Shown: positions 1-64,000 of the stretch, piece by piece
Numbering within the stretch: position 1 is the stretch's first letter
Layout of the letters: each line of letters opens with the position of its first letter
Source of the DNA: an uncultured Acidobacteriota bacterium
GTDB taxonomy: Bacteria > Acidobacteriota > Thermoanaerobaculia > Multivoradales > SZUA-115
Assembly (NCBI GenBank): GCA_963805975.1
Contig: CAWDVR010000001.1
Coordinates: forward strand, 576,001 to 640,000
Reading direction: 5' to 3'
Length of the DNA: 64,000 nucleotides
The notes under the pieces: generated by a model
The model's database searches: none
Told to the model about the DNA's origin: nothing
Seen by the model: only the letters and a program-made list of their open reading frames with translations
Position numbers and translations under genes: made by a program

Positions 1-1
1 C

Positions 2-1810
2 GACGGCTACCGCGTGCTGGCGCGCTGGGACGGGGAGCGGCCGCAGCTCTTCACCCGCCACGCGCTCGACTGGACCGACCGCTTCCCTGCGGTCGCCGCC
101 GCGCTCACCAAGCTCCCGGCCGAGTCCGCGCTCCTGGACGGCGAGATCGTGGCCCTGACCGCCGACGGCAAGCCCTCCTTCCAGGCCTTGCAGCGCGCGC
201 TCCGCGAGGGCAAGGGCGAGCTCACCTACTTCGTCTTCGACCTCCTGCACTTGGACGGGCGGGACCTGGCGGTCCAGCCGCTCCGCGAGCGCAAGGCGCG
301 GCTCGCCAGCCTGCTCGCCAAGGCCCGCGGCACGACGCTTCGTTACAGCGACCACGTGGAGGGCCGCGGCCTCGACTTCCATCGCTCGGCCTGCAAGCTG
401 GGGCTCGAAGGGATGGTCAGCAAGCGGGCCGACGCTCCCTACCGGCCGGGCCGCAGCCGCGACTGGCTGAAGATCAAGTGCGGGCGGCGGCAGGAGGCGG
501 TGATCGGCGGCTTCAGCGAGCCGTCCGGCACCCGCTCGGGCCTCGGCGCCCTGCTGCTGGGGGTGATGGAGGGCGGCAAGCTGCGCTACGCGGGCAAGGT
601 CGGCACCGGCTTCGACGCCGCCACGCTCCGCGACCTGCGGGCCCGGCTCGGAAAGCTCGAACGCGCCAAGCCGCCGTTCGACCCGGCGCCGCCCCGAGCC
701 GAGGTGCGCGGCGCGCATTGGGTGCAACCGCGGCTCGTGGCCGAGGTGAGCTTCGCCGAATGGACGGAGGACGGACGGATGCGCCAGGCCTCGTTCCAGG
801 GTCTGCGGGAGGACAAGAAACCGGCCGAGGTGCGGCGCGAGGAGCCGGCGGAGGCCGCGCCGCCGCCGCCCGCCAAGCCGCGTCCTGCGGCGAGCGGCAA
901 GAAGGCCAAGGCCGGCCGCGGCCGGGGCGACGGGCCGGCGGGTGTGGCGCTCACCCACCCGGACCGCGTGCTCTATCCGGAGCAGGGCCTCACCAAGCTC
1001 GATCTGGCGCGCTACTACGAGAAGGTGGCGGACTGGGTGCTGCCGCACGTCGCCGGCCGGCCGCTCTCCGTGGTGCGCTGTCCGGACGGGAGCACCGGCC
1101 AGTGCTTCTACCAGAAGCACCCGCACCAGGGAGCCACGAGCCCGCTGCTCTCGGTTCCCATCCGTGAGGACGACGGCGACGAAGCGCCCTATCTCTATAT
1201 CGAGGACCTCGCCGGCCTCGTCACCCTGGTGCAGATCGGTGCCCTGGAGATTCATCCCTGGGGCTCGCGCGTCGCCGCGGTGGAGACGCCGGACCGCTTG
1301 GTGCTGGATCTCGACCCGGATCCGAAGCTGCCGTGGGCCACGCTGGTGGCGGCGGCACGCCTGGTGCGCGACCGCTTGGCCGAGCACGGTCTCGAAAGCT
1401 GGGTCAAGACCACTGGCGGCAAGGGGCTTCACGTTTGCGCGCCGCTCTCTGGAAAGACCTCCTGGGACGACCTTCGCGCCTTCGCGCGCGAGATCGCGGA
1501 GGGACTGGCCCGCGAGGCCCCCGAGCGCTTCCTGAGCAAGGCCTCCAAGGCGGCGCGCGCGGGCAAGATCTTCGTCGACTGGTTGCGCAACGGCCGCGGC
1601 GCCACCGCCGTCGCTCCTTATTCGACGCGGGCTCGCGCCGGTGCCACGGTCGCCACCCCGCTCACCTGGGAGGAGCTGGGGCGCGCGCGGCCCGGCCGCT
1701 TCACGGTCGAGACCGTGCCCGCCCGGCTGGCGCGCCTGGCGCGCGACCCCTGGGAGGGGTTTTCGAAGGCGCGGCAGAAGCTGCCGAAGATTGGATCCGG
1801 CCGAGGGTGA
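2..1810 (+). CDS. ligD: NHEJ DNA ligase D (ligase-OB plus C-terminal primase-polymerase domain), 5'-truncated by the window edge
   Basis: The frame opens with DGYR (tail of KxDGxR). It contains LDGEIV, EGMVSK, WLKIK and GKVGTGF, then the PolDom motifs LTHPDRVLYP, DLDPD, KTTGGKGLHV and IFVDWLRNGRGATAVAPYS. Confidence 0.95.
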   Translation, partial: DGYRVLARWDGERPQLFTRHALDWTDRFPAVAAALTKLPAESALLDGEIVALTADGKPSFQALQRALREGKGELTYFVFDLLHLDGRDLAVQPLRERKARLASLLAKARGTTLRYSDHVEGRGLDFHRSACKLGLEGMVSKRADAPYRPGRSRDWLKIKCGRRQEAVIGGFSEPSGTRSGLGALLLGVMEGGKLRYAGKVGTGFDAATLRDLRARLGKLERAKPPFDPAPPRAEVRGAHWVQPRLVAEVSFAEWTEDGRMRQASFQGLREDKKPAEVRREEPAEAAPPPPAKPRPAASGKKAKAGRGRGDGPAGVALTHPDRVLYPEQGLTKLDLARYYEKVADWVLPHVAGRPLSVVRCPDGSTGQCFYQKHPHQGATSPLLSVPIREDDGDEAPYLYIEDLAGLVTLVQIGALEIHPWGSRVAAVETPDRLVLDLDPDPKLPWATLVAAARLVRDRLAEHGLESWVKTTGGKGLHVCAPLSGKTSWDDLRAFAREIAEGLAREAPERFLSKASKAARAGKIFVDWLRNGRGATAVAPYSTRARAGATVATPLTWEELGRARPGRFTVETVPARLARLARDPWEGFSKARQKLPKIGSGRG

Positions 1811-1823
1811 AAGGGGAGGGAGC

Positions 1824-2691
1824 GTGAAAAAGGGCGAGAAAAAACCACTACGGCCGGCGCAGGCTCAACGCCGCCAGCCGGGCATCGAGTCCAGGATGAA
1901 GCCGCAACCGCAGGCCGAGCGGCCGGAGCACCGGGGGAGCGGCAAGCTCGCGGGCAAGGTGGCGCTGATCACCGGCGGCGACAGCGGCATCGGCCGCGCC
2001 GTCGCCATCGCCTTCGCGCGCGAAGGCGCGAACGTGGCGATCCTCTATCTCGACGAGCACGACGACGCCAAGGAGACCCTGCGCCTGGTCGACGAGGAGG
2101 GGGCGCGCGGCCTCGCTGATCGCCGGCGACATCGGCAACGCGAAGTTCTGCCGCCGCGCCGTCGAGAAGGCGGTCAAGAAGCTCGGCCGGCTCGACGTCC
2201 TGGTCAACAACGCGGCCGAGCAGCACCGGCAGGAGTCGCTCGCGGACATCTCCGTCGCGCAGCTCGAGCGCACCTTCCGCACCAACGTCTTCGCCATGTT
2301 CTACCTGACCCAGGCGGCGCTCGCCCACCTGGGCAAGGGGAGCGCGATCATCAACACGACCTCGGTCACCGCCTACCGCGGCAGCCCGAAGCTGATCGAC
2401 TACGCGGCTACCAAGGGGGCGATCGTCTCCTTCACCCGCTCGCTCGCTTCCGCGCTGGTCGAGCAAGGCATCCGGGTCAACGCGGTCGCGCCGGGACCGA
2501 TCTGGACGCCGCTGATCCCGGCCTCGTTTCCCGCCAAGGAGGTGGCGACCTTCGGCTCGGACTCGCCCATGGGCCGTGCCGGCCAGCCCGCAGAAGTGGC
2601 GCCGTGCTTCGTCTTCCTGGCCTCGGAGGACGCCTCCTACATCACCGGCCAGGTACTGCACCCCAACGGCGGCGAGATCGTCAACGGTTGA
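1824..2691 (+). CDS. General-stress SDR oxidoreductase (YdaD/YhdF/YghA-like) with an apparent 1-nt frameshift near 2100
   Basis: GSGKLAGKVALITGGDSGIGRAVA lies in one frame; VNNAAEQ, YAATK and VNAVAPGPIWTPLI lie in another. The frame switch falls at or just after the G-run at 2099-2103. Confidence 0.88.
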
Positions 2692-2709
2692 GCGGGGAGG
2701 AAGAAAGTC

Positions 2710-4240
2710 ATGCCGCAGTGGATCAAGAAAGCCGTTTGGGACCTGGGCCTGCGCCGGAAGAGATACCCGGCGCTCGAAGAAAACCTGACCGTCGACGTCC
2801 TGGTGGCGGGTGCCGGCATCACCGGTCTCACCACGGCCACGCGGCTCGTCCAGGCCGGCGCGAGCGTGGCCGTGGTCGACGCCGGCCGCGTGGCCTCGGG
2901 CACCTCGGGCGGCACCTCGGCGCACGTCACCGAGGTGCCGGAGATCCCGTATCCGAAGCTCCTCTCCCAGCTCGGGGAGGAGCAAGCCCGCATCTTCACC
3001 GCCGCCTACCGTGCCGGCGTGGAGTGGATCAGAGCACAGGCCGCGGGCGGCATCGACTGTGATTTCGAGACCGTGCCGGCGTTCCGCTACAGCGAGCAGG
3101 AAGAGGACCGTGGGAACCTGGCACGGGAAGCCGAGGCAGCCCGCTCGCTGAACGTGGAGGCCGAGGAGATCGCCGAGCTGCCGCTGCCCTTCGCCATCGC
3201 GGGTGCCATCCGCTTCGCTCGCCAGGCGCAGTTCCACCCCATCCGCTACGTGGATGGCCTGGCGCGGGCCTTCGTCGCGGCCGGCGGCCGGATCTTCGAG
3301 GAGACCCGTCTGACGGACTGGGAGGAGAAAGAGGGCAAGGTCGAGGCCCGGGTCGGCTCCCCCAGGGCGCGGGCGGAGCACCTTGTGCTCGCCACCCACA
3401 CGCCGCCGAACTTCAACCTGTTGCAGACCGAGCTCATCCCGCGGCGCACGTACCTCCTCGCCCTGCGGCTGCGCGAGACGCCTCCCGAAGGCCTGTTCTG
3501 GGACTCGGAGGAGCCGTACCACTATCTCCGGGCCGTGCCCGATCCGGAGGCTGCCGGTGGCAACGGGCGGCTGCTGCTGGTGGGCGGCGAGGACCACACC
3601 ACCGGCCACGACCCGGACACCGCCGAGCGCTATCGGCGCCTGGTAAGGCTGGGCCGGGAAGCGCTTCGCCGTCGAGTCCGTGGTGGCGCGCTGGTCGGCG
3701 CAGTTCTACGAATCGGCCGACGGCCTGCCCTACATCGGCCGGAGCCCCTTCGCCGAGCAGGTGCTCGTCGCCACCGGTTTTTCCGGCGTGGGCCTCTCGG
3801 CCGGCACCATGGCGGGCCTGCTGCTCTCGGACCTGATCCAGGGGCAGAGCAATCCCTGGGCAGAGATCTTCGCCGCCACCCGTCTGCGGCCCCTGGCCGC
3901 CGCGCCGGGCTTCGTGCGCGAGAACGCCGCTTCGGCCGCGGCCTTCGTCAGCGACCGCCTGAAGCCGTCCGAGGCCGAGTCGCTGGACGACGTGCCGCGC
4001 GGCGAGGGTCGCCTCATCCGGCTCGACGGCGAGAGGCTGGCGGTGTACCGCGACCTCGAGGGCCGGCTCAGCGCTCGCTCGCCGGTCTGCACTCACCTCG
4101 GTTGCCTGGTGCGCTGGAACACGGCCGAGGCCACCTGGGACTGTCCCTGCCACGGCGGCCGGTTCAAGCCGGACGGCACCGTGCTCGAAGGCCCGCCGAC
4201 GTCGCCGCTCGAGCCGCGGGAGCTGCCACGCAACCACTAG
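2710..4240 (+). CDS. FAD-dependent oxidoreductase with C-terminal Rieske domain (YhfW-like), apparent 1-nt insertion near 3644
   Basis: GAGITG FAD motif, QFHPIRY and GGEDHTTG in the first frame; DGLPYIG and the Rieske motifs CTHLGC and WDCPCHG in the shifted frame. Confidence 0.88.
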
Positions 4241-4316
4241 GAGCCGAGCTTTCGTGAAAGGCTCGTGGAAACGCAGATGTCAAGCCAAGAGAAAGTATTT
4301 CTATTCGGCATCGATG

Positions 4317-4331
4317 GGCACGCGGGTTGCA
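4317..4331 (+). promoter_or_regulatory. Candidate sigma-54 (-24/-12) promoter upstream of the YciF-like gene
   Basis: GGCACG-CGGG-TTGCA matches TGGCACG-N4-TTGCW with the correct GG-N10-GC spacing. It lies in an AT-richer intergenic region about 60 nt before the ATG. Confidence 0.55.
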
Positions 4332-4390
4332 ATTGCTGTATAGCGTAGGCAGACGAAGTACTCCAGTGAGACAGTGAAAAAGGAGAGGTT

Positions 4391-5005
4391 ATGGAGCTTT
4401 CTACGCTACGCGATCTGTACGTACACCAGCTCAAGGACGTGTACAGCGCGGAGAAGCAGATCACCAAGGCGTTGCCAAAGATGATTCGCGGCGCTTCCAG
4501 CTCGGAGCTGGTCTCGGCGCTCGAGGAACATCTTTCCGTCACCGAGCAGCAGATCGCGCGCCTGGAGGAAATTTTTACAAACCTCGGCGAGTCGACCCGC
4601 GGCCCCAAGTGCAAAGGCATGGAAGGGCTGCTCGAGGAAGGAGCGGAGACGCTCAAGGCCGAAGGTGACGCGGACGTGCTCGACGCCGCCATCATCGCGT
4701 CCGCACAGCGCGTCGAGCACTACGAGATCGCGGCCTATGGCACCCTGCGCACCTACGCCGAGCTCCTGGGCGAGAAGGACGCTGCGGCGCTGCTCGACAC
4801 CACGGCCGACGAGGAGGGCGAGGCGGACAAGCTGTTGAGCGAGATCGCTCAAACCTGTGTCAACCAGCTCGCGGCCAACGGCAACGGCTCCGGAGCGCCG
4901 AAAGAGCCGCGTCGCAACACGACCAATCGGCCCCGTTCCTCGCGCCGCCAGGCGACTACCAACGAACGCTCTGCGACCAAAGCCACCGCCAGCGGCAAGA
5001 AGTAA
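4391..5005 (+). CDS. yciF: Ferritin-like DUF892/YciF family stress protein with a basic C-terminal tail
   Basis: LKDVYSAEKQ, CKGMEGLLEEG and AQRVEHYEIAAYGTL motifs; RBS AGGAGAGG. Confidence 0.9.
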   Translation: MELSTLRDLYVHQLKDVYSAEKQITKALPKMIRGASSSELVSALEEHLSVTEQQIARLEEIFTNLGESTRGPKCKGMEGLLEEGAETLKAEGDADVLDAAIIASAQRVEHYEIAAYGTLRTYAELLGEKDAAALLDTTADEEGEADKLLSEIAQTCVNQLAANGNGSGAPKEPRRNTTNRPRSSRRQATTNERSATKATASGKK

Positions 5006-5124
5006 GAGGAAGATCGACTCAGGACTCAGGCAGCAGAGCAGTGCCGCCTCGAGAAAAGTAAGGGATGCAACTTCTTTGGACTGAGCGGCAATGCTTGCCG
5101 CGACAACCAGAAAGGAATTACATC

Positions 5125-5532
5125 ATGGCGAACCAGAAAGAGAACAATCCGGCTCAGGGCCAGCAGGGCCAGGGCCAGCAGGGTCAGCAGGGTGGCTACC
5201 AGAAGCATCAGGGCCAGAATCCAGGCCAGGATCAGGGTGGCCAGGGTCAGCGGCAGGGCCAGCAGCAGGGTGGCGGCTCGCAGAAGCCGTTCGACCAGGG
5301 CCAGCAGGGTGGTGGCATGGGCCAGGGGCAGCAGGGCGGCTTCCAGAAGCCGTCCGACCAGGGCCAGCAGGGCGGGTTCCAAAAGCCGCTCGACCAGGGC
5401 CAGGGTCCGCGCGAGGAAGGGTCCGACCGCGGCCAGAAGCCCGCTCAGGGCAGCGTCAACCCGCGCGCCGAGGACGAGGATCGCGACAACAAGCGCTCCG
5501 AGCGCGGCTCGAGCGACACCGGCTCGCGCTAG
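5125..5532 (+). CDS. Gln/Gly-rich low-complexity hydrophilic protein
   Basis: RBS AAGGA before ATG 5125; QGQQG-rich sequence with strongly GC3-biased codons; acidic/basic tail. Confidence 0.7.
   Translation: MANQKENNPAQGQQGQGQQGQQGGYQKHQGQNPGQDQGGQGQRQGQQQGGGSQKPFDQGQQGGGMGQGQQGGFQKPSDQGQQGGFQKPLDQGQGPREEGSDRGQKPAQGSVNPRAEDEDRDNKRSERGSSDTGSR
5281..5406 (+). repeat. Three intragenic imperfect repeats encoding QKPxDQGQ(QGG)
   Basis: CAGAAGCCGTTCGACCAGGGCCAG at 5281, CAGAAGCCGTCCGACCAGGGCCAG at 5344 and CAAAAGCCGCTCGACCAGGGCCAG at 5380. Confidence 0.8.
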
Positions 5533-5634
5533 CTCCCACCGTGCGAGCCCGAGGCTCGCAGTTGACCGCTAGCAGCACCGCAGCAAGTGGCCGGCTCCGC
5601 GAGGGGCCGGCCGTCCCTTTCCCTGAACTTCTCG

Positions 5635-7524
5635 CTAGGGCATTTCACCCAACATTCGCCGCGCGAGCGTGCGATGGTTGCTCTCCCCGGCCGCCGAATC
5701 CTCGGTTGCTGCCAGGTAGCGCTCGAGCGCCTGGCGGGACTCCGCCGGCCGCCCCAGCTCCTTGTAGAGGGTGCCCAGGTGGAAGGCGGCGAGCGTGCAA
5801 GAGCCCGCCTCCACGCCCACCAGGGATTGCACGCTCTCGAGCTCGGCCAGAGCATCGGTCTTTCTGCCGTCGAGATAGAGCAGCACGCCCAGGTTCGAAG
5901 TCATCGCGCAGCGTTGGTACGGCACGGCGTCGCGCCCCCGGCGCAGCTCGGAGATCGCCTCCGCCCGGCGCCCGCGCCGCTCGAGCACCACCGCCAGTTG
6001 CTCGTACGGGTGAGGGTTGTCGGGCTGATCCGCCTGCACCAGGCGGAGGTCCCGCTCCGCCCCCTCGAGATCGCCCCGGACCCGGAGGATGCGCGCCCGG
6101 TCGAGGAGGGCCGAGGTCACGGGCCGGATCGCCAAGGCGTCGTTCAAGGTCGTGAGCGCCTCGTCCGGCCTGCCGGCCTCGAGCAGCGCGTGGCCGAGCT
6201 GGGCGCGGTTGAAGGCCGAGGTCGGGTCGCTCACCAGCCCCCGTTCCCAGAGCGCCAGCTCCGAGCCCCAGGCGCGGTTGTAGCGCGCGGTCTGGGCGGC
6301 GAGCGGCAGGAGCAGGAGACCGGTGCCGAAGAGCAGCGCTCGCTCGGCGCGCCGGCGGCGCGCCGGAGCGAGCTCCCCGGCCGCGAGCCAGGCCGCTCCC
6401 AGCGCCGTCATCCAGAAGCCCAGCAGCGGCAGGTAGAGGTAGCGGTCGTGCACGAGCTGCTCGGGGATGAAGGCGTTGACGTTGCAGGCCGGCAGCAGAG
6501 GCACGAGGAACAGCACTGGACCCAGCCAGAGCCGCGGCCGCCGGCGCACCAGCCAGACGGCGAGCACCGCCGCCCCAGCGACCGCCAGCAGCGGCAGCAC
6601 GAGGTTTTCGAAGCCGGCATTGGCCGTCGTGACGGCGCGCAGGGGGTACGACGGTCCCAGCCAGGCTGGCAGTAGCGCCTGCCGCAGATAGAAGGCGAGG
6701 AGCGACGGCGCCGTGAGCAGCAGCCCGACGGGCCCCATCCGCCACGGGGTCTGGACCTCGACCATGCCCAGCACCCAGGCACGTGCGGCAAGGAAGAGGA
6801 CGGCCAGGACGACGAAGGGGAGGCTGGTGAGGATGCCGCGCCGCCAAGCCGCGCGCCACCAAGCTTTTTGCCGGGGCTCGCCGCGGCCGGCCTCACCGCG
6901 GTCGACCCAATGCCCGGCGACCGCTGTGGCCACGAGCACCGGGAAGACGACGGCGATCTCCTTGGCACCGAGAGCCAGGAGGTAGCAGGCGAGCGCGGCC
7001 AGCCACCGCCCGCGGCTCGGGCTTTGCCTCCCGGGAAGGATCAGGAGCAGCGCCAGCAGCTGGAAGAGCGCGGTCAGCAGGTCCGGGGAGCCCGAGATCC
7101 AGGCCACGGACTCGACGTGGACCGGGTGCACGGCGAACACCGCGCCGATCGCCGCGGCGGGCGGCGTAGCGAACCCGAGGCGGCAGAGCAGGAAGAAGGC
7201 AGCGACCACCACGCCGGCGTGCAGAGCCATGTTCGCCAGGTGCCAGCCCACAGGGCTCTCGACCCCGAAGAGTGCATGGTTCGCCGCCAGCCAGGCCACG
7301 AATACCGGCCGCCAGTAGTTACTCCAGGCCTCCTCGCGCGCTCCCTTGAAGGCCCAGACATCCGAGGTCAGGGCCTCGCCCAGCCGGTCCGGGCCACGGA
7401 GAAGGTGATTCTCCAGAATTTGGACTCTGTCGTCATATACGAATTTTCCGTCCAGCGAGTTGGCGTAGGTCGCTAGAGCCACCACCACCAGAATCAACGC
7501 ACAAAGCCCTTGGTTTTTTCGCAC
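5635..7524 (-). CDS. TMTC-like GT-C membrane glycosyltransferase with C-terminal TPRs
   Basis: YANSLDGKFVYDD, NYWRP, HPVHVESVAWIS, LGAKE and DRYLYLP motifs; many TM helices followed by TPR repeats. Start placed at GTG 7524, which is uncertain. Confidence 0.82.
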   Translation of the reverse strand: MRKNQGLCALILVVVALATYANSLDGKFVYDDRVQILENHLLRGPDRLGEALTSDVWAFKGAREEAWSNYWRPVFVAWLAANHALFGVESPVGWHLANMALHAGVVVAAFFLLCRLGFATPPAAAIGAVFAVHPVHVESVAWISGSPDLLTALFQLLALLLILPGRQSPSRGRWLAALACYLLALGAKEIAVVFPVLVATAVAGHWVDRGEAGRGEPRQKAWWRAAWRRGILTSLPFVVLAVLFLAARAWVLGMVEVQTPWRMGPVGLLLTAPSLLAFYLRQALLPAWLGPSYPLRAVTTANAGFENLVLPLLAVAGAAVLAVWLVRRRPRLWLGPVLFLVPLLPACNVNAFIPEQLVHDRYLYLPLLGFWMTALGAAWLAAGELAPARRRRAERALLFGTGLLLLPLAAQTARYNRAWGSELALWERGLVSDPTSAFNRAQLGHALLEAGRPDEALTTLNDALAIRPVTSALLDRARILRVRGDLEGAERDLRLVQADQPDNPHPYEQLAVVLERRGRRAEAISELRRGRDAVPYQRCAMTSNLGVLLYLDGRKTDALAELESVQSLVGVEAGSCTLAAFHLGTLYKELGRPAESRQALERYLAATEDSAAGESNHRTLARRMLGEMP

Positions 7525-7603
7525 GGGGAGAGTAGAGTACCCGGAAATTGTTGAAGTCGATCCTCGGGACCTGGCGGTCTTCCCGAAAGCTACTGGAGGA
7601 GTC

Positions 7604-8251
7604 ATGAAAAAAGCAGGTTTCGGTCTCTCCGCTCTCGTTGCGGCCCTGGTTGTGCTCCCGGTTCTCGCGGGCACGACGTTGACGTTCACCACCGCGGATC
7701 CGGCGGCGCCGCTGCCCGACAACACCGGCCTTTTCACCGCCTGTCAGAACATCACGGTGGCCGCGATGCCGACCACCATCACCGAGGTGACGGTGCAGAT
7801 CTCTTCGGCGCACTCCTGGGCCGGCGACCTGGTCGCCCGGCTCACGTCCCCGAGCGCCTCGGTTCTGACGCTGGTCAACCGCCCCGGGCGCACCGGCACC
7901 GGCTTCGGCGACAGCAGCAACCTGGCGGCGGCGACGCCGATCACCTACAGCGACACAGCGGCCTCCGGTCTGTCGGCCGAGACCATGGGCAGCCCGGCCG
8001 CTTGCGGTGACACCTCGGTCATCGGCTCCACCCCCGCCTGCCTGGCCGACAACTTCATCCCGGCACCGGCAGTCACTGACATTCCTCCGGGCGTGGGCAC
8101 CAACCTCGCCCAGTTCGACGGCGCGGACCCGAACGGCGTGTGGCAGCTCTGCATCGCCGACGGGGGGCCTGGCGACACCGGCACCCTGAGCTCCTGGAGC
8201 ATCACCGTGACCTCGACGCCGGTGGAGCTGCAGAGCTTCACCATCGAGTAA
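7604..8251 (+). CDS. Secreted Thr/Ser-rich protein with a proprotein-convertase P-domain-like fold and C-terminal PVELQSFTIE motif
   Basis: Sec signal peptide; HSWAGDLVARLTSP, NGVWQLCIAD and GDTGTLSSWSI are typical of P-domains; strong RBS GGAGGA. Confidence 0.8.
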   Translation: MKKAGFGLSALVAALVVLPVLAGTTLTFTTADPAAPLPDNTGLFTACQNITVAAMPTTITEVTVQISSAHSWAGDLVARLTSPSASVLTLVNRPGRTGTGFGDSSNLAAATPITYSDTAASGLSAETMGSPAACGDTSVIGSTPACLADNFIPAPAVTDIPPGVGTNLAQFDGADPNGVWQLCIADGGPGDTGTLSSWSITVTSTPVELQSFTIE

Positions 8252-8275
8252 GCGACCGCTCTCGCGGTTGCGGTT

Positions 8276-8308
8276 GCAAGGCCACCCTTCGGGGTGGCCT
8301 TGCCGTTT
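8276..8308 (+). terminator. 12-bp hairpin with a cUUCGg loop and weak U-tract (terminator or mRNA stabiliser)
   Basis: GCAAGGCCACCC-TTCG-GGGTGGCCTTGC followed by CGTTT. Confidence 0.7.
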
Positions 8309-8330
8309 CAGGGAGGTCGCGCGCCGGGCC

Positions 8331-9965
8331 ATGACCGTTCGACCCTTCACCCGGCTGGCTGCCGTGCCGGCCCTGGCGTTTCTCGCCTTGGCCTCGGCCG
8401 CCTGCCAGGGCGACCCGCCGGCGAGCTCGCCCCCACCACCCGCCTCGACCTCGAACCTCCAGCCGCTGCCGGCACCTTCCACCGGAGGCTTCGAGCCCGA
8501 GGTTCGCGAGCAGCTCGACCGCCTGCGTTCGCAGGTCGCTCTGCTCGAGACGGGGCGCGCCTCTGCGGCCGATCGGGCCGCCGGATACGGCGCGCTCGCC
8601 ATGCTCTACCATGCCTACGGGCTCGATGCCGCGGCCCGCGCCTGTTACCAGAACGCGCGCACCCTGGCTCCCACCGAGCCGCGCTGGCCTTACTACCTGG
8701 GACGGCTCGATCTGGCCGCCGGCCGCAATGCCGAGGCGGCAGAGGCATTCGAGGCCTCCTTGAAGCTCGAGCCGGGCGAAAAGCTGAGTCTCCTGGGTCT
8801 CGGTCAGGCGCGCCAGGCCGAGGGCGGGCTCGAGCAAGCGAGGAGCGCGTTCGAGTCGGCACGGGCCAGGGAGGCCGAGAGCGTTCTCGCACACTTCCAC
8901 CTGGGGCAGATCGCGGCCGAGCGCGGCGAGCTGCCGACGGCGATCCGGCACCTCGAAGCGGCGCTTGCCGCGCAGCCGGACGCCGAGCCCGTGCAGCGGG
9001 TGCTCGCGGGCGTCTACGGGCGGGCCGGGGACCGCCTGCGCGCCGCGGAGGTGAGCCGCAGGGGAGGCAAGGCGGCGCTCGCCTATGACGACCCGCGGAT
9101 GCTGGCCGTCGAGACGCTCGCCAAGAGTGGCCGCGCCCTGGTCGACCGCGGCGTGGCGGCGTTCGCCGAGGGTCGCTTCGCCGATGCCGAGGCGGCTTTC
9201 CGCCAGGCGGTGGCCAGCCTGCCCGACGACGCGGATGCGCACTTGAACCTCGGCTCGGCGCTCTTCGAGCAAAGGAAGCTCCCCGAGGCCGAGCAGGAGT
9301 ACCGCCGTACCCTGGAGCTCGATCCGGCCGCCACCCGCGCGCGCTTCAACCTCGGTACCCTGCTCGCCGCGAGCGGCAGGCGCGACAAGGCGATCCGGGA
9401 GTACGAAGCGGCGCTGCGCAGTGATCCCGGCCACGTCTCCGCGCACTTCAACCTGGCCAACTCGCTGCTCACGCTCGGCCGTTTCGCCGAAGCCGAGGGC
9501 CACTTCGCGGCGGTCGTGGAGCGGGAGCCGGCCCGGTCCTCCGCCCGCCTGGGCCTTGCGGTGAGCCGGTCCCGGCTCGGGCGCGACGCCGAGGCACGGC
9601 AGGCACTGGAGGAGGGCCTCGGTCTGCGGCCGGCTGACCGCGTGCTCACCGAGGGCTTGGTGCGGCTACTGGCCGCGAGCCCCGACCCGGCGGTTCGCGA
9701 CGGCGCGCGCGCGCTGGCGCTCGCCCGCCAGCTCATGGCCGCCCAGAGCCAGCTCGAGAGCGTCGAGGCCCTGGCCATGGCCCTGGCGGAGACCGGCGAC
9801 TTCGCGCAGGCGGCGCAGCTCCAGGCCAACGCTCTCGCCGCCGTCCGCAGCTCGAGCCGGCCGGAGCTGGTCGAGCCCGTGGAGCGCAACCTCGCCCTCT
9901 ACCGCGCCGGCAAGCCCTGCCGGGAACCCTGGCGGGGCGAGGACTTCGGGGGGACGTGGGAGTAG
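8331..9965 (+). CDS. TPR-repeat lipoprotein
   Basis: Signal peptide ending LASAAC (lipobox-like); many TPR units (WPYYLG, AHFHLG, AHLNLG, ARFNLG, AHFNLA); C-terminal RDGARALALA and LALYRAGKPCR. Confidence 0.82.
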   Translation: MTVRPFTRLAAVPALAFLALASAACQGDPPASSPPPPASTSNLQPLPAPSTGGFEPEVREQLDRLRSQVALLETGRASAADRAAGYGALAMLYHAYGLDAAARACYQNARTLAPTEPRWPYYLGRLDLAAGRNAEAAEAFEASLKLEPGEKLSLLGLGQARQAEGGLEQARSAFESARAREAESVLAHFHLGQIAAERGELPTAIRHLEAALAAQPDAEPVQRVLAGVYGRAGDRLRAAEVSRRGGKAALAYDDPRMLAVETLAKSGRALVDRGVAAFAEGRFADAEAAFRQAVASLPDDADAHLNLGSALFEQRKLPEAEQEYRRTLELDPAATRARFNLGTLLAASGRRDKAIREYEAALRSDPGHVSAHFNLANSLLTLGRFAEAEGHFAAVVEREPARSSARLGLAVSRSRLGRDAEARQALEEGLGLRPADRVLTEGLVRLLAASPDPAVRDGARALALARQLMAAQSQLESVEALAMALAETGDFAQAAQLQANALAAVRSSSRPELVEPVERNLALYRAGKPCREPWRGEDFGGTWE

Positions 9966-9978
9966 CCCGGCTGCAGGG

Positions 9979-11736
9979 TCATCGCACCCGGTGAGCGAAG
10001 GCCCCCGCCGCAATCCCCCGCCACCGCTCCTTCCGCCCATCCGGCCACCGGATCTCGATATTCAGCGTCGAGCCGTCGTTGCCGGCGCCCAACCCCACCA
10101 GCAGCCGCGGATCTCTCGCCGAGAGGTAGCTGCCGTCCGTGTGGACGCGGTGGTGGAGCGCCGGGCCCTTCCTACGGCTCACGGTGACGCGGGCCTGGAG
10201 CGCATCGCCGCCCGCGGCCGTGGCCAGGCTCACGCCGAGCCAGGGCAGGCGGTTGCCGAGCTGGTTCTCGAGAAGGCGCACCGGGCCGCCGTTGTTGGTC
10301 AGGATCACATCGGTGTCGCCGTCGTTGTCGAGATCGCCGAAGGCCGCGCCGCGGCCTACCTCGGAGAGCGCGAAGACCTCACCGCCACGAGCCGTGGTGT
10401 CCTCGAAGGTGCCGTTGCCCCGGCTGCGGAAGAGCTGCTTGACCTGGTGCAGCGGGAAAGGGTCGCCCCTGTCGGCCAGCGCCGGGATGTCGCGCACCGC
10501 GCCGTTGGTCACCAGCAGATCGAGCCAGCCGTCGTTGTCGTAGTCGAGCCATCCGGTGCCAAAGCCGGTGTAGGGAAAGCTCGGCGCTCCCAGAAGGGCA
10601 CCGCGGCGCGCATCGGCGAACGTGCCGTCGCCCTGGTTGACGAACAGGGCATGGGTCTCGCCCGTCAGGTGGGTGACGAAGAGATCCTCGTCGCCGTCGG
10701 CGTCGAAGTCGCCGGCGGCGACGCCCATCGAAGCCTCGACCGCGCCGGAGCCGCTCACCGCGCAGCCGGCGAGCGCCGCCTCGTCCTCGAACCGGCCGCC
10801 GCCCTGGTTGATCCAGAGCTGGTTGGGCGCGGCGTCGTTGGCGACGAAGAGGTCGAGGCGGCCGTCCTGGTCGAAGTCGGTGGCCACGGCGCCCAGGGCC
10901 GGACCGTCCGCGGCGGCGATGCCGGAGGCCAGGGTCGTGTCCTCGAAAGTGCCGTCGCCGCGGTTGCGGAGCAGCCGGTCGGGCACCGGGTGGAAGCTCA
11001 TGGGGCCGCAGTAGTCCACGGCTCCCGACGCGCCGCGGCAGAGGCGGTGGTTGTCGAAGGTGAAGTCCACGTAGTTGGCGATGAAGAGATCGAGCCGGCC
11101 GTCCTGGTCGTAGTCGAAGAAGGTGGCGGAAGCCGAGAAGCGGCTGTCGCCGGCCCCGGAGCGCGCCGTGGCGTCCTCGAAGGTGCCGTCACCGCGGTTT
11201 CTCCAGAGCTGGTTGGCGCCGAAGCGGGTGACGTAGAGGTCCACGTGGCCGTCGGCGTCGTAGTCCCCCGTCGCCGCTCCCATGCCGTAGCCGCTGGAAT
11301 CGAGCCGGCTCGACGCGGTGACGTCCACGAACCGCGGCTCGAGGCGGCCTATGGCCGAGAGCGTCAGGTCGTTGCGATACAGGCGATCCCGCAGGGGTGT
11401 CATGCCGGGCGCCGGCGGCGCCAGCGCATCCGCGAGGGACTTGCCCGGCCCGAGCAGCGCGCCTTGCATCAGGAAGAGGTCGAGATCGCCGTCGCCGTCG
11501 AAGTCGAAGAGCGCCGCGCCGGCCCCCATCACCTCCACAATGTAGCGCTCCCCCGAACGGCCGTTGAAATGGACGAAGTCGAGCCCGAGCTCGCGGGCGC
11601 GCTCGGTGAAGACCTCGCCGGAAGCGGTCGGGCTGACCTGCGCGGTGGTTGGATCAGGTTGCTCCGGAGGGCCGCAGGCGACAAGACTGGCCGCCAGGGA
11701 GCATGGGAGCGCGAAGCAGGTCAGCGGAGAGCTCAC
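9979..11736 (-). CDS. CRTAC1 family protein (FG-GAP/Ca-binding beta-propeller plus ASPIC/UnbV domain), probable lipoprotein
   Basis: Repeated D[FY]DxDGxxD motifs, GRGAAFGDLDNDGD, GSYLSARDPRLLVGLG and IRWPDG. The GTG start overlaps the upstream stop (GTGA); LVAC lipobox. Confidence 0.88.
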   Translation of the reverse strand: MSSPLTCFALPCSLAASLVACGPPEQPDPTTAQVSPTASGEVFTERARELGLDFVHFNGRSGERYIVEVMGAGAALFDFDGDGDLDLFLMQGALLGPGKSLADALAPPAPGMTPLRDRLYRNDLTLSAIGRLEPRFVDVTASSRLDSSGYGMGAATGDYDADGHVDLYVTRFGANQLWRNRGDGTFEDATARSGAGDSRFSASATFFDYDQDGRLDLFIANYVDFTFDNHRLCRGASGAVDYCGPMSFHPVPDRLLRNRGDGTFEDTTLASGIAAADGPALGAVATDFDQDGRLDLFVANDAAPNQLWINQGGGRFEDEAALAGCAVSGSGAVEASMGVAAGDFDADGDEDLFVTHLTGETHALFVNQGDGTFADARRGALLGAPSFPYTGFGTGWLDYDNDGWLDLLVTNGAVRDIPALADRGDPFPLHQVKQLFRSRGNGTFEDTTARGGEVFALSEVGRGAAFGDLDNDGDTDVILTNNGGPVRLLENQLGNRLPWLGVSLATAAGGDALQARVTVSRRKGPALHHRVHTDGSYLSARDPRLLVGLGAGNDGSTLNIEIRWPDGRKERWRGIAAGAFAHRVR

Positions 11737-13433
11737 GGCGCGAGGTCCGCGAGCATGCGCTGGAGGTGGGAGTGAGAAGGGTGGCGGGAGACGGCCCTGC
11801 GCAGCACCTCCCGGGCTTCCTCGATCCGCCCCGCGCCGCGCAGCAGCACCGCCGCGTTGCGGGCCGCGTCGGCTGGATAGGGCGGCGCCTCGGCGGTGGC
11901 GAGGAAGACGGCGAGGGCCTCGTCGCCCCGGCCGACCTCGGCCAGGCAGGAGCCGTAGTTCACCCGCGTGAGCGCCTTCTCCTGGACATAGCCTGGACGG
12001 CCGGCGAAGGCGGCGAGGGCTTGCTCGTAGTAGGGCAGCGCCCGCGCCGCGTCCCGGTGCCGGGTGTGGAACAGCACCGCCAGGCCGTGGTAGCCGAAGG
12101 GCGCGAGAGGGTCGGCAGCGATCGAGCCCTCCAGCAGGGCCTGCGCCTCGTCGATCCGCCCTTCCTCCAGGGCGTGCGCGGCCAGCCAGTCGAAGGCGGC
12201 CGGGTTGCCGGGATCGACCGCCGCCACCCGCTGCCAGAGCGCCACGTCGCTCGCCCAGAAGCGGTCGTGGTAGAGGTTGCTCGCGGCCCACACGGCGAGA
12301 AGACCGGCCGCGAGCCCCCAGCGCAGGCGCCGCGCGCGCACCTTCTCCACCAGCAGCCAGGCGGCGACGAGGCAGAGCCCGAGCACCGCCAGGTAGAGAT
12401 AGCGCTGGTGCACCAGGTAGGTGGGGCGAAAGCCGCGCACGTTCCCGGCCGGCGCCAGGCAGAACAGGCACCAGAGCGCGCCGAAGCCCACCACGCGCGC
12501 TCGGCGGGCGGCGAGCGCCACCGTGGCCAGCACCACGACCCAGACGAGCACCGATCCCCAGGCCGCGGCCGAGCCCCAGCCTTCCACGTAGCGCACCGGG
12601 TAGCTGGGCGAGAGATGCAAAGGCCAGAAGAGGAACCGCAGGTACTCGAGCCCGAGCCGCGGCAGGGTGGGCAGTACCTCTGCCCAGCTGGGCCCGGGAT
12701 AGACGCCGAGCAGGCTGGTGAGCACCAGCTTGCGGGCCGCAAAGTAGACGACGGTTACCCCGAGGTAGGGCAGGAGCCCGCGGACGCGCCGGGCGAGCGG
12801 GCGCTGGGGGGCCAGCCAGTGCTCGGTGAGCGGCACCAGCGCGAGGAGCGAGAGCGCGGCCTCCTTGAAGCCGAGCGACAGCAGGAAGAGGAGCGCGCCG
12901 GCCGCGAGGCACCGTCTCCCGCCACCCTCGAGCCAGCGGATGTGCGCCACCAGGGCGAGGAGCATCAGCGCCGAGGCGGGCGGATCGTTGAACGCCGTCG
13001 CCACCCAGGCCACGGACTCGCCGTGCGCCGGGTGCACGGCGAAGAGCAGGGCGCCGAGGAGAGCCACCTCGTCACCCAGGCGCAGCCGGCGCAGGAAGGC
13101 GAGCGCCGCGAGGCACGCGGCGAGGTGCAGGGCCACGGCCACGGCGTGCCAGACGACGGCGCTCGGACCGAAGAGCTGGTAGAGCAGCAGGTAGAAAGTG
13201 AAGAACAGGGGCCGGTAGTAGTTCGAGCGCTGGTCCTCCGCGCGGGTCAGCGACAGCACGTCCCGCTGCCAGAAAGACGGCAGGCTCGACCAGCTCCTGA
13301 GGTTCGGGTTGTTGACCACCTGCTCGTGGTCGTCCCAGACGAAGCCGTGCGCGAGGGTCGGCGCGTAGACGGCGAGCACCAGGACGGCGATCGCCGCCAC
13401 CTCGAGCCAGAGCCGGCGCCGGGACTCAGACAT
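11733..13433 (-). CDS. Second TMTC-like GT-C glycosyltransferase with TPRs
   Basis: FVWDD, NYYRP, HPAHGESVAW, GFKE and QRYLYL motifs; TPR tail. Confidence 0.82.
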   Translation of the reverse strand: MSESRRRLWLEVAAIAVLVLAVYAPTLAHGFVWDDHEQVVNNPNLRSWSSLPSFWQRDVLSLTRAEDQRSNYYRPLFFTFYLLLYQLFGPSAVVWHAVAVALHLAACLAALAFLRRLRLGDEVALLGALLFAVHPAHGESVAWVATAFNDPPASALMLLALVAHIRWLEGGGRRCLAAGALLFLLSLGFKEAALSLLALVPLTEHWLAPQRPLARRVRGLLPYLGVTVVYFAARKLVLTSLLGVYPGPSWAEVLPTLPRLGLEYLRFLFWPLHLSPSYPVRYVEGWGSAAAWGSVLVWVVVLATVALAARRARVVGFGALWCLFCLAPAGNVRGFRPTYLVHQRYLYLAVLGLCLVAAWLLVEKVRARRLRWGLAAGLLAVWAASNLYHDRFWASDVALWQRVAAVDPGNPAAFDWLAAHALEEGRIDEAQALLEGSIAADPLAPFGYHGLAVLFHTRHRDAARALPYYEQALAAFAGRPGYVQEKALTRVNYGSCLAEVGRGDEALAVFLATAEAPPYPADAARNAAVLLRGAGRIEEAREVLRRAVSRHPSHSHLQRMLADLAP

Positions 13434-14709
13434 CGAGGTGCTTCTGCACTTCGCGGTCGCGGCTCACCCGCCAGATCTTCGAGTCGAGGTAGTAGTGCTG
13501 CATGGCGAAGCCGAGAAGCAGGGCGGCGAAGAGCTGCTCGCCCAGGCCGAGGGCGGCGGGGTCGCGCACGCCGGCCATCATGCCCAGCGAGTTGAGCAGG
13601 AGCTGGTCCAGCTCCAGGCCGGTCCAGGACCTGAGCCAGCCGATCCACGGCCCACGGTAGAAGCCGAAGGTGAAGACCAGCCCCACCAGCGCGTAGACCG
13701 GCACGCTGCGAAAGAAGAGCTGTGCCCAGCGGTGGCGTGGTTCCTGGCTCGCCCCGTACTTGCGCCTGCCATAGGCGTAGACGATGGCGTGGTACTGGAT
13801 GTTGTGGCCGACAGTGACCAGGGGCACCAGGAACGCCGCCATCAGCGGATGGCTGAAGGCCACGAAGTGGAGAGGCAGGAGCGGCGCCAGGTAGAGCAGC
13901 TTGCTGGCGTTGACCCCCCGGCCGGCCAGAGCCAGCCGCGCCTGGTAGCCGAGATAGAAGAGCAGCGCGCCGAGATAGGCGGCCCAGGCCACCGGGTGGA
14001 GCAGGGCGGCGACGCTCCAGCCGGCGACCAGCGGCCGGTCGAGCCCGAGGTCCGGCATGCCCGGCGTGCGGCGGAAGTAGTGGCTGGTCATGAACAGCAC
14101 CAGCGGCATGTACATGGCGAGGTTGAAGAACCAGCGATCGACGCGCGGGTCCCCGGTGTCGCCGGCTTTGCGCTGGTAGAGGCTGACGAAGCCCCAGTGC
14201 TGGCGCACCACGTGGTAGTAGGCCCACAGCCGAAAGCCGGTGAAGAAGGCCAGCGCCCCGCCCGCGAGCATGGCCGGAGGCAGCGGCCGGCCGATCCTTC
14301 CGAGATAGGCGCCCGCGGCGTAGGGCAGCAGGATCACCAGCGGCCCGACGAGGAACCAGAGGAAGGAGAAGCGCAGCACCCTGCCGCGGTTCTGCCACTC
14401 GTCCGGGTCGGCGAGCGTGCGGCCGAGCGTCGCCCAGACGTGCGGCGCATCGAGGAGGAAGGCCCAGCTCGCCACCACCAGGAGCTCCAGGGTGAGCGGG
14501 ACCTCGAGGCCACCCAGAGCCAGGGTGGCGAGCGGATCGTGCAGAGGATCGGCCAGGGTGGCGATGGCGTAGAAGATGACGCCGACATAGAGCCACCCGG
14601 CGAGGGCCGAGCCGATGTAGAAGCCCAGGTCCCGCCGGCGGTCGAGGAGCCAGACGAAGCGCGAGCCGCTGCCGGCGGCGGTCCTGGCCTCTGCTGCAGC
14701 GATGCTCAT
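13426..14709 (-). CDS. Uncharacterised polytopic membrane protein with His/Gln motifs
   Basis: ATG at 14709; multiple TM segments; motifs PHVWATL, YHVVRQHWGF, GHNIQYH and QHYYLDSKIW. The stop overlaps the start of the next gene. Confidence 0.75.
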   Translation of the reverse strand: MSIAAAEARTAAGSGSRFVWLLDRRRDLGFYIGSALAGWLYVGVIFYAIATLADPLHDPLATLALGGLEVPLTLELLVVASWAFLLDAPHVWATLGRTLADPDEWQNRGRVLRFSFLWFLVGPLVILLPYAAGAYLGRIGRPLPPAMLAGGALAFFTGFRLWAYYHVVRQHWGFVSLYQRKAGDTGDPRVDRWFFNLAMYMPLVLFMTSHYFRRTPGMPDLGLDRPLVAGWSVAALLHPVAWAAYLGALLFYLGYQARLALAGRGVNASKLLYLAPLLPLHFVAFSHPLMAAFLVPLVTVGHNIQYHAIVYAYGRRKYGASQEPRHRWAQLFFRSVPVYALVGLVFTFGFYRGPWIGWLRSWTGLELDQLLLNSLGMMAGVRDPAALGLGEQLFAALLLGFAMQHYYLDSKIWRVSRDREVQKHLDV

Positions 14710-14756
14710 GGCGAGAGTGGGAAGTCGCAAGCAGTATAGCGAAGGGGCTGGAGAGC

Positions 14757-14884
14757 CGGATGGATTCCCGCTTCCGCGGGAATGACTGCGGCAAACCTGC
14801 ATCACGCACCGCCTATCATTCCCGCTACACGGGGCAGCTCCCCACAGCGTATCTGTCATTCCCGCGCAAGCGGGAATCCATCCG
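14757..14884. repeat. Inverted pair of REP/dRS3-like palindromes (REPIN/NIME-like) with a degenerate internal third copy
   Basis: CGGATGGATTCCCGCTTCCGCGGGAATGAC ... GTCATTCCCGCGCAAGCGGGAATCCATCCG is a 30-bp inverted repeat with one mismatch; each arm is ATTCCC-N8-GGGAAT. Confidence 0.85.
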
Positions 14885-14955
14885 CTGCCGGCGCCGACGC
14901 TCACGGCTGCCTTCCGCCACCGGGATAGAATCTCGCCTGGTAGCGAGGAGAACGG

Positions 14956-16143
14956 ATGCCGAAAGTCACGCGACGCAGCTTCCTGGCCGGATCGGCCGCC
15001 GCCCTGGCGTGCTCGTCCGGGCTCGACAGGCTCTGGGCCGAGACCGACCTCGAGCTCGAGCCCCGGCCACGGATGCACCCGTCGAAGCGTGGCAACCGTG
15101 TCGCCGTGCTGCCTTTCGCCGACGAGCCCGAGGTGGCGCTGGGCGTCGTGCTCGGGCAGGGCCTCTCCGGCCGCCGGCTGCTCGACCTCTCGACGGTCGA
15201 GGACGGCGCGCTGGTGACGCCGACCGACCGCTACTACATCCGCACCCGCACGCCGGACTACCTGCCGTCGCCCGAGTCCTGGCGGCTTGCCGTACGCACG
15301 CTGACCGGCACGCCCCTCGATCTGCCGATGAGGGACCTCGAAGCGATGGCCGAGCCGCAGGGCGTCCACCTCTGCGAGAGCACCGACAACGGCTTGGACG
15401 TGCGCTTCGGCATGATGAGCGCCGCGGAGTGGAAGGGGATCCCGCTCGGCAAGCTCCTCGCGCGCTACGGCACCCCGGCGGAGGGAGAGTGGCTGGTGCT
15501 GGTCGAGGGCTTCGACCGCTTCGCGAGCAAGGGGGTCGAGAAGAGCGCCGGCGCGAGCTGGGTCTTCACGCCGCACGACCTCGAGTCGACCGGCGCCTTC
15601 CTCGCCACCGAGATGAACGGCGCACCGCTCCTGCCCGACCTCGGCGCGCCCGCGCGCCTGGTGGTGCCGGGCTGGTATGGCTGCACCTGGATCAAGTGGG
15701 TGCACAGCGTGGTGATGGTGCCCGCGCACACCACGTCCACGCCGCACATGCGGGAATACGCCGGCCGTACGCGCCAGGCCGGCCGGCCGCGCCTCGCCAA
15801 GGACTATGCGCCGGCGGTGATCGATCCCGCGGCGCTGCCGGTGAGGATCGAGCGCTGGCGCTGGCGGGGCTACTACTACTACCGGATCTGTGGCGTGGCC
15901 TGGGGGGGCGCCGCTCCGGTCGAGTCGGTGCTCATCCGGCTCGATCCGAGAGCGCCGTTCGAGCCCGTGGACTGGTTCCCGCCGCCCCAGTCGGCCGCCA
16001 CCTGGAGCCTGTGGAGCCACGACTGGTGCCCGCCGCAGCCGGGCCGCTACCGCATCGATCTGGCGGTGGGCGGCTCCCGCCTGCGGACCCGGCGCCTGGC
16101 GGACGGACACTATCTGCGCCAGGTCGACATCGAGGAGATCTGA
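14956..16143 (+). CDS. Tat-exported sulfite-oxidase-family molybdopterin oxidoreductase
   Basis: TRRSFL twin-arginine signal; TPTDRYYIRT, AEWKGIPL and MNGAPL..GAPARLVVPGWYG..IKWV. Confidence 0.8.
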   Translation: MPKVTRRSFLAGSAAALACSSGLDRLWAETDLELEPRPRMHPSKRGNRVAVLPFADEPEVALGVVLGQGLSGRRLLDLSTVEDGALVTPTDRYYIRTRTPDYLPSPESWRLAVRTLTGTPLDLPMRDLEAMAEPQGVHLCESTDNGLDVRFGMMSAAEWKGIPLGKLLARYGTPAEGEWLVLVEGFDRFASKGVEKSAGASWVFTPHDLESTGAFLATEMNGAPLLPDLGAPARLVVPGWYGCTWIKWVHSVVMVPAHTTSTPHMREYAGRTRQAGRPRLAKDYAPAVIDPAALPVRIERWRWRGYYYYRICGVAWGGAAPVESVLIRLDPRAPFEPVDWFPPPQSAATWSLWSHDWCPPQPGRYRIDLAVGGSRLRTRRLADGHYLRQVDIEEI

Positions 16144-16148
16144 CGCCC

Positions 16149-17285
16149 ATGCGCCGCACCTGGCCTCTTGCCTTCGTCCTGCTGCCGCTCGTCGCCCTGG
16201 CGCAGGCCGCCGGCCACCGCACCCTCGGCCACTACGCCGCCGGCGGCGCCCGAGCCCGGCCTCACCTTCGAGGAGTACGAGCCGCGCTCCAGCCTGGTGG
16301 TGCCCGCGCACGAGGTGCGGCGGGCGCGCTATCCGTTCATCGACGTCCACAATCACCAGCGCGGCACGACGATGACCGCCGAGGACGCCGCCAAGCTGGT
16401 CGCCGCCATGGACGAGCTCAACATGGCGGTGATGGTCAACCTCTCGGGCGGTCGGGGCGACGACCTCGACAAGATCGTCGCCAACATGAAGGGGCGCCAC
16501 CCGGAGCGCTTCGTGATCTTCGCCAACGTGGACTTCGCCGGCATCGACGAGCCGGGCTGGGGCGAGCGCGCCGCGGCGCAGCTCGAGCGCGACGTCAAGA
16601 TGGGGGGCGCCCAGGGGCTCAAGATCTTCAAGAACCTGGGAATGTTCGTCAAGGACGCGAGCGGCAGGATCGTCCCGGCCGACGACCCGCGCATCGACCC
16701 GGTGTGGGCGAAGGCCGGCGAGCTGGGCATTCCGGTGCTCATCCACACCGGCGAGCCGAAGCCGTTCTTCGATCCCTACGACCGCTTCAACGAGCGCTGG
16801 CTGGAGCTCAAGGAGTTCCCCAACCGGCGCCGCCCGCCGGCGGAGTTCGGCACCTTCGAAGAAGTGATGGGCGAGCAGCACAACCTCTTCCGCAAGCACC
16901 CGCGGACGACCTTCATCAACGCCCACCTCGGCTGGCTGGGCAACGACCTCGGCCGCCTGGGCAAGCTGATGGACGAGCTGCCGAACATGATGACCGAGAT
17001 CGGCGCCGTGCTGGCCGAGATCGGCCGCCAGCCGCGGGCGGCGCGGGAGTTCATGATTCGCTACCAGGACCGCGTGCTCTTCGGCAAGGACATCTGGGCG
17101 CCGGAGGAGTACTGGGTCTATTTCCGGGTGCTCGAGACCGCGGACGAGTACTTCGACTACTACCGCCGCCGCCACGCTTTCTGGCAGATCTACGGCCTCG
17201 ACCTGCCGGACGAGGTGCTCAAGAAGCTCTACTACAAGAACGCCCTGCGCATCATCCCCGGCATCGACCCCTCGCGCTTCCCGCC

Positions 17286-17289
<4 letters not shown>
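16149..17289 (+). CDS. Secreted amidohydrolase_2 family metallohydrolase, apparent frameshift near 16205
   Basis: The signal peptide MRRTWPLAFVLLPLVALAQ is in one frame; IDVHNH, LIHTGEP, NAHLGW and VLFGKD are in the next. Confidence 0.82.
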
Positions 17290-18296
<1,007 letters not shown>

Positions 18297-18302
18297 CTTT
18301 CA

Positions 18303-18989
18303 ATGGATCGACGAAGAATCTCGCGCTGGATGCGCCGGTTCACGGTGCGCTTCTGGCGGCCGGGCGAGGACAGGCCGAGCCTCGGGCACACCGTCAATCT
18401 CTCCCCCCGGGGCCTGTTCATCGGCACCAACCGGCCGCCGAAGAGCGGCGAGCGGGTGCGGGTGGAAGTCGTGGACCCGCAGAAGGGCTTCGTGGTCGAG
18501 GGCGTGGTCGCCCACTCCCACCAGGTGGCACCCGAGCTCCAGCGCATCCGGGAAGGGGGCATGGGAGTACGGCTCCTGTCGAGCGAGGAGCTGATCCGTG
18601 CGCTGGTGGCCACCCCGGCGCGGGAGGCCGCCACCCCGCAGCCGCCCTCCGAGGCGCCGGCGCCGCCCGTTCCGGCGGCGGGCTTCACCGTGTGCTTCGA
18701 GACCGAGGAGCAGTTCCTCACCGCCCTGCGCCGGGACATCCAGCACGGGGGCCTTTTCGTGCCCACCCGCAAGCCTGCGCCCCTCGACCAGCTCGTGACC
18801 CTGGATCTCGAGCTCCGAGGGGGCGGGGGTTGGGTCGAGCGGGTGGTGGCCCGCGTCGTCCAGCGCTACGACCCGGAGCACTCCGGGGTCGATCGGGCCG
18901 GCCGGGGCCCGGGCATGGGCGTCGAGCTGGTCGAGGGCGACGCTGTCATGGCCCGGCTGCGACGGCGGGCACAGGGTCTCTCCCGCTAG
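18303..18989 (+). CDS. Tandem PilZ-domain protein
   Basis: RRISR (RxxxR), NLSPRGLFI and GMGVRL; the second domain has DIQHGGLFVPT and GMGVEL. Confidence 0.75.
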   Translation: MDRRRISRWMRRFTVRFWRPGEDRPSLGHTVNLSPRGLFIGTNRPPKSGERVRVEVVDPQKGFVVEGVVAHSHQVAPELQRIREGGMGVRLLSSEELIRALVATPAREAATPQPPSEAPAPPVPAAGFTVCFETEEQFLTALRRDIQHGGLFVPTRKPAPLDQLVTLDLELRGGGGWVERVVARVVQRYDPEHSGVDRAGRGPGMGVELVEGDAVMARLRRRAQGLSR

Positions 18990-19074
18990 CCGGCCGCGGT
19001 ATCATCGGTTTTCGAGCAGGGTAGGGGAACCGAACCCCGTCGCGCTTGGCGCGGCGGCAGAAAGGAGATTCAGT

Positions 19075-19671
19075 ATGCAACGTCGAATTTGGGCATTCTT
19101 GACGGTTTGTGTCTGCGGTCTGGCTCTGGGGGCGGGCTTCGCCACGGCCCAGCAGGGGGGCGCTGCTCCCTCGGCCGAGGAGCAGGCGATGATGGCCGCG
19201 ATGACTCCCGGCGAGCACCATCGCCACCTCGACTCCATGGCGGGAAGCTGGAACACGAAGTTCAAGCTGTGGATGGATCCCAGCCAGCCGCCGATGGAGT
19301 CGGCGGGCACGGCGGAGGCCAAGTGGATCCTGGACGGCCGCTACCTGGAGTCCGTGCACAAGGGCAACATGATGGGCATGCCCTTCGAAGGCCACGGCCT
19401 GGAGGGCTACGACAACCTGGCCAAGGAGTACGTCGGCACCTGGGTGGACAACATGGGCACCGGCATCATGGTCTCCAAAGGGAAGTGCTCGGACGGCGGC
19501 AAGGTCCATACCGGCATCGGCGACACCCTCGACCCGATGACGGGCAAGGCGACGAAGGTCCGCATGGTGACCACGGCCGTCGACGCCAAGTCCTACCGCA
19601 TGGAGATGTACATGACCCCGCAGGGCGGCAGCGAGTTCAAGTCCATGGAGATGGTCGCGACCCGCAAGTAG
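19075..19671 (+). CDS. Secreted DUF1579 family protein
   Basis: Signal peptide; MTPGEHH, GMPFEGHGLEGYDN and WVDNMGTG; RBS AAGGAG. Confidence 0.82.
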   Translation: MQRRIWAFLTVCVCGLALGAGFATAQQGGAAPSAEEQAMMAAMTPGEHHRHLDSMAGSWNTKFKLWMDPSQPPMESAGTAEAKWILDGRYLESVHKGNMMGMPFEGHGLEGYDNLAKEYVGTWVDNMGTGIMVSKGKCSDGGKVHTGIGDTLDPMTGKATKVRMVTTAVDAKSYRMEMYMTPQGGSEFKSMEMVATRK

Positions 19672-19792
19672 GCCCTCCAGGAAGAATCGCCCGGTACGGG
19701 TTGTTTCTCTGGCGTAGAATCGTTTGCAGCCGGCGCGGCTTCCCCTCGTGGGCCCGCCGCGCCGGCCCCGCATCACGAACCGCCGCCATCCC

Positions 19793-19821
19793 GCAGATCC
19801 CGCTTCGTGCTCGGGATGACA
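19793..19821 (-). repeat. Single REP-like palindromic unit
   Basis: The minus strand reads TGTCATCCCGAGCACGAAGCGGGATCTGC, i.e. GTC-ATCCCG...CGGGAT, similar in layout to the element at 14757. Confidence 0.45.
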
Positions 19822-19839
19822 GACAACCAGGAGGAAGCC

Positions 19840-20271
19840 GTGCCCTACAGCCCCATGTTGGTCAAACCCATGCGTGAAGAGCTGACCTCGATCGGTGTCG
19901 CCGAGCTGCTGACGGCGGCCGACGTCGACGCTTTCATCGCCCAGAAGGAAGGCACCAGCCTGCTGGTCTTCAACTCGGTCTGCGGTTGCGCCGCGGGCAT
20001 GGCCCGGCCGGGCGTGCGACTGGCGCTCGAGAGCCCCCACAAGCCCGACCGGATGGCGTCGGTCTTCGCCGGCCAGGATCTCGAGGCCACGGCCCGCGCC
20101 CGCCAGCACCTCGCCGACATCCCGCCCTCCTCGCCGTCGATCGCCCTGTTCAAGGATGGCGAGCTCGTCCACTTCGTGCCGCGACACCGCATCGAAGGCC
20201 GCGACGCCCTGCAGGTGGCCGACGACCTGATCACCGCCTTCGAGGCGCACGGCGCCCAGGCCGCGGGCTAG
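19840..20271 (+). CDS. BrxA/BrxB family bacilliredoxin
   Basis: PMREELT, NSVCGCAAGMARP (CGC motif), VFAGQD and PPSSPSIALFKDG; GTG start after RBS GGAGG. Confidence 0.9.
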   Translation: MPYSPMLVKPMREELTSIGVAELLTAADVDAFIAQKEGTSLLVFNSVCGCAAGMARPGVRLALESPHKPDRMASVFAGQDLEATARARQHLADIPPSSPSIALFKDGELVHFVPRHRIEGRDALQVADDLITAFEAHGAQAAG

Positions 20272-20295
20272 CCCCCTCTTTGCCGGAAGCCACCG

Positions 20296-20568
20296 ATGGG
20301 GACCTTCCACCAGGGCAAGGGCGAGCTCCACGGCATCACCGTGGTGGTGGACACCGCGGGCCCCGAGGTCTACGTGGGCCGTTGCGACGAAGTGCGGCCG
20401 GACGGCGTGGTGCTGCTCGACGGCAACCTGCACCGGGACGGCGCGGACGGCCGGAGCAAGGCCGAGTGGGTGAGCGCCGCCTCGCGCTTCGGGGTGTGGA
20501 AGAAGTTCGACCGCTTCGTGGTGCCCGCCGAGCAGGTGGTCTCGGTGCGCCGCCTCGGAGATCTCTAA
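20296..20568 (+). CDS. Small hypothetical protein, beta-rich
   Basis: A 90-aa ORF with host-like codon usage, tightly packed between the brx gene and pruA. Confidence 0.7.
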   Translation: MGTFHQGKGELHGITVVVDTAGPEVYVGRCDEVRPDGVVLLDGNLHRDGADGRSKAEWVSAASRFGVWKKFDRFVVPAEQVVSVRRLGDL

Positions 20569-20577
20569 GGAGCCTCG

Positions 20578-22212
20578 ATGCCCAACCGCATCACCCGCAT
20601 CCCGCACCCCGTCAACGAGCCGGTCAGGAGCTACGCGCCGGGCAGCCCGGAGAAGCGCTCGCTCAAAGGTCGGCTCGGCGACATGCTGGCCGACGAGATC
20701 GAGGTCCCGCTGCTGATCGGCGGCAAGGAAGTGCGGACCGGTAACACGGCACGGGCGATCTGCCCGCACGACCACGGCCACGTGGTCGCCAACTTCCACC
20801 AGGCCGGCACTGCCGAGGTGGAGCAGGCGATCGCCGCCGCGGGCCAGGCCTGGCACGAGTGGTCGGAGATGGAGTGGACCGACCGCGCCGCGATCTTCCT
20901 CAAGGCGGCCGAGCTTCTGGCCGGCCCGTGGCGCGACACGCTGAACGCCGCCACCATGCTCAACCAGTCGAAGACCGTGTTCCAGGCGGAGATCGACGCG
21001 GCCTGCGAGCTGATCGACTTCTGGCGCTACAACCCGCACTACATGGCGGAGATCTATGCCGATCAGCCCCTCTCCTCGCCCGGGGTCTGGAACTACGGCG
21101 AGTACCGGGCGCTCGAGGGCTTCGTGTTCGCGGTGACGCCGTTCAATTTCACCTCGATCGGCGGCAACCTGCCGACCGCGCCGGCGTTGATGGGCAACAC
21201 GGTGCTGTGGAAGCCGGCCTCGACGGCGGTGGTCTCGGCCTACTACATCGCCAAGCTCCTCGAAGAGGCCGGTCTCCCTCCCGGGGTCATCAACTTCGTT
21301 CCGGGCAGCGGCAGCAAGGTCGGCAACCCGGTGCTCGCCAGCCGCGAGCTCGCGGGCATCCACTTCACCGGCTCGACGGCGGTGTTCAACGGCATGTGGC
21401 GCACCATGGCCGGGAACCTCGAGAGCTACCGCGGCTACCCGCGCATCGTGGGCGAGACCGGTGGCAAGGACTTCGTTTTCGCCCATCCCTCGGCCGACCG
21501 GCAGGCACTGGTGACGGCCCTGGTACGCGGCGCCTTCGAGTACCAGGGGCAGAAATGCTCGGCGGCGTCCCGTGCCTACGTGCCGAAGTCGCTCTGGGAC
21601 GGCGGCGTGCGCGACAGCCTGGCCGATCAGGTGGAGTCCCTCACCATGGGCAGCCCGCTCGACTTCCGCAACTTCATGGCGGCGGTGATCGACGAGGCCT
21701 CGTTCGACAACACCATGAGCTACATCGAGCACGCCAGGGGCGCGGCCGGCTTCGAGATCATCGCCGGCGGCCGGGGCGACAAGTCGGAAGGCTACTTCGT
21801 GCGCCCGACAGTGATCCGCTCGGACGATCCGTCCTCGAAGCTGATGTGCGAGGAGATCTTCGCGCCGGTCCTGACCGTGCACGTCTACGCGGACTCGGAG
21901 GTCGACGCCGCGGTGGAGCGCTGCAACACGACCGGGCCGTACGCCCTGACCGGCGCGGTCTTCGCCCAGGACCGGAAGGTGATCGTCGAGCTGGCCACGA
22001 AGCTCCGGCACGCGGCGGGCAACTTCTACATCAACGACAAGCCGACGGGCGCGGTGGTGGGGCAGCAGCCTTTCGGAGGCTCGCGCGCCTCGGGCACCAA
22101 CGACAAGGCGGGCTCGAAGGCGAACCTGATGCGCTGGGTGTCGCAGCGTTCGATCAAGGAGACTTTCGTCCCGCCCACGGACTATCGCTACCTGTTCATG
22201 GGGGAGGAGTAG
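20578..22212 (+). CDS. pruA: L-glutamate gamma-semialdehyde (P5C) dehydrogenase
   Basis: NEPVRSYAPGSPE, AEIDAACELIDF, GETGGKDF, FEYQGQKCSA and NDKPTGAVVGQQPFGG. Confidence 0.95.
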   Translation: MPNRITRIPHPVNEPVRSYAPGSPEKRSLKGRLGDMLADEIEVPLLIGGKEVRTGNTARAICPHDHGHVVANFHQAGTAEVEQAIAAAGQAWHEWSEMEWTDRAAIFLKAAELLAGPWRDTLNAATMLNQSKTVFQAEIDAACELIDFWRYNPHYMAEIYADQPLSSPGVWNYGEYRALEGFVFAVTPFNFTSIGGNLPTAPALMGNTVLWKPASTAVVSAYYIAKLLEEAGLPPGVINFVPGSGSKVGNPVLASRELAGIHFTGSTAVFNGMWRTMAGNLESYRGYPRIVGETGGKDFVFAHPSADRQALVTALVRGAFEYQGQKCSAASRAYVPKSLWDGGVRDSLADQVESLTMGSPLDFRNFMAAVIDEASFDNTMSYIEHARGAAGFEIIAGGRGDKSEGYFVRPTVIRSDDPSSKLMCEEIFAPVLTVHVYADSEVDAAVERCNTTGPYALTGAVFAQDRKVIVELATKLRHAAGNFYINDKPTGAVVGQQPFGGSRASGTNDKAGSKANLMRWVSQRSIKETFVPPTDYRYLFMGEE

Positions 22213-22221
22213 CCGGGCCGC

Positions 22222-22235
22222 GTGACGTTTGTCAC
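22222..22235. promoter_or_regulatory. Inverted repeat GTGAC-N4-GTCAC, candidate operator for the downstream NarL/DesR-type regulator
   Basis: Perfect 5-bp arms 77 nt upstream of the ABC ATPase start; a possible extra half-site GTTAC lies at 22244. Confidence 0.45.
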
Positions 22236-22311
22236 CCGAAGAGGTTACGTTCGCCTCTAACCCAGACCGGCCTTCGGGTCCGAGAATCGTCCTCGTCAGA
22301 AGGAGGACGAA

Positions 22312-23262
22312 ATGGACCCGACCCGCAATCAAGCTGTCGCCGAGCTCCCCGTCGCCCAGCCCCCTGTCGCCGAGCTACGGGGCGCAACCAAGAAATACGG
22401 CTCGATCACCGCTCTGGACGGCGTCGACCTCGCGCTGCGGCGCGGCGAGGTGACGGCGCTCCTGGGCCCGAACGGCGCCGGCAAGACCACCGCCGTCAAG
22501 CTGCTGCTCGGCCTGGTGCGGCCCACGGCCGGCCGGGCGCGGCTCTTCGGCCGCGACCCCTGGAGCACCGAGGCCCGCGTGCGCGCCGGCGCCATGCTGC
22601 AGGTCTCGAAGGTGCCGGAGACGCTCCGCGTCCGCGAGCATCTCGACCTCTTCCGCAGCTACTACCCGCGGCCCATGCCGCTCGACGAGCTGGTGGAGGT
22701 CGCCGGCCTCGCCGGGCTCGAAGGGCGCCTCTACGGCAAGCTCTCGGGCGGGCAGAAGCAGCGCCTGGCCTTCGCCCTGGCGCTCTGCGGCGACCCCGAG
22801 CTGCTCTTTCTCGACGAGCCCACGGTGGGGCTCGACGTGGAGGCGCGGCGCGGCTTCTGGGGCGAGGTCCGGCGCCTGGCCGGCGCCGGCCGCACCCTGC
22901 TCCTGACCACGCACTACCTGGAAGAGGCCGACTCGCTCGCCGACCGGGTGGTGGTGCTGCAGCAGGGCCGCATCGTGGCCGACGGCACGCCGGCCGAGAT
23001 CAAGGCGCGGGCCGCGGCGCGCAAGGTGCGCTGCGTCACCCGCGTGGCGGTGGCCGACGTGCTCTGCTGGCCGGGGGTGGCGAGCGCGTCCCGCGACCGC
23101 GGTGTGCTGGAGATCCTCGCCACCGACGCCGACTCCGTGGTGCGCGAGCTGCTCGCCCGCGATCCCGGCCTCTCCGGCCTCGAGGTCCTGAACGCCGGCC
23201 TCGAGGAAGCCTTCCTCGCCCTCACCCAAGAGCATCGCCACTTCGAGAAAGGGGCCGCCTGA
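22312..23262 (+). CDS. ABC-2 type exporter ATP-binding subunit
   Basis: GPNGAGKT, LSGGQKQR, LDEPT and TTHYLEEA. Confidence 0.93.
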   Translation: MDPTRNQAVAELPVAQPPVAELRGATKKYGSITALDGVDLALRRGEVTALLGPNGAGKTTAVKLLLGLVRPTAGRARLFGRDPWSTEARVRAGAMLQVSKVPETLRVREHLDLFRSYYPRPMPLDELVEVAGLAGLEGRLYGKLSGGQKQRLAFALALCGDPELLFLDEPTVGLDVEARRGFWGEVRRLAGAGRTLLLTTHYLEEADSLADRVVVLQQGRIVADGTPAEIKARAAARKVRCVTRVAVADVLCWPGVASASRDRGVLEILATDADSVVRELLARDPGLSGLEVLNAGLEEAFLALTQEHRHFEKGAA

Positions 23263-24065
23263 TGACCACGCTCGCCGCCGTTGCCGATGCTCCGGGCTCG
23301 CGGAGCCTGCTGCGGATCTATCTCCTGGAAGCGAAGTACGAGTTCCTGAAGGTGCTGCGCCTGCCGGGATACGTCCTGCCCACGCTTACCTTCCCGCTGA
23401 TGTTCTACCTGCTCTTCGGCGTCGCCTTCGGCGCCGCGAAGGTGGTGGGGCAGGTGAACATGGCGACCTACCTGCTCCCCACCTACGGCGCGTTCGGCGT
23501 CATCGGCGCCTCGCTCTTCGGCTTCGGCGTGGGGGTCGCGGTAGAACGTGGGCAGGGGTGGATGCTTCTCAAGCGCGCCAGCCCGATGCCGCCTGCCGCC
23601 TACTTCTTCGCCAAGATCGTCATGGCGATGCTCTTCGGCGCCTTGATCATCCTCGGCCTCTTCGCTCTTGGCGCCGGTGCGGGTGGCGTCCGCCTGCCGG
23701 CGCTGACCTGGCTGGCGCTCGGTGGCACGCTGGTGGCGGGCGCGCTGCCGTTCTGCGCCTTCGGGCTGGTGATCGGCAGCTTCGCCGGTCCCAACTCGGC
23801 CCCGGCGCTGGTCAACCTCGTGTACCTGCCGATGGGCTTCGCGTCGGGGTTGTGGATCCCGGTCGACATGTTGCCCGGCTTCTTCCAGAAGCTCGCGGTC
23901 ACGCTGCCGGCCTATCACTACGGCCAGCTCGCGCTCCTCAACCTGGATGCCGCCCGCGGCACGTCGGCCGTCGGCCACCTGATCTATCTCGCGGTTTTCA
24001 CCGTAGTTTGTCTGGTGGTGGCGAGCATCGGGCTCCGCCGCAATGAGGACCGGGCGTACGGCTAG
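23262..24065 (+). CDS. ABC-2 type exporter permease
   Basis: TGATG coupling to the ATPase; about six TM helices; ERGQGW..KRASPM and SGLWIP. Confidence 0.9.
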   Translation: MTTLAAVADAPGSRSLLRIYLLEAKYEFLKVLRLPGYVLPTLTFPLMFYLLFGVAFGAAKVVGQVNMATYLLPTYGAFGVIGASLFGFGVGVAVERGQGWMLLKRASPMPPAAYFFAKIVMAMLFGALIILGLFALGAGAGGVRLPALTWLALGGTLVAGALPFCAFGLVIGSFAGPNSAPALVNLVYLPMGFASGLWIPVDMLPGFFQKLAVTLPAYHYGQLALLNLDAARGTSAVGHLIYLAVFTVVCLVVASIGLRRNEDRAYG

Positions 24066-24098
24066 GATAGCCCTGCCCATCGATTCGAGGAGACTGAC

Positions 24099-25940
24099 AT
24101 GGCTATCGAGACAAGGTCTGTCGCCCGGCCGCTGCGGCGAGCCCTGGCGGGCGTGCTCGCCGCCCTGGCGCTGGCTGTAGCGCCCGGGGTGTGGGCGCCC
24201 GGGGCTGGGGCGGCCGAAGAGGGAACGGCCGAGAAGGTGATCGCGGTCGTGAACGCCCGGCTGTTCGACGGCGAGAAGGTGGTGCCGCGGGCCACGGTGG
24301 TGTTCTCGACCGCCGGCAAGGTGCTGGCCGTGGGGCCGGAGGTCCAGCCGCCGGCCGGAGCGGAGGTGATCGACGGCAGCGGCCGCACGCTCTTGCCGGG
24401 CTTGATCGACGCCCACACCCACTCCTTTCTGGGGGCGCTCGAACGGGCGCTGGTCTTCGGCGTGACCACGAACCTCGACATGATGACCGACCCGACCTGG
24501 GCCGCGGCCCGGCGCCGGGAGCAGGCCGAGGGCAAGGCCACGGGCCGCGCCGACCTGTTCTCGGCCAGCACCCTGGTGACCGCCCCCGGCGGCCACGGCA
24601 CACAGTTCGGGGTGGTGATCCCGACGCTCGCCAGGCCCGAGGACGCGGAGGCGTTCGTTGCCGCCCGCATCGCCGAGGGGGCGGACTACGTGAAGATCGT
24701 CTCCGAGGACGGCTCGCAGTTCGGCGGCCGCCTCGGTGCGCTCGACCGGCCCACCATCGCGGCGGCGATCGTCGCTGCCCAGAAGCAGGGCAAGCTCGCC
24801 GTGGTCCACGTCAGCACCTTCGGCCGCGCGCAGGAGGCGATCGCCGACGGTGCGAACGGGCTCGTCCACCTCTTCCTGGACAAGCCTGCGGATCTGGCCA
24901 TGGCACGGCTCACCGGCGAGCGCCACGCCTTCGTGATCCCGACGCTGGTGGTGCTCGAAGGCATGACCGGCAAGGCCGGGGGCGCCTCTCTCACGACCGA
25001 TCCCCGCACCCAGCCGTACCTGACGGTGGCCGAGGTGCAGAACCTGAAGCAGATGTTCCCGCGCCACGGTGAGACCCGGCTCGACCCGGCCCTCGAGACC
25101 GTGCGCCTGATGAAGGCCGCCGGCGTGCCGATCCTCGCCGGCAGCGACGCGCCCAATCCAGGCACCGCGCACGGTTCGGCCCTGCACCGCGAGCTGGAGC
25201 TGCTGGTCCAGGCCGGCCTCACGCCGGCCGAAGCCCTGGCCGCCGCCACCTCGGTGCCTGCCCGCGAGTTCGGGCTGGCGGACCGCGGCCGGGTTGCGCC
25301 CGGCCTGGTGGCGGACCTGCTCCTGGTCGAGGGCGACCCGACCCAGGACGTCACGGCCACGCGGGCGATCCGCAACGTCTGGAAGCGAGGTCACGCCGTG
25401 GACCGGCCGCTCCAGGATGCGGCGCCCGCCGAGGCGCCCAAGCTGGCGGCCGGCCTGGTGAGCGACTTCGACGGCGACGAGGTGAGTGCCACGACGGGGG
25501 TGGGCTGGGTGACCTCCACGGATCAGTTCCGCGGCGGGACCTCGACCGCGGCGATCGAGCTCACCGCGGGCGGAGCGGCCGGGAGCAAGGGCTCGCTCGC
25601 GGTGAGCGGCGAGATCCGTGCCGGCTTCGCCTTCCCCTGGGCCGGTGCGATGTACTTTCCCGGCGCCGCGGCCATGGCGCCGGTCGATGCCTCCGGCCTG
25701 CGGGAGCTGGTGTTCTGGGCGCGAGGCGAGGGCGGGACCTTCCGGGTGATGGCGCTCTCGGGCAGCGCGGCCGTACCGTCCATGCAGACCTTCGAGGTCG
25801 GGCCCGAGTGGCGCGAGGTGGTGCTGCAGCTCTCCAGCTTCTCCGGCATGGACCCCAGGGCGCTCCTCGGCCTGCTGTTCTCGGCGAGCAGCTCGCCGGG
25901 CCCGTTCCGGTTCCAGATCGACGACATCCGGCTGCGCTAG
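24099..25940 (+). CDS. Secreted amidohydrolase fused to a C-terminal CIA30/CBM11-like domain
   Basis: Signal peptide; LPGLIDAHTH, LAGSDAPN and GLVADLLLVEGDP; C-terminal beta-sandwich ending FQIDDIRL. Confidence 0.83.
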   Translation: MAIETRSVARPLRRALAGVLAALALAVAPGVWAPGAGAAEEGTAEKVIAVVNARLFDGEKVVPRATVVFSTAGKVLAVGPEVQPPAGAEVIDGSGRTLLPGLIDAHTHSFLGALERALVFGVTTNLDMMTDPTWAAARRREQAEGKATGRADLFSASTLVTAPGGHGTQFGVVIPTLARPEDAEAFVAARIAEGADYVKIVSEDGSQFGGRLGALDRPTIAAAIVAAQKQGKLAVVHVSTFGRAQEAIADGANGLVHLFLDKPADLAMARLTGERHAFVIPTLVVLEGMTGKAGGASLTTDPRTQPYLTVAEVQNLKQMFPRHGETRLDPALETVRLMKAAGVPILAGSDAPNPGTAHGSALHRELELLVQAGLTPAEALAAATSVPAREFGLADRGRVAPGLVADLLLVEGDPTQDVTATRAIRNVWKRGHAVDRPLQDAAPAEAPKLAAGLVSDFDGDEVSATTGVGWVTSTDQFRGGTSTAAIELTAGGAAGSKGSLAVSGEIRAGFAFPWAGAMYFPGAAAMAPVDASGLRELVFWARGEGGTFRVMALSGSAAVPSMQTFEVGPEWREVVLQLSSFSGMDPRALLGLLFSASSSPGPFRFQIDDIRLR

Positions 25941-25958
25941 GCGCCGGACCCTCGAGCC

Positions 25959-27077
25959 ATGCGCCTGCTCCCCAAAGACCCCGAGATCGGCTGGACGCCC
26001 TACGTCTGGCTGGTCTATCTCGTCCAGTTTCCCGTCCACCTGCTGTTCGAAGAGGCCGGTGCGCTCGAATGGGCGCTGACCGTCGCCGCGCTGGCGATCT
26101 TCCTCGTCCTCTACTTCCGCGGCTTCTGGCTCGACGGCCGGCGGCTGCTGGTGGTGATCGCCGCCATCGCCCTCCTCGGCATCTCCTTCTCGCCGTTCAA
26201 CCCGGGAGCGGTGGTGTTCTTCATCTACGCCGGCGCCTTCGCCGCGCATGCGGGTCCGCCGCGCCTTGCCTGGCGCGTACTGCTCGCTCTGGAGCTGGTG
26301 CTCGCCCTCGAGACCTGGCTGGCCCCGATCCGGCTCCTGTGGGCGGTCCCCGGCCTGCTCTTCACCGTGCTGATCGGCGCGATCAACATCTTCTACCGCG
26401 AGCGCAGCCTCGCCTCGGCCAAGCTCAGGCTGGCGCAGGAGGAGGTGGAGCGGCTGGCGACCATGGCCGAGCGCGAGCGCATCGGCCGCGACCTGCACGA
26501 CCTGCTGGGGCACACGCTGTCGGTGATCACCCTCAAGTCCGAGCTCGCGGCGCGGCTCGCCCTCACGCAGCCGGAGCGGGCGCAGCGCGAGATGCGGGAG
26601 GTGGAGCGCATCGCGCGCCAGTCCATGGGCGAGGTGCGGGAGGCGGTGCGCGGCTTCCGCGCCGCCGGCCTCGAGGCCGAGCTCGCCAATGCCCACCTCG
26701 CCTGCGAGGCGGCCGGGGTGGCGCTCAGCATCGAGCGGGACGAGGTCGCGCCCGGCGCCAACGCGCTGGGCGCCAGGCAGGAGAACGCCCTGGCTCTCGC
26801 GTTGCGCGAGGCGGTGACCAACGTGGTGCGCCACGCCGGCGCGAGCCGCTGCCGCGTGCGCCTCTCGAAGGCCGGCGAGGAGGTCGTGCTGACGGTCGGC
26901 GACGACGGCCGCGGCGGCGCTCCGTCCGAGGGCTCCGGGCTCGCCGGCATGCGCGAGCGCATCGCGGCGCTGGGCGGCACCGTGACCCGCGACGGCACCC
27001 GCGGCACCCGGGTCGAGGTGCGGTTGCCCGCTTTCTCAGGCCCGGTGGCTCCGGCCCGGCTGCGGAGCGCCGGCTGA
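25959..27077 (+). CDS. DesK-like membrane sensor histidine kinase (HisKA_3)
   Basis: N-terminal TM helices; ERERIGRDLHDLLGH, REAVTNVVRHA, DDGRG and GSGLAGMRER. Confidence 0.92.
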   Translation: MRLLPKDPEIGWTPYVWLVYLVQFPVHLLFEEAGALEWALTVAALAIFLVLYFRGFWLDGRRLLVVIAAIALLGISFSPFNPGAVVFFIYAGAFAAHAGPPRLAWRVLLALELVLALETWLAPIRLLWAVPGLLFTVLIGAINIFYRERSLASAKLRLAQEEVERLATMAERERIGRDLHDLLGHTLSVITLKSELAARLALTQPERAQREMREVERIARQSMGEVREAVRGFRAAGLEAELANAHLACEAAGVALSIERDEVAPGANALGARQENALALALREAVTNVVRHAGASRCRVRLSKAGEEVVLTVGDDGRGGAPSEGSGLAGMRERIAALGGTVTRDGTRGTRVEVRLPAFSGPVAPARLRSAG

Positions 27078-27679
27078 TGATCCGCGTGCTCCTGGCCGAG
27101 GACCAGGCCCTGGTGCGCGGCGCGCTCGCCGCCCTGCTCGAGACCGAGGGCGACTTCGAGGTGGTGGGCGAAGCGGCCGACGGCCGGGAGGCGCTGGAGC
27201 TGGCGCTGGCGAGGACGCCGGACGTGGTGGTCACCGACATCGAGATGCCCCACCTGACCGGCCTCGAGGTGGCGGCCGAGCTCCAGGCGCGCGGCTGCAG
27301 CTCCCGGGTGGTGATCGTCACCACCTTCGCCCGTGCCGGCTACCTGCGGCGGGCGCTCGAAGCCGGCGCCGTGGGCTACCTGCTCAAGGACTCGCCGGCC
27401 GCCGAGCTGGCGGCGGCACTGCGTCGGGTCCACGCCGGGGGCCGCGCCATCTCGCCCGAGCTCGCGGCCGAGGCCTGGACCGAGGCCGATCCGCTCTCCG
27501 ACCGCGAGCGCCAGGTGCTGCGCCTGGCGGGGGAGGGGATGACCGGCAGCCGCATCGCCCGCGAGCTCCACCTCTCGGAGGGCACGGTACGCAACTACCT
27601 GTCGGAGGCGGTCGGCAAGCTCGGCGCCGCCAACCGCGTGGAAGCCGCGCGCCTCGCCCGCGAGAAGGGCTGGCTATAG
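27077..27679 (+). CDS. DesR/NarL-family response regulator
   Basis: LAEDQ, DIEMP and GYLLKD; HTH LSEGTVRNYLS; TGATG coupling to the kinase. Confidence 0.93.
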   Translation: MIRVLLAEDQALVRGALAALLETEGDFEVVGEAADGREALELALARTPDVVVTDIEMPHLTGLEVAAELQARGCSSRVVIVTTFARAGYLRRALEAGAVGYLLKDSPAAELAAALRRVHAGGRAISPELAAEAWTEADPLSDRERQVLRLAGEGMTGSRIARELHLSEGTVRNYLSEAVGKLGAANRVEAARLAREKGWL

Positions 27680-27689
27680 AATCCTGCGC

Positions 27690-28556
27690 ATGGCGCGGAT
27701 CGCCGTACTGGCGGATCTCCACGGCAACGTACCGGCCACGGAAGCGGTGCTCGCCGACCTCGAGCGCCAGCGGGTGGACGAGGTGCTGCTGGGCGGCGAC
27801 CTGGTGGGCCGCGGGCCGCAGGGCGGTGCCGTCGTGCGGCGTCTCGCCGCCACCGGCTGGCGCTCGGTGCGCGGCAACCACGAGGACTACCTGCTCGACT
27901 TCCGCGCCGGACGCGTGCCCGCGGACTGGCTGTTCACCGAAGAGTGGTCGGCGGCGCGCTGGATGGCTTCCGAGCTCTCGGCCAGCGAGTCGGCGTACAT
28001 CGCGGCGCTGCCGTTCTCGCTCAGCTCGGCACTGGCGCCGGGGCTGCGGCTGGTGCACGGCAGCCCGCGCTCGGCCAACGAGGGGCTCGGCCCCTGGACG
28101 GCCGAGCAGGAGCTCTGCGACCACCTCGCCCTGGTGGAGGAGAGCCTGCTGGTCTGCGCGCACACCCATCGCCCGATGGAGCGCCGCGTACCGGGCGGGA
28201 CGGTGGTCAACGTGGGCTCGGTGGGGCTGCCGTTCAACGGCGACCGGCGCGCCCAGTACACGATCTTCGAGCCGACCGAGAGCGGCTGGGAGGTGGAGCT
28301 GCGGGGCGTGCCCTACGATCTCGCCGAGATCTTCGAGATCTACGAGTCCTCGGGCTTCCTCGCGGCGGGCGGCGCCACCGCGCGGCTGCTGCGGCTCGAG
28401 CTCGAGCACGCTCGGCCCTTCCTGGTACCGTTCTTGAAGTGGGCGGAGGCGAGCGCGGTGCGGCCCGAGCCGCAACGCATCCCGGATTTCCTCGATTTCT
28501 TCCGCCCCGAGGAACCGTTGGGCACGTTTTTCGGCCGTCTCGCCGCCCTCGGCTGA
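27690..28556 (+). CDS. Calcineurin-like metallophosphoesterase
   Basis: DLHGN, GDLVG, GNHE, VHGSP, HTH and NVGSVG. Confidence 0.9.
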
Positions 28557-28576
28557 CGGCGTCTTCCGGAGGTTCT

Positions 28577-30304
28577 ATCTCACACCCCATCGAAGGCAAC
28601 ACGCAGGGCCTCTCGGCCTCCGAGAGGCGCACCCTCGAGCGCACCTTCCGCCGCCGCGTCGACCCGCAGGAGGCGTTCTCGCCGGAGCTCGCCCGCCACT
28701 TGGCCGAGGTGTCGCGCCAGATCGGTCGCCAGGTGGGCGTGCTCCTCACCCGCGAGGGCGCCGTCCGCCACGTGGTGGTGGGCGACGCGCAGCGGCTGAT
28801 GCTGCCGGACATCGGCCGCCTGCGCGGCGGCGCCGGCCGCTTCCGCGGCCTGCGCCTGGTCCACACCCACTTGAAGGGCGAGCCCCTCACCCGCGACGAC
28901 CTGAACGACCTCGCGCTCCTGCGCCTCGACCTGGTGGCGATGATCGAGGCCCTGCCCTCGGGCCTGCCGGGGCGGGTCGAGGTGGCGCAGGTCAACCCGT
29001 CGGCCTTCGACGGCGCACAGGGCGCGCCGGAGGATGCGTTCCTCCGCGTCGCGGCGCCGGACCTGCACCGCCTCGACTTCGACTTCGAGGCCAGCATCCG
29101 GGCCCTGGAGGAAGAAACTGCGCGCCTGACCGGCGCCGCCGGCAAAGTGGGCGAGGAGCGGGCCCTGGTCGTCGGCCTCAACCCCGACGACGAGCACTAC
29201 GAAGAGACGCTGGAGCTGGTGCGCTCGGCAGGGGTGATCGTCGCCGGCACCTCGCGGCAGCGCCGCGGCCAGGTCCACCCCAAGACCGTGGTGGGGCAGG
29301 GCAAGCTCCAGGAGCTGGTGCTCGAGAGCATGCGGCGCGGCGCCACGGTGGCGATCTTCGACATCAACCTGAAGCCGGGCCAGGCGCGGGCCTTCGAGGA
29401 CGCCACGGGCCTCAAAGCCATCGACCGCACGCAGCTCATCCTGGACGTCTTCGCGCAGCGCGCCAAGAGCCGCGACGGCAAGCTCCAGGTCGAGCTCGCG
29501 CAGCTCCGCTACTCGCTGCCGCGGCTCACCGAGAAGGATGCCGGGCTGTCGCGGCTGACCGGCGGCATCGGCGGCCGCGGGCCGGGAGAGACGGTGATGG
29601 AGATCGGCCGCCGCCGCATCCGGGACCGCATCCGCGCCCTCGAGCAGGAGGTCGGCAATCTCTCGCAGCAGCGCGACCTGCGCCGCCAGCGGCGGCGGCG
29701 CGAAGGCGTGCCCGTGCTGTCGATCATCGGCTACACCAACGCCGGCAAGAGCACGCTCTTGAACGCCCTCACCAAGAGCGACGTCGAGACCGCGGACAAG
29801 CTGTTCATGACCCTCGACCCGACCAGCCGCCGGCTGCGCTTCCCGCGCGAGGGCGAGGTGGTGGTGACCGATACCGTGGGCTTCATCGCCGACCTGCCGG
29901 CCGACTTGGTGGCGGCCTTCCGCGCCACGCTCGAGGAGCTCAAGGACGCGGACCTGCTGCTGCACGTGGTGGACGTGGCCGACCCTCGCATGGAGGCGAA
30001 GATCGCCTCCGTGGACGGCCTCCTGGCCGAGCTGAAGGTGGAGGAGGTGCCCCGGCTGATGGTCTTCAACAAGGCCGATCTCCTGCCGCCGGGGGCGGGG
30101 GAGCAGATCGCCGGACGCCACGAGGGCGTGGCGGTCTCGGCCCGCCTGCGCCAGGGCCTGCCGGACCTCATCCACGCCGCGGAGGAGCGGCTGGGGAGGA
30201 GCCGGCCCCTGCTCGAGCCGCGCCCCGGCGAGCGGGAAGCGGCGCTCGCGGCTGCCGAGGCCACGGTGCCGGAAGACGATGTGGTCGCGGGCAAGGCAAT
30301 GTGA
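28577..30304 (+). CDS. hflX: GTPase HflX with N-terminal extension; probable non-canonical ATC start
   Basis: [47 protein letters not shown] and NKAD. SD GGAGGT at 28568-28573 precedes the in-frame ATC. Confidence 0.92.
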
Positions 30305-30388
30305 TACATTCAGTTAGACTTTTGCATCCAGTCGAACTTAGAGTTTCCGTAGCGCTTGCCCGAGGCCCAAGCTCCGCTCCCCGCCCCC

Positions 30389-30509
30389 TCCTCACTTTGT
30401 CCTGCCCAGTGCTCCGCCGGGGATCGTCACCACGCCTGCCTACCGCCGGTCCCGCGACCGGCGGCGACCAAGGATCGATCGCCCGCACCCAACCCGGGCA
30501 AAGTGAGGA
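30389..30509 (+). promoter_or_regulatory. Structured 5' leader able to sequester the RBS of the RRM gene
   Basis: TCCTCACTTTGTCC (30389-30402) pairs with GGGCAAAGTGAGGA (30496-30509), 14 bp with one G-U pair. It encloses a 9-bp hairpin at 30443-30464. Confidence 0.6.
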
Positions 30510-30512
30510 ACC

Positions 30513-30782
30513 ATGGCCAAGAGAATCTACGTAGGGAACCTGCCTTTCTCCGCCAACGAAGATCAGCTCCGCGACCTCTTCAGCACCTATGGCGAGGTGG
30601 TCTCGGTGAGCCTGATCACCGACCGCCAGACCGGCCAGCCGCGCGGCTTCGGCTTTGTCGAGATGCACGACGAGGCGGTGGACAAGGCGGTGGCGGGGCT
30701 CGACCAGCAGCCCTTCGGTGGCCGCACCCTGCGCGTCAACGAGGCACGGCCGCGCGACGACCGTCCGCCGCGCCGCGGTTGA
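30513..30782 (+). CDS. RRM RNA-binding protein
   Basis: RNP2 IYVGNL, RNP1 RGFGFVEM and GRTLRVNEARPR. Confidence 0.95.
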   Translation: MAKRIYVGNLPFSANEDQLRDLFSTYGEVVSVSLITDRQTGQPRGFGFVEMHDEAVDKAVAGLDQQPFGGRTLRVNEARPRDDRPPRRG

Positions 30783-30787
30783 CGGCA

Positions 30788-30809
30788 GGCGCCCGCGGAG
30801 GCGGGCGCC
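30788..30809 (+). terminator. GC-rich 9-bp hairpin after the RRM gene, no U-tract
   Basis: GGCGCCCGC-GGAG-GCGGGCGCC. Confidence 0.45.
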
Positions 30810-30886
30810 CGGGTCTCCCGAAGCCGTGGTGTTAGCATCCCCGTTTTCCTCGGGGCGGCTTGAGCCTCGGCTGATGGAGGCTTGTG

Positions 30887-33340
30887 ATGAGCGACGGCGA
30901 ACGCTACGAACCGCAGGAGATCGAGCCCCGCTGGCAGGCGAAGTGGGCGGCGGACGGCCTCTACCGTTCCGACGTCGATCCCGCGCGGCCCAAGCACTAT
31001 GCCGTGACCATGCTGCCCTATCCCTCGGGCGATCTCCACATCGGTCACTGGTACTCCATTTCGCCGCCCGACGCGCGCGCCCGCTTCAAGCGCATGCAGG
31101 GTTTCAACGTGCTGTTCCCGATCGGCTTCGACGCCTTCGGGCTGCCGGCCGAGAACGCGGCGATCAAGCACAACATCCATCCCAAGCAGTGGACCTACGC
31201 CAACATCGAACGCATGCGCGGCCAGCTCCGGCTGATGGGCGCGATGTTCGACTGGCGGCGCGAGATGGTGTCCTGCGATCCCGAGTACTACCGCTGGACG
31301 CAGTGGTTCTTCCTCAAGCTCTTCGCGGGTGACCTCGCCTACCGGAAAGCGGCGGCGGTCGACTGGTGCCCCTCCTGCAACACCACCCTCGCCCGCGAGC
31401 AGGTGGTGGGGGACGACCGCCGTTGCGAGCGCTGCGACACGCCGGTCACCCGCCGCAACCTCGAGCAGTGGTTCTTCCGCACCACCCGCTACGCCGACGA
31501 GCTCCTGGACTACTCCGGGGTGCGCTGGCCGGAGCGCGTCAAGCTGCTCCAGCAGCGCTGGATCGGCCGCTCCGAGGGCGCCCAGGTCGCCTTCCGCGCC
31601 GAGACCGGGGACTCAATCGAGGTCTTCACCACCCGGCCGGACACGCTCTGGGGCGTGACCTTCCTGGTGCTGGCGCCGGAGCACCCGCTGGTCGCCAAGG
31701 TCACCGCCCCCGACCGCCAGGCCGAGGTGGAGGCCTACCTGGAACAGGCGCGGCGGCAGAGCGACGTACAGCGCGAGGCCGCCGACCGCGAGAAGACCGG
31801 GGTGGCCACCGGCGGCTTCGCCGTCAACCCGGTGAACGGCGAGCGGGTGCCGATCTGGATCGCGGACTACGTGCTGCCGACCTACGGCTCGGGCGCCATC
31901 ATGGCGGTGCCGGCCCACGACCAGCGCGACTTCGAGTTCGCGCGCCGCTTCGCTCTGCCCATCCGGCCGGTGATCGTGCCGGAGGGGGAGGACGCTCCCG
32001 ACCCGGCGGCGATGACCGAGGCCCTCTCCCACAAGGGCCGGATGGTCGCCTCCGGCGATCTGACCGGCACCCCGGCCGAGGAGGCCGTGGAGCGCGCCAT
32101 CTCCTTCCTCGAAGCGCGCGGCGCCGGCCGGCGCTCGGTGAACTTCCGGCTGCGCGACTGGCTGATCTCGCGGCAGCGCTACTGGGGCGCGCCGATCCCG
32201 ATCCTCTATTGCGGCGCCTGCGGCGCGGTGCCGGTGCCGGAAGAGGATCTGCCGGTGCGGCTGCCGGACGACGTGGACTGGCGGCCGACCGGCGAGAGCC
32301 CGCTCAAGCTCCATCCCACGTGGCGGAAGGCGACCTGCCCGCGTTGCGGCGGCGAGGCCGAGCGCGAGACGGACACCATGGACACCTTCATGTGCTCGTC
32401 CTGGTACCACCTGCGGTACCTGTCGCCCCACTACGACCAGGGGCCGTACGACCCGCGCGAGTACGCGTACTGGATGCCGGTCGACACCTACAGCGGTGGC
32501 ATCGAGCACGCCACCATGCACCTGATCTACACCCGCTTCTTCCACAAGGCGTGCCGCGATCTCGGCATCACCAGCGGGCCGGAGCCGATGCTCGAGCTGC
32601 ACAACCAGGGCATCATCCTCGGCGAAGACTCGGAGAAGATGTCGAAGAGCCGCGGCAACGTGGTCGCTCCCGACGGGCTGGTCGAGACCTACGGCGTCGA
32701 CACCGTGCGCGCCTACTTGATGTTCTTCGCGCGCTGGGAGCAGGGCGGGCCGTGGAGCTCCTCCGGCATCGAGGGCACGGCGCGCTGGCTGCGCCGCCTG
32801 TGGGTACTGGTGACGGCGCCGCCCGGCGCTGCCGGCGAAGCGGACACGGCCACTCTCCGTGCCCTCAAACGCAAGCTCCACCAGACCATCGCGCAGGTGA
32901 CTCGCGACTTCGAGAACCTGAGCTTCAACACCGTGATCTCGAGCCTCATGGAGCTCGCCAACGAGATGGGGCGCACGGCCCAGGCCGGCGCCGCCGGAAC
33001 GCCGGAGTGGGAGGAGGCGGTGGACGTCTACCTGCGCCTGCTGGCGCCGGTAGCGCCGCACATCTCGGAGGAGCTGTGGTCGCGGCTGGGCAAGCCGTAC
33101 TCCATCCACCAGCAGCCCTGGCCGCAGGCGGACGCGGCGGCAGCGGCCGAGGAGGAGATCACCCTGGTGGTGCAGGTCAACGGCAAGGTGCGGGACCGTA
33201 TCGTGCTCCCGACCGGGACCGGCGAGGAGGAGGCCCGTCGCGCCGCCCTGGCCTCCGAGACGGTACAGCGCTTCCTCGCCGGCCAGGAGCCGCGCAAGGT
33301 GATCGTGGTGCCCGGACGGCTGGTGAACATCGTGGCGTAG
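30887..33340 (+). CDS. leuS: Leucine--tRNA ligase
   Basis: PYPSGDLHIGH, FDAFGLPAENAAI, FTTRPDT, DWLISRQRYWG, KMSKS and VVQVNGKVR. Start is ATG 30887 or GTG 30884. Confidence 0.97.
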   Translation: MSDGERYEPQEIEPRWQAKWAADGLYRSDVDPARPKHYAVTMLPYPSGDLHIGHWYSISPPDARARFKRMQGFNVLFPIGFDAFGLPAENAAIKHNIHPKQWTYANIERMRGQLRLMGAMFDWRREMVSCDPEYYRWTQWFFLKLFAGDLAYRKAAAVDWCPSCNTTLAREQVVGDDRRCERCDTPVTRRNLEQWFFRTTRYADELLDYSGVRWPERVKLLQQRWIGRSEGAQVAFRAETGDSIEVFTTRPDTLWGVTFLVLAPEHPLVAKVTAPDRQAEVEAYLEQARRQSDVQREAADREKTGVATGGFAVNPVNGERVPIWIADYVLPTYGSGAIMAVPAHDQRDFEFARRFALPIRPVIVPEGEDAPDPAAMTEALSHKGRMVASGDLTGTPAEEAVERAISFLEARGAGRRSVNFRLRDWLISRQRYWGAPIPILYCGACGAVPVPEEDLPVRLPDDVDWRPTGESPLKLHPTWRKATCPRCGGEAERETDTMDTFMCSSWYHLRYLSPHYDQGPYDPREYAYWMPVDTYSGGIEHATMHLIYTRFFHKACRDLGITSGPEPMLELHNQGIILGEDSEKMSKSRGNVVAPDGLVETYGVDTVRAYLMFFARWEQGGPWSSSGIEGTARWLRRLWVLVTAPPGAAGEADTATLRALKRKLHQTIAQVTRDFENLSFNTVISSLMELANEMGRTAQAGAAGTPEWEEAVDVYLRLLAPVAPHISEELWSRLGKPYSIHQQPWPQADAAAAAEEEITLVVQVNGKVRDRIVLPTGTGEEEARRAALASETVQRFLAGQEPRKVIVVPGRLVNIVA

Positions 33341-33350
33341 GAAGAGCCCT

Positions 33351-34382
33351 TCAGCGCGCCGCGTTCTTCGCTTCCGGGATCGCCTCGAGGATGCGGTGGA
33401 TGAGGTCTTTCTGGATGGCGCGGGACCAGCCGCTCACCCGGTAGAGGATCACGCCCTCGTGGTCCGCCAGGATGAAGGTGGGCACGGCGGTGATCTCGAA
33501 GTCCCGATCGAGCGCCTGGCTCTCGTCGTAGATCTGCGGCCAGCTCATGCCGAGCTCGGCGACCAGCTCCCGGAGCCGCACGTCCGTGCGGTCGGTCGAG
33601 ATGCTCAGCACAGAAAAAGGCTCCGTCGCCGAGCGCTTGTTCCAGCGCTGGAGCTCGGGGACCGCTTCGCGGCAGAGAGCGTTCCCGGTCTCCCAGAAGC
33701 TGAACAGCACCACCTTGCCGAGCAGGGCCTCGTCGGTGAGGCGCCGGCCGTCGAGCGTCACGGCCTCGAAATCCGGCACCATGGGGACTCGGCCGCGCCG
33801 GGGGTTGGCGATCAGCGCCCGCGCCCGAGCGGCCTTCGGGGACTGGGGGAACTGCTCGAGGAACCGCTTCAGCTCCTCGACGCCGTGCTCGTCCTGGCCG
33901 AGCTTGAGCAGCACCCCGCCGAGGTCGTAGCGCGCGGTCACCAGCTTTCCACCCGAGACCTCGAGCGCCTGGCGCAACGACTCGGCCGCGGCGGTGAGCT
34001 GTTCCTCGGTGGCGCCGCCGCCGCGGAGGAGGGTCTGGCCGAGCAGGTAGTGGGCCTCGGCCTTGTCCTCCGGCTCCACCGCTGCGTCGATCGCGCGCCG
34101 GGCGTACGACTCGGCGTCCGGCCAGGAGCCGAAGCAGGTGTAGGCGCGGGCTGCGCCGTTCAGCACCACGAAGGTTGGCGTGGGTGCCAGCTTCTCCGCC
34201 TTGCGGAAAGCCTTGATGGCGCTGGAGCAATCCTTCTGCGAGAGAAGATCCTGCCCTTCATCGATCAGTTCTTCGTAGGTGGCAGGTTTGTCTTCGGCTG
34301 CCGTATCTCGGGCGGCGGCCAACGCCATCCCGAGCACCAGGAAGGAGAGGCCAAGCACCAGCCGGCGGCAGGGGAGGCTCAT
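33351..34382 (-). CDS. Exported TPR plus TlpA/redoxin-fold protein with an atypical active site
   Basis: Signal peptide and TPR helices, then PDFEAVTLDG..GKVVLFSFWETGNALC..VPTFILADHEG. Confidence 0.8.
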   Translation of the reverse strand: MSLPCRRLVLGLSFLVLGMALAAARDTAAEDKPATYEELIDEGQDLLSQKDCSSAIKAFRKAEKLAPTPTFVVLNGAARAYTCFGSWPDAESYARRAIDAAVEPEDKAEAHYLLGQTLLRGGGATEEQLTAAAESLRQALEVSGGKLVTARYDLGGVLLKLGQDEHGVEELKRFLEQFPQSPKAARARALIANPRRGRVPMVPDFEAVTLDGRRLTDEALLGKVVLFSFWETGNALCREAVPELQRWNKRSATEPFSVLSISTDRTDVRLRELVAELGMSWPQIYDESQALDRDFEITAVPTFILADHEGVILYRVSGWSRAIQKDLIHRILEAIPEAKNAAR

Positions 34383-34393
34383 GCCGAGCTGCT

Positions 34394-35635
34394 TCAGGCG
34401 AGCGTCGTCAGCACCTTCTCGATGCGCTCGATGGCCCAGTCGAGCTCGGCCTGCTCGATGACCAGCGGGGGAGCGATGCGGATCACGTGCTCGTGGGTCT
34501 CTTTGCAGAGCAGGCCCTCGGCGACCAAGGCCTCGCAGAAGCGGCGGGCGCCGCCGGCTTCCGGCCGGAGCACGATGCCCACCCAGAGGCCCCGGCCTCG
34601 CACCACGTCGACGTGCGGCGAGCGGATGGCGGAGAGCCGCTCGAGCAGGTAGGCGCCGAGGCGCGCGGAGCGCTCGATCATTCCTTCCGAGATCAGCACG
34701 TCGAGGGCGGCGCGGGCCACGGCGGCGGCCACCGGGTTGCCGCCGTAGGTGGAACCATGGCTCCCCGGCGTGAAGACGTTCATCAGCTCGTCGTCGGCGA
34801 GGAAGGCGGACACCGGGTAGAGGCCGCCGGAGAGCGCCTTGCCGAGGACCACTCCGTCCGGTCGGATGCCCTCGTGCTCGTAGGCGAAGAGCTTGCCGGT
34901 GCGGCCGAGGCCGGACTGGATCTCGTCGGCCACCAGCAGCACCCGATGCCGCGTGCAGATCTCGCGGAGGCGCTTCAGGTAGCCGTCCGGCGGCACGATG
35001 ATGCCGCCCTCGCCCTGGATCGGCTCGACCAGCACGGCGGCGGTGTTGGGGGTGATGGCGCGCTCCACCGCCTCGGCGTCGCCGAACGGCAGCACGGCGA
35101 AGCCCGGTGTGAACGGGCCGAACCCGTCGCGATAGCCGGCCTCGGAGGAGAAGCCCACGATGGTCGTGGTGCGGCCATGGAAGTTGTTGTCGAAAGCGAG
35201 GATCTCGGCCTGGCCGTCCGGCACGCCCTTCACCGTGTAGGCCCACCGGCGGGCGGCCTTGATGGCGGTCTCCACGGCCTCGGCCCCGGTGTTCATCGGC
35301 AGCACGCGATCGAAGCCGCTGAGCGTCGCCAGATCGCGGCAGAAGAGGCCGAGCTGGTCGTTGCGAAAGGCGCGCGAGGTGAGCGCCACGCGGCCGAGCT
35401 GCTCGATGAGCGCCGCGACGATCCGCGGGTGCAGGTGGCCCTGGTTGACGGAGGAGTAGGCGGCCAAGAGATCCATGTACTTCCGGCCCTCGACGTCCCA
35501 CACCCAGATGCCCTGGGCGCGCTGGATCACCACGTCGAGCGGGTGGTAGGTGTGGGCCCCGTACAGCTCCTCGAGCGCGATGAGATCGGCGGTGGTTTCG
35601 GGGGTTTTGGTGGAGCTGTCGAGCGCGATGGACAT
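34394..35635 (-). CDS. rocD: Ornithine--oxo-acid aminotransferase
   Basis: [53 protein letters not shown] and HGSTYGGNP. Confidence 0.95.
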
Positions 35636-35724
35636 GGCCTGGATGGTAGCACGGAGGGCCGCCCCAATCAGGCCTCGCGGCCGGCCGGCGAACCCATCGC
35701 TCCGGCTCGCGTATCATCCTTTGG

Positions 35725-38700
35725 ATGCCTACCACCTCGGCCACGCTCCCCATCCTGATCGACGAGCTGCGCAAAGACCCGCGGCTCGCGGCGAGCGTCG
35801 CCTACAGCGCTTTCCTGCCGCCGTCCGAGGCGCGCTACGGCGTGCTCGACCCGCCGCTGGCGGACCCGCTGGTGGCGGCGCTCGAGTCGACCGGCGCGCG
35901 CAAGCTGTGGAGCCACCAGACGGCGGCTCTCGCAGCCGTGCGGCGCGGCGAGGACGTGCTGGTGACCACCCCCACGGCCTCGGGGAAGTCCCTGGTCTTC
36001 CACCTGCCGGTGCTCGAGGAGGCGCTGGCCGGCGGGCCGGGCCGGGCGCTTTGTCTCTTCCCCTTGAAGGCCCTGGGGCAGGACCAGCGGGCCAAGCTCG
36101 GGGCCCTGGCGCGCGCCGCCGGCCTGGGGCCCGATACCGCCGGCTGCGAGATCTACGACGGCGACACGCCGCGGACCGAGCGCCAGCGCATTCGCCTCGC
36201 GCCACCCCGCATCCTGATCTCGAACCCGGACATGCTCCACGCCGGCCTCCTTGCCCGGCTCGACAACTGGCGCCCTTTCTTCGCCGACCTCCGGTGGATC
36301 GTGCTCGACGAGATCCACACCTACCGCGGCATCTTCGGCAGCCACTTCCACCACGTGCTGGCACGGCTGCTGCGCGCCTGCCGCGCGGAGGGCGCGAGCC
36401 CGAGCCTGATCGCCTCGTCCGCCACCGCCGCGAACGCCGCCGAGTTCGCGGGCCTGCTCTCCGGCCGGAGCTTCCACTGGGTCAGCGAGTCCGGGGCGCC
36501 GCGCGAGGGGCGTCACTTCGTGCTGCTGCGGCCCGAGGCGAGCCCTTACACCACGGCCCTGCGGCTCTTCGTCCACCTGCTCGCGTCCGGGATGAAGACC
36601 ATCGTCTTCACCAAGGCGCGGCGCATCACCGAGCTCCTCTACTCCTGGCTCCGGCGCCAGGAGCCGGAGCTGGCGCGCGGGGTGGCGAGCTACCGCTCCG
36701 GTTTCCTGCCCGAGGAGCGGCGGGGCATCGAGCGGCGGCTCTTCGACGGTGAGCTCAAGGGCGTGATCTCCACCTCGGCGCTCGAGATGGGGATCGACGT
36801 CGGCGGCCTCGACGCCTGCGTGCTGGTGGGCTATCCCGGCAGCATGATGGCCACCTGGCAGCGCGCCGGGCGGGTGGGGCGGGCCGGGCAGGAGTCGCTG
36901 ACGGCGATGGTCGCCATGCCGGATGCTCTCGACCAGTACATCCTCGATCATCCGGCGGAGTTCCTGGAGCGGCCCTGCGAACGGCTGGTGGTCGATCCCG
37001 GCAACGAGCCGGTGGCGCGCGCGCACCTGGTCTGCGCCGCCGCCGAGATGCCGCTCTCGCGCCAGCGCGACGCCGCCTATCTCGAAGCCTTTGCGCCGCT
37101 GGTGGGGGACTTGCTCGCCACGGGAGAGCTCGTGGAGGACGAAGGGCGCGCCGAGATCCGCGCCACGAACCGCCGGCCGCACCGGGACGTGAGCCTGCGC
37201 GGCACGGGCCGCACCGCGCAGATCCTCGAGGCCGGCACCGGGCGCACGATCGGCACCGTGGACGGCATCCGCGTGCTGCACGAGTGCCATCCGGGCGCCG
37301 TCTACCTCCACGCGGGCAAGCAGTTCCTGGTGCGGGACCTGGACCTGGAGGCGCACAAGGTGTGGGCCGAGCGGGTGGAGGTGGACTACTTCACCACGCC
37401 CTTGACCGAAAAAGAGACCGAGATCCGCGAGGTGCTCTCCACCGCGGCCGAGCCTCTGCGGAGCCGCCTCGGCCGCCTGCTGGTGACCGAGCGGGTGGTG
37501 GGCTTCGAAGAGAAGCGCCTGGGCTCGCAGGAGGTGCTGGCGCGGCACCCCCTGGAGCTGCCCGAGTCGCGCTTCGAGACCGTCGGCCTGTGGTGGGAGG
37601 TGCCGCGCGCGCTCGAAGAAGCCCTGCGCCTGGCCGGCGACCACTACCTGGGTGCTCTCCACGCCAGCGAGCACGCGGCGATCTCGCTCTATCCGCTGCT
37701 GGCGCTCTGCGATCGCAGCGACATCGGCGGCATCTCCTACCCGCTCCACCCGCAGGTGGGGAGCGGCGCGGTCTTCGTCTACGACGGCCATCCGGGCGGC
37801 GTGGGCATCGCGGCGCGGGTCTTCACCGAGCTGCCGGCGCTCCTCGCGCGGGTGCTCGAGCTGGTCACGAGCTGCGCCTGCGACGGCGGCTGCCCGTCCT
37901 GCGTGCAGTCTCCCAAGTGCGGCAACGGCAACCGGCCGCTGGACAAGGCCGGCGCGGCGCGGCTGCTGCGGCTGCTCCTGGGCCGCGAGCTGGTGCCGCC
38001 GGAGGCCCTGGCCGCGGCCGAGCGCCCGCGCGCTGTGACCGCTGTCGCCCCTCGCCGGCCCTCGGTGGCGCCGGAGCTGAAGGCGCCCGTGCCGCCCATC
38101 CCGCCGCCGGCACCCATCCTCCTGGAGGCGGCGGTCCAGGTGACGTACCTTCCCGCGGCTCCTGCCGTTTCGCCGGCGCCGTCGAGCGGGGCGGCGGTGG
38201 TCGGGGACGCGGTACGCATCGAGCCGCCGCGCTCCTGGGTCGCCGGAACCTGGGTGCCGGCCCCGGGTGTGAAGCTCAGGAACACGGTGCTCTTCGACGT
38301 CGAGACCCGGCGTGCGGCGTCGGAGGTGGGAGGCTGGGGCAACGCGCACCGCATGGGGGTCGCGATCGGCGTCGCCTGCCTGCTCGAAGAGGGCCGCTTC
38401 GAGGTCTTCGACGAGAGCCGGGTGCGCGAGCTCACGGCGCTGCTCAAGAGCGCGGACCTGGTGGTGGGCTTCAACATCCGCCGGTTCGACTACCTGGTGC
38501 TCTCCGGCTACACGGGCGAGGATCTCAACCGGCTGGTGCCGACCTTCGACCTGCTGGAGGACGTCCACCACCGGCTCGGCCACCGGGCCGGGCTGGGGAA
38601 CTTGGCGCAGGCGACGCTCGGCACGGCCAAGTCAGCGGACGGCCTGCAGAGCCTCGAGTGGGTGAAGCAGGGCCGGCTCGACCTGGTGACCGACTACTGC

Positions 38701-38811
38701 CGCAAGGACGTGGAGATCCTGCGCGACCTCTACCTCTTCGGCCGCCGCGAGGGCTGCATCTACTACCCGGACAAGCGCGGCGAGCGCCTGAAGCTCACGG
38801 TGGAGTGGTAG
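35725..38811 (+). CDS. DEAH-box/DUF1998 helicase (MrfA/YprA/Hrq1-like) fused to a C-terminal YprB/MrfB-like DEDD exonuclease
   Basis: PTASGKS, DEIH, SAT, ALEMGIDVG and QRAGRVGR; DUF1998 YDGHPGGVG..CACDGGCPSC; after a Pro-rich linker, FDVET..GFNIRRFD..YCRKDV. Confidence 0.9.
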   Translation: MPTTSATLPILIDELRKDPRLAASVAYSAFLPPSEARYGVLDPPLADPLVAALESTGARKLWSHQTAALAAVRRGEDVLVTTPTASGKSLVFHLPVLEEALAGGPGRALCLFPLKALGQDQRAKLGALARAAGLGPDTAGCEIYDGDTPRTERQRIRLAPPRILISNPDMLHAGLLARLDNWRPFFADLRWIVLDEIHTYRGIFGSHFHHVLARLLRACRAEGASPSLIASSATAANAAEFAGLLSGRSFHWVSESGAPREGRHFVLLRPEASPYTTALRLFVHLLASGMKTIVFTKARRITELLYSWLRRQEPELARGVASYRSGFLPEERRGIERRLFDGELKGVISTSALEMGIDVGGLDACVLVGYPGSMMATWQRAGRVGRAGQESLTAMVAMPDALDQYILDHPAEFLERPCERLVVDPGNEPVARAHLVCAAAEMPLSRQRDAAYLEAFAPLVGDLLATGELVEDEGRAEIRATNRRPHRDVSLRGTGRTAQILEAGTGRTIGTVDGIRVLHECHPGAVYLHAGKQFLVRDLDLEAHKVWAERVEVDYFTTPLTEKETEIREVLSTAAEPLRSRLGRLLVTERVVGFEEKRLGSQEVLARHPLELPESRFETVGLWWEVPRALEEALRLAGDHYLGALHASEHAAISLYPLLALCDRSDIGGISYPLHPQVGSGAVFVYDGHPGGVGIAARVFTELPALLARVLELVTSCACDGGCPSCVQSPKCGNGNRPLDKAGAARLLRLLLGRELVPPEALAAAERPRAVTAVAPRRPSVAPELKAPVPPIPPPAPILLEAAVQVTYLPAAPAVSPAPSSGAAVVGDAVRIEPPRSWVAGTWVPAPGVKLRNTVLFDVETRRAASEVGGWGNAHRMGVAIGVACLLEEGRFEVFDESRVRELTALLKSADLVVGFNIRRFDYLVLSGYTGEDLNRLVPTFDLLEDVHHRLGHRAGLGNLAQATLGTAKSADGLQSLEWVKQGRLDLVTDYCRKDVEILRDLYLFGRREGCIYYPDKRGERLKLTVEW

Positions 38812-39017
38812 GCGTGTCGTAGCTCCGGCTACCACCCTCGAAGCCTCGAACCTCTGGCCCCTGGCGGAACGTCGCTCTGGGTCGAGAGCGCTGGGCAGTC
38901 GTGCAGGAAGGCGATGCCTCTCCTCACGTCCCGGTCGGCGCACCGGGCCAAGGTCCGATGGTACTTCAGCGCCTAATCGGATATGCTGTTAAATTAGGCA
39001 ACTACGGGAGGATCTAA

Positions 39018-39809
39018 ATGCCTGAGAAGAAAGCTGGGAAGGAAAAAGATCTCGAGAAGTACGACGACCTAGACAATCGTCACGACAAGTACCAGTCGGA
39101 TTTGGATAAAGGGCCAGACGCATTCTATCGGCGTGGCGAGGAGATCTCAGCCGATATGAGCGAAGAGGCCCGAGTCTCGCTCGAGATTCGCGAGAACAAG
39201 CAGAACGCGGCGCAGCTGACGAAACAGCTTCAGGAACTTGAGGTCGAGCGACAGAGGAAGGAATCCGAACTCTTGAAGCTCCGCGAGGAGTACATGGAAC
39301 GCGAGAATCGGAAGCCACCAGACTACGCGGAATCAACCGCTGGACGCGCGGAGATTGACCACGCCTACTCGGTCGTCTACACGTGGGCGCGGAACCAAAC
39401 GGATCAGTCGCTTTACGACGAGCATTGGAGAACCTGGCACAACCCTAGTCTTACACCAATTCAGCGGCAAGGCGCCCTGACCGCGATCAGCGATCGCCTG
39501 AATCGGCGGGAATTTAAGTTGCCCACTAACCGTCCTAAGGCAGAGTCACGGCGCCAGGCCCAATCAGAAGGCCATGCCTTCCCACCCGCAGTGCAAGACG
39601 CCGCCGAGTACAAAGACTACTACGTTAAGTTGAGAAGGTTCGCGGTCGCACTAACGCCCAAGCACCTGAGGGAGAACTTCAATCATGTTCATTCTCAGGT
39701 GTGTGCGACCAGCGATCCAGGGCTGCCGGAGTTGCTGCAACTAAAAGCGTATCTGCTCGATCTGCTTGCACGTCTAAGGTTTGCGCAAGATTACGCGGAG
39801 TCGCACTAG
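39018..39809 (+). CDS. Hypothetical protein with coiled-coil N-terminal half and atypical lower-GC composition
   Basis: RBS GGGAGGA; 263-aa ORF; many A/T-ending codons unlike the neighbouring genes. Confidence 0.65.
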   Translation: MPEKKAGKEKDLEKYDDLDNRHDKYQSDLDKGPDAFYRRGEEISADMSEEARVSLEIRENKQNAAQLTKQLQELEVERQRKESELLKLREEYMERENRKPPDYAESTAGRAEIDHAYSVVYTWARNQTDQSLYDEHWRTWHNPSLTPIQRQGALTAISDRLNRREFKLPTNRPKAESRRQAQSEGHAFPPAVQDAAEYKDYYVKLRRFAVALTPKHLRENFNHVHSQVCATSDPGLPELLQLKAYLLDLLARLRFAQDYAESH

Positions 39810-40016
39810 CGGCGGATGGGAGCCTCCGGAATCACACGTTCGACGACGGTTACAGCGGGACTCCTTGAGCTCAGTTCGAGGGCCCAAAACCTCGACCTTC
39901 AGTGCGAGCCTCACGGTGCGGGTATCCTCCCGGGGCACTCGGCGCCCCGAGCTGGGCCACCCACTCGCAATCGAGACTTGGACGAGCGCTTCCCGGCGCC
40001 CTGCTAGACTTTCTCG

Positions 40017-40877
40017 ATGCGACGGCATCCGCCCGGTGACACAGAGCAGGCAGCCGGCGAGGAGCGCCGCTACCACCACCGGTGGGGCAAGCGCACCGAC
40101 TCGGTGGAGGACCGGCAGTTTCTCGCCGGGCCGCGCTCGCGCACCGCGGAGCTGCTGCGGCTCTTCCGCATCGCGGGTGAGTTCATCCGCGGCTTTCGCC
40201 GGCTGCACTTCGTCGGCCCCTGCGTCACCGTGTTCGGCTCGGCCCGCTTCCCCCCCGAGCACCGCTTCTATGCCCTGGGGCAGGAAATGGGCTCGCGACT
40301 GGCGCGCGCCGGCTTCACGGTGATGACCGGCGGCGGCCCCGGCATCATGGAGGCGGCCAACCGCGGGGCGCGCGAGGCCGGCGGCACCTCCATCGGCTGC
40401 AACATCCGCCTGCCGAGAGAGCAAGACCCCAATCCCTACCTCGACACCTTCCTCGAGTTCCGCTACTTCTTCGTCCGCAAGGTGATGCTGGTCAAGTACT
40501 CCTACGCCTTCGTGGTGCTGCCCGGCGGCTTCGGCACTCTCGACGAGGTCTTCGAGACCCTCACCCTGATCCAGACCGGCAAGATCTACAACTTCCCGCT
40601 GGTGCTGATGGGCACGGACTACTGGTCCGGGCTGCTGGACTTCTTCCGCGGCACGCTGCTCGCCGAGCGCACCATCGACGCCCAGGATCTCGACCGCATC
40701 CTGGTCACGGACTCGCCCGAGGAGGCCATGCAGGCGATCGTCGCCGCCGCGACCGGCCCCTTCGGCCTCGAGCTCCAGCCCATCCAGCCGCAGCCCCTCC
40801 TGGGCGAGAGCGCACCGCAACCAGGCGTGACGCCGCTGCCCATCCGCAAGCCCGTGCCGGCTGCCGGCGGTTCGTAG
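40017..40877 (+). CDS. LOG family (TIGR00730-type) nucleotide phosphoribohydrolase
   Basis: VTVFGSAR, TGGGPGIMEAANRGA, FFVRK and PGGFGTLDE. Confidence 0.92.
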   Translation: MRRHPPGDTEQAAGEERRYHHRWGKRTDSVEDRQFLAGPRSRTAELLRLFRIAGEFIRGFRRLHFVGPCVTVFGSARFPPEHRFYALGQEMGSRLARAGFTVMTGGGPGIMEAANRGAREAGGTSIGCNIRLPREQDPNPYLDTFLEFRYFFVRKVMLVKYSYAFVVLPGGFGTLDEVFETLTLIQTGKIYNFPLVLMGTDYWSGLLDFFRGTLLAERTIDAQDLDRILVTDSPEEAMQAIVAAATGPFGLELQPIQPQPLLGESAPQPGVTPLPIRKPVPAAGGS

Positions 40878-40892
40878 GCCGCGGAGACTCGC

Positions 40893-41843
40893 GTGGCGAT
40901 CGCAGGAGAAAGCACGGCGCCAGCGCGGCCGGAAACCGGCGTCGTGCTGCCCCGCTTCGCGCTCCTCGGGGCGGCGGCCCTGTTCTCGACCGGTGGCGCG
41001 GCGATCAAGGCCACGGTGCTCTCGGGCTGGCAGGTGGCCTGCCTGCGCTCCGGCATCGCGGTGGCGGTGCTCGCGCTCTGGCTGGTGGTGGCGCGCGGCT
41101 CCCGGCCGCGGTTCACCCCCACCGTGTGGCTGGTGGCGGCCGTCCATGGCGCGACCATGGTGCTGTTCGTCACCGCCAACAAGCTGACCACGGCGGCGAG
41201 CGCCATCTTCCTGCAATCCACCGCGCCGCTCTACCTGCTGCTGCTCTCACCCTGGCTGCTGGGCGAGAAGGTGCGGGCCAGAGACCTGGCCTACATGCTG
41301 GTGCTGGCGGTGGGCCTCGCGTCCTTCTTCGTGGGCCTCGAACCGGCCTCGGCCACCGCCCCGGCGCCGCTCGCCGGCAACCTGCTCGGCGCCATCGCCG
41401 GCCTCACCTGGGCGCTCACCGTGATCGGCCTGCGCTGGCTGGGCTCCCGCTCGCCCGGGGCAGGGGGCGCCGGCGCCAGCGCGGACGTGACGGCCGTGCT
41501 CTGCGGCAACCTCCTCGCCTCGCTCGCGACCTTGCCGTGGGCCCTGCCGATCGCCGCCGAGCCGCGGGACTGGCTGGTCGTGCTCTACCTGGGCGCGCTC
41601 CAGATCGCGCTGGCTTACATTTTCCTCACCATCGGCACCCGGCGGGTGCCGGCGCTCGAGGCCTCGCTCCTGCTGCTGCTCGAACCCGTGCTCTCCTCGG
41701 TCTGGGCCTGGTGGTTCCACGGCGAGATGCCGGGCCCATGGTCCCTGGCCGGGGGTGCCCTGATCGTCGCGAGCACGGCGGTCAAGACCTGGCTCGATGC
41801 CCGGCAAGGGCCCCCTCTCGCGGCAGCCGCTTCGAGCGCATGA
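40893..41843 (+). CDS. EamA/DMT family transporter
   Basis: About ten TM helices; two EamA halves (LLGEKVR; LLEPVL..WFHGE). Confidence 0.88.
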   Translation: MAIAGESTAPARPETGVVLPRFALLGAAALFSTGGAAIKATVLSGWQVACLRSGIAVAVLALWLVVARGSRPRFTPTVWLVAAVHGATMVLFVTANKLTTAASAIFLQSTAPLYLLLLSPWLLGEKVRARDLAYMLVLAVGLASFFVGLEPASATAPAPLAGNLLGAIAGLTWALTVIGLRWLGSRSPGAGGAGASADVTAVLCGNLLASLATLPWALPIAAEPRDWLVVLYLGALQIALAYIFLTIGTRRVPALEASLLLLLEPVLSSVWAWWFHGEMPGPWSLAGGALIVASTAVKTWLDARQGPPLAAAASSA

Positions 41844-42694
41844 GCATGGAACCCAAGCCCTCTCCGAGCGAGGTCCGTGCCGCGGTGTGGAAGGCGGAGA
41901 GCGGAGAGGTCCGCGAGACCGAGGACACCCTCACGGTCGAGGAGCCGCTCGAGATCCGGCTCTCGGCAGGTGGCCGGGAGAAGACCGTCGCCGTCACCAT
42001 GCGCACGCCGGGCGCGGACGAGGAGCTGGCCCTGGGCTTCCTCTACGGCGAAGGCGTGATCCGCGAGCGCCGCGAGGTGCTGCGGGTGGAGACGCTGGCC
42101 GATCCCTGGGCGGCGCCGGGGCAGCCCTCGAACGTGCTGGCCGTGGAGCTGGCGGCGGCCGAGCTGCCCGAGCTCGCGGCGCTCGAGCGCCATTTCTTCG
42201 CTTCGAGCGCCTGCGGCGTGTGCGGCAAGGCGGGGATCGCCAACCTGCGCCAGAAGCTGCCGCGGCTCGAGCAGCAGGGGCCCAGGGTGAGCGCCGCCGT
42301 GCTCTGGTCGCTGCCGGGCCGCCTGCGCGCCGCGCAGGGCGTGTTCGAATCCACGGGTGGGCTCCATGCCGCGGCCCTCTTCACGGCCGAGGGCGAGCTG
42401 GTCGCGGCGCGCGAAGACGTGGGCCGTCACAACGCCACGGACAAGCTCGTGGGCTGGGCGCTCGGCCAGGGCCGGCTGCCGCTCGCGTCTGGGGTCGTCC
42501 TGGTGAGCGGCCGGTCGAGCTTCGAGATCGTGCAGAAGTGCGCCGCCGCCGGCGTGCCCGTGGTGGCCTCGGTCTCCGCCCCCAGCAGCCTCGCCGTGGC
42601 GCTGGCCGAAGAGCTGGGCATCACCCTGGTCGGCTTCCTGCGCGGCGAGCGTTTCAACGTCTACAGCGGCAGGGAGAGGATCGCCTTCGGCTGA
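41840..42694 (+). CDS. fdhD: Formate dehydrogenase accessory sulfurtransferase FdhD
   Basis: VEEPLEI, TMRTPG, SSACGVCGK, TGGLHAA, REDVGRHNA and SAPSSLAV. Confidence 0.93.
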   Translation: MSMEPKPSPSEVRAAVWKAESGEVRETEDTLTVEEPLEIRLSAGGREKTVAVTMRTPGADEELALGFLYGEGVIRERREVLRVETLADPWAAPGQPSNVLAVELAAAELPELAALERHFFASSACGVCGKAGIANLRQKLPRLEQQGPRVSAAVLWSLPGRLRAAQGVFESTGGLHAAALFTAEGELVAAREDVGRHNATDKLVGWALGQGRLPLASGVVLVSGRSSFEIVQKCAAAGVPVVASVSAPSSLAVALAEELGITLVGFLRGERFNVYSGRERIAFG

Positions 42695-42745
42695 GGCGCT
42701 CCCAGGCTTGCGCCCCGGCCCTCTTCGGCGATAGCGTCCCGCCCC

Positions 42746-43486
42746 ATGCTCGAGCTTCTCTCCTCCCCGGACACCTGGATCGCCTTTCTGACCCTGGCGG
42801 CGCTCGAGATCGTTCTCGGCATCGACAACATCGTCTTCATCACCATCCTGGCCGGGAAGCTGCCGAAGGACAAGCAGATCAAGGCGCGGCGCCTGGGCCT
42901 CGCGGTGGCGCTCCTCTCGCGCCTGGGCCTCCTGGCGACGCTCTCCTGGATGGTTGGCCTGACCAAGCCGCTGTTCGCGGTGCTCGGTCACGAGGTGTCG
43001 GGCCGCGATTTGATCCTGCTGGTGGGCGGGCTCTTCCTGCTCGCCAAGGCCACGCTCGAGATCTACGACAAGGTGGAGGCCGCGCACCCCACGGAAGACC
43101 AGATGCGCTCGGCCAAGGCGGTGTCCATGGCCTCGATCCTCGCCCAGATCATGTTCCTCGACATCGTCTTCTCGCTCGACTCGGTGATCACCGCCGTGGG
43201 CATGGTGAACAACCTGTGGATCATGTCCGCCGCGGTGGTGGCGGCGGTGGCGGTGATGATGATCTTCGCCCGCCCGGTGGGCGACTTCGTGGACCGCCAT
43301 CCCTCGATCAAGATCCTCGCCCTCTCGTTCCTGGTGATGATCGGCGTGCTGCTGGTGGCCGAGGGCATGGGCCGCCATGTGGAGAAGGGCTATATCTACT
43401 TCGGCATGGCCTTCTCGCTCCTCATCGAGCTGCTCAACATGCGCTACCGGGCACGCAGCGCACGGCTCGACAAGGCAGCTCACTAG
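42746..43486 (+). CDS. TerC family membrane protein
   Basis: LEIVLGIDNIVFI, DIVFSLDSVITAVG and KGYIYFGMAFS. Confidence 0.93.
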   Translation: MLELLSSPDTWIAFLTLAALEIVLGIDNIVFITILAGKLPKDKQIKARRLGLAVALLSRLGLLATLSWMVGLTKPLFAVLGHEVSGRDLILLVGGLFLLAKATLEIYDKVEAAHPTEDQMRSAKAVSMASILAQIMFLDIVFSLDSVITAVGMVNNLWIMSAAVVAAVAVMMIFARPVGDFVDRHPSIKILALSFLVMIGVLLVAEGMGRHVEKGYIYFGMAFSLLIELLNMRYRARSARLDKAAH

Positions 43487-43511
43487 AACCCGAGACTTTC
43501 AGGCGGCGAGG

Positions 43512-46500
43512 TCAGCCGTCCGTGGCCTGGGCGCGCAGCAGCGCCGCCAACCGTTCCCGCGCCCCGGCCGGCCCGCCGGGCGGCAGATCCTCCAGCACGG
43601 CCAGCGCCTCGGCGGCGATCGCCTGGCGGCGAGCCCGGTCCGGCAGCGTGGCGCGGCTGACCTCGTCCAGCGAGGCGAGGGCGGTGGCCGCGTCGCCCGC
43701 CTGGGCTCCCAGCCGCGCGCGGAGCAGCAGATCGGCGGCCGAGGCACTGGTGGCGAGGAGAGGGTCGAGCAGCCGCACCGCCTCGCTCGCCGCCACCGGC
43801 TCGCCGCCCGCGAGGCGCCAGGCGATGCGGAGGCGCGTGGCGGCGTTGTAGAGCGGGTGCCGGGGCGGGACCGCGGCGAGGGCCCCTTCGAGCGCCGCGA
43901 GCTCACCTTCTGCGCGCCCGTCGGCCCGCGGGTCGGCGAGGCGCCAGCCGGCGAGAACGGCGCTGGCGGCGGCGTCGCTCTCCGCCCAGGCGCGGAGCTC
44001 CGCCGGCCCGCGTTCCTCGGCCATCGCCGGGCGCAGGGCGAGGAGCAAGGCGGAACGCACCTCCTCCGAGGGCTCGGCCACGAGCGCCGGGTCCGCCGCG
44101 CGGCGGCGCCCTCCCGCGAGGTCCAAGAGGAGAAACGCGGCATGCCGCTCGGACGCCGAGGACAGGGCCGCCGCGGCGCGCAGCGCCCGAGCGGGCTGCC
44201 GCTGGCGGATGAGCCAGCGCACCACGTAGGTGCCGTCCGCGCCCGGCGGCAGGCGCCGGATGGAGTCGAAGGGGGCGATCAGGCGGTCGAGACCCGCGCG
44301 GCCGATGGGGTTCGAAAGGGCGCGGGGCGAGCGCGTCTGCAGCAGGTTCCGGCGGTCGCTGTTGAGCTCCGCACCGGCGGCGAGCTCGCGCGAGCCGGAG
44401 CCGTCGAGCACCCGGGCGAGGAGCAGATCCTCGGCGGTCTCGACCCCCACCAGGCGCCACGCCTCGGCCGAGGCCGCGGCGAGAAACGGCGCGCCGCCCC
44501 GCCCGAGCGGCTGGCCGGAGGCCACGAAGAGCACCGCTCCCCACGGGTACGGCTGGTAGACCTCGACGTGGGGAAAGGCCTCCGAGAGCGTCGCGACGAG
44601 GCTCCGGAGCAGGGGCGCGTCCACGAAGTCGAGCCCGATCCACTGCACGAAGACGCCGCCGGCAGCCAGATGCTCGCGGGCGAGCTCGAAGAACTCGCGG
44701 GTGAAGAGGTGCGAGGAGCCGCTGGTCCAGGGATGCGAGGGCTGCGACACGATGGCGTCGAAGCGCTGGCGCGAGAGGGTGAGCACGCTCCGCACGTCGC
44801 CCACGTGCAGCGACAGCCGCGGGTCGGCGAGCGGGTCGCGGCGCCGCTCCCCGGCGAGATGCCGGTTGGCGGCGATCATCTCGGGCTCGAGCTCCACCAC
44901 GTGGACCTGCTCCACGGACGAGGGCAGATCCTCGATCGAGTGGCCGGCCCCGAGCCCCACCACCAGCAATTTGCCGACGTTCTCCCGCACCGCGCCCGGC
45001 AGCAGCGTCAGCCAGCGGGCCACGGCGTAGCGGCCGGGGCGCGCGCCGGGCGGCTGCACCGCCGACTCCGGAAGCCCATTGCCGGTGAGGCGCCATTCGG
45101 CGCCGTCCTCGTGCAGCAGCACGGTGGCGCCCCGGCCCACGCCGTAGAACATCACTTCACCGAAGCCGGAGGTTGCCGAGGCTTCCGCGTCCACGGGCCC
45201 CTCTTCGACCGCCGCCGGTGTCTCGCGAGGTGGCCGGCGGGCGGTGTCCGCCGCCGGGCCGGCGAGCAGGATGGCGAGGGGCGAGGAGCGCAGCACGTTC
45301 CAGGGCGTGGGAGGCCGCACGAAGGCGAGGGCGGCGAGGCCCACGGCCGCCGCCACCAGGGCCCAGTCGAGCCGCGGGCGCTCGGCGAGAGCGACCACCG
45401 CGGCGAGCGCCAGGCTCACCGTCGCCGCCAGCGCCATGGCGCCGGCAAAGCCCAGGCCGGGCAGCAGCCAGAGGCCGGTCGCGACCGTGCCGGCCACGGC
45501 GCCGATCGTGTTCCAGGCTAGCGTCCGGCCGGCCGCGGTCGAGGCCTGGCGGGCGTCCCCGGCGAGCACGCGGACGGCGAGCGGGAAGGTCGCGCCCAGG
45601 CAGAGGGCGCCGGGCAGGATCAGGAGGCCGCCCAGGATCGCCGTCGCCGCCAGCCGGCTGTGCCCCGCGGCGGCGAGATCCGCGCCCCACGTCGGCACCC
45701 GGTCCGCGGCGGCGAAGGCGGCGAGCGACAGGAGCGCCGCGCCGAGCTGCGCCACCGCCAGCCCGAGGCGGGCTCGCTCGCGGCTCTTCGCCAGGCCGGC
45801 GGCGATCGACGCCCCCAGGGCGATGGCCACCAGGAACGCCGCCAGCATGGTGCCCAGGGCGTAGACGCTGCCGCCCACCAAGTGGGTGAGAAGCCGGCTC
45901 CAGACGATCTCGCAGCCCAGCGCCACCGCGCCAGAGAGCGCGGCCACCGCGAGCGGCCAGAACGGCCCGCGCTCACGGGTCGTGGGCGTGGCCCCGGCGC
46001 TCTCCTCGGGCGCCAGGCGGGGCGAGGCGGCCCCGAGCCCTGCCGCGAGGAGAGCTACGCAGACGTTGAGCCCCACGCCGGCCAGCGTGGCGCGGCCGAG
46101 CCCCAGCGTGGGGAGCAGCAGGAAGGCGGTTCCCACGGCCCCCGCCGCCGCGCCGAGCGTGTTGGCGGCGTAGAGCGTGCCCACGCGGGTGCCGATCGCC
46201 TCCTCGCGCCGTACCGCGTGCCGCACCAGGAGCGGCAAGGTGACTCCCATCAGAGCGGTGGGGACGAGGAGGATCAGGAACGAGGAGGCGAGCTGGAACA
46301 GCGTCGAAACGGCGAGCCCACCGTCCGCGCCGTACACCCCGTCGGTGGCCAGCAGCAGCACCTCGAGGCGGCCTGGCCGCGGCGATGAGCGAGGGCACGG
46401 CGAGCGCCAGCAGGCCGATGGCGAGCTCGATCACGGCATAGGCGAGAAGCGGCCGGGTACTACGGCGCGCCCAGCGCGCACCGGCCGCGGCACCCGCCGC

Positions 46501-46656
46501 GAGCCCGGTCATGTACGCGGCGAGGACCGAGACCAGCGCCAGCTCCGAGGCGCCGAACACGAGCGCCAGCTCTTCCATCCACACCGTCTCGAACACCAGC
46601 GCCGAAGTGCCGGAGAGCACGAAGCAGGCGAGGAGGAGCAGGAAGCGGAGGTCCAT
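43512..46656 (-). CDS. Fused multi-TM / spermidine-synthase-like SAM-binding protein, apparent frameshift near 46370
   Basis: N-terminal SGTSALVFETVW..VLAAYMTGLA in one frame, continuing as PTALMGVTLP and LYAANTLG; SAM-fold motifs VGLGAG, VELEP, GDVR and DAIVSQPSHPW; helical C-terminus. Confidence 0.82.
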
Positions 46657-46664
46657 GGCCGGGC

Positions 46665-48482
46665 TCAGGAGCCCGCGGCCAAGCCCAGCCGGGCGACGAC
46701 CGCCTCCCTCCGGAAGCGGAAATCCGCGCCGGCGAGGATCTCGTCGACGACCTGGCGGTAGAGCTGCTGCTGGTGGCGCTCGAGGTAGTCTTTTTTCACC
46801 GGCTCCGCCACCTCCTCGTAGGGCCGTTCGCGAGGCTCCTCGCGCTCGGCGACCTGGATCAGCGAGAGCTGGCGGTTGAACTGGAAGGGGATGGTGTAGC
46901 CCGTGCCCGTCATGTCCAGGAGGTAGAAGCGGACCTTGGGCTCGAACGAGGCGAGCGCGGCGGCAGGGGTCCAGCCCGGCTCGCGCACCGTGCCGCCGAT
47001 CGCGGCGGCCGCCTGCGCGAGGTCGGTCGAGCCGGCCTCGAGCTCCCGCCGCAGCTCTTCGAGCCGCGCCAGCCGGGCCGGCGGGTTGTCGCCGAGCGGC
47101 GCCGTGAGCACCGCCAGCTTCAGGCGCAGGGGAGTCTGGTAGAGGAAGCGGTTGTCCTCGTAGAAGCGCTGCCGCTCGGCCTCGGCGCTCTCGACCTCGA
47201 CCGTCATGCGGCGCTCGATCTCGTAGTCGAGCCAGCGCTCGCCGCCCAGCCGCCGCTCCAGGGCCTCGATCGCCGGCTTCCGACGCTCGTCGAAGCCCTC
47301 GCGCTCCGCCCGGAGGAAGAGCCGCTGGCGCAGCACCTGCGTGTCGTAGAAGCGTTCCATGTCGCGCTCCGGCTCGAGCGAGGGCGGGGCGTTGTGGCGC
47401 CGCTCGCCGAAGAGCTTGCGCAGCTCGGCGACGGTCAGCCGGTAGCCGCCCACCTCGAGCACCACCTCCTCGTCGCCCAGGGCCGGCGCGCGGCGCAGGG
47501 TCTCGGCGTCGAGCACCCGCGCCTCGACCGGCAGCGGCTCGTCGCCGGCCGCCTTGGCGAGCGCCTCACGGAGCTTCTCTTCGCGCAGCTCGCGGGTGAT
47601 GGCCAGCCGCACGTCCGCCAGCGGGAAGGTCTTCTCCGGGATCACGTCGGTGACCCGGAAGAGGAGAACTCCCTGGCGGCCCGAGACCGGGGCGCTGACC
47701 TCGCCGGGCCCGAGAGCGAACACGACCTTCTCGAGCTCCGGGGGCAGCTTGCCGGCGACCACCGCGCCGAGGCGCCCGCCCAGGAGCCGGGTCTCCGACT
47801 GCGAGTGCTGTCGCGCCAGGTCGGCGAAGCTGGCGCCGGCCGCGATCTGCTGCGCGAGCGCCTCGACGAAGGCCACCGTCTTCTCCGGGTGCGCGGCGTC
47901 TTCGTGGCGGCGGAAGATGTGCCAGACCTGGCGCTGGGAGGGTCGGTGGAAGCGCGCGCGGTGGTCCGCGTAGTAGGCCTCGATCTCCGGCTCGGAGACG
48001 GCCAGGTCGGGCCGCAGGTTCTCCTGCAGGTAGAGCTCGATCACGGCGTCGCGATAGACCGTGTCCCGATCCGGGCCCAGGGCATCGAGCGCGCGGTCCA
48101 CGTCCTCGGAGGCCGGCAGCAGGGCGCGCTGGACCACCCAGTCCTCGGCCGCGCGGCGGTAGGCGTCCACCAGCGCCTCGGGGTCCTTGGCCGGCTCGGC
48201 CGCGGTCGAGGCGCGCACCGCCGGCTCGACGGCCGCGAAGGTCACGGCCCCCACCTTGCTGGTTGCCACCACATCCGCGGGCGGCGTCTCCCGGTCCGGA
48301 GACGACCCGCCGCAGGCGGCGGCGAGCAGGGCTGCGACAGCGATGGCCGCCAAGGAACCGCGAGGCCGGAGCTGCCCGGAGATGCAAGGCATCCGGCCCC
48401 GCGGCGACGGAGGCGTAGTTTTCCTACGTCGAGGAGCCGAGGGGCCGGATAACGCAGCAGATTCGGGTAGCTCCGGCCTCAC
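46665..48482 (-). CDS. Parvulin-type peptidyl-prolyl isomerase/foldase (SurA/PrsA-like), probable lipoprotein
   Basis: LAAAC lipobox; EIEAYYADHRARF, WHIF, FADLARQHSQ..GGRLG and GEVSAPV. GTGA overlap with the upstream stop; the true start may be further downstream. Confidence 0.78.
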   Translation of the reverse strand: MRPELPESAALSGPSAPRRRKTTPPSPRGRMPCISGQLRPRGSLAAIAVAALLAAACGGSSPDRETPPADVVATSKVGAVTFAAVEPAVRASTAAEPAKDPEALVDAYRRAAEDWVVQRALLPASEDVDRALDALGPDRDTVYRDAVIELYLQENLRPDLAVSEPEIEAYYADHRARFHRPSQRQVWHIFRRHEDAAHPEKTVAFVEALAQQIAAGASFADLARQHSQSETRLLGGRLGAVVAGKLPPELEKVVFALGPGEVSAPVSGRQGVLLFRVTDVIPEKTFPLADVRLAITRELREEKLREALAKAAGDEPLPVEARVLDAETLRRAPALGDEEVVLEVGGYRLTVAELRKLFGERRHNAPPSLEPERDMERFYDTQVLRQRLFLRAEREGFDERRKPAIEALERRLGGERWLDYEIERRMTVEVESAEAERQRFYEDNRFLYQTPLRLKLAVLTAPLGDNPPARLARLEELRRELEAGSTDLAQAAAAIGGTVREPGWTPAAALASFEPKVRFYLLDMTGTGYTIPFQFNRQLSLIQVAEREEPRERPYEEVAEPVKKDYLERHQQQLYRQVVDEILAGADFRFRREAVVARLGLAAGS

Positions 48483-50608
48483 GGCGGTCTCTCCATCATT
48501 TGGCGTGCCTCTGCCATCACCCGCGGATCACGGCAGCGGGCGGCGAGGGTCGAGTACACGGCCTCGGCTTCACCGCGCTCGCCGGCCGCGAGGTGCAGGG
48601 CCAGCAGCGCGAGGTGGGCCTTCCAGTAGTCGGGCGCGAGGTCGAGCGCGCGCCGGAGCTCGCTTCGTGCTTCCTCCTGCCGCGCGGTCTTGAGCAGCAG
48701 GGTGGCGAGGTTCAGGTGCGCGGAAGGGTCGAGCGGCGTATCGGCCGCCAGGCGCCGCAGATGCACCTCGGCCTCGGCAACACGGCCGGCCTCGGCGAGG
48801 AGAACGGCGAGGCGCTGGCGCGCCGCGTTGTGCTTCGGGTCGGCGGCGAGCGCCGCGGCCAGCTCACCCTCCTCGGCGGCGCGGTCGCCCAGCTCCCCGA
48901 GCATGGCGCCGAGCAGGAAGTGGGTCGGTGCCGAGGCCTGGGCCGCCGCCACTTTCTTTGCCAGGGCGAGCGCCCGCTGGTGATCGCCGTTCGAGAACAG
49001 GACCCGCGCCACCTCCATGTACACGTAGTCGTTCTGCGAGCTGATCGGCCCCGCGGCGGCCACCGCGGCGGCCTCCTCCGCCTGGCCGAGGCCGAGCTGC
49101 GCGGTGGCGAGGAGCGCGCGGTAGAAGGCGTTGCCCGGCTCCTCCTCGACCAGCCGCAGCGCCTGCTCGCGGGCCCCCAGGTAGTCCTGCCGCTGGAGGC
49201 TCTGCTTGCACAGGCTCCAGAGGCTCACGCTGGCGATGTGATCCTGCGGCGGATCGCCGTCGTCGCGGAGCTTCTCCTCGATCTGGATCGGCCCTTCGCC
49301 GCCGGCCGAGATGTAGCCCAGCGCGGCCAGCCGCTCGCGGGTCGCGGCATCGCTGTCCGCCAGCGCCTCGGAGGCCGTGGTGCTGGCGTTCTCGGTGACG
49401 AAGGCCTGCAGGCCGTTCTGCAGCCGCTCGGCCTCGGCGCCGGGTGCCAGGTTGGCCAGCTCCTGCGGGTCCTGGCGGACGTCGAAGAGCTCGCGGCGCG
49501 GGCCGTGGATGTACTTGTGCGGCCCCACGAAGAGCGCGCGGAGCTCCCCCCAGCCGTAGGACAGCCGGGGCGACAGGGTCTCGGCGTAGTAGGGCCGCTG
49601 GTCGGCCGGTGCCTGGGCAGGGTTGGCATCCGCGCGCCCGAGCTCGGCGACCAGCGAGCGCCCCTGCAGGTCCGCGGGCACCGGCAGTCCCAGGATCTCG
49701 AGCAGCGTGGGCATGAGGTCGACGGTGCCGACTCGGGACCGCACCCGCCGCCCACCCTTCTCGCCCGGGATGCGGAGGATGAAGGGCACGTGCAGCGTCG
49801 CGTTGTAGAGCAGCATGGAGTGGGTGTCCTCCTCGTGCTCGCCCCGCCCCTCGCCGTGGTCGGCGAGCATGGCGATCACCGTGCGGTCGTAGACGCCCTG
49901 CCGCTTCAGCTCGTCGAGCACCACGCCCAGGGCCTGGTCGGCATAGGCGATCTCCCCCTGGTAGAGGTCGTGCGGGTAGAGGTCGGAGAAGGGTGGCGGC
50001 GGAACGTGCGGCTGGTGCGGGTCCCAGTAGTGGACCCAGGCGAAGAAGCGCCGGCGGGCGTGGTCGCGCAGCCAGGGCAGGATGGCGTCGTTCACCCGCG
50101 CCGCGGGCCGTTCGTCGAAGAAGATGCCGGGACCCTGGCGCCGCCGGCCGCGTTCGTCCTCGGCCGCCACCGTGATGTGATCGTCGTAGAAGTCGAAGCC
50201 CTGGTCGAGGCCCCAGTCGCGGGTCAACGGGAAGGCGCCGATGGCGGCGCCCGTGGCGTAGCCCTCGGCTTTCAGGATCTCGGCCAGGGTGGTGCGCTCC
50301 GCGGGCAGGCGGAAGCGACCGTTGTCCCGCACGCCGTGCGCCAGCGGGTAGAGGCCGGTGAACATGGTGGAGTGCGACGGCGTGGTGATCGGCACCGGCG
50401 TCATGCAGTTCTCGAACAGGGCACCCTCCGCCGCCAGCCGGTCGAGGTTCGGGGTGCGTGCCGAGGTCTTGCCGTAGCAGCCGAGGAAGTCGGCGCGCGT
50501 GGTGTCGAAGGTCACCAACAGGAGATTGAGCTTCGGCTCCCGCCCGCAGGCCGCGAGGGCGAGGAGGGTGAGGATGCCAGGGCGCCGGCCTGCGCGGTGG
50601 ACTGTCAT
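48479..50608 (-). CDS. Sulfatase-like hydrolase/transferase with C-terminal TPRs, lipoprotein
   Basis: LAAC lipobox; LVTFDTTRAD, PITTPSHSTMFTG, HYWDPH, YQGEIAYAD, ADHGE and LAALGY; TPR tail. Confidence 0.88.
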   Translation of the reverse strand: MTVHRAGRRPGILTLLALAACGREPKLNLLLVTFDTTRADFLGCYGKTSARTPNLDRLAAEGALFENCMTPVPITTPSHSTMFTGLYPLAHGVRDNGRFRLPAERTTLAEILKAEGYATGAAIGAFPLTRDWGLDQGFDFYDDHITVAAEDERGRRRQGPGIFFDERPAARVNDAILPWLRDHARRRFFAWVHYWDPHQPHVPPPPFSDLYPHDLYQGEIAYADQALGVVLDELKRQGVYDRTVIAMLADHGEGRGEHEEDTHSMLLYNATLHVPFILRIPGEKGGRRVRSRVGTVDLMPTLLEILGLPVPADLQGRSLVAELGRADANPAQAPADQRPYYAETLSPRLSYGWGELRALFVGPHKYIHGPRRELFDVRQDPQELANLAPGAEAERLQNGLQAFVTENASTTASEALADSDAATRERLAALGYISAGGEGPIQIEEKLRDDGDPPQDHIASVSLWSLCKQSLQRQDYLGAREQALRLVEEEPGNAFYRALLATAQLGLGQAEEAAAVAAAGPISSQNDYVYMEVARVLFSNGDHQRALALAKKVAAAQASAPTHFLLGAMLGELGDRAAEEGELAAALAADPKHNAARQRLAVLLAEAGRVAEAEVHLRRLAADTPLDPSAHLNLATLLLKTARQEEARSELRRALDLAPDYWKAHLALLALHLAAGERGEAEAVYSTLAARCRDPRVMAEARQMMERPP

Positions 50609-52067
50609 TCACTGGCGCTATCAGGCGGATCGCCTGCTCCTCGAGGATCTGCTGCCGGAGCTTGGCCCCGGCCTCGCGCCGCCGCCGGTCGAGAAGGGAG
50701 GCGCGCACGTAGGCCTTGGCCTCGGCCAGGGACAGCTTGCGCTCGGCTCGCTTCCCCACGAGCTCGAGGATCAGGAGGCTGCGCCCTTCCTGCACCACCG
50801 GGCTGAACCCGCCGGGCTCGATCGCGAGCACGGCGGCGTTGGCGTTCAGGCCCAGAGCCCACACCTCGTCGTCGGAGAGCCAGCCCAGGTCTTCCACCTG
50901 GGCGTGCGGGGCCAGGGCCGCGGCCGCCTTCCCGAGGTCGCCGCCGGCCTCTCGCAGCTCCCGGCCCTGCTCGCGCACCCGGTCGTAGAGCGAAGCGGGG
51001 AGGTCATTGCGGATGGGGACGCGGAGGCGGCGGAGGTGGCGGCTCCCGGGCTCGCTCCAGCCTTCCGGCCGGGCTTCGAAGGCAGCCCGGAGCTCGTCCT
51101 CCGAGGGCTCGCCGATCGAGGGCCGCGTGCTCTCGTTCGCCACCGCCTGGGCCTCGAGCTCCAGGTTCTTCCAGCGCAGCAGGAGCTGGTGGTCCGCCGA
51201 CTTCGTGAGGCCCAGCCGCTCGGCTTCGACGCTCGGTCCGCCCTTGCGCTCGACCTCCTCCCGGAGGGCCTGGAAGCGCTCGTTGCGAAGCTCGGTCGCG
51301 AGATCCTCCCGCGCTCCCTCGAAGCGGGGGGCCACCGGCTCGAGCACCTGCACGCAGCGCAAGATCGCGGCGCCCCGCGGCAGGTCGATCACCGGGCTGA
51401 TCTCACCTGGCTGCAGGGTGGCGACGGCTTTCGCGAGCGGATCGGCCAGCCGGTCGAGCGTGACGAAGCCCATGGCGCCACCCCGGAGCCGGGTCGAGGA
51501 CTCGGACTCGGCCTGTGCGACGGCCGCGAAGTCCGCGCCGGCGGCCAGCCGCGCCCGCACACCTTCGAGCGTCTTGCGTACCTCGCCCTTGGCCACGTCG
51601 TCCGCCCCCGGCGGGTACGCCTTGAAGATGTCCTCGAGGCGCCAGCGGCCGGGCTCGGCGAGGGCCGCCCGGCGTACTTCGAAGAGCCGATGCAGATCGG
51701 CCTCCGTGGGTTCGGCCTGGGTCAGCAGATGGAGGTTCAGGGCGCGTTGGGCGAGCTGCGCTTCGAGCCGGCGGCGCTGGCTCCCGGTTTCCTCACGCAC
51801 CGCCGCCGGCAGAGCCGCGAAGCGCCCGGCGAGGGTCTCGAGGATCACGATCTCCTCGACCTTGCGCCGCAGGCCCAGCCGCGAAGGAGCGCCGCTGTCG
51901 AGCTGCACGAAGCGCGACCAGGATTCGACCTCGGCCGCCGACACTTCGCCCCCGCGGTAGGTGGCCACCACGGTGTCGTCCGTCGGCGGCGCGGCAGAGG
52001 CGGGCCGCGGGACGGCCGGCGAGGCGAGGGTCAGGATCAGGGGGATCAGAGCCGCGGCAAGGGTCAT
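50605..52067 (-). CDS. Second parvulin-type PPIase/foldase; its stop appears lost through an indel near 50610-50630
   Basis: Signal peptide from ATG 52067; FAAVAQAESES..GGAMG, GEISPVI and GGFSPVV. Plausible protein ends at EQAIRL, where the frame runs on out of frame over the sulfatase. Confidence 0.75.
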
Positions 52068-52082
52068 CGAGGCGGGAAGCTT

Positions 52083-52111
52083 AAACGAACAAGGCACCCC
52101 GGAGGGTGCCT
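52083..52111 (-). terminator. 8-bp hairpin with partial U-tract downstream of the second PVEL gene
   Basis: The minus strand reads AGGCACCC-TCCG-GGGTGCCT-TGTTCGTTT. Confidence 0.65.
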
Positions 52112-52155
52112 CGAATCACGAAACGGCCGGTGTGGCCGACCTGCTCTGCTTGGAG

Positions 52156-52926
52156 CTAATCGGCTTCGAAGCTCATCAGCTCGACGGGCAGGTTGTCGCC
52201 GGTCACGCGGAAGATGGAGTTCTGGTTGGTGATCACCGTGCCGGCGCCGGGGACCGTGACCACCATGGTGGGCACGAAGGCGGCCGAGTTGAACGGCACG
52301 CGGATGCCGTGGAAGCCCATGCCGGGGTCGACGCCGCCCATGGTGAGGGCCACGCCGTCGCAGGTGCTGTTCAGGGCCACGCTGCCGGCGCAGGGGTCAT
52401 AGTCCGTATTGCGCAGGCCACCCACGAAGGCGCCGGAGTGCGCTACCACCGGCATGGTGAGGGGGGCCATGGCGGTGAACATGGTCACGTTGCCGGTGTC
52501 GCCGAACGCCAGGTAGGGCAGGCCGGTCAGCACCGTGCGGCGCAGCACCATGAAGGAGCCGGGGTTTTGATCCCAGATCGTCATCACCATCTGGTCACCG
52601 CCGTTGGGGGCGGTGCCGTAGTTGCCGGCGATGCGGAAGCTCGCCGAGGCGATCGAGTGCGGATCCTGGACACCGGCGTCGAACAAGTTGCCCACCGTTC
52701 CGCCATCGGTGCCGCGGCGGGCGAAGGGAACGTTGTTGTCGTAGGTCAGGGTCCCGGGCGCACCTGTCGGCGACAGTGGCGGACCGGCGGGCACGAGTTG
52801 CGCCTGGACAACGGGTACGGGGCTCGGGCCAGTGTGCTTGCGCGGCGCGGCCGTGGCTGCTGCTGCGGCGGCGAGGAGCAGCAGAGTGCTGGTTGCGACC
52901 AAACCCGAACGAGCGTCGACCTTCAT
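52156..52926 (-). CDS. Secreted beta-rich protein with C-terminal PVELMSFEAD motif
   Basis: Signal peptide; Gly/Thr/Asn-rich mature region with one Cys pair; RBS GGAGG/AAGGA. Confidence 0.78.
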   Translation of the reverse strand: MKVDARSGLVATSTLLLLAAAAAATAAPRKHTGPSPVPVVQAQLVPAGPPLSPTGAPGTLTYDNNVPFARRGTDGGTVGNLFDAGVQDPHSIASASFRIAGNYGTAPNGGDQMVMTIWDQNPGSFMVLRRTVLTGLPYLAFGDTGNVTMFTAMAPLTMPVVAHSGAFVGGLRNTDYDPCAGSVALNSTCDGVALTMGGVDPGMGFHGIRVPFNSAAFVPTMVVTVPGAGTVITNQNSIFRVTGDNLPVELMSFEAD

Positions 52927-52965
52927 TCCTTCACCTCCGGCGGCGGGAACTGGATTGAGGCCCTG

Positions 52966-52995
52966 ATGCTACTCGGCTGCCGGCTGCCGCGTCAA
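52966..52995 (-). promoter_or_regulatory. Candidate sigma-70 promoter for the second PVEL operon
   Basis: The minus strand reads TTGACG-N18-TAGCAT with an upstream A-tract (AAAAATAA). Confidence 0.55.
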
Positions 52996-53097
52996 GATCA
53001 GTAGGGCGTTATTTTTCAGTTCGAGCATGTTCCGGCGTCCCCTGCGCAAGCGCTTACAGTCGCCGGGCCGGTCGCCAGGTAGACTCGGCGCCCGACG

Positions 53098-53949
53098 ATG
53101 ACCGAGCCCGTTCACGCGGCGATCAGGACGGCCGACGGCCATGGCCTCGCCGCGCGCTTCTTCGCGCCTTCGGGGCCGCCTCGCGGAGCGGTCCTCGTGG
53201 TACCGGCGATGGGCGTGACCCAGAGGTACTACGCGGCCTTCGCCTCCTGGCTGGCGGAGCAGGGCTTTCTGGCCTCGACCTTCGACTATCGCGGCGTGGG
53301 CCTGTCGCGCGCCGAAAAACTGCGAGGGTTTGCCGCCGACATCTTCGACTGGGCGCGGCTCGACTGCCCGGCGATGATCGACGCCCTGTCCGCCCGCGCT
53401 CCCGGCGTGCCGCTCTACTGGGTCGGCCACAGCCTGGGAGGTCAGATCTTCCCCTTCGTGCCCAACCATGATCGGGCGGTGAAGCTGGTGACCGTCGCCA
53501 CCGGCAGCGGCTATTGGCGCGAGAACGCGCCGCGCCTGCGCCGCACGGCCTGGTGGCTGTGGTACGTCGTCGTCCCGGTCTCGCTGCGCCTCTGCGGGTA
53601 TTTCCCGGGGCGGAGGCTGCGCAAGGTGGGGGACCTGCCCCGCGGCGTGATGGAGCAGTGGCGGCGCTGGTGCCTCGATCCGGAGTACGCGGTGGGCGTC
53701 GAGCCGGGCGCCCGCGACCTCTACGCCGCGGTCCGCACCCCGATCGTCTCCCTCTCGTTCACCGACGACGAGTTCATGTCCGCCCAGAACACCGAGTCGA
53801 TCCACGGCTACTTCTCGCAAGCGCCGCGCACCATGAAACGCATCGCCCCGGCCGACGCCGGAGTCGCCCGCATCGGCCACTTCGGCTTCTTCCGGCCGGA
53901 GCCCGGGGCCTCGTTGTGGGGTTCCGTCCTGCTGCCGGAGCTGAAGTAG
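53098..53949 (+). CDS. Alpha/beta-fold hydrolase
   Basis: PAMGVTQRYY, FDYRGVG, GHSLGG nucleophile elbow, DDE and GHFGFF. Confidence 0.9.
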   Translation: MTEPVHAAIRTADGHGLAARFFAPSGPPRGAVLVVPAMGVTQRYYAAFASWLAEQGFLASTFDYRGVGLSRAEKLRGFAADIFDWARLDCPAMIDALSARAPGVPLYWVGHSLGGQIFPFVPNHDRAVKLVTVATGSGYWRENAPRLRRTAWWLWYVVVPVSLRLCGYFPGRRLRKVGDLPRGVMEQWRRWCLDPEYAVGVEPGARDLYAAVRTPIVSLSFTDDEFMSAQNTESIHGYFSQAPRTMKRIAPADAGVARIGHFGFFRPEPGASLWGSVLLPELK

Positions 53950-53952
53950 GGC

Positions 53953-56754
53953 CTAGTCGGCGCGCAGGGTCTCGACCGGGTCCACCGCCGCGGCGCGTCG
54001 GGCCGGCCGGAAGCCCGCCAGCGTACCCACCGCCAGCACGATCCCGAGCACCGCGAGATAGGCGGCAGGATCGCGGGCGCTGACGCCGTAGAGCAGGCTG
54101 TCGAGCAGCCGGGCGGCGAACCAGGAGACGAGCGTGCCCAGCACGGCGCCGGTGGCGATCAGGCCGAGGCCGTTGCCGAGCACGTGCGCCAGCACCTGTC
54201 CGGGCCGCGCGCCGAGCGCCATGCGAATGCCGATCTCGCGCCGCCGCTGCGCCACGGCGTAGGAGATGACGCTGTACACCCCGGCCGCGGCCAGCAGGAT
54301 CGACACCGCGGTGAAGACCCACAGCAGCCAGGAGTAGGCGAGCCGGAACCACAGCGAGCGGTCCATCCTCTCGGCGAGAGTGCGCACGTCCCCCATCGGC
54401 AGCTCGGGATCGAGCTTCGCCAGCACCTGGCGCGCCGGCGCCACGAGCTGGAGAGGGTCGCGCGAGGTGCGCAGCACGAATCCCAGTGACGGGTAGCCGC
54501 GCTGGCGGTAGGGCACGTGGAGGCTGGGCCTCATCGGCCGGTCGAGGCCGTAGTGCTTGACGTCGCGGGTGATGCCGACCACCGGGATGAAGTCCTCGCC
54601 GGTCGCGCCGTAGCGCAGCCGCTTGCCGAGGGCGCCGCCTTCCGGCCAGAATTGCCGGACGAAGCTCTCGTTGACGATCGCCACCCGGGTGGCGTCGTCG
54701 TGGCCGTCCAGCTCGCTGAAGGTCCGCCCCTCGAGCAGAGTCACCCCCAGCGTCTCGAGGTATCCGGGTGTGGCCGCGACCTCGAGCACCACCGGGTTGG
54801 CCTCGCCCGGCGCCGGCGTCCAGCCGCCCTCGACCACGGCGAACCAGCCGTTGTGCTCACCCACCGGCAGCTTCGACGCCGCGCCGGCAGACTCGACGCC
54901 GGGCAGAGCCCGAAGCTCGGCGAGGAGGCGGTCGTAGAAGGCGATTCGCGCCGCCTCGTCGGCGTACCTCGACGCCGGCGGCCAGACCCGGAACGTCAGG
55001 GCTCCCTCGGGCTCGAAGCCCGGATCGCCCGCCTGCACGTTGCGCAACGACGCCACCAGCACCGAGGACGCGACCAGCAGGAGCACGGTCAGCGCCACCT
55101 CGCCGACGATCAGCGCCGCCAGCGTGTTGCGGTGGCCGCGGGACCACCCGGCGCGGCCTCCCTCCTGCAGGCACTCGCGGGCATCCACCCGCGCCGCCGA
55201 GAGCGCCGGCACCAGGCCGAAGAGGGCGACCGCCGAGCCGGTGACCGCGGCGCAGAAGAGCGCCGCCCGGAGATCGAGGGGGAAGCCGATCCAGGCGGGC
55301 AGCAGGTCGGGGACCAGGCGCAGCAGGCCCTTCAGAGCAAGGCTGCCGAGCCCCACCCCGAGCCCGGCGCCAATCGCCGCCAGGAGCAGGCACTCGATCA
55401 GGAGCTGGCGGACGATCGCGCCCCGCGCCGCGCCCATCGCGGTGCGAATGGCGATCTCCCGGGCGCGCGAGGAGGCGCGCACCATCATCAGCCCGGCGAC
55501 ATTGGCGCAGGCGATCAGCAGCAGGATGGCGACGCCGCCGAGCAGCAGGTAGGTCGCGGTGCGGTAGCTGCCCAACAGGCGTTCGCGCAGCGGCGTCACG
55601 ATGGGCGAGGTGACGACGTCCTGCCGGCCCATGGCCGCGGCGTGGTTGCGGTGGACTCGCCCGAGGTCCGCCGTCGCCTGCTCGATCGACACACCGGGCT
55701 TCAGGCGCCCGATGCCGCTCAGGTTGTAGCTGTCCCCGACCGTCGGGTCGGCCGCGAGCGGCACCCACACCTCGGCCCTCTGCGGATAGACGGCCTCGCG
55801 CGGCAGCACGCCGACCACGGTGTAGGCCTCGCCGTCGATCTTCAGGGCGCGGCCCACGACGCCGGGATCGCCCTGGAACAGCCGGTGCCAGAGGGCGTGG
55901 CCGAGCATCGCGACCCGCGGGCCGTTCGGCCGGTCCTCCTCGGGCAGGAAGCCCCGTCCGACGACGGGGCTCAGCTTCAGCACCTCGAGCATGCGATGCG
56001 TGACCTGCGCCCCTCGCACCCGCAGCGTGCCGCCGTCGTCGGCCGTCCCCCCGGCTGGAGCCCCCTCCGCTGGTGTCAAATTGACGCCGTTGGCGATCGA
56101 GAAGGCCATGGCCTCGAACGAGGTGCTGCCGGCCTCCCAGGCGAGGTAGTCCGCGTTCGAGACGCTGGTGAACTCCAGGTTCCAGCGCGGGGCGGTCTCG
56201 TCCAGGTCCACCAGGCGGTCCAGCCCGGGGAAGGGCCAGGGTCGCAGGAAAAGGCCGTTGTAGATGCTGAACACGGCCGCGGTGCCGCCGATCCCCAGCG
56301 CGAGCATGGTGATCACCATGGCGCTGAAGGCCGGTTTCAGGCGCAGGCCACGGAAAGCCGACCTGAGGTCGTGGCCGAACGAAGCGAAGCCGAGCTTGCC
56401 GAGCATCGTCGATCTCCTCGCGACAGGTCGTAGCCCGAGCACGGGCGGCCGCGGCGAACGGAAGGTGCGCAGCGCACCGAGCGCCTGCGGGAAGCCGGTG
56501 CCCTCGTCCAGCTCGGCGAGCAACTGCCGGCGGGCCTCTCCCTCGGAGCGCCCCTGCGCCAGGAGGTCGGCGAGCTGGCTCTCGAGGTGCTGGGCCAGCT
56601 CGTCCACCACCTCGGCCTCGCGGGCCGCATCGAGCCCGGCGCGCGCCACCAGCTCCCGGACCGCCGCCCTCCAATCGGAACCGGCTCTCCAGTCAGACCC
56701 CGCTTTCCAATCAGACCCCGCTTTCCAATTAGACCCCGCTTTCCAATTAGACAT
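53953..56754 (-). CDS. ADOP-family duplicated MacB/FtsX-type ABC permease
   Basis: EVVDELAQHL prefix, LALGIGGTAAVFS, LLIACANVAGL, REIAIRTAMGA and RRREIGIRMALGA..DPVETLR. Confidence 0.92.
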   Translation of the reverse strand: MSNWKAGSNWKAGSDWKAGSDWRAGSDWRAAVRELVARAGLDAAREAEVVDELAQHLESQLADLLAQGRSEGEARRQLLAELDEGTGFPQALGALRTFRSPRPPVLGLRPVARRSTMLGKLGFASFGHDLRSAFRGLRLKPAFSAMVITMLALGIGGTAAVFSIYNGLFLRPWPFPGLDRLVDLDETAPRWNLEFTSVSNADYLAWEAGSTSFEAMAFSIANGVNLTPAEGAPAGGTADDGGTLRVRGAQVTHRMLEVLKLSPVVGRGFLPEEDRPNGPRVAMLGHALWHRLFQGDPGVVGRALKIDGEAYTVVGVLPREAVYPQRAEVWVPLAADPTVGDSYNLSGIGRLKPGVSIEQATADLGRVHRNHAAAMGRQDVVTSPIVTPLRERLLGSYRTATYLLLGGVAILLLIACANVAGLMMVRASSRAREIAIRTAMGAARGAIVRQLLIECLLLAAIGAGLGVGLGSLALKGLLRLVPDLLPAWIGFPLDLRAALFCAAVTGSAVALFGLVPALSAARVDARECLQEGGRAGWSRGHRNTLAALIVGEVALTVLLLVASSVLVASLRNVQAGDPGFEPEGALTFRVWPPASRYADEAARIAFYDRLLAELRALPGVESAGAASKLPVGEHNGWFAVVEGGWTPAPGEANPVVLEVAATPGYLETLGVTLLEGRTFSELDGHDDATRVAIVNESFVRQFWPEGGALGKRLRYGATGEDFIPVVGITRDVKHYGLDRPMRPSLHVPYRQRGYPSLGFVLRTSRDPLQLVAPARQVLAKLDPELPMGDVRTLAERMDRSLWFRLAYSWLLWVFTAVSILLAAAGVYSVISYAVAQRRREIGIRMALGARPGQVLAHVLGNGLGLIATGAVLGTLVSWFAARLLDSLLYGVSARDPAAYLAVLGIVLAVGTLAGFRPARRAAAVDPVETLRAD
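56661..56752 (-). repeat. In-frame 18-bp tandem repeat (about 5 units) at the permease 5' end
   Basis: On the plus strand AGACCCCGCTTTCCAATY occurs three times (56695-56748), plus two degenerate units. It encodes SNWKAG SNWKAG SDWKAG SDWRAG SDWRAA. Confidence 0.9.
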
Positions 56755-57091
56755 ACTCGACCCCGGTGAGACGGCCCATCGCCTGGGCGAACTCCCGCCA
56801 CTGCTGGCGCTGGGCCATGAGCACGCGGCGGCCGGTGGCCGTGAGCTCGTAGAAGCGCCGCCGCCGCTCGCCGGCCTTCTCGACCCAGCGGCCCTCGAGC
56901 CAGCCGCGGTCCTCCAGGCGGTAGAGCAGCGGGTAGAGGGTGGTGACGTGGAAGCTCAGCGCGCCCTCCGAGCGCGACTCGATGAGACGGCTGATCTCGT
57001 AGCCGTGGCGGGCGCGCTCCTCGAGCAGCGACAGGATCAGGAACTCGGCGCTGCCCTTCTTCCACTCGCGGTCGTACTGTGGGACCTCCAT
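56747..57091 (-). CDS. PadR family transcriptional regulator
   Basis: KKGSAEFLIL, HGYEI, TLYPLLYRLEDRGW and RRRRFYELT; overlaps the permease start. Confidence 0.93.
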   Translation of the reverse strand: MEVPQYDREWKKGSAEFLILSLLEERARHGYEISRLIESRSEGALSFHVTTLYPLLYRLEDRGWLEGRWVEKAGERRRRFYELTATGRRVLMAQRQQWREFAQAMGRLTGVEYV

Positions 57092-57193
57092 ATACCGGAT
57101 TCCAATATATAGGCGCCCGGAAAGTCAAGGGGGGAAGTGCAATACTGAGGACGGAATCGCCTGCGACCCAGCGCACCGCAAGGAGACCGCTCC

Positions 57194-58579
57194 GTGACGC
57201 GCCCCACCCATCCCGGTCCGCGCATCGCTCTCCTCAGCCCGAAAGGGCCGCTCTATCGCCACAACGGCGGCATCTTCCGCCAGACGCTGCGCTACATGCC
57301 GTTGACGCTGCCCACCCTGGCGGCCCTGGTGCCCGCGGAGCTGGGGGCCGAGATCGCCTGCTTCGACGAGGGCATCGGCGATGTGCCGCTCGACCTCGAG
57401 GCCGACCTCGTGGGCATGACGGTGATCACCGGCTCGGCCCCCCGCGCCTACGAGCTGGCCGCGCACTTCCGGAAGCGGGGCATGGCGGTGGTGCTGGGGG
57501 GGCCGCACGTGACCCTGGTGCCGGACGACGCGCAGCCGCACGCCGACGCGATCGTGGTGGGCTATGCCGAGGAGGAGTGGCCGCGGCTGCTCCGCGACTT
57601 CGCCGCCGGCGCGCTCCGGCCGCGCTACGTCCAGTCTCCCGATCTCGACCTCGCGCTCTCGCCGCTGCCTGACCGTAGTGTGCTGCCCCGCCGCAAGTAC
57701 CTGACGGCGGACGTCTTCGAAGCCACGCGCGGCTGCCGCCACGCCTGCGACTTCTGCGTGGTGCCGGCGGCCTGGGGGAGGAGGCCGCTGCAAAAGCCGG
57801 TGGAGCACGTGGTCGAGGACATCCGGCGCCGCCGGGCCCGGCGGGCCATCTTCGTGGATCTGAACCTGATCGCCGACAAGGAGTACGCGGCGCGGCTCTT
57901 CACCGCCCTGATCCCCTTGCGGGTGCAGTGGTTCGGCCTCGCCACGACGCTCCTCGCGGAAGACCTTCCGCTCCTCGACCTCGCGGCCCGCAGCGGCTGC
58001 CGGGGGCTCCTGATGGGGCTCGAATCGATCTCGCGCACGAACCTCAGGGGCTCGAAGAAGGGATTCAACGACCCCGAGCGCTTTCCCGAGGTGGTGCACC
58101 GGCTCCATGAGCGCAAGATCGCCCTCCAGGGCTGCTTCGTCTTCGGTCTCGACGAGGACAGACCCGAGGTGTTCCTCGAGACCGCCCGTTTCGCCGTCGC
58201 CGCGCGGATCGACCTGCCGCGTTTCGCCATCGTGACGCCGTTCCCCGGCACCGAGCTCTACCGGCGGCTGGACGGCGAAGGCCGGATCCTCTCCCGCGAC
58301 TGGCAGCGCTACGACGGCCAGCACGCCGTGTTCCAGCCGCTGCACATGACTCCCCGCGAGCTCGAGCTGGGCACCGAGGCCGCCTGGAAGCACGCCTACA
58401 GCGCCGCCGGCATGGTGGCGCGGCTGCGGCACACGGCGGCGCCCTGGAGCGTGGCCCTGCTCTCGAACCTGGGGTACCGCCACTACGCCCACCGCCTGCA
58501 CCGTTTCTACACCTGCGATTGGGGCCTGGCGACGGCCGGCGGATGGTTGCGGCCCGCGCTTCAGGCGAGGGCAGGATGA
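57194..58579 (+). CDS. B12-binding-domain radical SAM protein 1
   Basis: N-terminal PLTLPTLAAL..VVLGGPHVT..VVGYAE; TRGCRHACDFC (CxxxCxxC); GLES, FVFGLDED and TPFPGT. Confidence 0.9.
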   Translation: MTRPTHPGPRIALLSPKGPLYRHNGGIFRQTLRYMPLTLPTLAALVPAELGAEIACFDEGIGDVPLDLEADLVGMTVITGSAPRAYELAAHFRKRGMAVVLGGPHVTLVPDDAQPHADAIVVGYAEEEWPRLLRDFAAGALRPRYVQSPDLDLALSPLPDRSVLPRRKYLTADVFEATRGCRHACDFCVVPAAWGRRPLQKPVEHVVEDIRRRRARRAIFVDLNLIADKEYAARLFTALIPLRVQWFGLATTLLAEDLPLLDLAARSGCRGLLMGLESISRTNLRGSKKGFNDPERFPEVVHRLHERKIALQGCFVFGLDEDRPEVFLETARFAVAARIDLPRFAIVTPFPGTELYRRLDGEGRILSRDWQRYDGQHAVFQPLHMTPRELELGTEAAWKHAYSAAGMVARLRHTAAPWSVALLSNLGYRHYAHRLHRFYTCDWGLATAGGWLRPALQARAG

Positions 58580-59436
58580 GGGTCGACCGCTCGCGCTACT
58601 TCCTGAGCCCCGCGGTGACGCCGTTCGCCTACACCGCGGCCTACGCCGGATGGAACGAGGAGCGCCGGCGGCGCTCGAACCAGCTCACGGCCCTGGCCTT
58701 CAACGAGGGCATCGCGTTCTTCGAGCGGGTGTTCTCGGGCAGCTTGGAGGCGGTGAGAGACCGGCTCGCGGAGAGCGACGAGCTGGGCGCCCCCCTCGAC
58801 CTGTTTCTCGCCGACGAAGCGCGCCACGCCGCCGCCTGGGACGCGCTCAACCGCGCCGCCGAGCCCCGCTACTACGGCGGCAAGGAGATCCGGCCCCTCG
58901 TGCCGGTGTCGCCCCGGCTCGGCCGCGCGATCGTGGGCCTGGCCGGCAGGCCGCGTCTCTTTCCCGTCGTGTTCTGGGTGATGCTGGCCTTGGAGGAGCA
59001 CTCGCTCCACATGACCCGCTGCTGCCTCGGCCGTGGCCGGGAGGCCATCGACCCTGCGTTCCGAGAGGCCTATCGCGAGCACGCGCGGGACGAGGCCCGC
59101 CACGTGCAGGTGGACCTGCGCCTGATCGAGCGCTTCTACGCCCCCCTGCCGTGGCCGCTGCGGTGGATGAACGGGCTGCTGTTGCGCACCCTCCTCCATG
59201 GTGTGCTGCTGGCGCCCGGGCGCCGGGCCCGTGCCGTCCTGGCCCGGCTGGTCGAGGAACAGCCGGAGCTGGCGGTCGAACGGCCGCGGATCGAGCGCGA
59301 GCTGTCGCAGCTCGGCCGGGACCGCGGCTACCTGGCGATGATGTACTCGCCCCGAGCCACGCCGTTGTTCTGGCAGCACCTCGGCCGCTTCCCCGAGCTG
59401 CGCTCCACCCGGCGCCGGCTGGAGGCCGCGGCATGA
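58576..59436 (+). CDS. Ferritin-like diiron oxygenase (AurF/CmlI-like fold)
   Basis: ATGA coupling; E..FFE, DEARH, LEE and EHARDEARH carboxylate/His ligand pattern. Confidence 0.75.
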   Translation: MRVDRSRYFLSPAVTPFAYTAAYAGWNEERRRRSNQLTALAFNEGIAFFERVFSGSLEAVRDRLAESDELGAPLDLFLADEARHAAAWDALNRAAEPRYYGGKEIRPLVPVSPRLGRAIVGLAGRPRLFPVVFWVMLALEEHSLHMTRCCLGRGREAIDPAFREAYREHARDEARHVQVDLRLIERFYAPLPWPLRWMNGLLLRTLLHGVLLAPGRRARAVLARLVEEQPELAVERPRIERELSQLGRDRGYLAMMYSPRATPLFWQHLGRFPELRSTRRRLEAAA

Positions 59437-59446
59437 GAGCCGAGAC

Positions 59447-60772
59447 ATGAGAGTCACGTTTGTGAGGCCGGCCATCGGCGGCGTCCGCTCGTTCGACGCC
59501 ATGGAGCCGCTGGCCTTCGCCCTGCTCGCGGCACGCACGCCGGGCGAGGTGGAGCTGGCGCTCTACGACGAGCGGCTGGAGCGGGTGCCGGTGGAGGAGC
59601 CCACCGACCTCGCGGCGCTCACCATCGAGACCTACACCGCCTGCCGGGCCTATCAGTTGGCCGCCGCCTTCCGCCGCCGGGGCGTGCCGGTGGTGGCCGG
59701 GGGCTACCATCCGACTTTTCTGCCGGAGGAGGCCCTGCGGCACGTGGATGCGGTGGTGGTGGGCGACGGCGAAGAGGTGTGGCCGGAGCTGCTGGCCGAC
59801 GCCCGGGCCGGCAGGCTGGCCCGGCGCTACCAGGGGCAGGGGTTTCCCTCCCTGGCCGGCCTGCGTTTCGACCGCGCGATCTTCGCCGGCAAGCGCTACC
59901 AGCCGGTGGCGCCGGTGCAGTACGGCCGGGGCTGCCGCTACGCCTGCGACTTCTGCTCGATCCACGCCTTCTACGGCGCGAGCGTCCGCCAGCGCCCGGT
60001 GGGCGAGGTGGTGGACGAGATTCGCGCCACCGGCCGGCGCTTCGTGCTGCTGGTGGACGACAACCTGTTCGTCGACGCCGAGAAGGCCCGCGAGCTGTTC
60101 TCGGCCCTCGCGCCGCTCGGCATCTCGTGGGGCTGCCAGGTGTCGATCGACGTCGCCCGCGACCCGGAGCTGCTCGCCGCCATGGCCAGGAGCGGCTGCA
60201 TCGCGGCGCTCATCGGCTTCGAATCGCTCGCCGACGGCAACCTGCGACAGATGAAGAAACGCTGGAACCTGGCCCTCGGCGACTACCCGTCGGTGGTGGC
60301 CCGCTTCGCCGAGCACGGGATCATGATCTACGGCTCGTTCATCTTCGGCTACGACGAGGACGACCGGACCGTCTTCGACCGCACGGTGGAGTTCGCCCTC
60401 GACAGCCGGCTGTTTCTCGCCAACTTCAATCCGCTGGCGCCCACCCCCGCCACCCGGCTCTACGCCCGGCTCGAGGCCGAGGGGCGGCTGCTCTCTCCCA
60501 CCTGGTGGCTGGACCCCGACTATCGCTACGGCGACATCGTCTTCCAGCCGGCGAGGATGTCGCCCGCGGACCTCGCCCGGGGCTGCGACCGTGCCCGCCG
60601 CGGCTTCTACCGCTACGGCTCGCTGTGGAGGCGGGCCTGGGAGCGGCGCAGCAACAGCCGTTCGCTCGGGCGGCTGTCGATCTTCCTGGGCGCCAACTGG
60701 ATGTCGCGCCGGGAGCTGGCGACCAAGATCGGGCGCCGGCTGGGTGGCCAGGACCTTCTGGCGGCGGCCTGA
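59447..60772 (+). CDS. B12-binding-domain radical SAM protein 2
   Basis: MEPLAFALLA..VVAGGYHPT..VGDGE; GRGCRYACDFC; DDN, GFES and FIFGYDED. Confidence 0.9.
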   Translation: MRVTFVRPAIGGVRSFDAMEPLAFALLAARTPGEVELALYDERLERVPVEEPTDLAALTIETYTACRAYQLAAAFRRRGVPVVAGGYHPTFLPEEALRHVDAVVVGDGEEVWPELLADARAGRLARRYQGQGFPSLAGLRFDRAIFAGKRYQPVAPVQYGRGCRYACDFCSIHAFYGASVRQRPVGEVVDEIRATGRRFVLLVDDNLFVDAEKARELFSALAPLGISWGCQVSIDVARDPELLAAMARSGCIAALIGFESLADGNLRQMKKRWNLALGDYPSVVARFAEHGIMIYGSFIFGYDEDDRTVFDRTVEFALDSRLFLANFNPLAPTPATRLYARLEAEGRLLSPTWWLDPDYRYGDIVFQPARMSPADLARGCDRARRGFYRYGSLWRRAWERRSNSRSLGRLSIFLGANWMSRRELATKIGRRLGGQDLLAAA

Positions 60773-60773
60773 G

Positions 60774-61721
60774 ATGAAGACCACGACCACGAAGCCCGGC
60801 CCGCGTGCCGCGTACCCCGTTCCGGCCCGGCTCAACCTGGCCATCGTCGCCGTGCAGATCGCGCTCGCCCTCGGCATCTTCTGGCTCGCCGCGCGCGCCC
60901 ACGCCCCCTGGCACCTGGTGGCGCTCGCCCTCGCCTTCGCCGTGGTGGGCAATTCGATCTATTCCTCGCTGCACGAGGCCGAGCACCGCATCCTCCATCC
61001 CCGCCGGGTAGTGAACGAAGGGCTGGGCGTGGTGCTCGGGCTGTTCTTCCCGGCGCCTTTCCACCTCTTGCGGCAAGGCCATCTCGGCCACCACCTGCGC
61101 AACCGCTCGGACGACGAGGCCTTCGACTTCTACTTCGCGGGCGAGAGCCCGCTGTGGAAGCGGGTGCAGCTCTACGGCACCTTGACCGGCCTCTTCTGGC
61201 TGGTGATCGTGCTCTCGAACCTGGTGGTGCTGGTGCGGCCGCAGGCCCTCACCCGCCGGCGGTTCGAGTTCGACCGCCCGACGGCGGCGCTGGTGGACTC
61301 GTTCAACCCTGCCTGGTGGCCGTGGATCCGGCTGGAGGCGGCGGCGGTGATCGCGCTCCACACCCTCCTGCCCTGGGCCCTGGGAGTCCCGCCGCTCTCC
61401 TACCTCGCGGTGTACTTCGGATTCGGTTTCACCTGGTCGGCGATGCAGTACGTGCACCACTTCGGCACCGAGCGCGACGTGATCGAGGGCACCCGCAACC
61501 TCGCGCTCTGGGCACCGCTCGACCTCGCCTGGCTGAACCACGGCTGGCATCTGACGCACCATCGCCACCCCACGGTGCCGTGGGTGCACCTGCCGCGCCT
61601 GAGCCGGTCCGAGAACCCGCGGCGAGAGCAGATGCTCTGGCACTACCTCAAGATGTGGCGCGGCCCTCGCCGCGGCACCGAGCACGTCGAGAACCGTTAT
61701 GACGGCCGCATCATCCGCTGA
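60774..61721 (+). CDS. Membrane fatty-acid desaturase family protein
   Basis: His boxes HEAEH, HLGHH and HLTHH plus YVHH; TM helices. Confidence 0.87.
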   Translation: MKTTTTKPGPRAAYPVPARLNLAIVAVQIALALGIFWLAARAHAPWHLVALALAFAVVGNSIYSSLHEAEHRILHPRRVVNEGLGVVLGLFFPAPFHLLRQGHLGHHLRNRSDDEAFDFYFAGESPLWKRVQLYGTLTGLFWLVIVLSNLVVLVRPQALTRRRFEFDRPTAALVDSFNPAWWPWIRLEAAAVIALHTLLPWALGVPPLSYLAVYFGFGFTWSAMQYVHHFGTERDVIEGTRNLALWAPLDLAWLNHGWHLTHHRHPTVPWVHLPRLSRSENPRREQMLWHYLKMWRGPRRGTEHVENRYDGRIIR

Positions 61722-62416
61722 CCGCACGGACCTGCCGCTGCCGGCCTTCGCTCTGCCCGCCGGGCGGCGGCTGGCGATGGTGGCGCTCGGCTACATTCCG
61801 TTGCTCCATGCCGGCGCCGTCACCGCCACACTGGTGCTGCCGCTGCTCCGGCCTCTGGCCTCGCTGGGCGTGGGCGCTGGCGCCGCCGACCCTCTTCCTG
61901 CTGCCGCCGCTCGTGGTGCGTCTCGCCCTGCTCGTTCGGCCGCTGGCTGCGGCCTCGATCGAGCTCGGCTCCGGCGCCTTTCTCCTCTGGTGGTTCACCG
62001 CCCAGTGGCAGGCGATCTTCAACCGCCTGGGCTTTCTGGAGGAGCTCCTGCGGCTGGTGCCGGGCCTCTACGGCGCCTGGCTGCGGCTCTGGGGCGCCAG
62101 GGTGGGCCGCCTGGTGTACTTCTCTCCGGAGTGCCGGGTGGTCGACCGGCCGTTCGTCGTCCTCGGCCACCGGGTTCTGCTCTCGATCGGCGCGCGGCTC
62201 TCGCCGCATCTCGTCAGCCGCGGGCCGGATGGCGTGGCGCGGCTGCTCCTGGCGCCGATCGAGATCGGCGACGGCGCGATGATCGGCGGCCACTCCTGGT
62301 TGGGGCCGGGGGCCTTCGTCGCCCCGGGAGAGATGACGCCCGCCGTCTACGCACTGCCCGCGTTCTCCCGCTTCGAGGGCGGCAAGCGCACCCACCATCA
62401 CCCCACCCTGATCTGA
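61699..62416 (+). CDS. Membrane-anchored acyltransferase-like (left-handed beta-helix type) protein, apparent frameshift near 61850
   Basis: TM segments then WLRLWGARVGR..LSPH..IEIGDGAMIGGHSWLGPGAFV. The N-terminus is in the 61699 frame and the remainder in the 61808 frame. Confidence 0.62.
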
Positions 62417-62434
62417 CGGCGAAGCGAATCGACC

Positions 62435-63127
62435 ATGAGCCCCGCCAGCCTTCGCCGCCGTGTTGCCGCCCACCTGCCGCTCAAGCTGGGGCTGACGGGA
62501 GCGTTGCTGGCCGGCGTGTCGCTCGGGTACTTCGGGGTGCAGCGGTTGCGGCTCGTGGCGCCGCTCGCCGTGCCCGGGACCTGGCTCGGCAGTGGGCTCG
62601 ACCGCGCCGTACCCTTCGACCCGAGCTGGACCGGTGTCTACCTCTCGCTCTATCTGCTGACGCCGATCCTGCCCTGGGCCACCGCCGACCGGCACTCGCT
62701 GCTGCGCTATGGCCGCGGCTTCGCCGCGCTGGCAGCGGTGTCGTTTCTCTTCTTCGCGCTGCTGCCGGTGGAGTCGCCGCGGCCGGACACGCTGCCCGAC
62801 CAGGCGCTCTATCGGCTGCTGACCTCCGTCGACGGTACCCTCAACGCCTTTCCCTCTCTCCACGCGAGCCTCGCCATCTACTCCTGGCTGTACGGCCGCC
62901 GGCTGCTGGCCGCGGCCCCGGCCGGCAGCCGGCTCGCCATTCTGGGAGGCCTCGCGCTGTGGATCGCCCTGATCTTCTATTCCACGCTGGCCACCCGCCA
63001 GCACCAGGCCCTGGACCTCGCCGCCGGTGCCCTGCTGGCCTGGGTCTGCGACCGCTGGGCCTGGCGCGGCAGCGCTCGAGCTGCCGGGTCGACATGGATC
63101 GAGCTCACCAGGAGGGAAGCACCATGA
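62435..63127 (+). CDS. PAP2-superfamily membrane phosphatase/phosphotransferase (Aur1/IPC-synthase-like)
   Basis: NAFPSLH and STLATRQHQALDL motifs; about six TM helices. Confidence 0.85.
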   Translation: MSPASLRRRVAAHLPLKLGLTGALLAGVSLGYFGVQRLRLVAPLAVPGTWLGSGLDRAVPFDPSWTGVYLSLYLLTPILPWATADRHSLLRYGRGFAALAAVSFLFFALLPVESPRPDTLPDQALYRLLTSVDGTLNAFPSLHASLAIYSWLYGRRLLAAAPAGSRLAILGGLALWIALIFYSTLATRQHQALDLAAGALLAWVCDRWAWRGSARAAGSTWIELTRREAP

Positions 63128-63741
63128 CCAAGCCGAGCCTCGCCCTCGGTCTCGCTCTCGCCGTCTGGGTGGCGCTGCCACTCGCCGCGGAAGACTCGCC
63201 CCAGGCAGTCTCCTCGCCAGCGGCTGCTTCCGAGGAGGCGGATCACGAGGCCCTGCGCGCGCTCCGCGCCTTGTACGAAGAGGCGGCGGCGAAAGGTGAT
63301 CCTGCCGCGCTCGAGCCCCACCTGGCGCCGGACTTCACCGGCGTGATGATCAAGGGCAACGAGGTAGTGGGCTACGCCGGCCTCGCCGAGTTCTGGCGCG
63401 GCGTCCAGCAGCAGATGGGAGAAGGCGGGCACTACAGCGTGCAAGTGCTGGCGGCCGAGAAGAGCCGGATCTTCGGCGACATCGCCCTGGCGCGGGGCTC
63501 CACCGAGGACCGGATCGTCACCGGTGCCGGCCGTGAGCTCCGCTTCACCAGCCAGTGGACGGCGGTCTGCCAGAAGATCGACGGCCGGTGGAAGCTGCTC
63601 CGAGTCCAGGGCACCCTCGATCCCTTGGACAATCCCTTCCTCGACGGCGTGGTGGCGGCCCGCAGCTACCAGGTGGGCGGACTGGCGCTCCTGGCGGGCC
63701 TGGTCCTGGGCTTCCTCGCCGGGAGAAGGCGCCGGGGCTGA
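63124..63741 (+). CDS. Exported NTF2/DUF4440-like protein with C-terminal TM anchor
   Basis: ATGA coupling; signal peptide; HLAPDFTGV and WTAVCQKIDGRWKLLRV; C-terminal hydrophobic helix followed by RRRR. Confidence 0.75.
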   Translation: MTKPSLALGLALAVWVALPLAAEDSPQAVSSPAAASEEADHEALRALRALYEEAAAKGDPAALEPHLAPDFTGVMIKGNEVVGYAGLAEFWRGVQQQMGEGGHYSVQVLAAEKSRIFGDIALARGSTEDRIVTGAGRELRFTSQWTAVCQKIDGRWKLLRVQGTLDPLDNPFLDGVVAARSYQVGGLALLAGLVLGFLAGRRRRG

Positions 63742-63744
63742 TCC

Positions 63745-64000
63745 ATGCTGGCGGCGAGCCTCTCCGCGTCCGCGGCCCCCGCCCGCCGGCTCTTCGCCGA
63801 ACCGGGCGTGGTGGTGCGCGGCTGGTACGTCGCCGCCCCGTCGCGCGAGCTCGAGGCGGGCCGGGTGAAGGCGGTGGAGCTCGGCTCCCGCCGCCTCGCC
63901 GTGTGGCGCGACCGGCAGGGTCGGCCGCACGCCTGCGACGCCCGCTGCCCGCACCTGGGCGCCGATCTCAGTCAGGGTGAGGTGGTGGAGAAGGGTCTGC
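63745..64000 (+). CDS. Rieske [2Fe-2S] oxygenase, N-terminal part (truncated by the window edge)
   Basis: Translated by hand: GWYVAAPSREL..LAVWRDRQG..DARCPHLGADLSQG. Confidence 0.85.
   Translation, partial: MLAASLSASAAPARRLFAEPGVVVRGWYVAAPSRELEAGRVKAVELGSRRLAVWRDRQGRPHACDARCPHLGADLSQGEVVEKGL

Follow-up and report, generated by a model that had tools for sequence, protein, structure and literature searches.

All six genes flagged in the original prediction were present at positions 5635..14709 of the window, the 64,000-nucleotide stretch of DNA analysed (Table 1). The overlapping stop/start regions reported for the last three minus-strand genes were confirmed: the His-motif gene and TMTC-like gene 2 shared 8 nt (ATGTCTGA, 13426-13433), and TMTC-like gene 2 and the ASPIC gene shared 4 nt (GTGA, 11733-11736). 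Scripted gene calls came from a custom caller, which missed the His-motif gene. TMTC-like gene 1 probably starts with a GTG at 7524; its longest open reading frame reached 7737, overlapping the PVEL gene. Lipobox-like motifs (SAAC, LVAC) could be read by eye in the two proteins originally called lipoproteins, although the ASPIC one was without a basic n-region. The 5.36 Mb genome (G000) contained just two TMTC-like genes and just two PVEL genes. Since both TMTC-like genes flanked PVEL-A, their adjacency is more than chance. PVEL-B was followed by genes for a PPIase, a sulfatase-TPR protein, another PPIase and a spermidine-synthase-like protein. The locus proved larger than the flagged cluster, which was its right half; the core (L288) lay 5–8 kb upstream of the window.

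Table 1. Features of the PVEL-A locus, of the second cargo gene and of the upstream core. Coordinates refer to the window unless a contig (C1) is given.
Feature	Coordinates	Strand	Remarks
TMTC-like GT-C/TPR protein 1	5635..7524	-	D31-D32, SNYWRP, K188-E189, HDRYLY; FVYDD motif; C-terminal TPRs
PVEL-A cargo, secreted P-domain (PF01483) protein	7604..8251	+	215 aa
PVEL tail, predicted donor strand A	8216..8251	+	TPVELQSFTIE, then stop
TPR protein, lipobox-like signal	8331..9965	+	directly downstream of PVEL-A
FG-GAP/ASPIC-UnbV (CRTAC1-like) protein, lipobox-like signal	9979..11736	-	PF13517, PF07593
TMTC-like GT-C/TPR protein 2	11733..13433	-	D34-D35, SNYYRP, KE, HQRYLY; FVWDD motif
His-motif integral membrane protein	13426..14709	-	no Pfam/NCBIfam match
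PVEL-B, second cargo of the genome	52156..52926	-	256 aa, fold unrelated to PVEL-A; C-terminus LPVELMSFEAD, then stop
PMT_2 GT-C gene flanking the L288 catcher/C25 block	C1:566410-567900	-
Catcher 1 (L288, outside window)	G000:C1:567969-568370	+
PorU-like C25 peptidase (L288, outside window)	C1:568367-570742	+	between the two catchers
Catcher 2, lipobox-bearing (L288, outside window)	C1:570739-571119	+
PMT_2 GT-C gene flanking the L288 catcher/C25 block, other side	C1:571116-572963	+

PVEL-A consisted of a single proprotein-convertase P-domain (PF01483, E 3.7e-13) with a signal-peptide-like N-terminus. Its earlier description as Thr/Ser-rich and secreted agreed with this N-terminus and with its composition (Ser+Thr made up 25.5% of the mature protein; the median was 9.8%, and none of the 395 genes called on contig C4 reached such a value), but it is a P-domain protein and not a low-complexity one. 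The tail comprised 11 residues, the last one acidic in both PVEL-A and PVEL-B, and had neither a transmembrane helix nor a basic end. It was found on unrelated secreted proteins, and homologues of PVEL-A exchanged it for transmembrane sorting-type tails (P0053 carries PF07589). No conserved cleavage residue before the tail was apparent on inspection by eye. Pfam and NCBIfam had no model for the tail or the catcher, and models of the T9SS C-terminal domain (CTD) had no match on PVEL-A or PVEL-B, both of which stop 11 residues after the start of the tail. The sequence PMELLSFHLEQ (G041:C45), not flagged as a C-terminus, was excluded from the tail counts.

The catchers were small stand-alone proteins, predicted from a structural model to be FN3 domains without strand A. 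The model aligned only from target residue 11–23 onwards in single-domain FN3 chains (e.g. 9y5y_B, 3mpc_B, 8oq9_A and 2e3v_A). A Foldseek search with it returned nothing at E ≤ 0.001, only weaker FN3 rows, and a wide VIA structure search gave Z-scores up to 9.8, all from near-tied FN3 domains. Strand A of 21 embedded (complete) FN3 domains read T-P-V-x-L/V-x-S-F-x-A, which the PVEL tail matches. A matrix built from these 21 strand-A sequences alone ranked the two PVEL genes first and second among 4289 called genes, and 56 of 71 tails reached at least 6 bits with it, versus 1 of 115 catchers. A regular expression for strand A had caught 13 of 26 embedded domains, a set mixing classic FN3 domains and variants, and was replaced by the alignment and matrix on 21 domains. 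At the level of model and sequence, an acceptor fold without one strand and a donor sequence matching that strand were thus both found, and the cargo is predicted with good confidence to dock by strand complementation of the catcher. A lipobox-like motif was present in 39/115 catchers.

The stand-alone C25 peptidase matched PF01364 (E 1.8e-79), and its best PDB match was PorU (6za2, E 9.9e-16), to which both GHGG and TC could be aligned. It scored below the PorU equivalog cut-offs (NF033707, 194.7 bits vs. 420; NF052324, 132.3 bits vs. 450). The His/Cys dyad was conserved, and His651, Cys693 and Arg727 were invariant in all six stand-alone C25 proteins aligned. By eye, Arg727 matches the STTR of PorU, which we take to contain the conserved sortase-type Arg; the HMMER alignment puts a gap there. 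The passage on this in PMC5445135 gives no residue number. Some C25 match was obtained in 37/41 genomes and fused C25 proteins occurred in most genomes, so the peptidase activity could serve another purpose.

Among 41 order-level genomes, the tail, the catcher and the stand-alone C25 shared one set of 17, and none of the three was found in the remaining 24 (one doubtful tail match set aside), a profile that overstates independence because the genomes are related. The thresholds were ≥112 bits for the catcher, which scored at most 35 bits outside the 17 genomes, and ≥788 bits for the stand-alone C25, for which the highest score outside them was 170 bits; for the tail profile, 3 of 69 matches in the 41 genomes were dropped. 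The distribution was patchy across families and split inside genus g13, with all three parts in G025 and none in G015. In 15 of the 17 genomes, no more than 2 kb separated the catcher from the C25. In the class sample, the strict tail occurred in 10/151 genomes, all ten of which had the catcher; two further strong-catcher genomes carried variant tails, and the C25 adjoined the catcher in 8/8 new loci. Outside the class, the tails predicted from the catcher were found three times in G387 and 12 times in G413, and not in G428 and G367 (embedded domain only). Several genomes had at least 10 cargoes yet one catcher gene. We are highly confident that the tail, catcher and stand-alone C25 form one system.

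The membrane domain of TMTC-like protein 1 had a GT-C fold in its AF2 model (pLDDT 87.8, pTM 0.90). Its best Foldseek match was Pmt4 (E 3.2e-4), followed by AglB, Pmt1-Pmt2 and ArnT, with TM-scores of about 0.36–0.49. TMTC-like protein 2, 33% identical to protein 1, was placed in GT-C by alignment only. TMTC1-4 are eukaryotic O-mannosyltransferases that modify Ser/Thr on β-strands, and the motif table of PMC7801869 served as reference. Compared with it, both proteins share the GT-C membrane domain with C-terminal TPRs and keep the DD, RP, KE and R-x-x-Y cores, including the first-loop DD, which had been noted as intact, and the conserved Arg of ERxxY. Unlike TMTC1-4 as tabulated there, the locus proteins do not keep the H/K of SHKSYRP, and DUF1736 (PF08409, the DW-motif loop) had no match in G000 at E ≤ 1 nor on either membrane domain. 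The label TMTC-like was therefore retained for the fold, modelled for protein 1 only, and for the motifs, but not for the DUF1736 hallmark. A PDB sequence search with the TMTC alignment gave 0 matches at E ≤ 1.

TMTC- and CRTAC1-like genes were enriched beside PVEL genes, as the original prediction implied: among 60 PVEL neighbourhoods, TMTC-like genes occurred in 3 (0.4 expected) and ASPIC genes in 14 (3.1 expected). All three TMTC-positive neighbourhoods were P-domain cargo loci, and 34 of the 60 lacked every accessory family tested. A TMTC gene lay beside 7/25 P-domain loci with a PVEL tail (some fetched via the PVEL protein, including near-duplicates, and possibly overlapping the 41 genomes) versus 0/132 without the tail, a control mostly from other phyla. 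The linkage held despite reshuffled gene order among loci, and PVEL-linked TMTCs fell into several separate groups in a quick tree (4 label changes vs. 17.4 when shuffled). TMTC-like genes were found in 25/41 genomes, 11 of these without the system, and did not match the PVEL profile; no TMTC match was obtained in 3 of the 17 PVEL genomes (G007, G009 and G020), and a TMTC1-group member occurred in G032, which is without the system. Of 56 weak TMTC matches, all but 6 were retrieved. G004 had the same five-gene cluster next to the catcher and the C25, with TMTC1 abutting catcher 2 and C25, but lacked a PVEL gene beside it, and no close PVEL-A orthologue was found in this genome (best E 3e-13). 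Clusters of TMTC, sulfatase, ASPIC and TPR genes were also seen in system-less genomes (L262, L269 and L277). The pathway had been called dedicated, which this distribution did not support; because the TMTC-like genes are enriched mainly by P-domain cargo, lie off the system profile and persist in a PVEL-less cluster in G004, glycosylation appears to be an optional add-on to the system.

The ASPIC gene encoded FG-GAP repeats (PF13517, E 6e-48) followed by ASPIC/UnbV (PF07593, E 2e-11), the CRTAC1-like order. ASPIC genes occurred in 40/41 genomes in up to 33 copies and did not track the tail; this genome had 14 matches, the locus gene being one of them. A TPR gene directly downstream of PVEL-A was also found in L001, L005, L006 and L007. 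TPR or ASPIC domains had been proposed as partners of the tail, and this role was rejected on their distribution, as catcher and C25 track the tail instead. The His-motif protein, for which Pfam, NCBIfam and Atlas contained no family, had 350 homologues, the named ones including Calditrichaeota, KSB1 and Cytophagales. It was found in 6/41 relatives and was not tied to the PVEL profile; with three of the six without the system, it was rejected as a core part.

On balance, we favour the reading that the locus forms one half of a sorting system, that of cargo and accessory proteins, with docking to the catcher, C25 processing and partial glycosylation by GT-C enzymes. The PVEL tail of a secreted cargo would insert as the missing first strand of the FN3 catcher, the C25 peptidase would then remove the tail or link the cargo to an anchor in the envelope, and some cargo would be glycosylated en route by the two TMTC-like enzymes. 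The TPR and ASPIC proteins may be scaffolds and not readers of the tail. The system may have originated from a cis arrangement of cargo, complete FN3 and PorU-like C25, of which this genome retains an example (C2:600783-605621). A break after strand A would have left a single catcher and a single peptidase to act in trans on many cargoes. Cleavage or transpeptidation of tailed cargo is a putative role of the C25 that we consider slightly favoured, and for the putative glycosylation of PVEL-A by these two GT-Cs the chances appear even.

The tail might instead bind the catcher non-covalently and hold the cargo in the envelope without any processing, with the C25 acting as a scaffold or trimming something else. 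Profile and fold evidence would then be identical, the lipobox-like motif of the catchers would be sufficient for anchoring cargo, and the lack of a visible cleavage site would be expected. We nevertheless regard anchoring alone as improbable, given the invariant His, Cys and Arg of the C25 and the many cargoes per catcher gene, a better fit to a recycled adaptor than to a permanent anchor. The sorting system could also be real while the GT-Cs modify other acceptors, such as a lipid or glycan that serves the peptidase as anchor, the ASPIC/TPR proteins or the Ala/Pro-rich linkers of the catchers, and leave PVEL-A unglycosylated. Consistent with this are both TMTC orthologues by catcher and C25 in G004, the clusters in system-less genomes, the presence of ArnT, a lipid-modifying GT-C, among the fold matches, and the report in PMC5445135 that PorU joins cargo to a glycolipid. 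However, TMTCs of separate groups adjoin the same Ser/Thr-rich P-domain cargo, which was present in every TMTC-positive neighbourhood, and we consider modification of other acceptors rather unlikely. A self-contained PVEL-A pathway, in which TPR or ASPIC proteins recognise the tail, as first proposed, would agree with the position of the only two TMTC-like genes, the recurrent TPR gene and the ASPIC enrichment. It appears very unlikely in view of the near-ubiquitous ASPIC genes, the catcher and C25 that do track the tail, and the persistence of the five genes without PVEL-A in G004.

The favoured sorting model combines traits of several known systems. In chaperone-usher and type V pili, donor-strand complementation occurs when the terminal β-strand of one chain completes the incomplete β-sandwich of another. 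A terminal strand is likewise predicted here to complete a separate incomplete β-sandwich, but this donor would be a tag carried by unrelated cargoes and the acceptor a separate adaptor protein, and there was no sign of head-to-tail polymerisation. As in PEP-CTERM and IPTL-CTERM-type sorting, the signal is short, C-terminal and exchangeable within one P-domain cargo family, and accessory TPR and glycosylation genes cluster close by. In contrast to PEP-CTERM/exosortase, the PVEL tail has no transmembrane helix or basic cluster, and the enzyme is a C25 peptidase, not an intramembrane sortase. The system resembles T9SS attachment in Porphyromonas gingivalis, where the C25 sortase PorU acts on the cargo C-terminal domain (PMC5445135 and PMC5562754; PDB 6za2). 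Shared traits are a PorU-like C25 peptidase that has the His/Cys dyad and an N-terminal region of PorU type, and a signal at the C-terminus of many secreted cargoes unrelated to one another. It differs in that the signal has 11 residues, is not a folded CTD and is probably read by a strand-less FN3 protein. In G000 (96% complete), PorV gave three short matches, all below the cut-off, with the positive control detected; SprA and the CTD (PF18962) gave no match, and the positive controls were silent too.

No description of the tail/catcher system was found in the open-licence full text searched. Tentatively, we propose that Acidobacteriota have a sorting pathway independent of the T9SS. In it, an 11-residue tail would complete a split FN3 domain on a catcher that is used repeatedly, a PorU-like transpeptidase would then fix the cargo to the envelope, and accessory enzymes with TPRs (TMTC-like here, sulfatases and PPIases elsewhere) would be added per cargo, which could provide the first identifiable substrate of bacterial TMTC-like enzymes. 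There are few protein-sorting signals, and it is usually a membrane enzyme or a translocon that reads them. If true, a signal read via completion of a split domain, coupled to a PorU-like enzyme but to no T9SS machine, would represent a new design and would hint at where PorU-type attachment can operate outside Bacteroidota. The system supplies a natural 11-residue tag and a 90-residue catcher, and PVEL-A is a concrete candidate substrate for bacterial TMTC-like glycosyltransferases.

All six genes of the flagged cluster (TMTC-like 1, PVEL-A, TPR, FG-GAP/ASPIC-UnbV, TMTC-like 2 and His-motif membrane protein) were present at about the coordinates of the original prediction, with the described overlaps measuring 8 and 4 nt. 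The PVEL protein had been called Thr/Ser-rich, and mature PVEL-A indeed contained 25.5% Ser+Thr vs a median of 9.8% over 395 called genes. The genome (G000; 5.36 Mb, 96% complete) encoded two proteins with the 11-residue C-terminal PVEL tail, PVEL-A and PVEL-B, and two TMTC-like proteins, both flanking PVEL-A. The closest named relatives belonged to Thermoanaerobaculia/Acidobacteriota, which points to that class. Both TMTC-like proteins kept the predicted DD motif as well as the RP, KE and R-x-x-Y cores, motif cores listed for human TMTCs in an excerpt of PMC7801869. The membrane domain of TMTC-like protein 1 had a predicted GT-C structure, while a domain-model search for DUF1736 gave no match in either membrane domain or in G000.

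PVEL was nearly invariant among 40 aligned PVEL-A homologues (55 found), while several homologues had a transmembrane sorting-type tail in its place. Unrelated secreted proteins, approximately 120 to 2400 aa long and among them a nuclease as well as DUF11, LTD and propeller proteins, ended in the same PVEL tail. Judged from these sequences, the PVEL tail is a signal.

Clustering the neighbours of PVEL genes revealed a peptidase family in eight loci. The G000 member, a C25 peptidase, had PorU as its best PDB match, with His and Cys motifs aligned. The small exported proteins flanking it, here termed catchers, had 287 homologues. The first catcher was modelled as an FN3 fold with no strand ahead of residue 44, and its alignments with single FN3 domains began only at residue 11–23 of those domains. 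Large proteins, many of which were fused C25s, also contained the catcher domain, there with an upstream strand T-P-V-x-L/V-x-S-F-x-A (21 domains). When 4289 called genes were scored with a matrix built from these embedded strands alone, PVEL-A ranked first and PVEL-B second; at least 6 bits were reached by 56 of 71 tails vs 1 of 115 stand-alone catchers. The scores imply that the tail matches the strand missing from the catcher and, at the level of sequence, is that strand. Further fused and divergent catchers are tabulated. A second stand-alone C25 copy lay near a PVEL gene in two genomes (L246:9115-12714 and G013:C86; G031:C193 and C118), on contigs with no catcher match.

The tail pattern matched 19 of 41 order-level genomes; once two matches with a TGG end and another without Phe (G033) had been removed, 66 matches in 17 genomes remained. 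Exactly these 17 encoded stand-alone catchers (at least 112 bits; best elsewhere 35) and stand-alone C25s (at least 788 bits; best elsewhere 170), no more than 2 kb apart in 15; the profiled genomes are kin and not independent, yet within families, and also within one genus, the pattern was patchy. The class sample comprised 151 genomes, 135 of them new; ten had the strict tail, and all ten also had a catcher. Two more with strong catchers had variant tails (nine with Phe and stop in G075, two in G041), which were absent from three control genomes. The C25 adjoined the catcher in 8/8 new class loci. In a phylum sample of 301 genomes, two from outside the class had a stand-alone catcher, both tailed (3 and 12 tails); two with only the embedded domain had no tails, and one intermediate genome had one.

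In 60 neighbourhoods of PVEL genes, each spanning at most 20 kb and drawn from 16 genomes, with expectations from genome counts, the anticipated enrichment was found for TMTC-like (3 vs 0.4 expected) and ASPIC (CRTAC1-like) genes (14 vs 3.1), and stand-alone C25s occurred in 5 (0.2 expected). Sulfatase (19/60) and PPIase (15/60) were the commonest neighbours, and 34 neighbourhoods lacked any tested family. The TMTC link was concentrated on P-domain cargo (7/25 PVEL loci vs 0/132 P-domain loci lacking the tail, most of which came from other phyla); G013, G018 and G025 added links in which both the gene set and the TMTC groups differed.

The cluster had been interpreted as a dedicated pathway that glycosylates and displays the PVEL protein. 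The gene-level observations were confirmed and this interpretation was partly supported: the enrichment stood, but dedication was not supported. Of the 41 genomes, 25 had TMTC-like genes, 40 had ASPIC genes and 6 had the His-motif gene; no TMTC-like gene was found in 3 of the 17 genomes with the PVEL system. TMTC-sulfatase-ASPIC-TPR clusters occurred without the system, as did a TMTC1-group gene (G032). The key case is G004, in which the same five cluster genes, with no PVEL gene among them, form one unbroken run together with catcher 2, the C25 and catcher 1. This arrangement ties the cluster to the machinery and not to one cargo, and makes the G000 locus the same arrangement plus an unrelated inserted block. 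The block was shorter in G001 (L247) and absent in G004 (L248). In G008, which lacks the system, a TMTC-like gene adjoined prepilin-peptidase-like and pilin-like genes (by-eye labels).

Features in and near the window (window positions unless a contig or locus is named)
Feature	Position	Strand	Details
C25 peptidase	C1:568367-570742		5-8 kb upstream of window; PF01364, E 1.8e-79
Two small exported proteins flanking C25			133 and 126 aa; no family name
Inserted block	C1:572988-581600		window 1-5600 and upstream, separating two halves of locus; nitrilase-, Ku-, LigD-, SDR-, ferritin-like (by eye)
SDR-like ORF (by eye)	1848-2691		possible assembly indel (reads into neighbour's frame or changes frame)
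FAD-oxidoreductase-like ORF (by eye)	2710-4257		possible indel, likewise
155-aa ORF	5065-5532	+	Gly/Gln-rich short tandem repeats
PVEL-A	7604-8251		single P-domain, PF01483
Second PVEL locus	43512-52926	-	PVEL-B, PPIase, sulfatase-TPR, PPIase, spermidine-synthase-like membrane protein
Spermidine-synthase-like ORF	43512-46656	-	possible indel, likewise
First PPIase ORF	48864-52097	-	possible indel, likewise
Start of ABC permease ORF	53953-54040; start region near 56754	-	short (N/D)W(K/R)AGS peptide repeats in tandem
Gene cluster	57194-63127	+	B12-binding radical SAM, fatty-acid desaturase
Fused cargo-FN3-C25 protein (L289)	G000:C2:600783-608242		1612 aa, own strand A; then 71-aa peptide, radical-SAM-like, PqqD-like (by eye)
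Catcher domain at PPIase C-terminus (G098)	L296:8988-12201		divergent from PVEL gene
Second, more divergent catcher type	L235:8355-9785; L236:8034-9587; L311:9856-10386; L331		stand-alone or fused to larger secreted protein; adjoins sulfatase-TPR genes
TMTC-like gene (G008)	L267:8558-17698		pilin-like neighbours

The proposed system would resemble donor-strand complementation, with the tail as the missing strand, and, as far as sequence and models indicate, the PorU attachment step. It differs from type IX secretion (T9SS) in its cargo signal and in the C25, which scored under the PorU cut-off; three models detected no T9SS parts in G000 (controls were silent for two of the three). Unlike exosortase-type sorting signals, the PVEL tail has no membrane helix. 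Nothing on the system was found among the matches listed from open-licence literature.

We propose that cargo is exported via its predicted signal peptide and that the tail likely docks on the catcher, completing its FN3 fold, as suggested by sequence, co-inheritance and the single-chain model. By analogy with PorU attachment, as described in excerpts of PMC5445135 and PMC5562754, the C25 likely removes the tail or joins cargo to an anchor. For the predicted GT-Cs, the likely role is to add sugars to some of the cargo or to make the anchor.

Follow-up and report, generated by a model that had tools for sequence, protein, structure and literature searches.

A C-terminal strand tag, its candidate catcher and a gingipain-family peptidase as a likely sorting system in Acidobacteriota and other phyla

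Two secreted proteins encoded in the window, a stretch of 64,000 nucleotides (G000:C1:576001-640000), end in nearly the same ten residues, and this raises the question of what such a tail does and which protein reads it. Cargo 1 (P0001, 215 aa, positions 7604-8251, + strand) ends in TSTPVELQSFTIE (TPVELQSFTIE-stop), and cargo 2 (P0002, 256 aa, positions 52156-52926, - strand) ends in DNLPVELMSFEAD (LPVELMSFEAD-stop); tail 1, PVELQSFTIE, lies at 8219-8248 (+), and tail 2, PVELMSFEAD, lies at 52159-52188 (-). The initial annotation had described a shared PVELxSFxx[DE]-stop end with the Pro 10 residues from the terminus, strong ribosome binding sites, no transmembrane anchor and no other similarity. 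All of this holds for both proteins: a GGAGG element precedes the ATG of each gene, a C-terminal hydrophobic helix is absent from each product, and the two proteins, compared without their tails, give a best blastp E of 4.9. Signal peptides were called by eye and by a simple hydrophobicity rule, without a dedicated predictor. Cargo 1 is a proprotein-convertase P-domain protein (PF01483, E 3.7e-13), and cargo 2 belongs to an unnamed family, with no match above cut-off in NCBIfam or Pfam. Among the 20 PV[ETSDQ]LxxF matches in the 60,210 six-frame ORFs of genome G000, these two are the sole C-terminal ones; by chance, 0.0004 C-terminal PVELxxFxx[DE] matches would be expected in 3,171 real-looking ORFs. 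The labels of homologs put this genome close to the Thermoanaerobaculia within the Acidobacteriota.

In the AlphaFold2 model of cargo 1 (pLDDT 88), the domain is complete at the strand of residues 193-204, and residues 205-215, which hold the tail, are unpaired. In this single model made, the tail is not an internal strand of the cargo's own fold; had it been one, the proposal of the initial annotation would by its own terms have been refuted. A scan of positions 7400-8400 for promoters and terminators found none, and a GC-rich hairpin, recognized by eye, lies 3' of each cargo gene. Among RNA runs, a small share was seen in one soil metatranscriptome, and a 629-base contig of a relative covers 7733-8289, contigs from RNA libraries being no proof of transcription. 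Between cargo 1 and the partner genes described below, Ku and LigD-like end-joining genes were seen by eye (window 14-1810 and G000 C1:573919-576000), likewise in G001; they are probably unrelated to the tail system.

The tail is retained in 120 of the 120 listed cargo 2 homologs and in 43 of 54 cargo 1 homologs, counts with a small bias because the homolog queries contained the tail. The 11 cargo 1 homologs without it comprise six ending in a hydrophobic helix plus an Arg cluster, which match no named model, two weak homologs with PEP-CTERM ends, two that look truncated and one variant. At the DNA level, the tail-plus-stop pattern was found 54 times, in 14 of 31 related genomes, with 0 for the reversed control, and matched 7 of 401 genomes of the phylum. 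At least 127 stretches were matched in a scan of species representatives; 80 were titled, mostly Acidobacteriota, Sumerlaeota and Gammaproteobacteria (Dokdonella and relatives, Marinicella-like), and six matches in other taxa were judged to be chance. The DNA patterns end in TRR, which admits TGG (Trp), and such matches were discounted among the matches listed. Matches to loosened patterns are at the level of chance (the control gave 36 in 121 genomes), and one cytoplasmic oxidoreductase (G173) was matched in this way; a putative pattern match from the Rhodanobacteraceae scan falls in G472.

In total, 105 tail-bearing cargo proteins from Acidobacteriota, Rhodanobacteraceae and Sumerlaeota fall into 60 unrelated clusters (single linkage), so the motif is not confined to the two window proteins, a limitation that the initial annotation had said would refute its proposal. 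A genome may carry two tails (G000), up to 12 (Acidobacteriota) or up to 17 (Rhodanobacteraceae). The proposed check for signal-peptide enrichment was run, and the tail proved to be enriched on secreted proteins: by a lenient rule, 74 of 87 complete cargo of at least 120 aa have a signal-peptide-like start, compared to 343 of 937 background ORFs, with several of the misses showing obvious signals by eye and 7 shorter frames excluded. The mature cargo are small proteins with much Thr, Gly and Asn and little Lys, Arg or Glu. The main form of the tail, in alignment rows selected by pattern, ends in Asp or Glu, and the residues ahead of the tail Pro are not conserved in the manner of a protease site. 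No curated sorting-domain HMM was found for the two window proteins, and no family is common to 55 tails; NCBIfam 20.0 and Pfam hold no model for the tail or for the catcher introduced below.

Other termini were seen alongside the PVEL tail. Two small tail-bearing cargo (L126 and L083) have twin-arginine-like leaders, one with Ser/Thr/Pro repeats, which suggests Tat-exported, glycosylated substrates. In G000, 33 ORFs have ends of the FxDGFE(S/T)GDTSAW type, for example C1:1450873-1453383, a separate orphan tail, and about six proteins carry IP[TA]L-helix-Arg tails (C1:555143-556768, 462461-466612, 1426723-1432224 and 1178279-1179631; C3:164289-166001; C6:280669-284862). Together with the PVEL tail, at least three C-terminal tail types thus coexist in this genome. 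The FxDGFE tail follows neither the catcher nor the C25 peptidase discussed below, and the idea that it uses the same reader was rejected: 28-57 pattern matches occur in eight catcher-negative genomes and 0 in the catcher-positive G013 and G295.

The candidate reader was reached through the motif. We take PVELxSF to open a larger Ig-like domain that continues LxWxTxSExxNxGFxxxR, and the genome was searched for this remainder. The partner genes so found lie 5-8 kb upstream of window base 1 (G000:C1:568005-571119, + strand; L031:12005-15119, where L031 coordinates + 556000 give C1). Catcher 1 (P0177, C1:568005-568370, +) and catcher 2 (P0178, C1:570739-571119, +, lipobox-like) are small exported proteins consisting of exactly that domain remainder, with the first strand absent. 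In the lettering that we assume for the strands, the catcher model (pLDDT 93) shows an FN3 sandwich that starts with strand B, strand A being absent. Superposed on FN3 domains, it reaches at best a Z of 9.7 and an rmsd of 2.4 over 90 aligned residues (2ic2_B), and in several isolated FN3 chains, 2h45 and 3mpc among them, the structural alignments set in at residue 19. Foldseek also returned FN3 domains as top matches, none of them at E ≤ 0.001; with Pfam fn3, one of 19 catcher members matches, below cut-off (E 0.061); the catcher sequence gave nothing meaningful against the PDB; and in the ESM Atlas the nearest clusters are unnamed hypothetical proteins, the nearest named one being fn3 at 0.83.

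When 1.84 billion proteins were searched with a catcher profile, there were 26,844 matches at E ≤ 0.001. From 154 proteins examined, 103 close catcher homologs were obtained, namely 96 without strand A, 5 fragments and 2 with strand A in cis. These 2 are natural fusions of tail and catcher: P0290, with the order cargo-PVELQAFDIA-catcher, and P0294. In distant intact domains, PVELSSF, PVTLSAF, PVSLSSF and similar segments precede the conserved Trp by 19-21 residues; a clear match is missing from many other repeats. With hhalign, the tails align to columns 8-18 of an intact-domain profile (E 4.6e-5, probability 68%) and the catchers to columns 24-106 (99.9%), the profile including sequences retrieved with the catcher model. 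Judged by these alignments, tail and catcher tile one domain of known type with no overlap, tail 1 being homologous to strand A of an FN3-like domain, and the kinship with the internal LPVELxxF segment of larger Ig-like domains, which the initial annotation had mentioned, is borne out. In the predicted single-chain structures, the tail hangs free and the catcher appears as an FN3 sandwich without strand A. Complex prediction for the catcher with 30-residue tails scored 0.62, and one unrelated-peptide control scored 0.54.

Between the two catcher genes lies a gene for a C25 peptidase of 791 aa (P0179, C1:568367-570742, +; PF01364, E 1.8e-79). Its sole sequence match in the PDB is PorU (6za2, E 9.9e-16), with the His-Cys dyad aligned and intact, and the GHG and [TS]C motifs are present in nearly all C25 copies. 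The scores against the PorU and PorU2 equivalogs, 194.7 and 132.3 bits, are both below the cut-offs of 420 and 450. The C25 gene adjoins the catcher in 15 of 18 Acidobacteriota loci and falls inside the analysed stretch in 9 of 20 further catcher loci; in many Rhodanobacteraceae it lies within 4-16 kb of the catcher, often across ABC exporter and glycosyltransferase genes. Fusions in which the strand-less catcher domain is joined to a C25 of this subfamily, at its N- or its C-terminus, are also found. In a tree made by a quick method, in which long branches meet, the Rhodanobacteraceae form one clade among the Acidobacteriota, and the identity is 49% across phyla compared to 51% within groups, which hints at C25 gene transfer between phyla. 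Second copies of the subfamily were seen directly downstream of a cargo gene in L302 (G013 C118), and two lie close together in L351 (G431 C263).

Tail-negative relatives commonly encode giant cargo-FN3-C25 fusions of 1,200-3,800 aa, and G000 itself has a secreted one of 1,600 aa with strand A intact (C2:600780-605621, L032); such fusions may process themselves. In the giant fusions, including a PVTLSSFEA one in tail-negative G002, an intact FN3 domain stands between cargo and C25. It is likely that the present arrangement arose when such a giant fusion was split after strand A, whereby a single enzyme came to serve many cargos.

The distribution of the three components was then compared. The Acidobacteriota set comprised 60 genomes, 18 tail-positive and 42 tail-negative, the latter hand-chosen from 403 (G053 among them is unpublished) and mostly nearest kin, which are not independent of one another. 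The catcher was found at E ≤ 3.6e-21 in 18 of the 18 tail-positive genomes, and no match better than 4.8e-6 occurred in the 42 tail-negative ones. Similarly, the C25 subfamily was present at E ≤ 4e-118 in 17 of 18 and gave nothing better than 2.7e-25 in the 42; G040 has only a divergent C25, beside its catcher. Discordant pairs exist inside genera (G025/G015 and G268/G250) and in six further families. Out of sample, the catcher was found at E ≤ 4.1e-22 in 24 of 26 further tail genomes and a close C25 in 21 of 26, five Sumerlaeota having a divergent stand-alone C25, and a search of the six chance-match genomes for the catcher found none.

Among 121 Rhodanobacteraceae, 29 have the catcher, the same 29 have the C25, and 28 of those 29 have tails, which end in Asp or Glu in 25 genomes and in Asn, Ile or Arg in three more; in G473, with catcher and C25 present, no tail was found. 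In the 92 catcher-negative genomes, the main tail pattern gave only 2 Trp-codon artefacts, and the loosened pattern matched 10 genomes, which is the control level; the 4 plausible ones inspected lie in short frames that lack signal peptides. In G431, a real tail and C25 are present and no catcher was found, and G425 has only a distant catcher. In G250, two tail-like ends lie in short intergenic frames, and neither catcher nor C25 was found. Its congener G268 (L345-L347) keeps a catcher, a C25 and apparently broken cargo near transposases, and G250 (L338-L339) keeps only the intergenic ends; the system may be in decay in this genus. All three components occur in a cultured bacterium, Dokdonella soli (G421), which has nine tail matches in addition to catcher and C25. 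In general, tail, catcher and C25 subfamily co-occur across three phyla, with catcher and C25 adjacent or fused.

Further genes accompany the core set. Catcher 1, C25, catcher 2 and a PMT_2 plus TPR gene that follows them (C1:571116-572963, +) all overlap in one run, from which a PMT_2-like gene (about C1:566410-567777, -) diverges. A PMT_2-like membrane glycosyltransferase is shared by 24 of 44 catcher neighbourhoods, in addition to the G000 copy; a search for the PMT_2-like gene found it in none of 5 negatives and in 3 of 5 other positives, 2 of these 5 giving no match. Two Sumerlaeota C25 genes sit in polysaccharide loci, and TPR and sulfatase genes are frequent neighbours. The surroundings of cargo 1 (5635-7599 (-), 8331-9965 (+), 9979 to about 11700 (-) and 11733-13433 (-)) encode two TPR-ended membrane proteins resembling, by eye, protein O-mannosyltransferases, a TPR lipoprotein and an FG-GAP/ASPIC-UnbV protein; genes similar to these recur near catchers in several relatives.

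The foldase link suggested by the initial annotation received some support. Directly downstream of cargo 2 lies a gene for a two-domain PPIC-type PPIase (50600-52097, -, 3' end uncertain), whose product, aligned over 534 columns with the PPIase portion of one natural PPIase-catcher fusion, is 27.5% identical to it and is the best PPIase match in G000 to 2 of 3 such fusions. It is a probable accessory. The catcher domain is fused to two-domain PPIases in P0293, P0311 and P0325, and to DUF1573 proteins directly beside cargo genes; through such fusions, the same tag would recruit folding or assembly helpers. The PPIase frame (window 48864-52097, -) has no stop at its junction with the sulfatase gene, which starts at 50608, and continues for about 580 codons in a shadow frame; a one-base assembly error or a stop loss is possible. 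Two-gene units, possibly dedicated one-to-one systems, were seen at L293-L298, L300, L301, L309, L198 and L204; in them, a small tail-bearing cargo precedes a protein of 340-570 aa that has a divergent catcher domain and, in several cases, DUF1573.

Based on the components presented above, a mechanism may be proposed. Cargo, catcher and enzyme would be exported by Sec, as their signal sequences suggest. The free tail would then take the place of strand A in the catcher; such periplasmic docking, following Sec export, is quite probable because of the exact split, the natural fusions and the co-occurrence. The catcher would present the cargo to the C25, a step suggested by their adjacency and fusion. 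The C25 would cut the linker and transfer the cargo to an amine on a glycan or glycolipid. Cleavage or transpeptidation by the C25 is fairly likely by analogy to PorU, and a glycan acceptor can be put forward only tentatively, the glycan genes giving circumstantial support. Passages in PMC4560394, PMC11969387 and PMC4804311 describe PorU as cleaving the signal and joining the cargo to LPS, and its cleavage is called sequence-independent in a passage of PMC4804311. Finally, the cargo would pass to the surface; as to an outer-membrane route, the secretin matches in G000 are below the GspD cut-off. On the whole, we consider it rather probable that the tail binds the catcher by completing a split FN3 domain and that the C25 cuts the cargo near the tail and transfers it to a cell-surface glycan or glycolipid. 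That these parts make up a self-contained sortase route of Gram-negative bacteria that does not depend on type IX secretion, with a split-FN3 strand tag, a catcher with a gingipain-family transpeptidase, foldases and assembly proteins, cargo held covalently on a surface glycan, and a cassette portable among at least three phyla, is a proposal to which we give slightly less than an even chance.

The initial annotation had offered the orphan terminal strand as a means of strand complementation or sorting, a part that is supported, and as a self-polymerizing filament or S-layer strand, a part that is not, because the cargo fall into so many unrelated clusters. A related but quite improbable reading is that the tailed proteins are subunits of a fibre or surface layer, with DUF1573-catcher proteins as platforms and the C25 trimming the subunits, as gingipains trim type V pilus subunits. 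The small, Thr/Gly/Asn-rich cargo would suit it, as would the 340-570 aa catcher-domain proteins (several with DUF1573) that adjoin small cargo genes in many Rhodanobacteraceae and in G009 and G020; however, 60 unrelated clusters for 105 cargo are hard to reconcile with subunits, and the cargo 1 model, a complete domain by its strand list, offers no obvious acceptor for the next tail. Non-covalent tethering, in which the tail stays in the catcher, lipidated catchers hold the cargo on the membrane, and the C25 has another substrate or only matures components, is unlikely. Lipoprotein-like (lipobox-like) leaders are present in 28 of 79 short catchers, about one third, as well as in catcher 2, and low-complexity spacers precede the catcher domain, all of which a tether could use, but as many as 17 cargo genes in a genome would share one to few catcher genes, many catchers lack a lipid anchor or are part of a C25 fusion, and the C25 tracks the catcher exactly in 121 genomes.

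The tail might also direct export across the outer membrane, a channel or chaperone reading it and the catcher being a periplasmic escort only. The catcher-PPIase fusions (P0293, P0311 and P0325) and secretin-type matches in 5 of 5 genomes checked point this way, but no channel gene appears among the conserved neighbours at 44 catcher loci, most clusters having been read by eye, and SprA and type IX tails were not found in the tail genomes tested, which makes this reading very improbable. Least probable of all, and largely refuted, is the view that the tail is left over, without function, from a truncated Ig/FN3 domain or is simply one more strand of the cargo's fold: the tail-like ends in non-coding G250 frames and the broken look of G268 cargo near transposases would agree with a remnant, whereas the tail is of fixed length, persists in all 120 homologs of cargo 2 and in 43 of 54 of cargo 1, is replaced by membrane-anchor tails in 8, is unpaired in the model and co-occurs tightly with catcher and C25.

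In the full-text literature searched, mostly outside subscription journals, no published description of a tail-catcher-C25 system was found. The feature is real, and it likely represents a three-part sorting system, hitherto undescribed, in which recognition takes an unusual form. The orphan tail thereby gains a concrete reader and enzyme, which makes the proposal directly testable in a cultured bacterium. If sorting by tail, catcher and C25 is true, PorU-type anchoring would extend beyond type IX secretion, a widespread and unexplained C25 peptidase group would gain a role, and a sorting signal would have been born by a domain split after its first strand.

Compared to type IX attachment (CTD, PorU and A-LPS), the system shares a C-terminal signal on many unrelated Sec-exported proteins, a C25 enzyme with a His-Cys dyad whose sole PDB sequence relative is PorU, and nearby glycan genes; in Bacteroidota-type cargo, an intact PVEL-FN3 domain precedes the type IX tails. 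On the other hand, the tail here has 10 residues, whereas the folded CTD is given as 40-80 residues in a passage of PMC11969387; recognition would be by a split domain; and the C25 scores 194.7 bits, compared to the PorU cut-off of 420. The CTD (PF18962) was found 0 times in G000, G025, G421, G426 and G437 and 50 times in the Bacteroidota control G447; no SprA was found in G000 and four other tail genomes, although it was found in G447, and no PorV was found in G000 (96% complete). The tripartite signals (LPXTG, PEP-CTERM, GlyGly-CTERM and MYXO-CTERM) are likewise terminal and multi-copy, with an invariant motif on unrelated cargo with signal peptides, and they too are swappable with other tails, patchy in spread and tightly co-occurring with a protease. 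Most of the sorting-signal criteria given in the part of bioRxiv 10.1101/2023.06.07.544157 that concerns them are seen in the PVEL tail. The tail differs in having no transmembrane helix, the protein ending 10 residues from the Pro, no basic cluster and an acidic end, and the candidate enzyme is a soluble gingipain-family peptidase rather than an intramembrane protease or a sortase A fold. The system would thus work like PorU attachment yet stand apart from both the type IX and the tripartite classes, being without helix, basic cluster, type IX domain and translocon.

In donor-strand complementation, as in chaperone-usher and type V pili, a terminal strand completes the Ig-like fold of another protein. 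The likeness lies in an acceptor with an incomplete Ig-like fold, which by alignment and model is the catcher; chaperone-usher systems are mentioned in a passage of PMC4804311. The difference is that donor and acceptor are here distinct protein classes, the acceptor being a small adaptor or an enzyme-fused module, and strand and groove do not share a subunit type, judged by the one cargo modelled, a complete P-domain, and by the close catchers, of which just 2 of 103 have a tail-like strand, in cis. Chain growth is not implied, given the unrelated folds of the cargo. In engineered split tags such as SpyTag/SpyCatcher and split FN3, one strand serves as the tag and the rest of a beta-sandwich as the catcher. 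Unlike these, the system here is natural, probably non-covalent and coupled to a peptidase, and it uses the N-terminal strand A as a C-terminal tag. If the proposal is true, a 10-residue tag, a 90-residue catcher and a cognate ligase would form a natural tag-catcher-ligase kit and a possible tool for protein engineering.

Follow-up and report, generated by a model that had tools for sequence, protein, structure and literature searches.

Five minus-strand genes in a 64,000-nucleotide stretch of an Acidobacteriota genome (the window) encode a secreted jelly-roll cargo protein and its likely folding and tailoring helpers. The cargo ends in a C-terminal tail, termed PVEL, whose likely role is to direct it to the cell surface: the tail would supply the strand missing from an FN3 adaptor encoded next to a PorU-like C25 peptidase. 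Within what would be an undescribed surface-sorting route, the locus probably serves as the maturation kit of a single cargo family. Its conserved core consists of the tailed cargo, one or more tandem-parvulin proteins (PPI1, PPI2) and a sulfatase-fold TPR lipoprotein. Coordinates are given in Table 1.

Table 1. Features of the PVEL cargo locus and of the second tailed gene, in window positions
Feature	Position	Strand	Description
Cargo, 256 aa	52156..52926	-	Signal peptide, short pro-region, lectin-like jelly-roll domain, C-terminal PVEL tail
PVEL tail, then stop codon	52156..52191	-	First strand of FN3-like domain
PPI1, exported tandem-parvulin protein, about 485 aa	50605..52067	-	Rotamase matches, 485-aa orthologue; frameshift at last codons
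Sulfatase-fold + TPR lipoprotein, 709 aa	48479..50608	-	Thr at nucleophile position (TxPSH)
PPI2, tandem-parvulin lipoprotein, about 575 aa	46665..48392	-	Rotamase match; start uncertain
SAM enzyme: membrane domain + spermidine-synthase-like SAM domain + helical tail	43512..46656	-	Split near 46370; optional member
Sigma-70-like promoter (TTGACG-18-TAGCAT)	52966..52995	-	Motif scan and similar sites in relatives
GC-rich hairpin + T-rich run in cargo/helper gap	52090..52113	-	Inferred terminator or attenuator
Second PVEL-tailed protein (P-domain), locus A	7604..8251	+	Only other PVEL tail in the genome

Organization and recurrence of the gene block

The block runs cargo, PPI1, sulfatase-TPR, PPI2 and SAM enzyme. 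It is flanked by a hydrolase gene in divergent orientation (53098) and by a TerC gene that converges on it (ending at 43486). Pfam/NCBIfam matches were to Rotamase (both PPIases), Sulfatase and TPR, and a spermidine-synthase domain (MFS_SpdSyn-like). Between positions 42500 and 54000, a single promoter-like site was found (52995-52966, 9/12 match; 0.2 in shuffles) and a single terminator-like hairpin (52113-52090), the latter not above chance by itself because shuffles give 2.5. Of 14 relatives, in some of which the gene start is approximate, 9 had a comparable promoter no more than 150 bases upstream of the cargo (0.34 in shuffles, maximum 3), and a strong hairpin with a T-run, judged by eye, lay 3' of the cargo gene in 5 of the 11 relatives folded. 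As the hairpin sits between the first and second genes, co-transcription of the block requires read-through. Codon use placed the cargo at the 86th percentile versus 5-45 for the helpers, a weak signal. The ORF list, domain matches and motif scan all agree with an earlier note on this DNA as to the five genes, their order, the promoter and the hairpin; its account of the junctions missed two irregularities. PPI1 has no in-frame stop and reads through the sulfatase gene as a 1077-aa ORF, and a same-genus orthologue (485 aa) terminates at the sulfatase start; none of the compared relatives' contigs spans the PPI1/sulfatase junction. The SAM-enzyme gene, starting at 46656, is broken near 46370, where contigs that two studies obtained from close relatives have one base fewer and the orthologue is a single 1040-aa ORF. 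Since the same genome holds further split genes elsewhere, the PPI1 frameshift and the SAM-enzyme split are probably assembly errors.

Viewed from the cargo side, PPI1 was the next gene in 15 of 17 loci and the other two stopped at a contig edge; the 15 include one locus (L015) in which the cargo ORF stops short of the tail, whose final residues are encoded in a different frame. Viewed from the PPIase side in 60 stretches, sulfatase-TPR was adjacent in 54 and a tail lay within 3 kb in 44. When the count was confined to loci with 3 kb of sequence on both sides, and 4 stretches known from the cargo search were left out, 26 of 30 had a tail within 3 kb, mostly on members of one jelly-roll family; the exceptions were L046, L068, L069 and L090, the last with a tail at 4.5 kb. 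Of 49 tailed ORFs at PPIase loci, 43 fell into one family in a jackhmmer search run without the tail sequence, and 19 did so with a direct profile. PPI2 was matched at E≤1e-38 in 40 of 401 genomes of the class, all 40 of which had a tail-pattern match; E-value cut-offs were chosen after viewing score gaps, and related genomes are not independent. The association of PVEL proteins with foldases and sulfatase-TPR, for which the earlier note had set occurrence of the block without a tailed gene as its own test, is borne out from both sides, such blocks being seldom seen.

The tail, the FN3 adaptor and the C25 peptidase

The cargo has 134 homologues, whose alignment shows two invariant Cys residues in the jelly-roll domain. 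It had no Pfam/NCBIfam match, and neither the cargo nor the FN3 adaptor had a Foldseek match at E≤0.001. The cargo model (pLDDT 87) gave jelly-roll fold matches at Z about 10 (VIA-align) that reach about residue 245 and do not include the tail, and the modelled jelly roll appears complete without it; the model also contains an N-terminal pro-strand. An Arg following the signal peptide is conserved in at least 90% of homologues, and an Arg 7 residues before the domain start is found in 36 of 115, the window's cargo not among them. In the Protein Atlas the cargo clusters are unnamed, with one DUF7451 lead (53% of members).

The 11-residue tail occurs twice in the whole genome (5.36 Mb), and the identical type is borne by unrelated proteins. 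Residues upstream of it vary, so that no cleavage site is evident. A PVEL-like strand opens a complete FN3-like domain in 8 longer proteins, although the tail itself, being so short, gives no significant score against a complete-domain profile built from hand-picked proteins. About 3-8 kb before the window, two small FN3 proteins flank a stand-alone C25 peptidase, and both are without exactly the strand that the tail matches (strand A). One FN3 gene of the pair occupies C1:567969-568370 of the genome. A lipoprotein-type signal is present in one of the two genes, as in many homologues. The adaptor has FN3 topology (Z 9.7, rmsd 2.4, 91 residues aligned to 2ic2; match list mostly FN3), with a model that begins at strand B and to which solved FN3 domains align from their residue 18-19; it falls short of the full seven strands, and strand A was absent from all 120 FN3 homologues listed. 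The commonest taxon of the adaptor clusters in the Protein Atlas is Pseudomonadota.

The C25 protein (Pfam match, E 2e-79) belongs to a clade in which 30 of 30 sequences retain the His and Cys and, 34 residues past the Cys, an Arg. Tails were present in 61 of 62 genomes carrying this clade, and C25 in 53 of 54 genomes with at least three tail matches; within the six genera holding both states the two were concordant, single background-level matches aside. The exceptions were G061 (C25 without tails) and G213 (14 tail matches, no C25 match). FN3 genes lay within 1.5 kb at 26 of 30 C25 loci, and in 18 of 40 longer FN3 matches FN3 was fused to C25, which places the tail reader on the protease. 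In 23 of 62 C25 genomes no PPI2 match was found among the 3 candidates scored per genome; the kit is therefore not required for sorting in general.

Helper proteins

The best solved-structure matches of the PPIases were PrsA and SurA. An active parvulin PPIase has a catalytic tetrad with both His and Asp/Cys. This tetrad is incomplete in the first parvulin domains, the ones examined, of PPI1 and PPI2: the C-terminal His is replaced in both and the Asp in PPI2. Strand-less FN3 was fused to tandem PPIases in six protein clusters (6 of the 40 longer FN3 matches), two of these fusions lying within cargo-PPI-sulfatase loci. SurA, PrsA and EpsD-type parvulins likewise have Rotamase domains and are exported or lipid-anchored, but PPI1 and PPI2 each have two parvulin domains with catalytic residues partly lost, adjoin one client family and are occasionally fused to the tail reader.

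The sulfatase fold was recognized at E 6e-47. At the nucleophile position T-x-P-[SA]-H was found in 66 of 68 motif matches, the remaining 2 being spurious; the C/S-x-P-x-R motif of formylglycine sulfatases, which have the same fold, is absent, Thr replacing Cys/Ser, and the protein differs from them also in being a lipoprotein with C-terminal TPRs. Enzymes of the LtaS/EptA/NPP type use a Thr nucleophile. Five further TxPSH sulfatase-TPR-like paralogues in the genome have no tailed neighbour.

The SAM enzyme scored 113 bits (cut-off 40) against NF037959, the fused MFS/spermidine synthase, with which it shares a membrane and a SAM domain. It differs in the loop where SQPSHP aligns to DGSDP (DxxDP), and the catalytic Asp of aminopropyltransferases is missing. 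Two hand-picked genome sets were compared at E≤1e-90: this SQPSHPW subfamily was found in 14 of the 64 that have the tail system and in none of the 78 others. Among orthologous loci whose sequence extends beyond PPI2, 2 of 8 had the enzyme, as did 8 of 60 PPIase loci; it is an optional member. The modular system proposed in the earlier note also holds.

A proposed sorting route and its alternatives

Following export by Sec, for which the cargo has a signal peptide, the soluble PPI1 and the lipoprotein PPI2 would hold and fold the cargo, acting as chaperones of the SurA/PrsA kind and not as isomerases, given the lost catalytic residues. The tail is predicted, from homology and fold complementarity, to dock into the FN3 adaptor as strand A. 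By analogy to PorU, C25 may then cut before the tail and attach the cargo to a surface anchor that bears an amine. In the weakest step, the Thr-nucleophile sulfatase-fold lipoprotein might transfer a phospho-group onto cargo or anchor; a further group might come from the SAM enzyme in some lineages. The hairpin would allow far more cargo than helper to be produced.

Other arrangements were weighed. The cargo could stay hooked non-covalently in the FN3 lipoprotein while C25 acts elsewhere, for example in removing the pro-region after Arg. The lipoprotein-type signals and the two Arg positions noted above fit this, but the window's cargo has no Arg at -7, the locus A P-domain cargo has no such pro-region and the FN3-C25 fusions join reader to protease; we regard this reading as unlikely. 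Slightly less probable still is that the tail recruits cargo for glycosylation; in that case FN3 would act as the adaptor of a GT-C transferase, and the glycan would be decorated by the sulfatase-fold and SAM enzymes. GT-C genes do flank the FN3-C25 operon; a 37% identical GT-C directly follows FN3, among Wzm/Wzt-like genes, in a C25-less locus; and GT-C was matched at 20 of 80 metagenome FN3 loci. Counting against the C25 route itself, C25 was absent nearby at 9 of 39 longer metagenome FN3 loci, 5 of them polysaccharide-type clusters (4 with a GT-C match). Set against this, C25 tracks the tail almost perfectly in genomes of the Thermoanaerobaculia class. Glycosylation can be compatible with the C25 route, the glycan serving as anchor.

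The surface polymer of the earlier note is without support, in that the jelly roll appears complete without the tail and the tail matches an FN3 partner outside the window. A filament in which each tail passes to the next subunit, as in type V or chaperone-usher pili, would suit an abundant structural protein with a conserved promoter, a hairpin, biased codon use (weakly), dedicated chaperones and a modelled N-terminal pro-strand; with fold matches that cover the domain without the tail, and a tail shared by unrelated proteins that matches an FN3 strand, it is improbable. The cargo may still polymerize through contacts other than the tail. It is highly improbable that the block is a chance mosaic of common exported-protein genes. 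Its sulfatase-TPR, parvulin and MFS/spermidine-synthase families are indeed widespread, but gene order is conserved from both sides, tails are rare and FN3-PPIase fusions exist; the synteny counts refute a mosaic unless they reflect only a few inherited events.

Donor-strand complementation, in which a strand of one chain completes the Ig-like sandwich of another, operates in chaperone-usher and type V pili. The strand completion across chains predicted here from sequence and models resembles it, but here the receiving partner is not the next pilin: it is a small adaptor that also occurs fused to C25 or PPIases. The tail is found on unrelated folds. The T9SS of Bacteroidota, with its CTD signals and PorU (PG0026, peptidase family C25), shares the use of a C-terminal signal without a membrane helix on unrelated cargos, and a C25 enzyme with a His/Cys dyad and downstream Arg; a comparable Arg in PorU is described in PMC4560394. 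The present C25 scored below the NCBIfam cut-offs for PorU (NF033707, 195 bits vs 420) and PorU2 (132 vs 450). The T9SS signal is a folded domain, whereas here 11 residues form one strand and the rest of the domain is a separate gene, and a probable dedicated chaperone and tailoring kit serves one cargo family. In this genome (96% complete), PorV reached at best 28.8 bits (cut-off 90; control detected); SprA and TIGR04183 tails gave no match, and their controls likewise gave no signal. A complete FN3-like domain immediately precedes T9SS tails in 4 proteins. A parallel to gingipain adhesin-binding motifs as a strand-donated FN3 fold was dropped, a passage of PMC5266723 giving no support. In the openly accessible article texts searched, nothing was found on C-terminal sorting or C25 in Thermoanaerobaculia, nor on a PVEL signal or on this system as a whole.

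Tentatively, and with slightly less than even confidence, PVEL may be viewed as a natural split-domain tag, with interchangeable strand-less FN3 readers on sortase, chaperones and glycosyltransferase loci, in a T9SS-independent periplasmic line; this locus would then be the line for an abundant decorated lectin-like surface protein. With a tail of 11 residues and a reader domain of 90, their binding could be assayed directly in vitro, and the two might serve as a protein tag. If the proposed route is true, it would constitute C-terminal sorting outside Bacteroidota in which the signal is read via split-domain completion, with signal, reader, peptidase and client-specific maturation kit all named. 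It would also provide a role for the stand-alone C25 clade and for the sulfatase-TPR, tandem-parvulin and MFS/spermidine-synthase genes that are abundant but unnamed in Acidobacteriota.

Anatomy of the five-gene block

The window corresponds to G000:C1:576001-640000. The block was recovered largely as the earlier note had described it, with a secreted PVEL-tailed protein of 256 aa (the cargo), two tandem-parvulin foldases (PPI1 and PPI2), a sulfatase-TPR protein and a SAM enzyme. The genes lie on the minus strand in the order cargo, PPI1, sulfatase-TPR, PPI2 and membrane/spermidine-synthase-like protein (n=5), bounded by one divergent and one convergent neighbour gene. Named relatives used for comparison were Thermoanaerobaculia and other Acidobacteriota MAGs. 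The sigma-70-like promoter proposed ahead of the cargo gene was kept in 9 of 14 relatives, versus 0.34 in shuffles. The hairpin proposed behind that gene is present, with hairpins of like kind, judged by eye, in 5/11 relatives; taken by itself it does not exceed chance.

The PPI1 reading frame in the window has no in-frame stop and the SAM-enzyme gene, the last of the block, is broken (Table); both orthologues are intact in the compared locus L001. Contigs of relatives from two studies have one base fewer at the SAM-enzyme break, and the PPI1 end was spanned by none of the compared relatives' contigs. One relative carries 1221 additional bases ahead of the SAM-enzyme gene. Frameshifts and missing stops elsewhere in the window are consistent with indel errors of assembly.

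A lipobox (11/13) marks the sulfatase-fold protein as a lipoprotein, and Thr stands at its nucleophile site. LtaS, EptA and NPP are comparison enzymes for phospho-group transfer, which by analogy is the more likely activity over sulfate hydrolysis. Five more paralogues with the same Thr motif occur in the genome under study (G000) with no tailed neighbour gene. The Asp of aminopropyltransferases is absent from the SAM domain. Members of this domain's close subfamily (E<=1e-90) turned up in 14 of the 64 genomes with the tail system, against 0 of 78 others picked by hand; for the wider family the counts were 28/64 and 18/78. The C-terminal catalytic His is missing from the first parvulin domains of both PPI1 and PPI2.

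Features of the tail system and its surroundings, with coordinates
Feature	Coordinates or locus	Content
Locus A	window 5635-13433	membrane-TPR (TMTC-like by eye), tailed P-domain protein, TPR protein, ASPIC/UnbV protein, second membrane-TPR
Break in SAM-enzyme gene	window near 46370	
Other frameshifted or stop-less genes	window about 1800-4300, 14760-18300, 33351-35753	short-chain dehydrogenase-like, FAD-oxidoreductase-like, others (by eye)
FN3-C25 region	L096:10410-16963 (G000:C1:566410-572963)	GT-C, FN3, C25, FN3 lipoprotein, GT-C/TPR genes
Two small exported proteins either side of C25	C1:567969-571119	
Second C25 protein	L097:8783-13621 (G000:C2:600783-605621)	passenger, complete FN3 and peptidase in one chain
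Strand-less FN3 in Wzm/Wzt-like polysaccharide clusters	L142, L153, L176, L179, L182	C25 none in range; four of five match GT-C query

Conservation of the block and its cargo

Among 17 genome loci reached from the cargo side, PPI1 was the next gene in 15, sulfatase-TPR was reached in 14 and PPI2 in 10, and loci that did not continue stopped at contig edges; the SAM enzyme followed PPI2 in two of the eight having sequence past it. From the PPI2 side, 60 stretches were compared, which between them take in the 61 top-ranking hits among 80 places beyond the window. Sulfatase-TPR was adjacent in 54, a PVEL tail lay within 3 kb in 44 (same strand in 43), a SAM enzyme was present in 8 and an ASPIC/UnbV gene in 21, and gene order differed between stretches. 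ASPIC genes are shared by these 21 loci and locus A, the other PVEL-tailed locus of the window. After four stretches on contigs already found through the cargo were dropped, a tail was near PPI2 in 26 of the 30 loci with 3 kb either side; L046, L068 and L069 had no near tail, and in L090 it lay at 4.5 kb. The block is thus seldom found without a PVEL gene; frequent occurrence without one was what the earlier note had named as contrary to its reading.

With tails cut off, 43 of the 49 tailed ORFs of the PPI2 stretches joined the cargo family by jackhmmer (19 by direct profile), so the kit would, judged from sequence, serve mainly one cargo family. This family is moderately sized: clustering at 50% identity leaves 118 representatives (profile with tail included). 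In the cargo model (pLDDT 87) a jelly roll is preceded by a signal helix and a short pro-strand, and the tail is unfolded. The best matches by fold comprised a domain from a phage tail tip (Z 10.5, rmsd 3.9, 162 aligned), the Cwp84 lectin-like domain (Z 10.3, rmsd 3.5, 148 aligned) and carbohydrate-binding modules; likeness of fold is no proof of sugar binding. Fold matches stop near residue 245.

The PVEL tail and the strand-less FN3 adaptor

G000 carries two PVEL tails, both within the window. The motif, which opens a domain in T9SS cargo, gave a lead for a genome search for the remainder of that domain, and this returned two small exported proteins (the adaptor type) either side of a stand-alone C25 peptidase. 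GT-C genes lie on both flanks of the FN3-C25 operon, and a nitrilase-Ku-LigD block sits between this region and locus A.

No strand ahead of the conserved NTLRW strand was found among the 120 adaptor homologues listed, of 287. The adaptor model is an FN3 sandwich whose alignment to single solved FN3 domains begins at target residue 18-19, and eight longer proteins hold the whole domain, with a PVEL-like first strand. Aligned to a profile of these complete domains, the adaptor spans positions 16-103 (E 9e-31); the window's two tails fall on positions 5-16, at a score that is not significant; 60 of 71 tails end three residues past the Phe position, the end of strand A. By homology and modelled fold, the tail matches the strand missing from the adaptor. 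Among 40 longer hits, 18 clusters join the adaptor to C25 and 6 join it to tandem parvulins; two of the FN3-parvulin fusions were located inside cargo-PPI-sulfatase loci, which ties the foldases to the tail reader. Strand-less FN3 was also seen joined to PF03576, PF00753 and PF01401 domains (proteins P0243, P0246 and P0248), by fusion or read-through artefact.

About 40 ORFs across all six G000 contigs bear another C-terminal tail, IFxDGFESGxxxxW-like. Its sequence is like that of the strand with which MAM/cleaved-adhesin jelly rolls begin, and for that likeness it may be a further split-domain signal.

Peptidase, co-inheritance and proposed mechanism

The His and Cys were retained in 30/30 C25s, as was an Arg lying 34 residues past the Cys. 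A study of P. gingivalis PorU describes how the enzyme cleaves the CTD and attaches the cargo to an amine, and notes a conserved Arg at 32 residues past the Cys (PMC4560394). Catalytic Cys with downstream Arg is a likeness to the T9SS enzyme. No G000 protein scored above the cut-off for PorV, and two secretins were found. A second C25 protein (1612 aa), adjoining radical-SAM genes, looks like an unsplit form of the tail/FN3/C25 system.

C25 was scored in 401 class genomes, with the close clade (E<=1e-60) cut at the score gap between its 62 genomes and distant fused forms; G218 (marked unpublished) entered these tallies as one negative row and nothing else. The tail pattern was matched in 61/62 close-clade genomes, and close-clade C25 was present in 53 of the 54 genomes with at least three matches. 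Of the 22 genomes with the pattern but no close-clade C25, 19 had one match and 2 had two, which is the background given by the reversed-pattern control; the remaining genome, G213, had 14. In six genera holding both states, tail and C25 agree, single background-level matches aside. Each of the 40 genomes that have PPI2 at E<=1e-38 shows a match to the tail pattern, four weak partial PPI2 hits fall in genomes without it, and 23 of the 62 close-clade genomes have no PPI2 hit. The adaptor lay within 1.5 kb of 26/30 C25 genes, and among 39 longer adaptor loci from metagenomes 30 held a C25. Five metagenome loci have the adaptor but no C25 inside polysaccharide-type clusters, four of them matching the GT-C that adjoins the C25 operon of G000; glycosylation may therefore be an older or parallel role of the adaptor.

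Anatomy, synteny, co-occurrence and fusions of the tail-kit system are established. In the proposed mechanism, helper-gene transcription would read through the hairpin, PPI1 and PPI2 would act as chaperones, the tail would bind the adaptor, the cargo would be cleaved and then anchored, and the sulfatase-fold protein would transfer a phospho-group. A filament is neither needed by this mechanism nor shown. A literature search found no description of a tail-FN3-C25 system, which is placed with C-terminal signal/sortase systems, apart from T9SS; to it the present locus contributes a client-specific kit and FN3-PPIase fusions.

Follow-up and report, generated by a model that had tools for sequence, protein, structure and literature searches.

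The bacterial GH3 enzyme OlsH of Singulisphaera acidiphila forms N-acyl ornithine from a fatty acid, ATP and the amine (PMC12493201). In N-myristoyltransferases (NMTs), the C-terminal carboxylate of the protein acts as the catalytic base (PMC7048800), and methylases of the TokK/ThnK/CysS type carry one tryptophan under the cobalt (A-x-S-x-Y-x-W) and another two residues past the cysteine motif (PMC9204698). A GH3 ligase, an NMT-like acyltransferase and three radical SAM enzymes (rSAMs) with B12-binding domains are encoded together in the locus described here, which begins within a stretch of 64,000 nucleotides from an uncultured Acidobacteriota bacterium (the window; host genome G000) and continues past its end. 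As to product and chemistry, we infer, with about even confidence for and against, that this twelve-gene operon goes beyond tailoring and builds an N-acyl amide lipid of the envelope; gene content, folds, catalytic motifs and co-occurrence are directly established. No paper retrieved in literature searches describes the cluster, and the text on bacterial ceramide synthase in PMC11334938 has no bearing on it.

Layout and integrity of the operon

The twelve genes are co-oriented on the + strand and tightly packed over 12.3 kb, from window position 57194 to window-equivalent position 69472 (Table 1), and 5.5 kb of the operon extends beyond the window end. All 11 intergenic junctions measure -23 to +18 nt, four of them being 4-nt overlaps. 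The original prediction had described at least eight co-oriented, mostly coupled genes running off the window, and the eight were all confirmed on the + strand with the domains it assigned. Both B12-binding rSAMs that it named are present, although the total is three, as rSAM C lies beyond the window. The downstream genes whose retrieval it had called for are the rest of the Rieske gene, rSAM C, GNAT1, GNAT2 and GH3. In agreement with its statement that no PKS, NRPS or precursor peptide is visible, a search within and next to the twelve genes turned up no PKS, NRPS, ACP or conserved small ORF. Within the cluster there is also no ACP, no amine-donor gene and no fatty-acyl ligase besides GH3, which counts against the favoured reading. 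The flanks in G000 are a PadR/ADOP pair and a metabolite/H+ symporter-like gene on the other strand. A promoter and terminator scan, on which nothing here relies, found 0 sigma-70 sites where 0.4 were expected and 7 terminator-like sites where 3.8 were expected.

Table 1. Genes of the operon. Window-equivalent positions are G000:C1 coordinates minus 576000.
Gene product	Coordinates	Strand	Remarks
rSAM A, B12-binding-domain radical SAM	57194..58579	+	461 aa, soluble, CxxxCxxC intact
AurF/ferritin-like diiron oxidase	58576..59436	+	286 aa, Pfam AurF
rSAM B, rare third paralogue	59447..60772	+	441 aa, B12-binding and radical SAM domains
Membrane diiron desaturase/hydroxylase	60774..61721	+	315 aa, PF00487 (FA_desaturase)
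Left-handed-beta-helix acyltransferase-like, membrane-anchored	~61699..62416	+	weak Hexapep; frameshifted
PAP2/lipid phosphotransferase	62435..63127	+	230 aa, H-H-D triad
NTF2/SnoaL (DUF4440) protein	63124..63741	+	205 aa
Rieske oxygenase alpha subunit, KshA/SdmA-like	63745 to window-equivalent 64717 (G000:C1:640717)	+	frameshifted
rSAM C	G000:C1 640714-642084	+	456 aa, wholly beyond window
GNAT1, N-myristoyltransferase-like tandem GNAT	G000:C1 642087-643211	+	374 aa, beyond window
GNAT2, single GNAT fold	G000:C1 643208-643939	+	243 aa, beyond window
GH3 acyl-adenylate/amide ligase	G000:C1 643946-645472	+	508 aa, beyond window

Two genes are frameshifted in G000: the beta-helix gene near 61846 (intact in the related locus L039) and the Rieske gene near window-equivalent 64465 (intact in L038, L039 and L045). 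Both frameshifts are probably assembly errors. Decay of the cluster in this strain, leaving no product or a shortened one, would be compatible with any other reading of its function and might be suspected from two frameshifts within 12.3 kb and from a homology check that found 3 frameshift-like breaks in the 118 kb of genome covered, one being the Rieske gene. Such decay is nevertheless improbable: contigs of a soil relative (roughly 95-98% identical) have exactly one base fewer at each frameshift site, and three long ones across the stretch show no other gap. A frame-switch scan, which overlooked the 61846 break and hence undercounts, counted 58 switches over 900 kb of G000, compared with 6 over 260 kb of 14 other high-GC loci, an excess that points to residual assembly indels. 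The remaining ten genes are uninterrupted and keep their catalytic motifs.

Distribution and conserved core

The conserved core of the cluster consists of rSAM A and C, GNAT1, GNAT2 and GH3 rather than of the oxygenases. Among 20 loci with rSAM A or C, both occur in 19, the exception (L064) being interrupted by a contig end, while GNAT1 is found in all 20 and GNAT2 and GH3 in 19 each. Three further loci of the same core type are present in genomes of the host's taxonomic order. Eleven of the 12 genes occur together in four other loci (L038, L039, L045 and L061), as expected if the genes are conserved together; three of these were picked by AurF (two Planctomycetota MAGs and one metagenome contig) and the fourth is from another Planctomycetota genome. 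The twelve-gene operon is therefore real and exists in near-identical form in unrelated uncultured bacteria, and the retention of its gene content in other phyla shows that this run of genes is no chance assembly. The G000 copy is the most complete among the loci examined (12 genes; next best 11).

Reduced versions are found in other Acidobacteriota, on a Citrobacter plasmid and in Acinetobacter, and the hosts overall comprise Acidobacteriota, Planctomycetota, Citrobacter, Burkholderia and Acinetobacter. Versions free of rSAMs have lipid-related neighbours (FA_hydroxylase, MMPL, SDR and desaturases). The Acinetobacter version, arranged GNAT2-GH3-outer-membrane factor-GNAT1, adjoins an EmrAB-like pump, which suggests an exported product and counts against the favoured reading.

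A single-protein AurF scan of genome contigs found no relative; an alignment-based scan gave 6 relatives in genome contigs and 6 metagenome loci, one of the latter being a duplicate of L036 that was excluded from the counts. In the 13 rSAM-pair loci not picked by AurF, the AurF gene is present in 2, the Rieske gene in 4 and the desaturase gene in 6, so the oxygen enzymes are optional add-ons, and their pairing with O2-sensitive enzymes, which the original prediction called notable, is not central. PAP2 (6 of 13) and the beta-helix gene (5 of 13) are also sparse in these loci, which again counts against the favoured reading. Single-copy rSAM paralogues from five relatives (~37% identity; L081-L085) have none of the cluster genes nearby and were excluded from the counts, and six lower-identity GH3 loci (L029-L034) lack all other cluster genes.

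True orthologues of rSAM A occur in 3 of 40 near relatives of the host and in none of the 7 from the same genus or family, and GNAT2 in 22 of 301 Planctomycetota. In a quick tree, rSAM A and rSAM B/C form separate clades that branch alike in A and C, with the G000 copies of A and C among mostly Planctomycetota sequences; no donor is claimed from this tree, which includes no single-clade test. Given the rarity of rSAM A among near relatives and its placement, shared with C, the proposed tie to lipids peculiar to Acidobacteriota is not supported.

The radical SAM enzymes

By sequence, rSAM A, B and C belong to the cobalamin-dependent radical SAM enzymes (class B), and cobalamin binding is predicted for all three. 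The CxxxCxxC motif is present in each and in all 42 full-length relatives displayed, and Pfam B12-binding scores are 38.1, 36.0 and 41.5 bits against a cut-off of 32.1. The B12-binding Rossmann domain is N-terminal, with an invariant GG (30 of 30), a downstream S/T motif and no DxHxxG, as described in PMC9204698; the tail gives a weak DUF4070 match. rSAM B shares 46% identity with C and 42% with A.

Because a B12-domain profile search reached no characterised enzyme, the residues at the lower face of cobalamin were set against the motifs quoted in PMC9204698. They read G-x-T-x-I-x-G in rSAM A, with no aromatic residue, A-x-T-x-E-x-Y in B and A-x-S-x-E-x-Y in C; both TokK-type tryptophans are absent, and Val or Ile follows the cysteine motif. 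The solved relative closest in sequence is AprD4, a diol dehydratase by its NCBIfam name, which together with the absent tryptophan pair leaves methylation putative. Among the nearest solved structures is also 9ccb, which we take to be a protein glutamine methylase. The HpnJ, HpnR, BchE and ladderane-type NCBIfam models gave at best 87.3 bits against cut-offs of 360-650, and no HpnP model was among the NCBIfam matches. In 19 of 20 loci, rSAM C lies immediately 5' of GNAT1, and P0051 carries the two as a fusion. A B12-dependent MetH scoring over its cut-off is encoded in G000 (96% complete), where no CobS match was found; B12 would thus need to be taken up.

The GH3 ligase and the acyltransferases

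The GH3 protein scores over the cut-offs of PF03321, PF23571 and PF23572 and matches plant GH3 structures. Its motifs T-S-G-S-T-A-G-T-K, L-M-A-T-E and G-L-Y-R-Y-R-L-G-D agree with those in PMC12493201, so that, with three domains and three nucleotide-binding motifs, it is classed by sequence as a GH3 acyl-acid amido synthetase. Against the OlsH model it gives 47.9 and 49.0 of 620 bits, and OlsI and OlsG are absent among the 12 genes.

In its predicted model (pLDDT 87.8), GNAT1 is a tandem GNAT fold with its C-terminal residue at the NMT active-site position. All Foldseek matches listed are NMTs (best E 7e-14, TM about 0.6), and yeast NMT ranks first among 48,161 chains (Z 22.5, rmsd 3.6, 306 aligned), its residue 455 aligning with residue 374, the last of GNAT1, so that the aligned ranges end together. 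The protein ends in E-x-[AG]-x-L-stop. The terminal Leu is kept in 25 of 27 relatives from the loci; of the 150 top profile matches, 144 have this Leu and 147 the Glu at -5. In the nine other families tallied, the last residue varies. T130 and N136 are invariant and are candidate counterparts of the catalytic platform Asn246/Thr282 of NMT. Against solved sequences, the GNAT1 profile reached no NMT chain at E up to 5, neither GNAT profile had a match at E under 0.01, and neither protein falls in a Pfam or NCBIfam family. Other tandem GNATs score nearly as high as NMT (Z 21.3 for MAB_4324; Z 17.2 for Eis, its last residue also aligned), near enough to leave the acyl-chain length of GNAT1 putative. 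The GNAT1 family comprises 2,169 clusters (50% identity) at E up to 1e-30. For GNAT2, many GNAT types share the top structural scores almost equally (Z 11.7-10), AHL synthases and FeeM among them.

Oxygen-dependent and membrane-side proteins

The AurF-like protein has, by sequence, the 3-His/4-carboxylate diiron motif: E44, E50, E81, H84, E140, E141, H169, E173 and H176 are invariant, among them the motifs E81-x2-H84, E140/E141 and H169-x3-E173-x2-H176. Its profile aligns to AurF 207-259, placing the H-x3-E-x2-H segment on AurF residues 223-230, where H223, E227 and H230 are presumably the AurF ligands. With about 4 hydrophobic segments and three His boxes that hardly vary across 15 aligned sequences, the desaturase is assigned to the membrane His-box desaturase/hydroxylase superfamily; it falls far below the cut-offs of the GntB, CrtR and DesA models. 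The Rieske protein reached 75.9 bits (G000 part) and 69.4 bits (intact L039) against the SdmA cut-off of 600, and no Rieske reductase is encoded in the cluster.

The beta-helix acyltransferase-like protein resembles the Pls/PosA terminal domain. In PAP2, H143, H190 and D194 are invariant (11 of 11) and correspond to the Aur1 triad H255/H294/D298; its profile matches solved Aur1 at E 8e-6 and phosphatases at E 0.1-0.5. The NTF2-like protein has a signal-like N-terminal segment and a C-terminal membrane anchor, the hydrophobic C-terminal segment being present in 17 of 17 relatives; it likely faces the periplasm.

Proposed pathway and alternative explanations

In the proposed pathway, for which the order of steps and every substrate are part of the proposal, GH3 would use ATP to activate a carboxylate, for instance a fatty acid, and couple it with an amine in the way OlsH acts on ornithine, and GNAT2 and the NMT-like GNAT1 would attach further acyl groups. 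GNAT1 may take a long acyl chain from a thioester and place it on a primary amine, its buried C-terminal carboxylate acting as base, and rSAM C would act jointly with it. The ancient pair rSAM A and C, with B in this host, would alter unactivated carbons by cobalamin-linked radical chemistry, most likely methylation, with ring or C-C formation also conceivable. When O2 is present, the optional AurF-like, desaturase-like and Rieske enzymes could add hydroxyls, double bonds or oxidised nitrogen. At the membrane, the beta-helix protein would add an acyl group, the Aur1-like PAP2 would move a phospho-headgroup onto a hydroxyl or remove phosphate, and the anchored NTF2-like protein might bind the product or pass it on outside. 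A more specific version, that the product is a widespread ceramide-like class of amide lipid made by GH3 and a bacterial NMT counterpart in place of serine palmitoyltransferase, with B12-rSAM carbon modification and an Aur1-like phospho-headgroup cap, is doubtful.

The original prediction of a modified membrane lipid keeps its membrane side, to which the membrane diiron enzyme, the Aur1-like PAP2, the membrane-anchored NTF2-like protein and the NMT-like acyltransferase point. Its restriction to tailoring is not supported, as the most conserved part is GH3 and the two GNATs, builders of amide bonds located beyond the window. That the cluster merely tailors an existing class (hopanoid, ceramide, ornithine lipid or tetraether) has been given little probability: its weak family matches are indeed lipid enzymes (HpnJ, ladderane rSAM, HpnR, SdmA, OlsH) and Aur1 acts on ceramide, but scores are far below cut-off (HpnJ 82.6/577.6, SdmA 75.9/600, OlsH 47.9/620 bits), it is the bond-forming GH3/GNAT set that is invariant, and the hosts span five groups that are not known to have such a special lipid in common.

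The same enzymes might instead make a diffusible, exported acyl-amide metabolite (a signal, surfactant or antibiotic) and no structural membrane lipid, which is possible though rather unlikely. Patchy spread, the plasmid copy in Citrobacter, variable accessory genes, the pump and outer-membrane factor in Acinetobacter, MMPL transporters elsewhere, and AHL synthases and FeeM among the near-tied matches of GNAT2 are consistent with export. Against it, no exporter is present in the G000 cluster, its flanks are those given above, and PAP2, the membrane desaturase and the anchored NTF2 protein act at membranes. It is also very unlikely that GNAT1 works like NMT on a peptide or protein N-terminus, with rSAMs methylating and iron enzymes oxidising the peptide (RiPP-like or protein modification), as could be read from the fold and terminus of GNAT1 and from 9ccb: the operon has no space for a precursor, peptidase and peptide exporter are absent from the G000 cluster, and no action on a peptide is evident for GH3 or PAP2. 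Moreover, a comparison of 1,064 small ORFs (20-100 aa) from the surroundings of 27 clusters gave 11 cross-locus pairs, each in two or three loci and none from G000, and no conserved precursor was found near those 27 loci, although a more distant one is conceivable.

If the favoured reading of an amide lipid holds, a methylated or oxidised amide lipid of soil and sediment bacteria could account for unassigned environmental lipid signals. The cluster contains neither PKS nor NRPS nor precursor genes by which it could be flagged, and the GNAT1 family, although large, has scanned members in no curated family and in no paper of the literature searched. The operon offers a cloneable gene set, of which the G000 copy, being most complete, is a good template, for asking which products bacterial GH3 enzymes make besides OlsH, what large B12 radical SAM clades lacking an assignment do, and whether long-chain N-acyltransferases of the NMT type exist in bacteria.

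Comparison with known systems

As anticipated in the original prediction, no characterised match emerged, no curated NCBIfam family having reached its cut-off. With the inositol-phosphorylceramide synthase Aur1 (PMC13133130), PAP2 shares the F-P-S-L-H and H-x3-D motifs and the H-H-D triad, but it has 230 aa against 401, the match is limited to the C-terminal motifs, and no ceramide pathway gene is in the cluster. Since the triad also serves phosphatases, phosphoinositol transfer by PAP2 is putative. The arylamine oxygenases AurF and CmlI have in common with the diiron protein the Pfam AurF domain over cut-off and the H-x3-E-x2-H segment; the profile match to AurF is weak (E 0.14) and similar to that to MiaE, and no aminobenzoate-supplying gene is among the 12, so an arylamine substrate is putative.

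GNAT1 shares with eukaryotic NMTs and Eis-type GNATs the tandem fold and a last residue at the catalytic C-terminus of NMT, and its C-terminal length and Leu are fixed across the family, an NMT-like feature. In contrast to NMT, it is bacterial, encoded in a small-molecule operon and 10-14% identical in structural alignments.

Lipid-modifying B12 rSAMs (HpnP/HpnR/HpnJ, GrsA/B, Gmm and ladderane candidates; PMC13459092) have the same N-terminal B12 domain and CxxxCxxC core, whereas the cluster enzymes score below every curated cut-off and form a fixed paralogue pair or trio with GH3 and GNATs; a text search of that review at word starts found no 'GH3', 'amide' or 'Acidobacteri'. The OlsH/OlsI/OlsG operon (PMC12493201) likewise unites a bacterial GH3, a second acyltransferase and a tailoring enzyme. 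Its partners of OlsH are an alpha/beta-hydrolase and an N-methyltransferase, in place of which two GNATs are found here, and to this plan the present cluster adds three radical SAMs, three iron oxidases and a PAP2 protein.

Organization of the cluster

The genome that holds the window (G000; 5.36 Mb, 6 contigs, 96% complete) carries all eight genes of the original prediction, with the domains assigned to them borne out, and its sequence extends the operon by four more genes. Reading along the operon, the genes are rSAM A, AurF-like, rSAM B, desaturase-like, beta-helix acyltransferase-like, PAP2, SnoaL (DUF4440/NTF2-like), Rieske, rSAM C, GNAT1, GNAT2, and GH3, where rSAM A, B, and C are B12-binding radical SAM paralogues, GNAT1 and GNAT2 are GNAT-fold acyltransferases, and GH3 is an amide ligase. 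All 11 junctions lie between -23 and +18 nt, four of them being 4-nt overlaps, and the GC content is 72.4%, versus 70.7% for the contig. The flanks are a divergent PadR/ADOP pair, for which the ADOP and acidobacterial PadR models score over cut-off, in keeping with an acidobacteriotal host, and a convergent MFS symporter-like gene.

Coordinates of the cluster and of features in its genome and in related loci (L0xx); window-equivalent positions continue the numbering past the window end
Location	Strand	Feature
Window 57194 to window-equivalent 69472		Twelve-gene cluster
Window, near 61846		Frame change in the beta-helix gene
Window-equivalent, near 64465		Frame change in the Rieske gene
Window 56670-56752	-	Start of the adjoining ADOP permease: 4.6 copies of an 18-nt repeat, encoding a run of S-[ND]-W-[KR]-A-G units
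Window 43512-46656	-	Long membrane gene with a frame switch near 46373 that leaves it as two ORFs; second half spermidine-synthase-like (label read from the sequence)
Window, near 50602		Further frame switch called
G000:C1:664404-667740 (L002)		Tandem array of four paralogues encoding proteins of 247-346 aa with signal peptides; common P-V-I-E-R-G-S-D-V-F start, Cys-rich tails in most
L037:8436-9503		Gene of 340-370 aa class, see text
L040:5057-6160		Same class
L041:8726-9739		Same class
L047:7150-14829		Acinetobacter baumannii record: reduced GNAT2-GH3-outer-membrane factor-GNAT1, immediately after an EmrA/EmrB-like pump
L049:9959-20603		Citrobacter plasmid NZ_CP134684: GNAT2-GH3-A-C-GNAT1-B-fourth paralogue-PAP2-SnoaL; fifth rSAM on the opposite strand
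L079:4555-6687		Genome G629, other contig: second GH3, then a B-like rSAM

The beta-helix and Rieske genes each change frame in the assembly, and assembly error is a likelier cause than recent decay. Among the three runs, out of five listed, that were compared at these sites, the soil run X1 is the one with long contigs bridging them; its contigs from a close relative have one base fewer at each site, and the three long ones show no other gap. Both genes are single uninterrupted ORFs in L039, a near-complete version of the cluster. A scan for frame switches, which caught the Rieske break and missed the beta-helix one, counted 58 in 900 kb of G000; in 14 other high-GC loci, 260 kb in all, it counted 6 (46 versus 5 under a stricter penalty). 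Comparison with homologues revealed 3 breaks across 118 kb of G000.

Acyltransferases and amide ligase

GNAT1 is the most informative of the building enzymes. The Foldseek matches listed for its model (pLDDT 87.8) are N-myristoyltransferases (NMTs) only, and among 48,161 chains the best match is yeast NMT (Z 22.5, rmsd 3.6, 306 aligned), the aligned range closing on the final residue of both proteins. The terminal carboxylate of NMT is described as its catalytic base in PMC7048800, where an enzyme lacking two residues is also described to retain its kcat via another Glu. The GNAT1 family (4,499 clusters at E up to 0.001) ends in E-x-x-x-L-stop, with the terminal Leu found in 25 of 27 locus relatives and in 144 of the 150 best profile hits, a ranking that favours this count because the profile contains the C-terminal end. 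The last residues of nine other cluster families are mixed, unlike those of GNAT1. There is good support for GNAT1 as a putative amine-acylating enzyme whose C-terminus is catalytic; we infer that it transfers a long acyl chain, a step beyond that support because other tandem GNATs follow NMT closely (Z 21.3 to 17) and the alignment with Eis also runs end to end. One family member from the profile search, P0163, has about 135 additional, partly hydrophobic residues ahead of GNAT1.

GH3 scores over cut-off for all three Pfam domains and contains all three nucleotide-binding motifs given in PMC12493201, which describes OlsH, the planctomycete GH3 of the ornithine-lipid pathway, as forming N-acyl ornithine from a fatty acid and ATP. 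The cluster enzyme is not OlsH itself, reaching 47.9 of 620 bits on the OlsH model. GNAT2 matched no family; its confident model (pLDDT 94.5) is a single GNAT with an extension, and its tied structural matches point to no one substrate.

Radical SAM and accessory enzymes

The three radical SAM proteins share 35-46% pairwise identity, retain the CxxxCxxC, GG, and TokK-like D-x-N motifs, and lack the His ligand motif, as expected for the class. None reaches a curated family cut-off; among solved structures, AprD4 and 9ccb are the closest relatives. The residues under the cobalt, described as a hotspot of chemistry in PMC9204698, are I/G in rSAM A and E/Y in B and C, without the Trp of TokK; therefore, A and C probably catalyse different things. 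G000 encodes a B12-dependent MetH, and CobS gave no match in this 96% complete genome.

All 17 aligned sequences of the AurF-like protein retain the complete set of diiron ligands. The desaturase keeps three His boxes; because the arginine hydroxylase GntB is among its weak matches, its substrate need not be an acyl chain. The Rieske protein has SdmA as its nearest family but falls far short of the cut-off. The beta-helix protein resembles the Pls/PosA terminal domain (E 3.6e-10, intact L039 copy), a domain responsible for amide-bond formation in poly-lysine synthetase. The PAP2 protein retains the H-H-D triad; its profile match to Aur1 is better by four orders of magnitude than those to phosphatases. 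SnoaL has a signal-like N-terminus and a C-terminal anchor.

Conservation and layered design

Of 301 genomes in the phylum, 19 have a match to GH3 and 8 a match to GNAT1, five of the latter strong, G000 included; in the phylum to which a Planctomycetota MAG belongs, GNAT2 matches 22 of 301 genomes, 20 of which supplied loci. The 47 loci compared were picked by GH3 (12), AurF (11), or GNAT2 (20), or came from plasmid-collection records (4), and the counts are descriptive, because the loci differ in how closely they are related and cluster genes were used to choose them. rSAM A or C is found in 20 loci, with both in 19, GNAT1 in 20, and GNAT2 and GH3 in 19 each; rSAM C immediately precedes GNAT1 in 19 of the 20, and one protein, P0051, is a natural fusion of the two (817 aa). 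The 13 such loci not picked by AurF contain SnoaL (9), desaturase (6), PAP2 (6), beta-helix (5), Rieske (4), AurF (2), and rSAM B (2). Eleven of the 12 genes, in shuffled order, are present in L038, L039, and L045 (without rSAM B) and in L061 (without Rieske). In many loci GNAT2-GH3 occurs without any rSAM, whether GNAT1 is present or not, and frequently next to a Rieske protein, fatty-acid hydroxylase, ferritin-like protein, or MMPL transporter. These gene contents reveal a layered design, in which a GNAT2 and GH3 base is joined by GNAT1, then the A/C pair, and then optional oxidases and membrane genes.

The mixture of oxygen-sensitive and oxygen-using enzymes stressed in the original prediction is real but optional, some versions without the oxidases bearing other radical SAMs. 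L027, L028, L055, and L064 give no matches to the three oxygen-using enzymes and have additional radical SAMs from a different family, which may be a substitute module that works without oxygen; three of these loci also have an amidohydrolase-like gene or an M28 peptidase. In several Planctomycetota-type clusters, a divergent gene of 340-370 aa without a Pfam family recurs immediately upstream of AurF.

Distribution is patchy: a true rSAM A orthologue (E under 1e-190) occurs in 3 of 40 near relatives, all 3 with the core, and in none of 7 from the same genus or family. A preliminary quick tree (47 rSAM rows, partial L049 fragment excluded) sets A apart from B/C, with A and C branching similarly; in it, A and C of G000 sit among mostly Planctomycetota sequences, and its rSAM B groups with a Citrobacter plasmid paralogue. 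The 20.6 kb examined of the Citrobacter plasmid gave no AurF, desaturase, or Rieske matches, and it offers a cultured host for the pathway.

Proposed pathway and relation to known systems

The most economical account, to which we give roughly even chances, is an N-acyl amide pathway: fatty acids and an amine would be joined into an N-acyl amide, which would be altered by radical and oxygenase chemistry and completed at the membrane. A secreted acyl-amide as the product is a less probable alternative. Tailoring of an existing lipid is unlikely, and we hold lipidation of a peptide or protein to be just as improbable.

A literature search, covering main texts and mostly open access, returned no description of the cluster, which is real, conserved, and uncharacterised. 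New here are the twelve-gene version of the cluster, the co-occurrence of its genes in layers, the resemblance of the GNAT1 terminus to that of NMT, and the likeness of the PAP2 protein to Aur1. Each enzyme comes from a known superfamily, the combination and its product being undescribed in the sources searched, and the known kind of system to which the cluster is related is GH3/GNAT amino-lipid synthesis.
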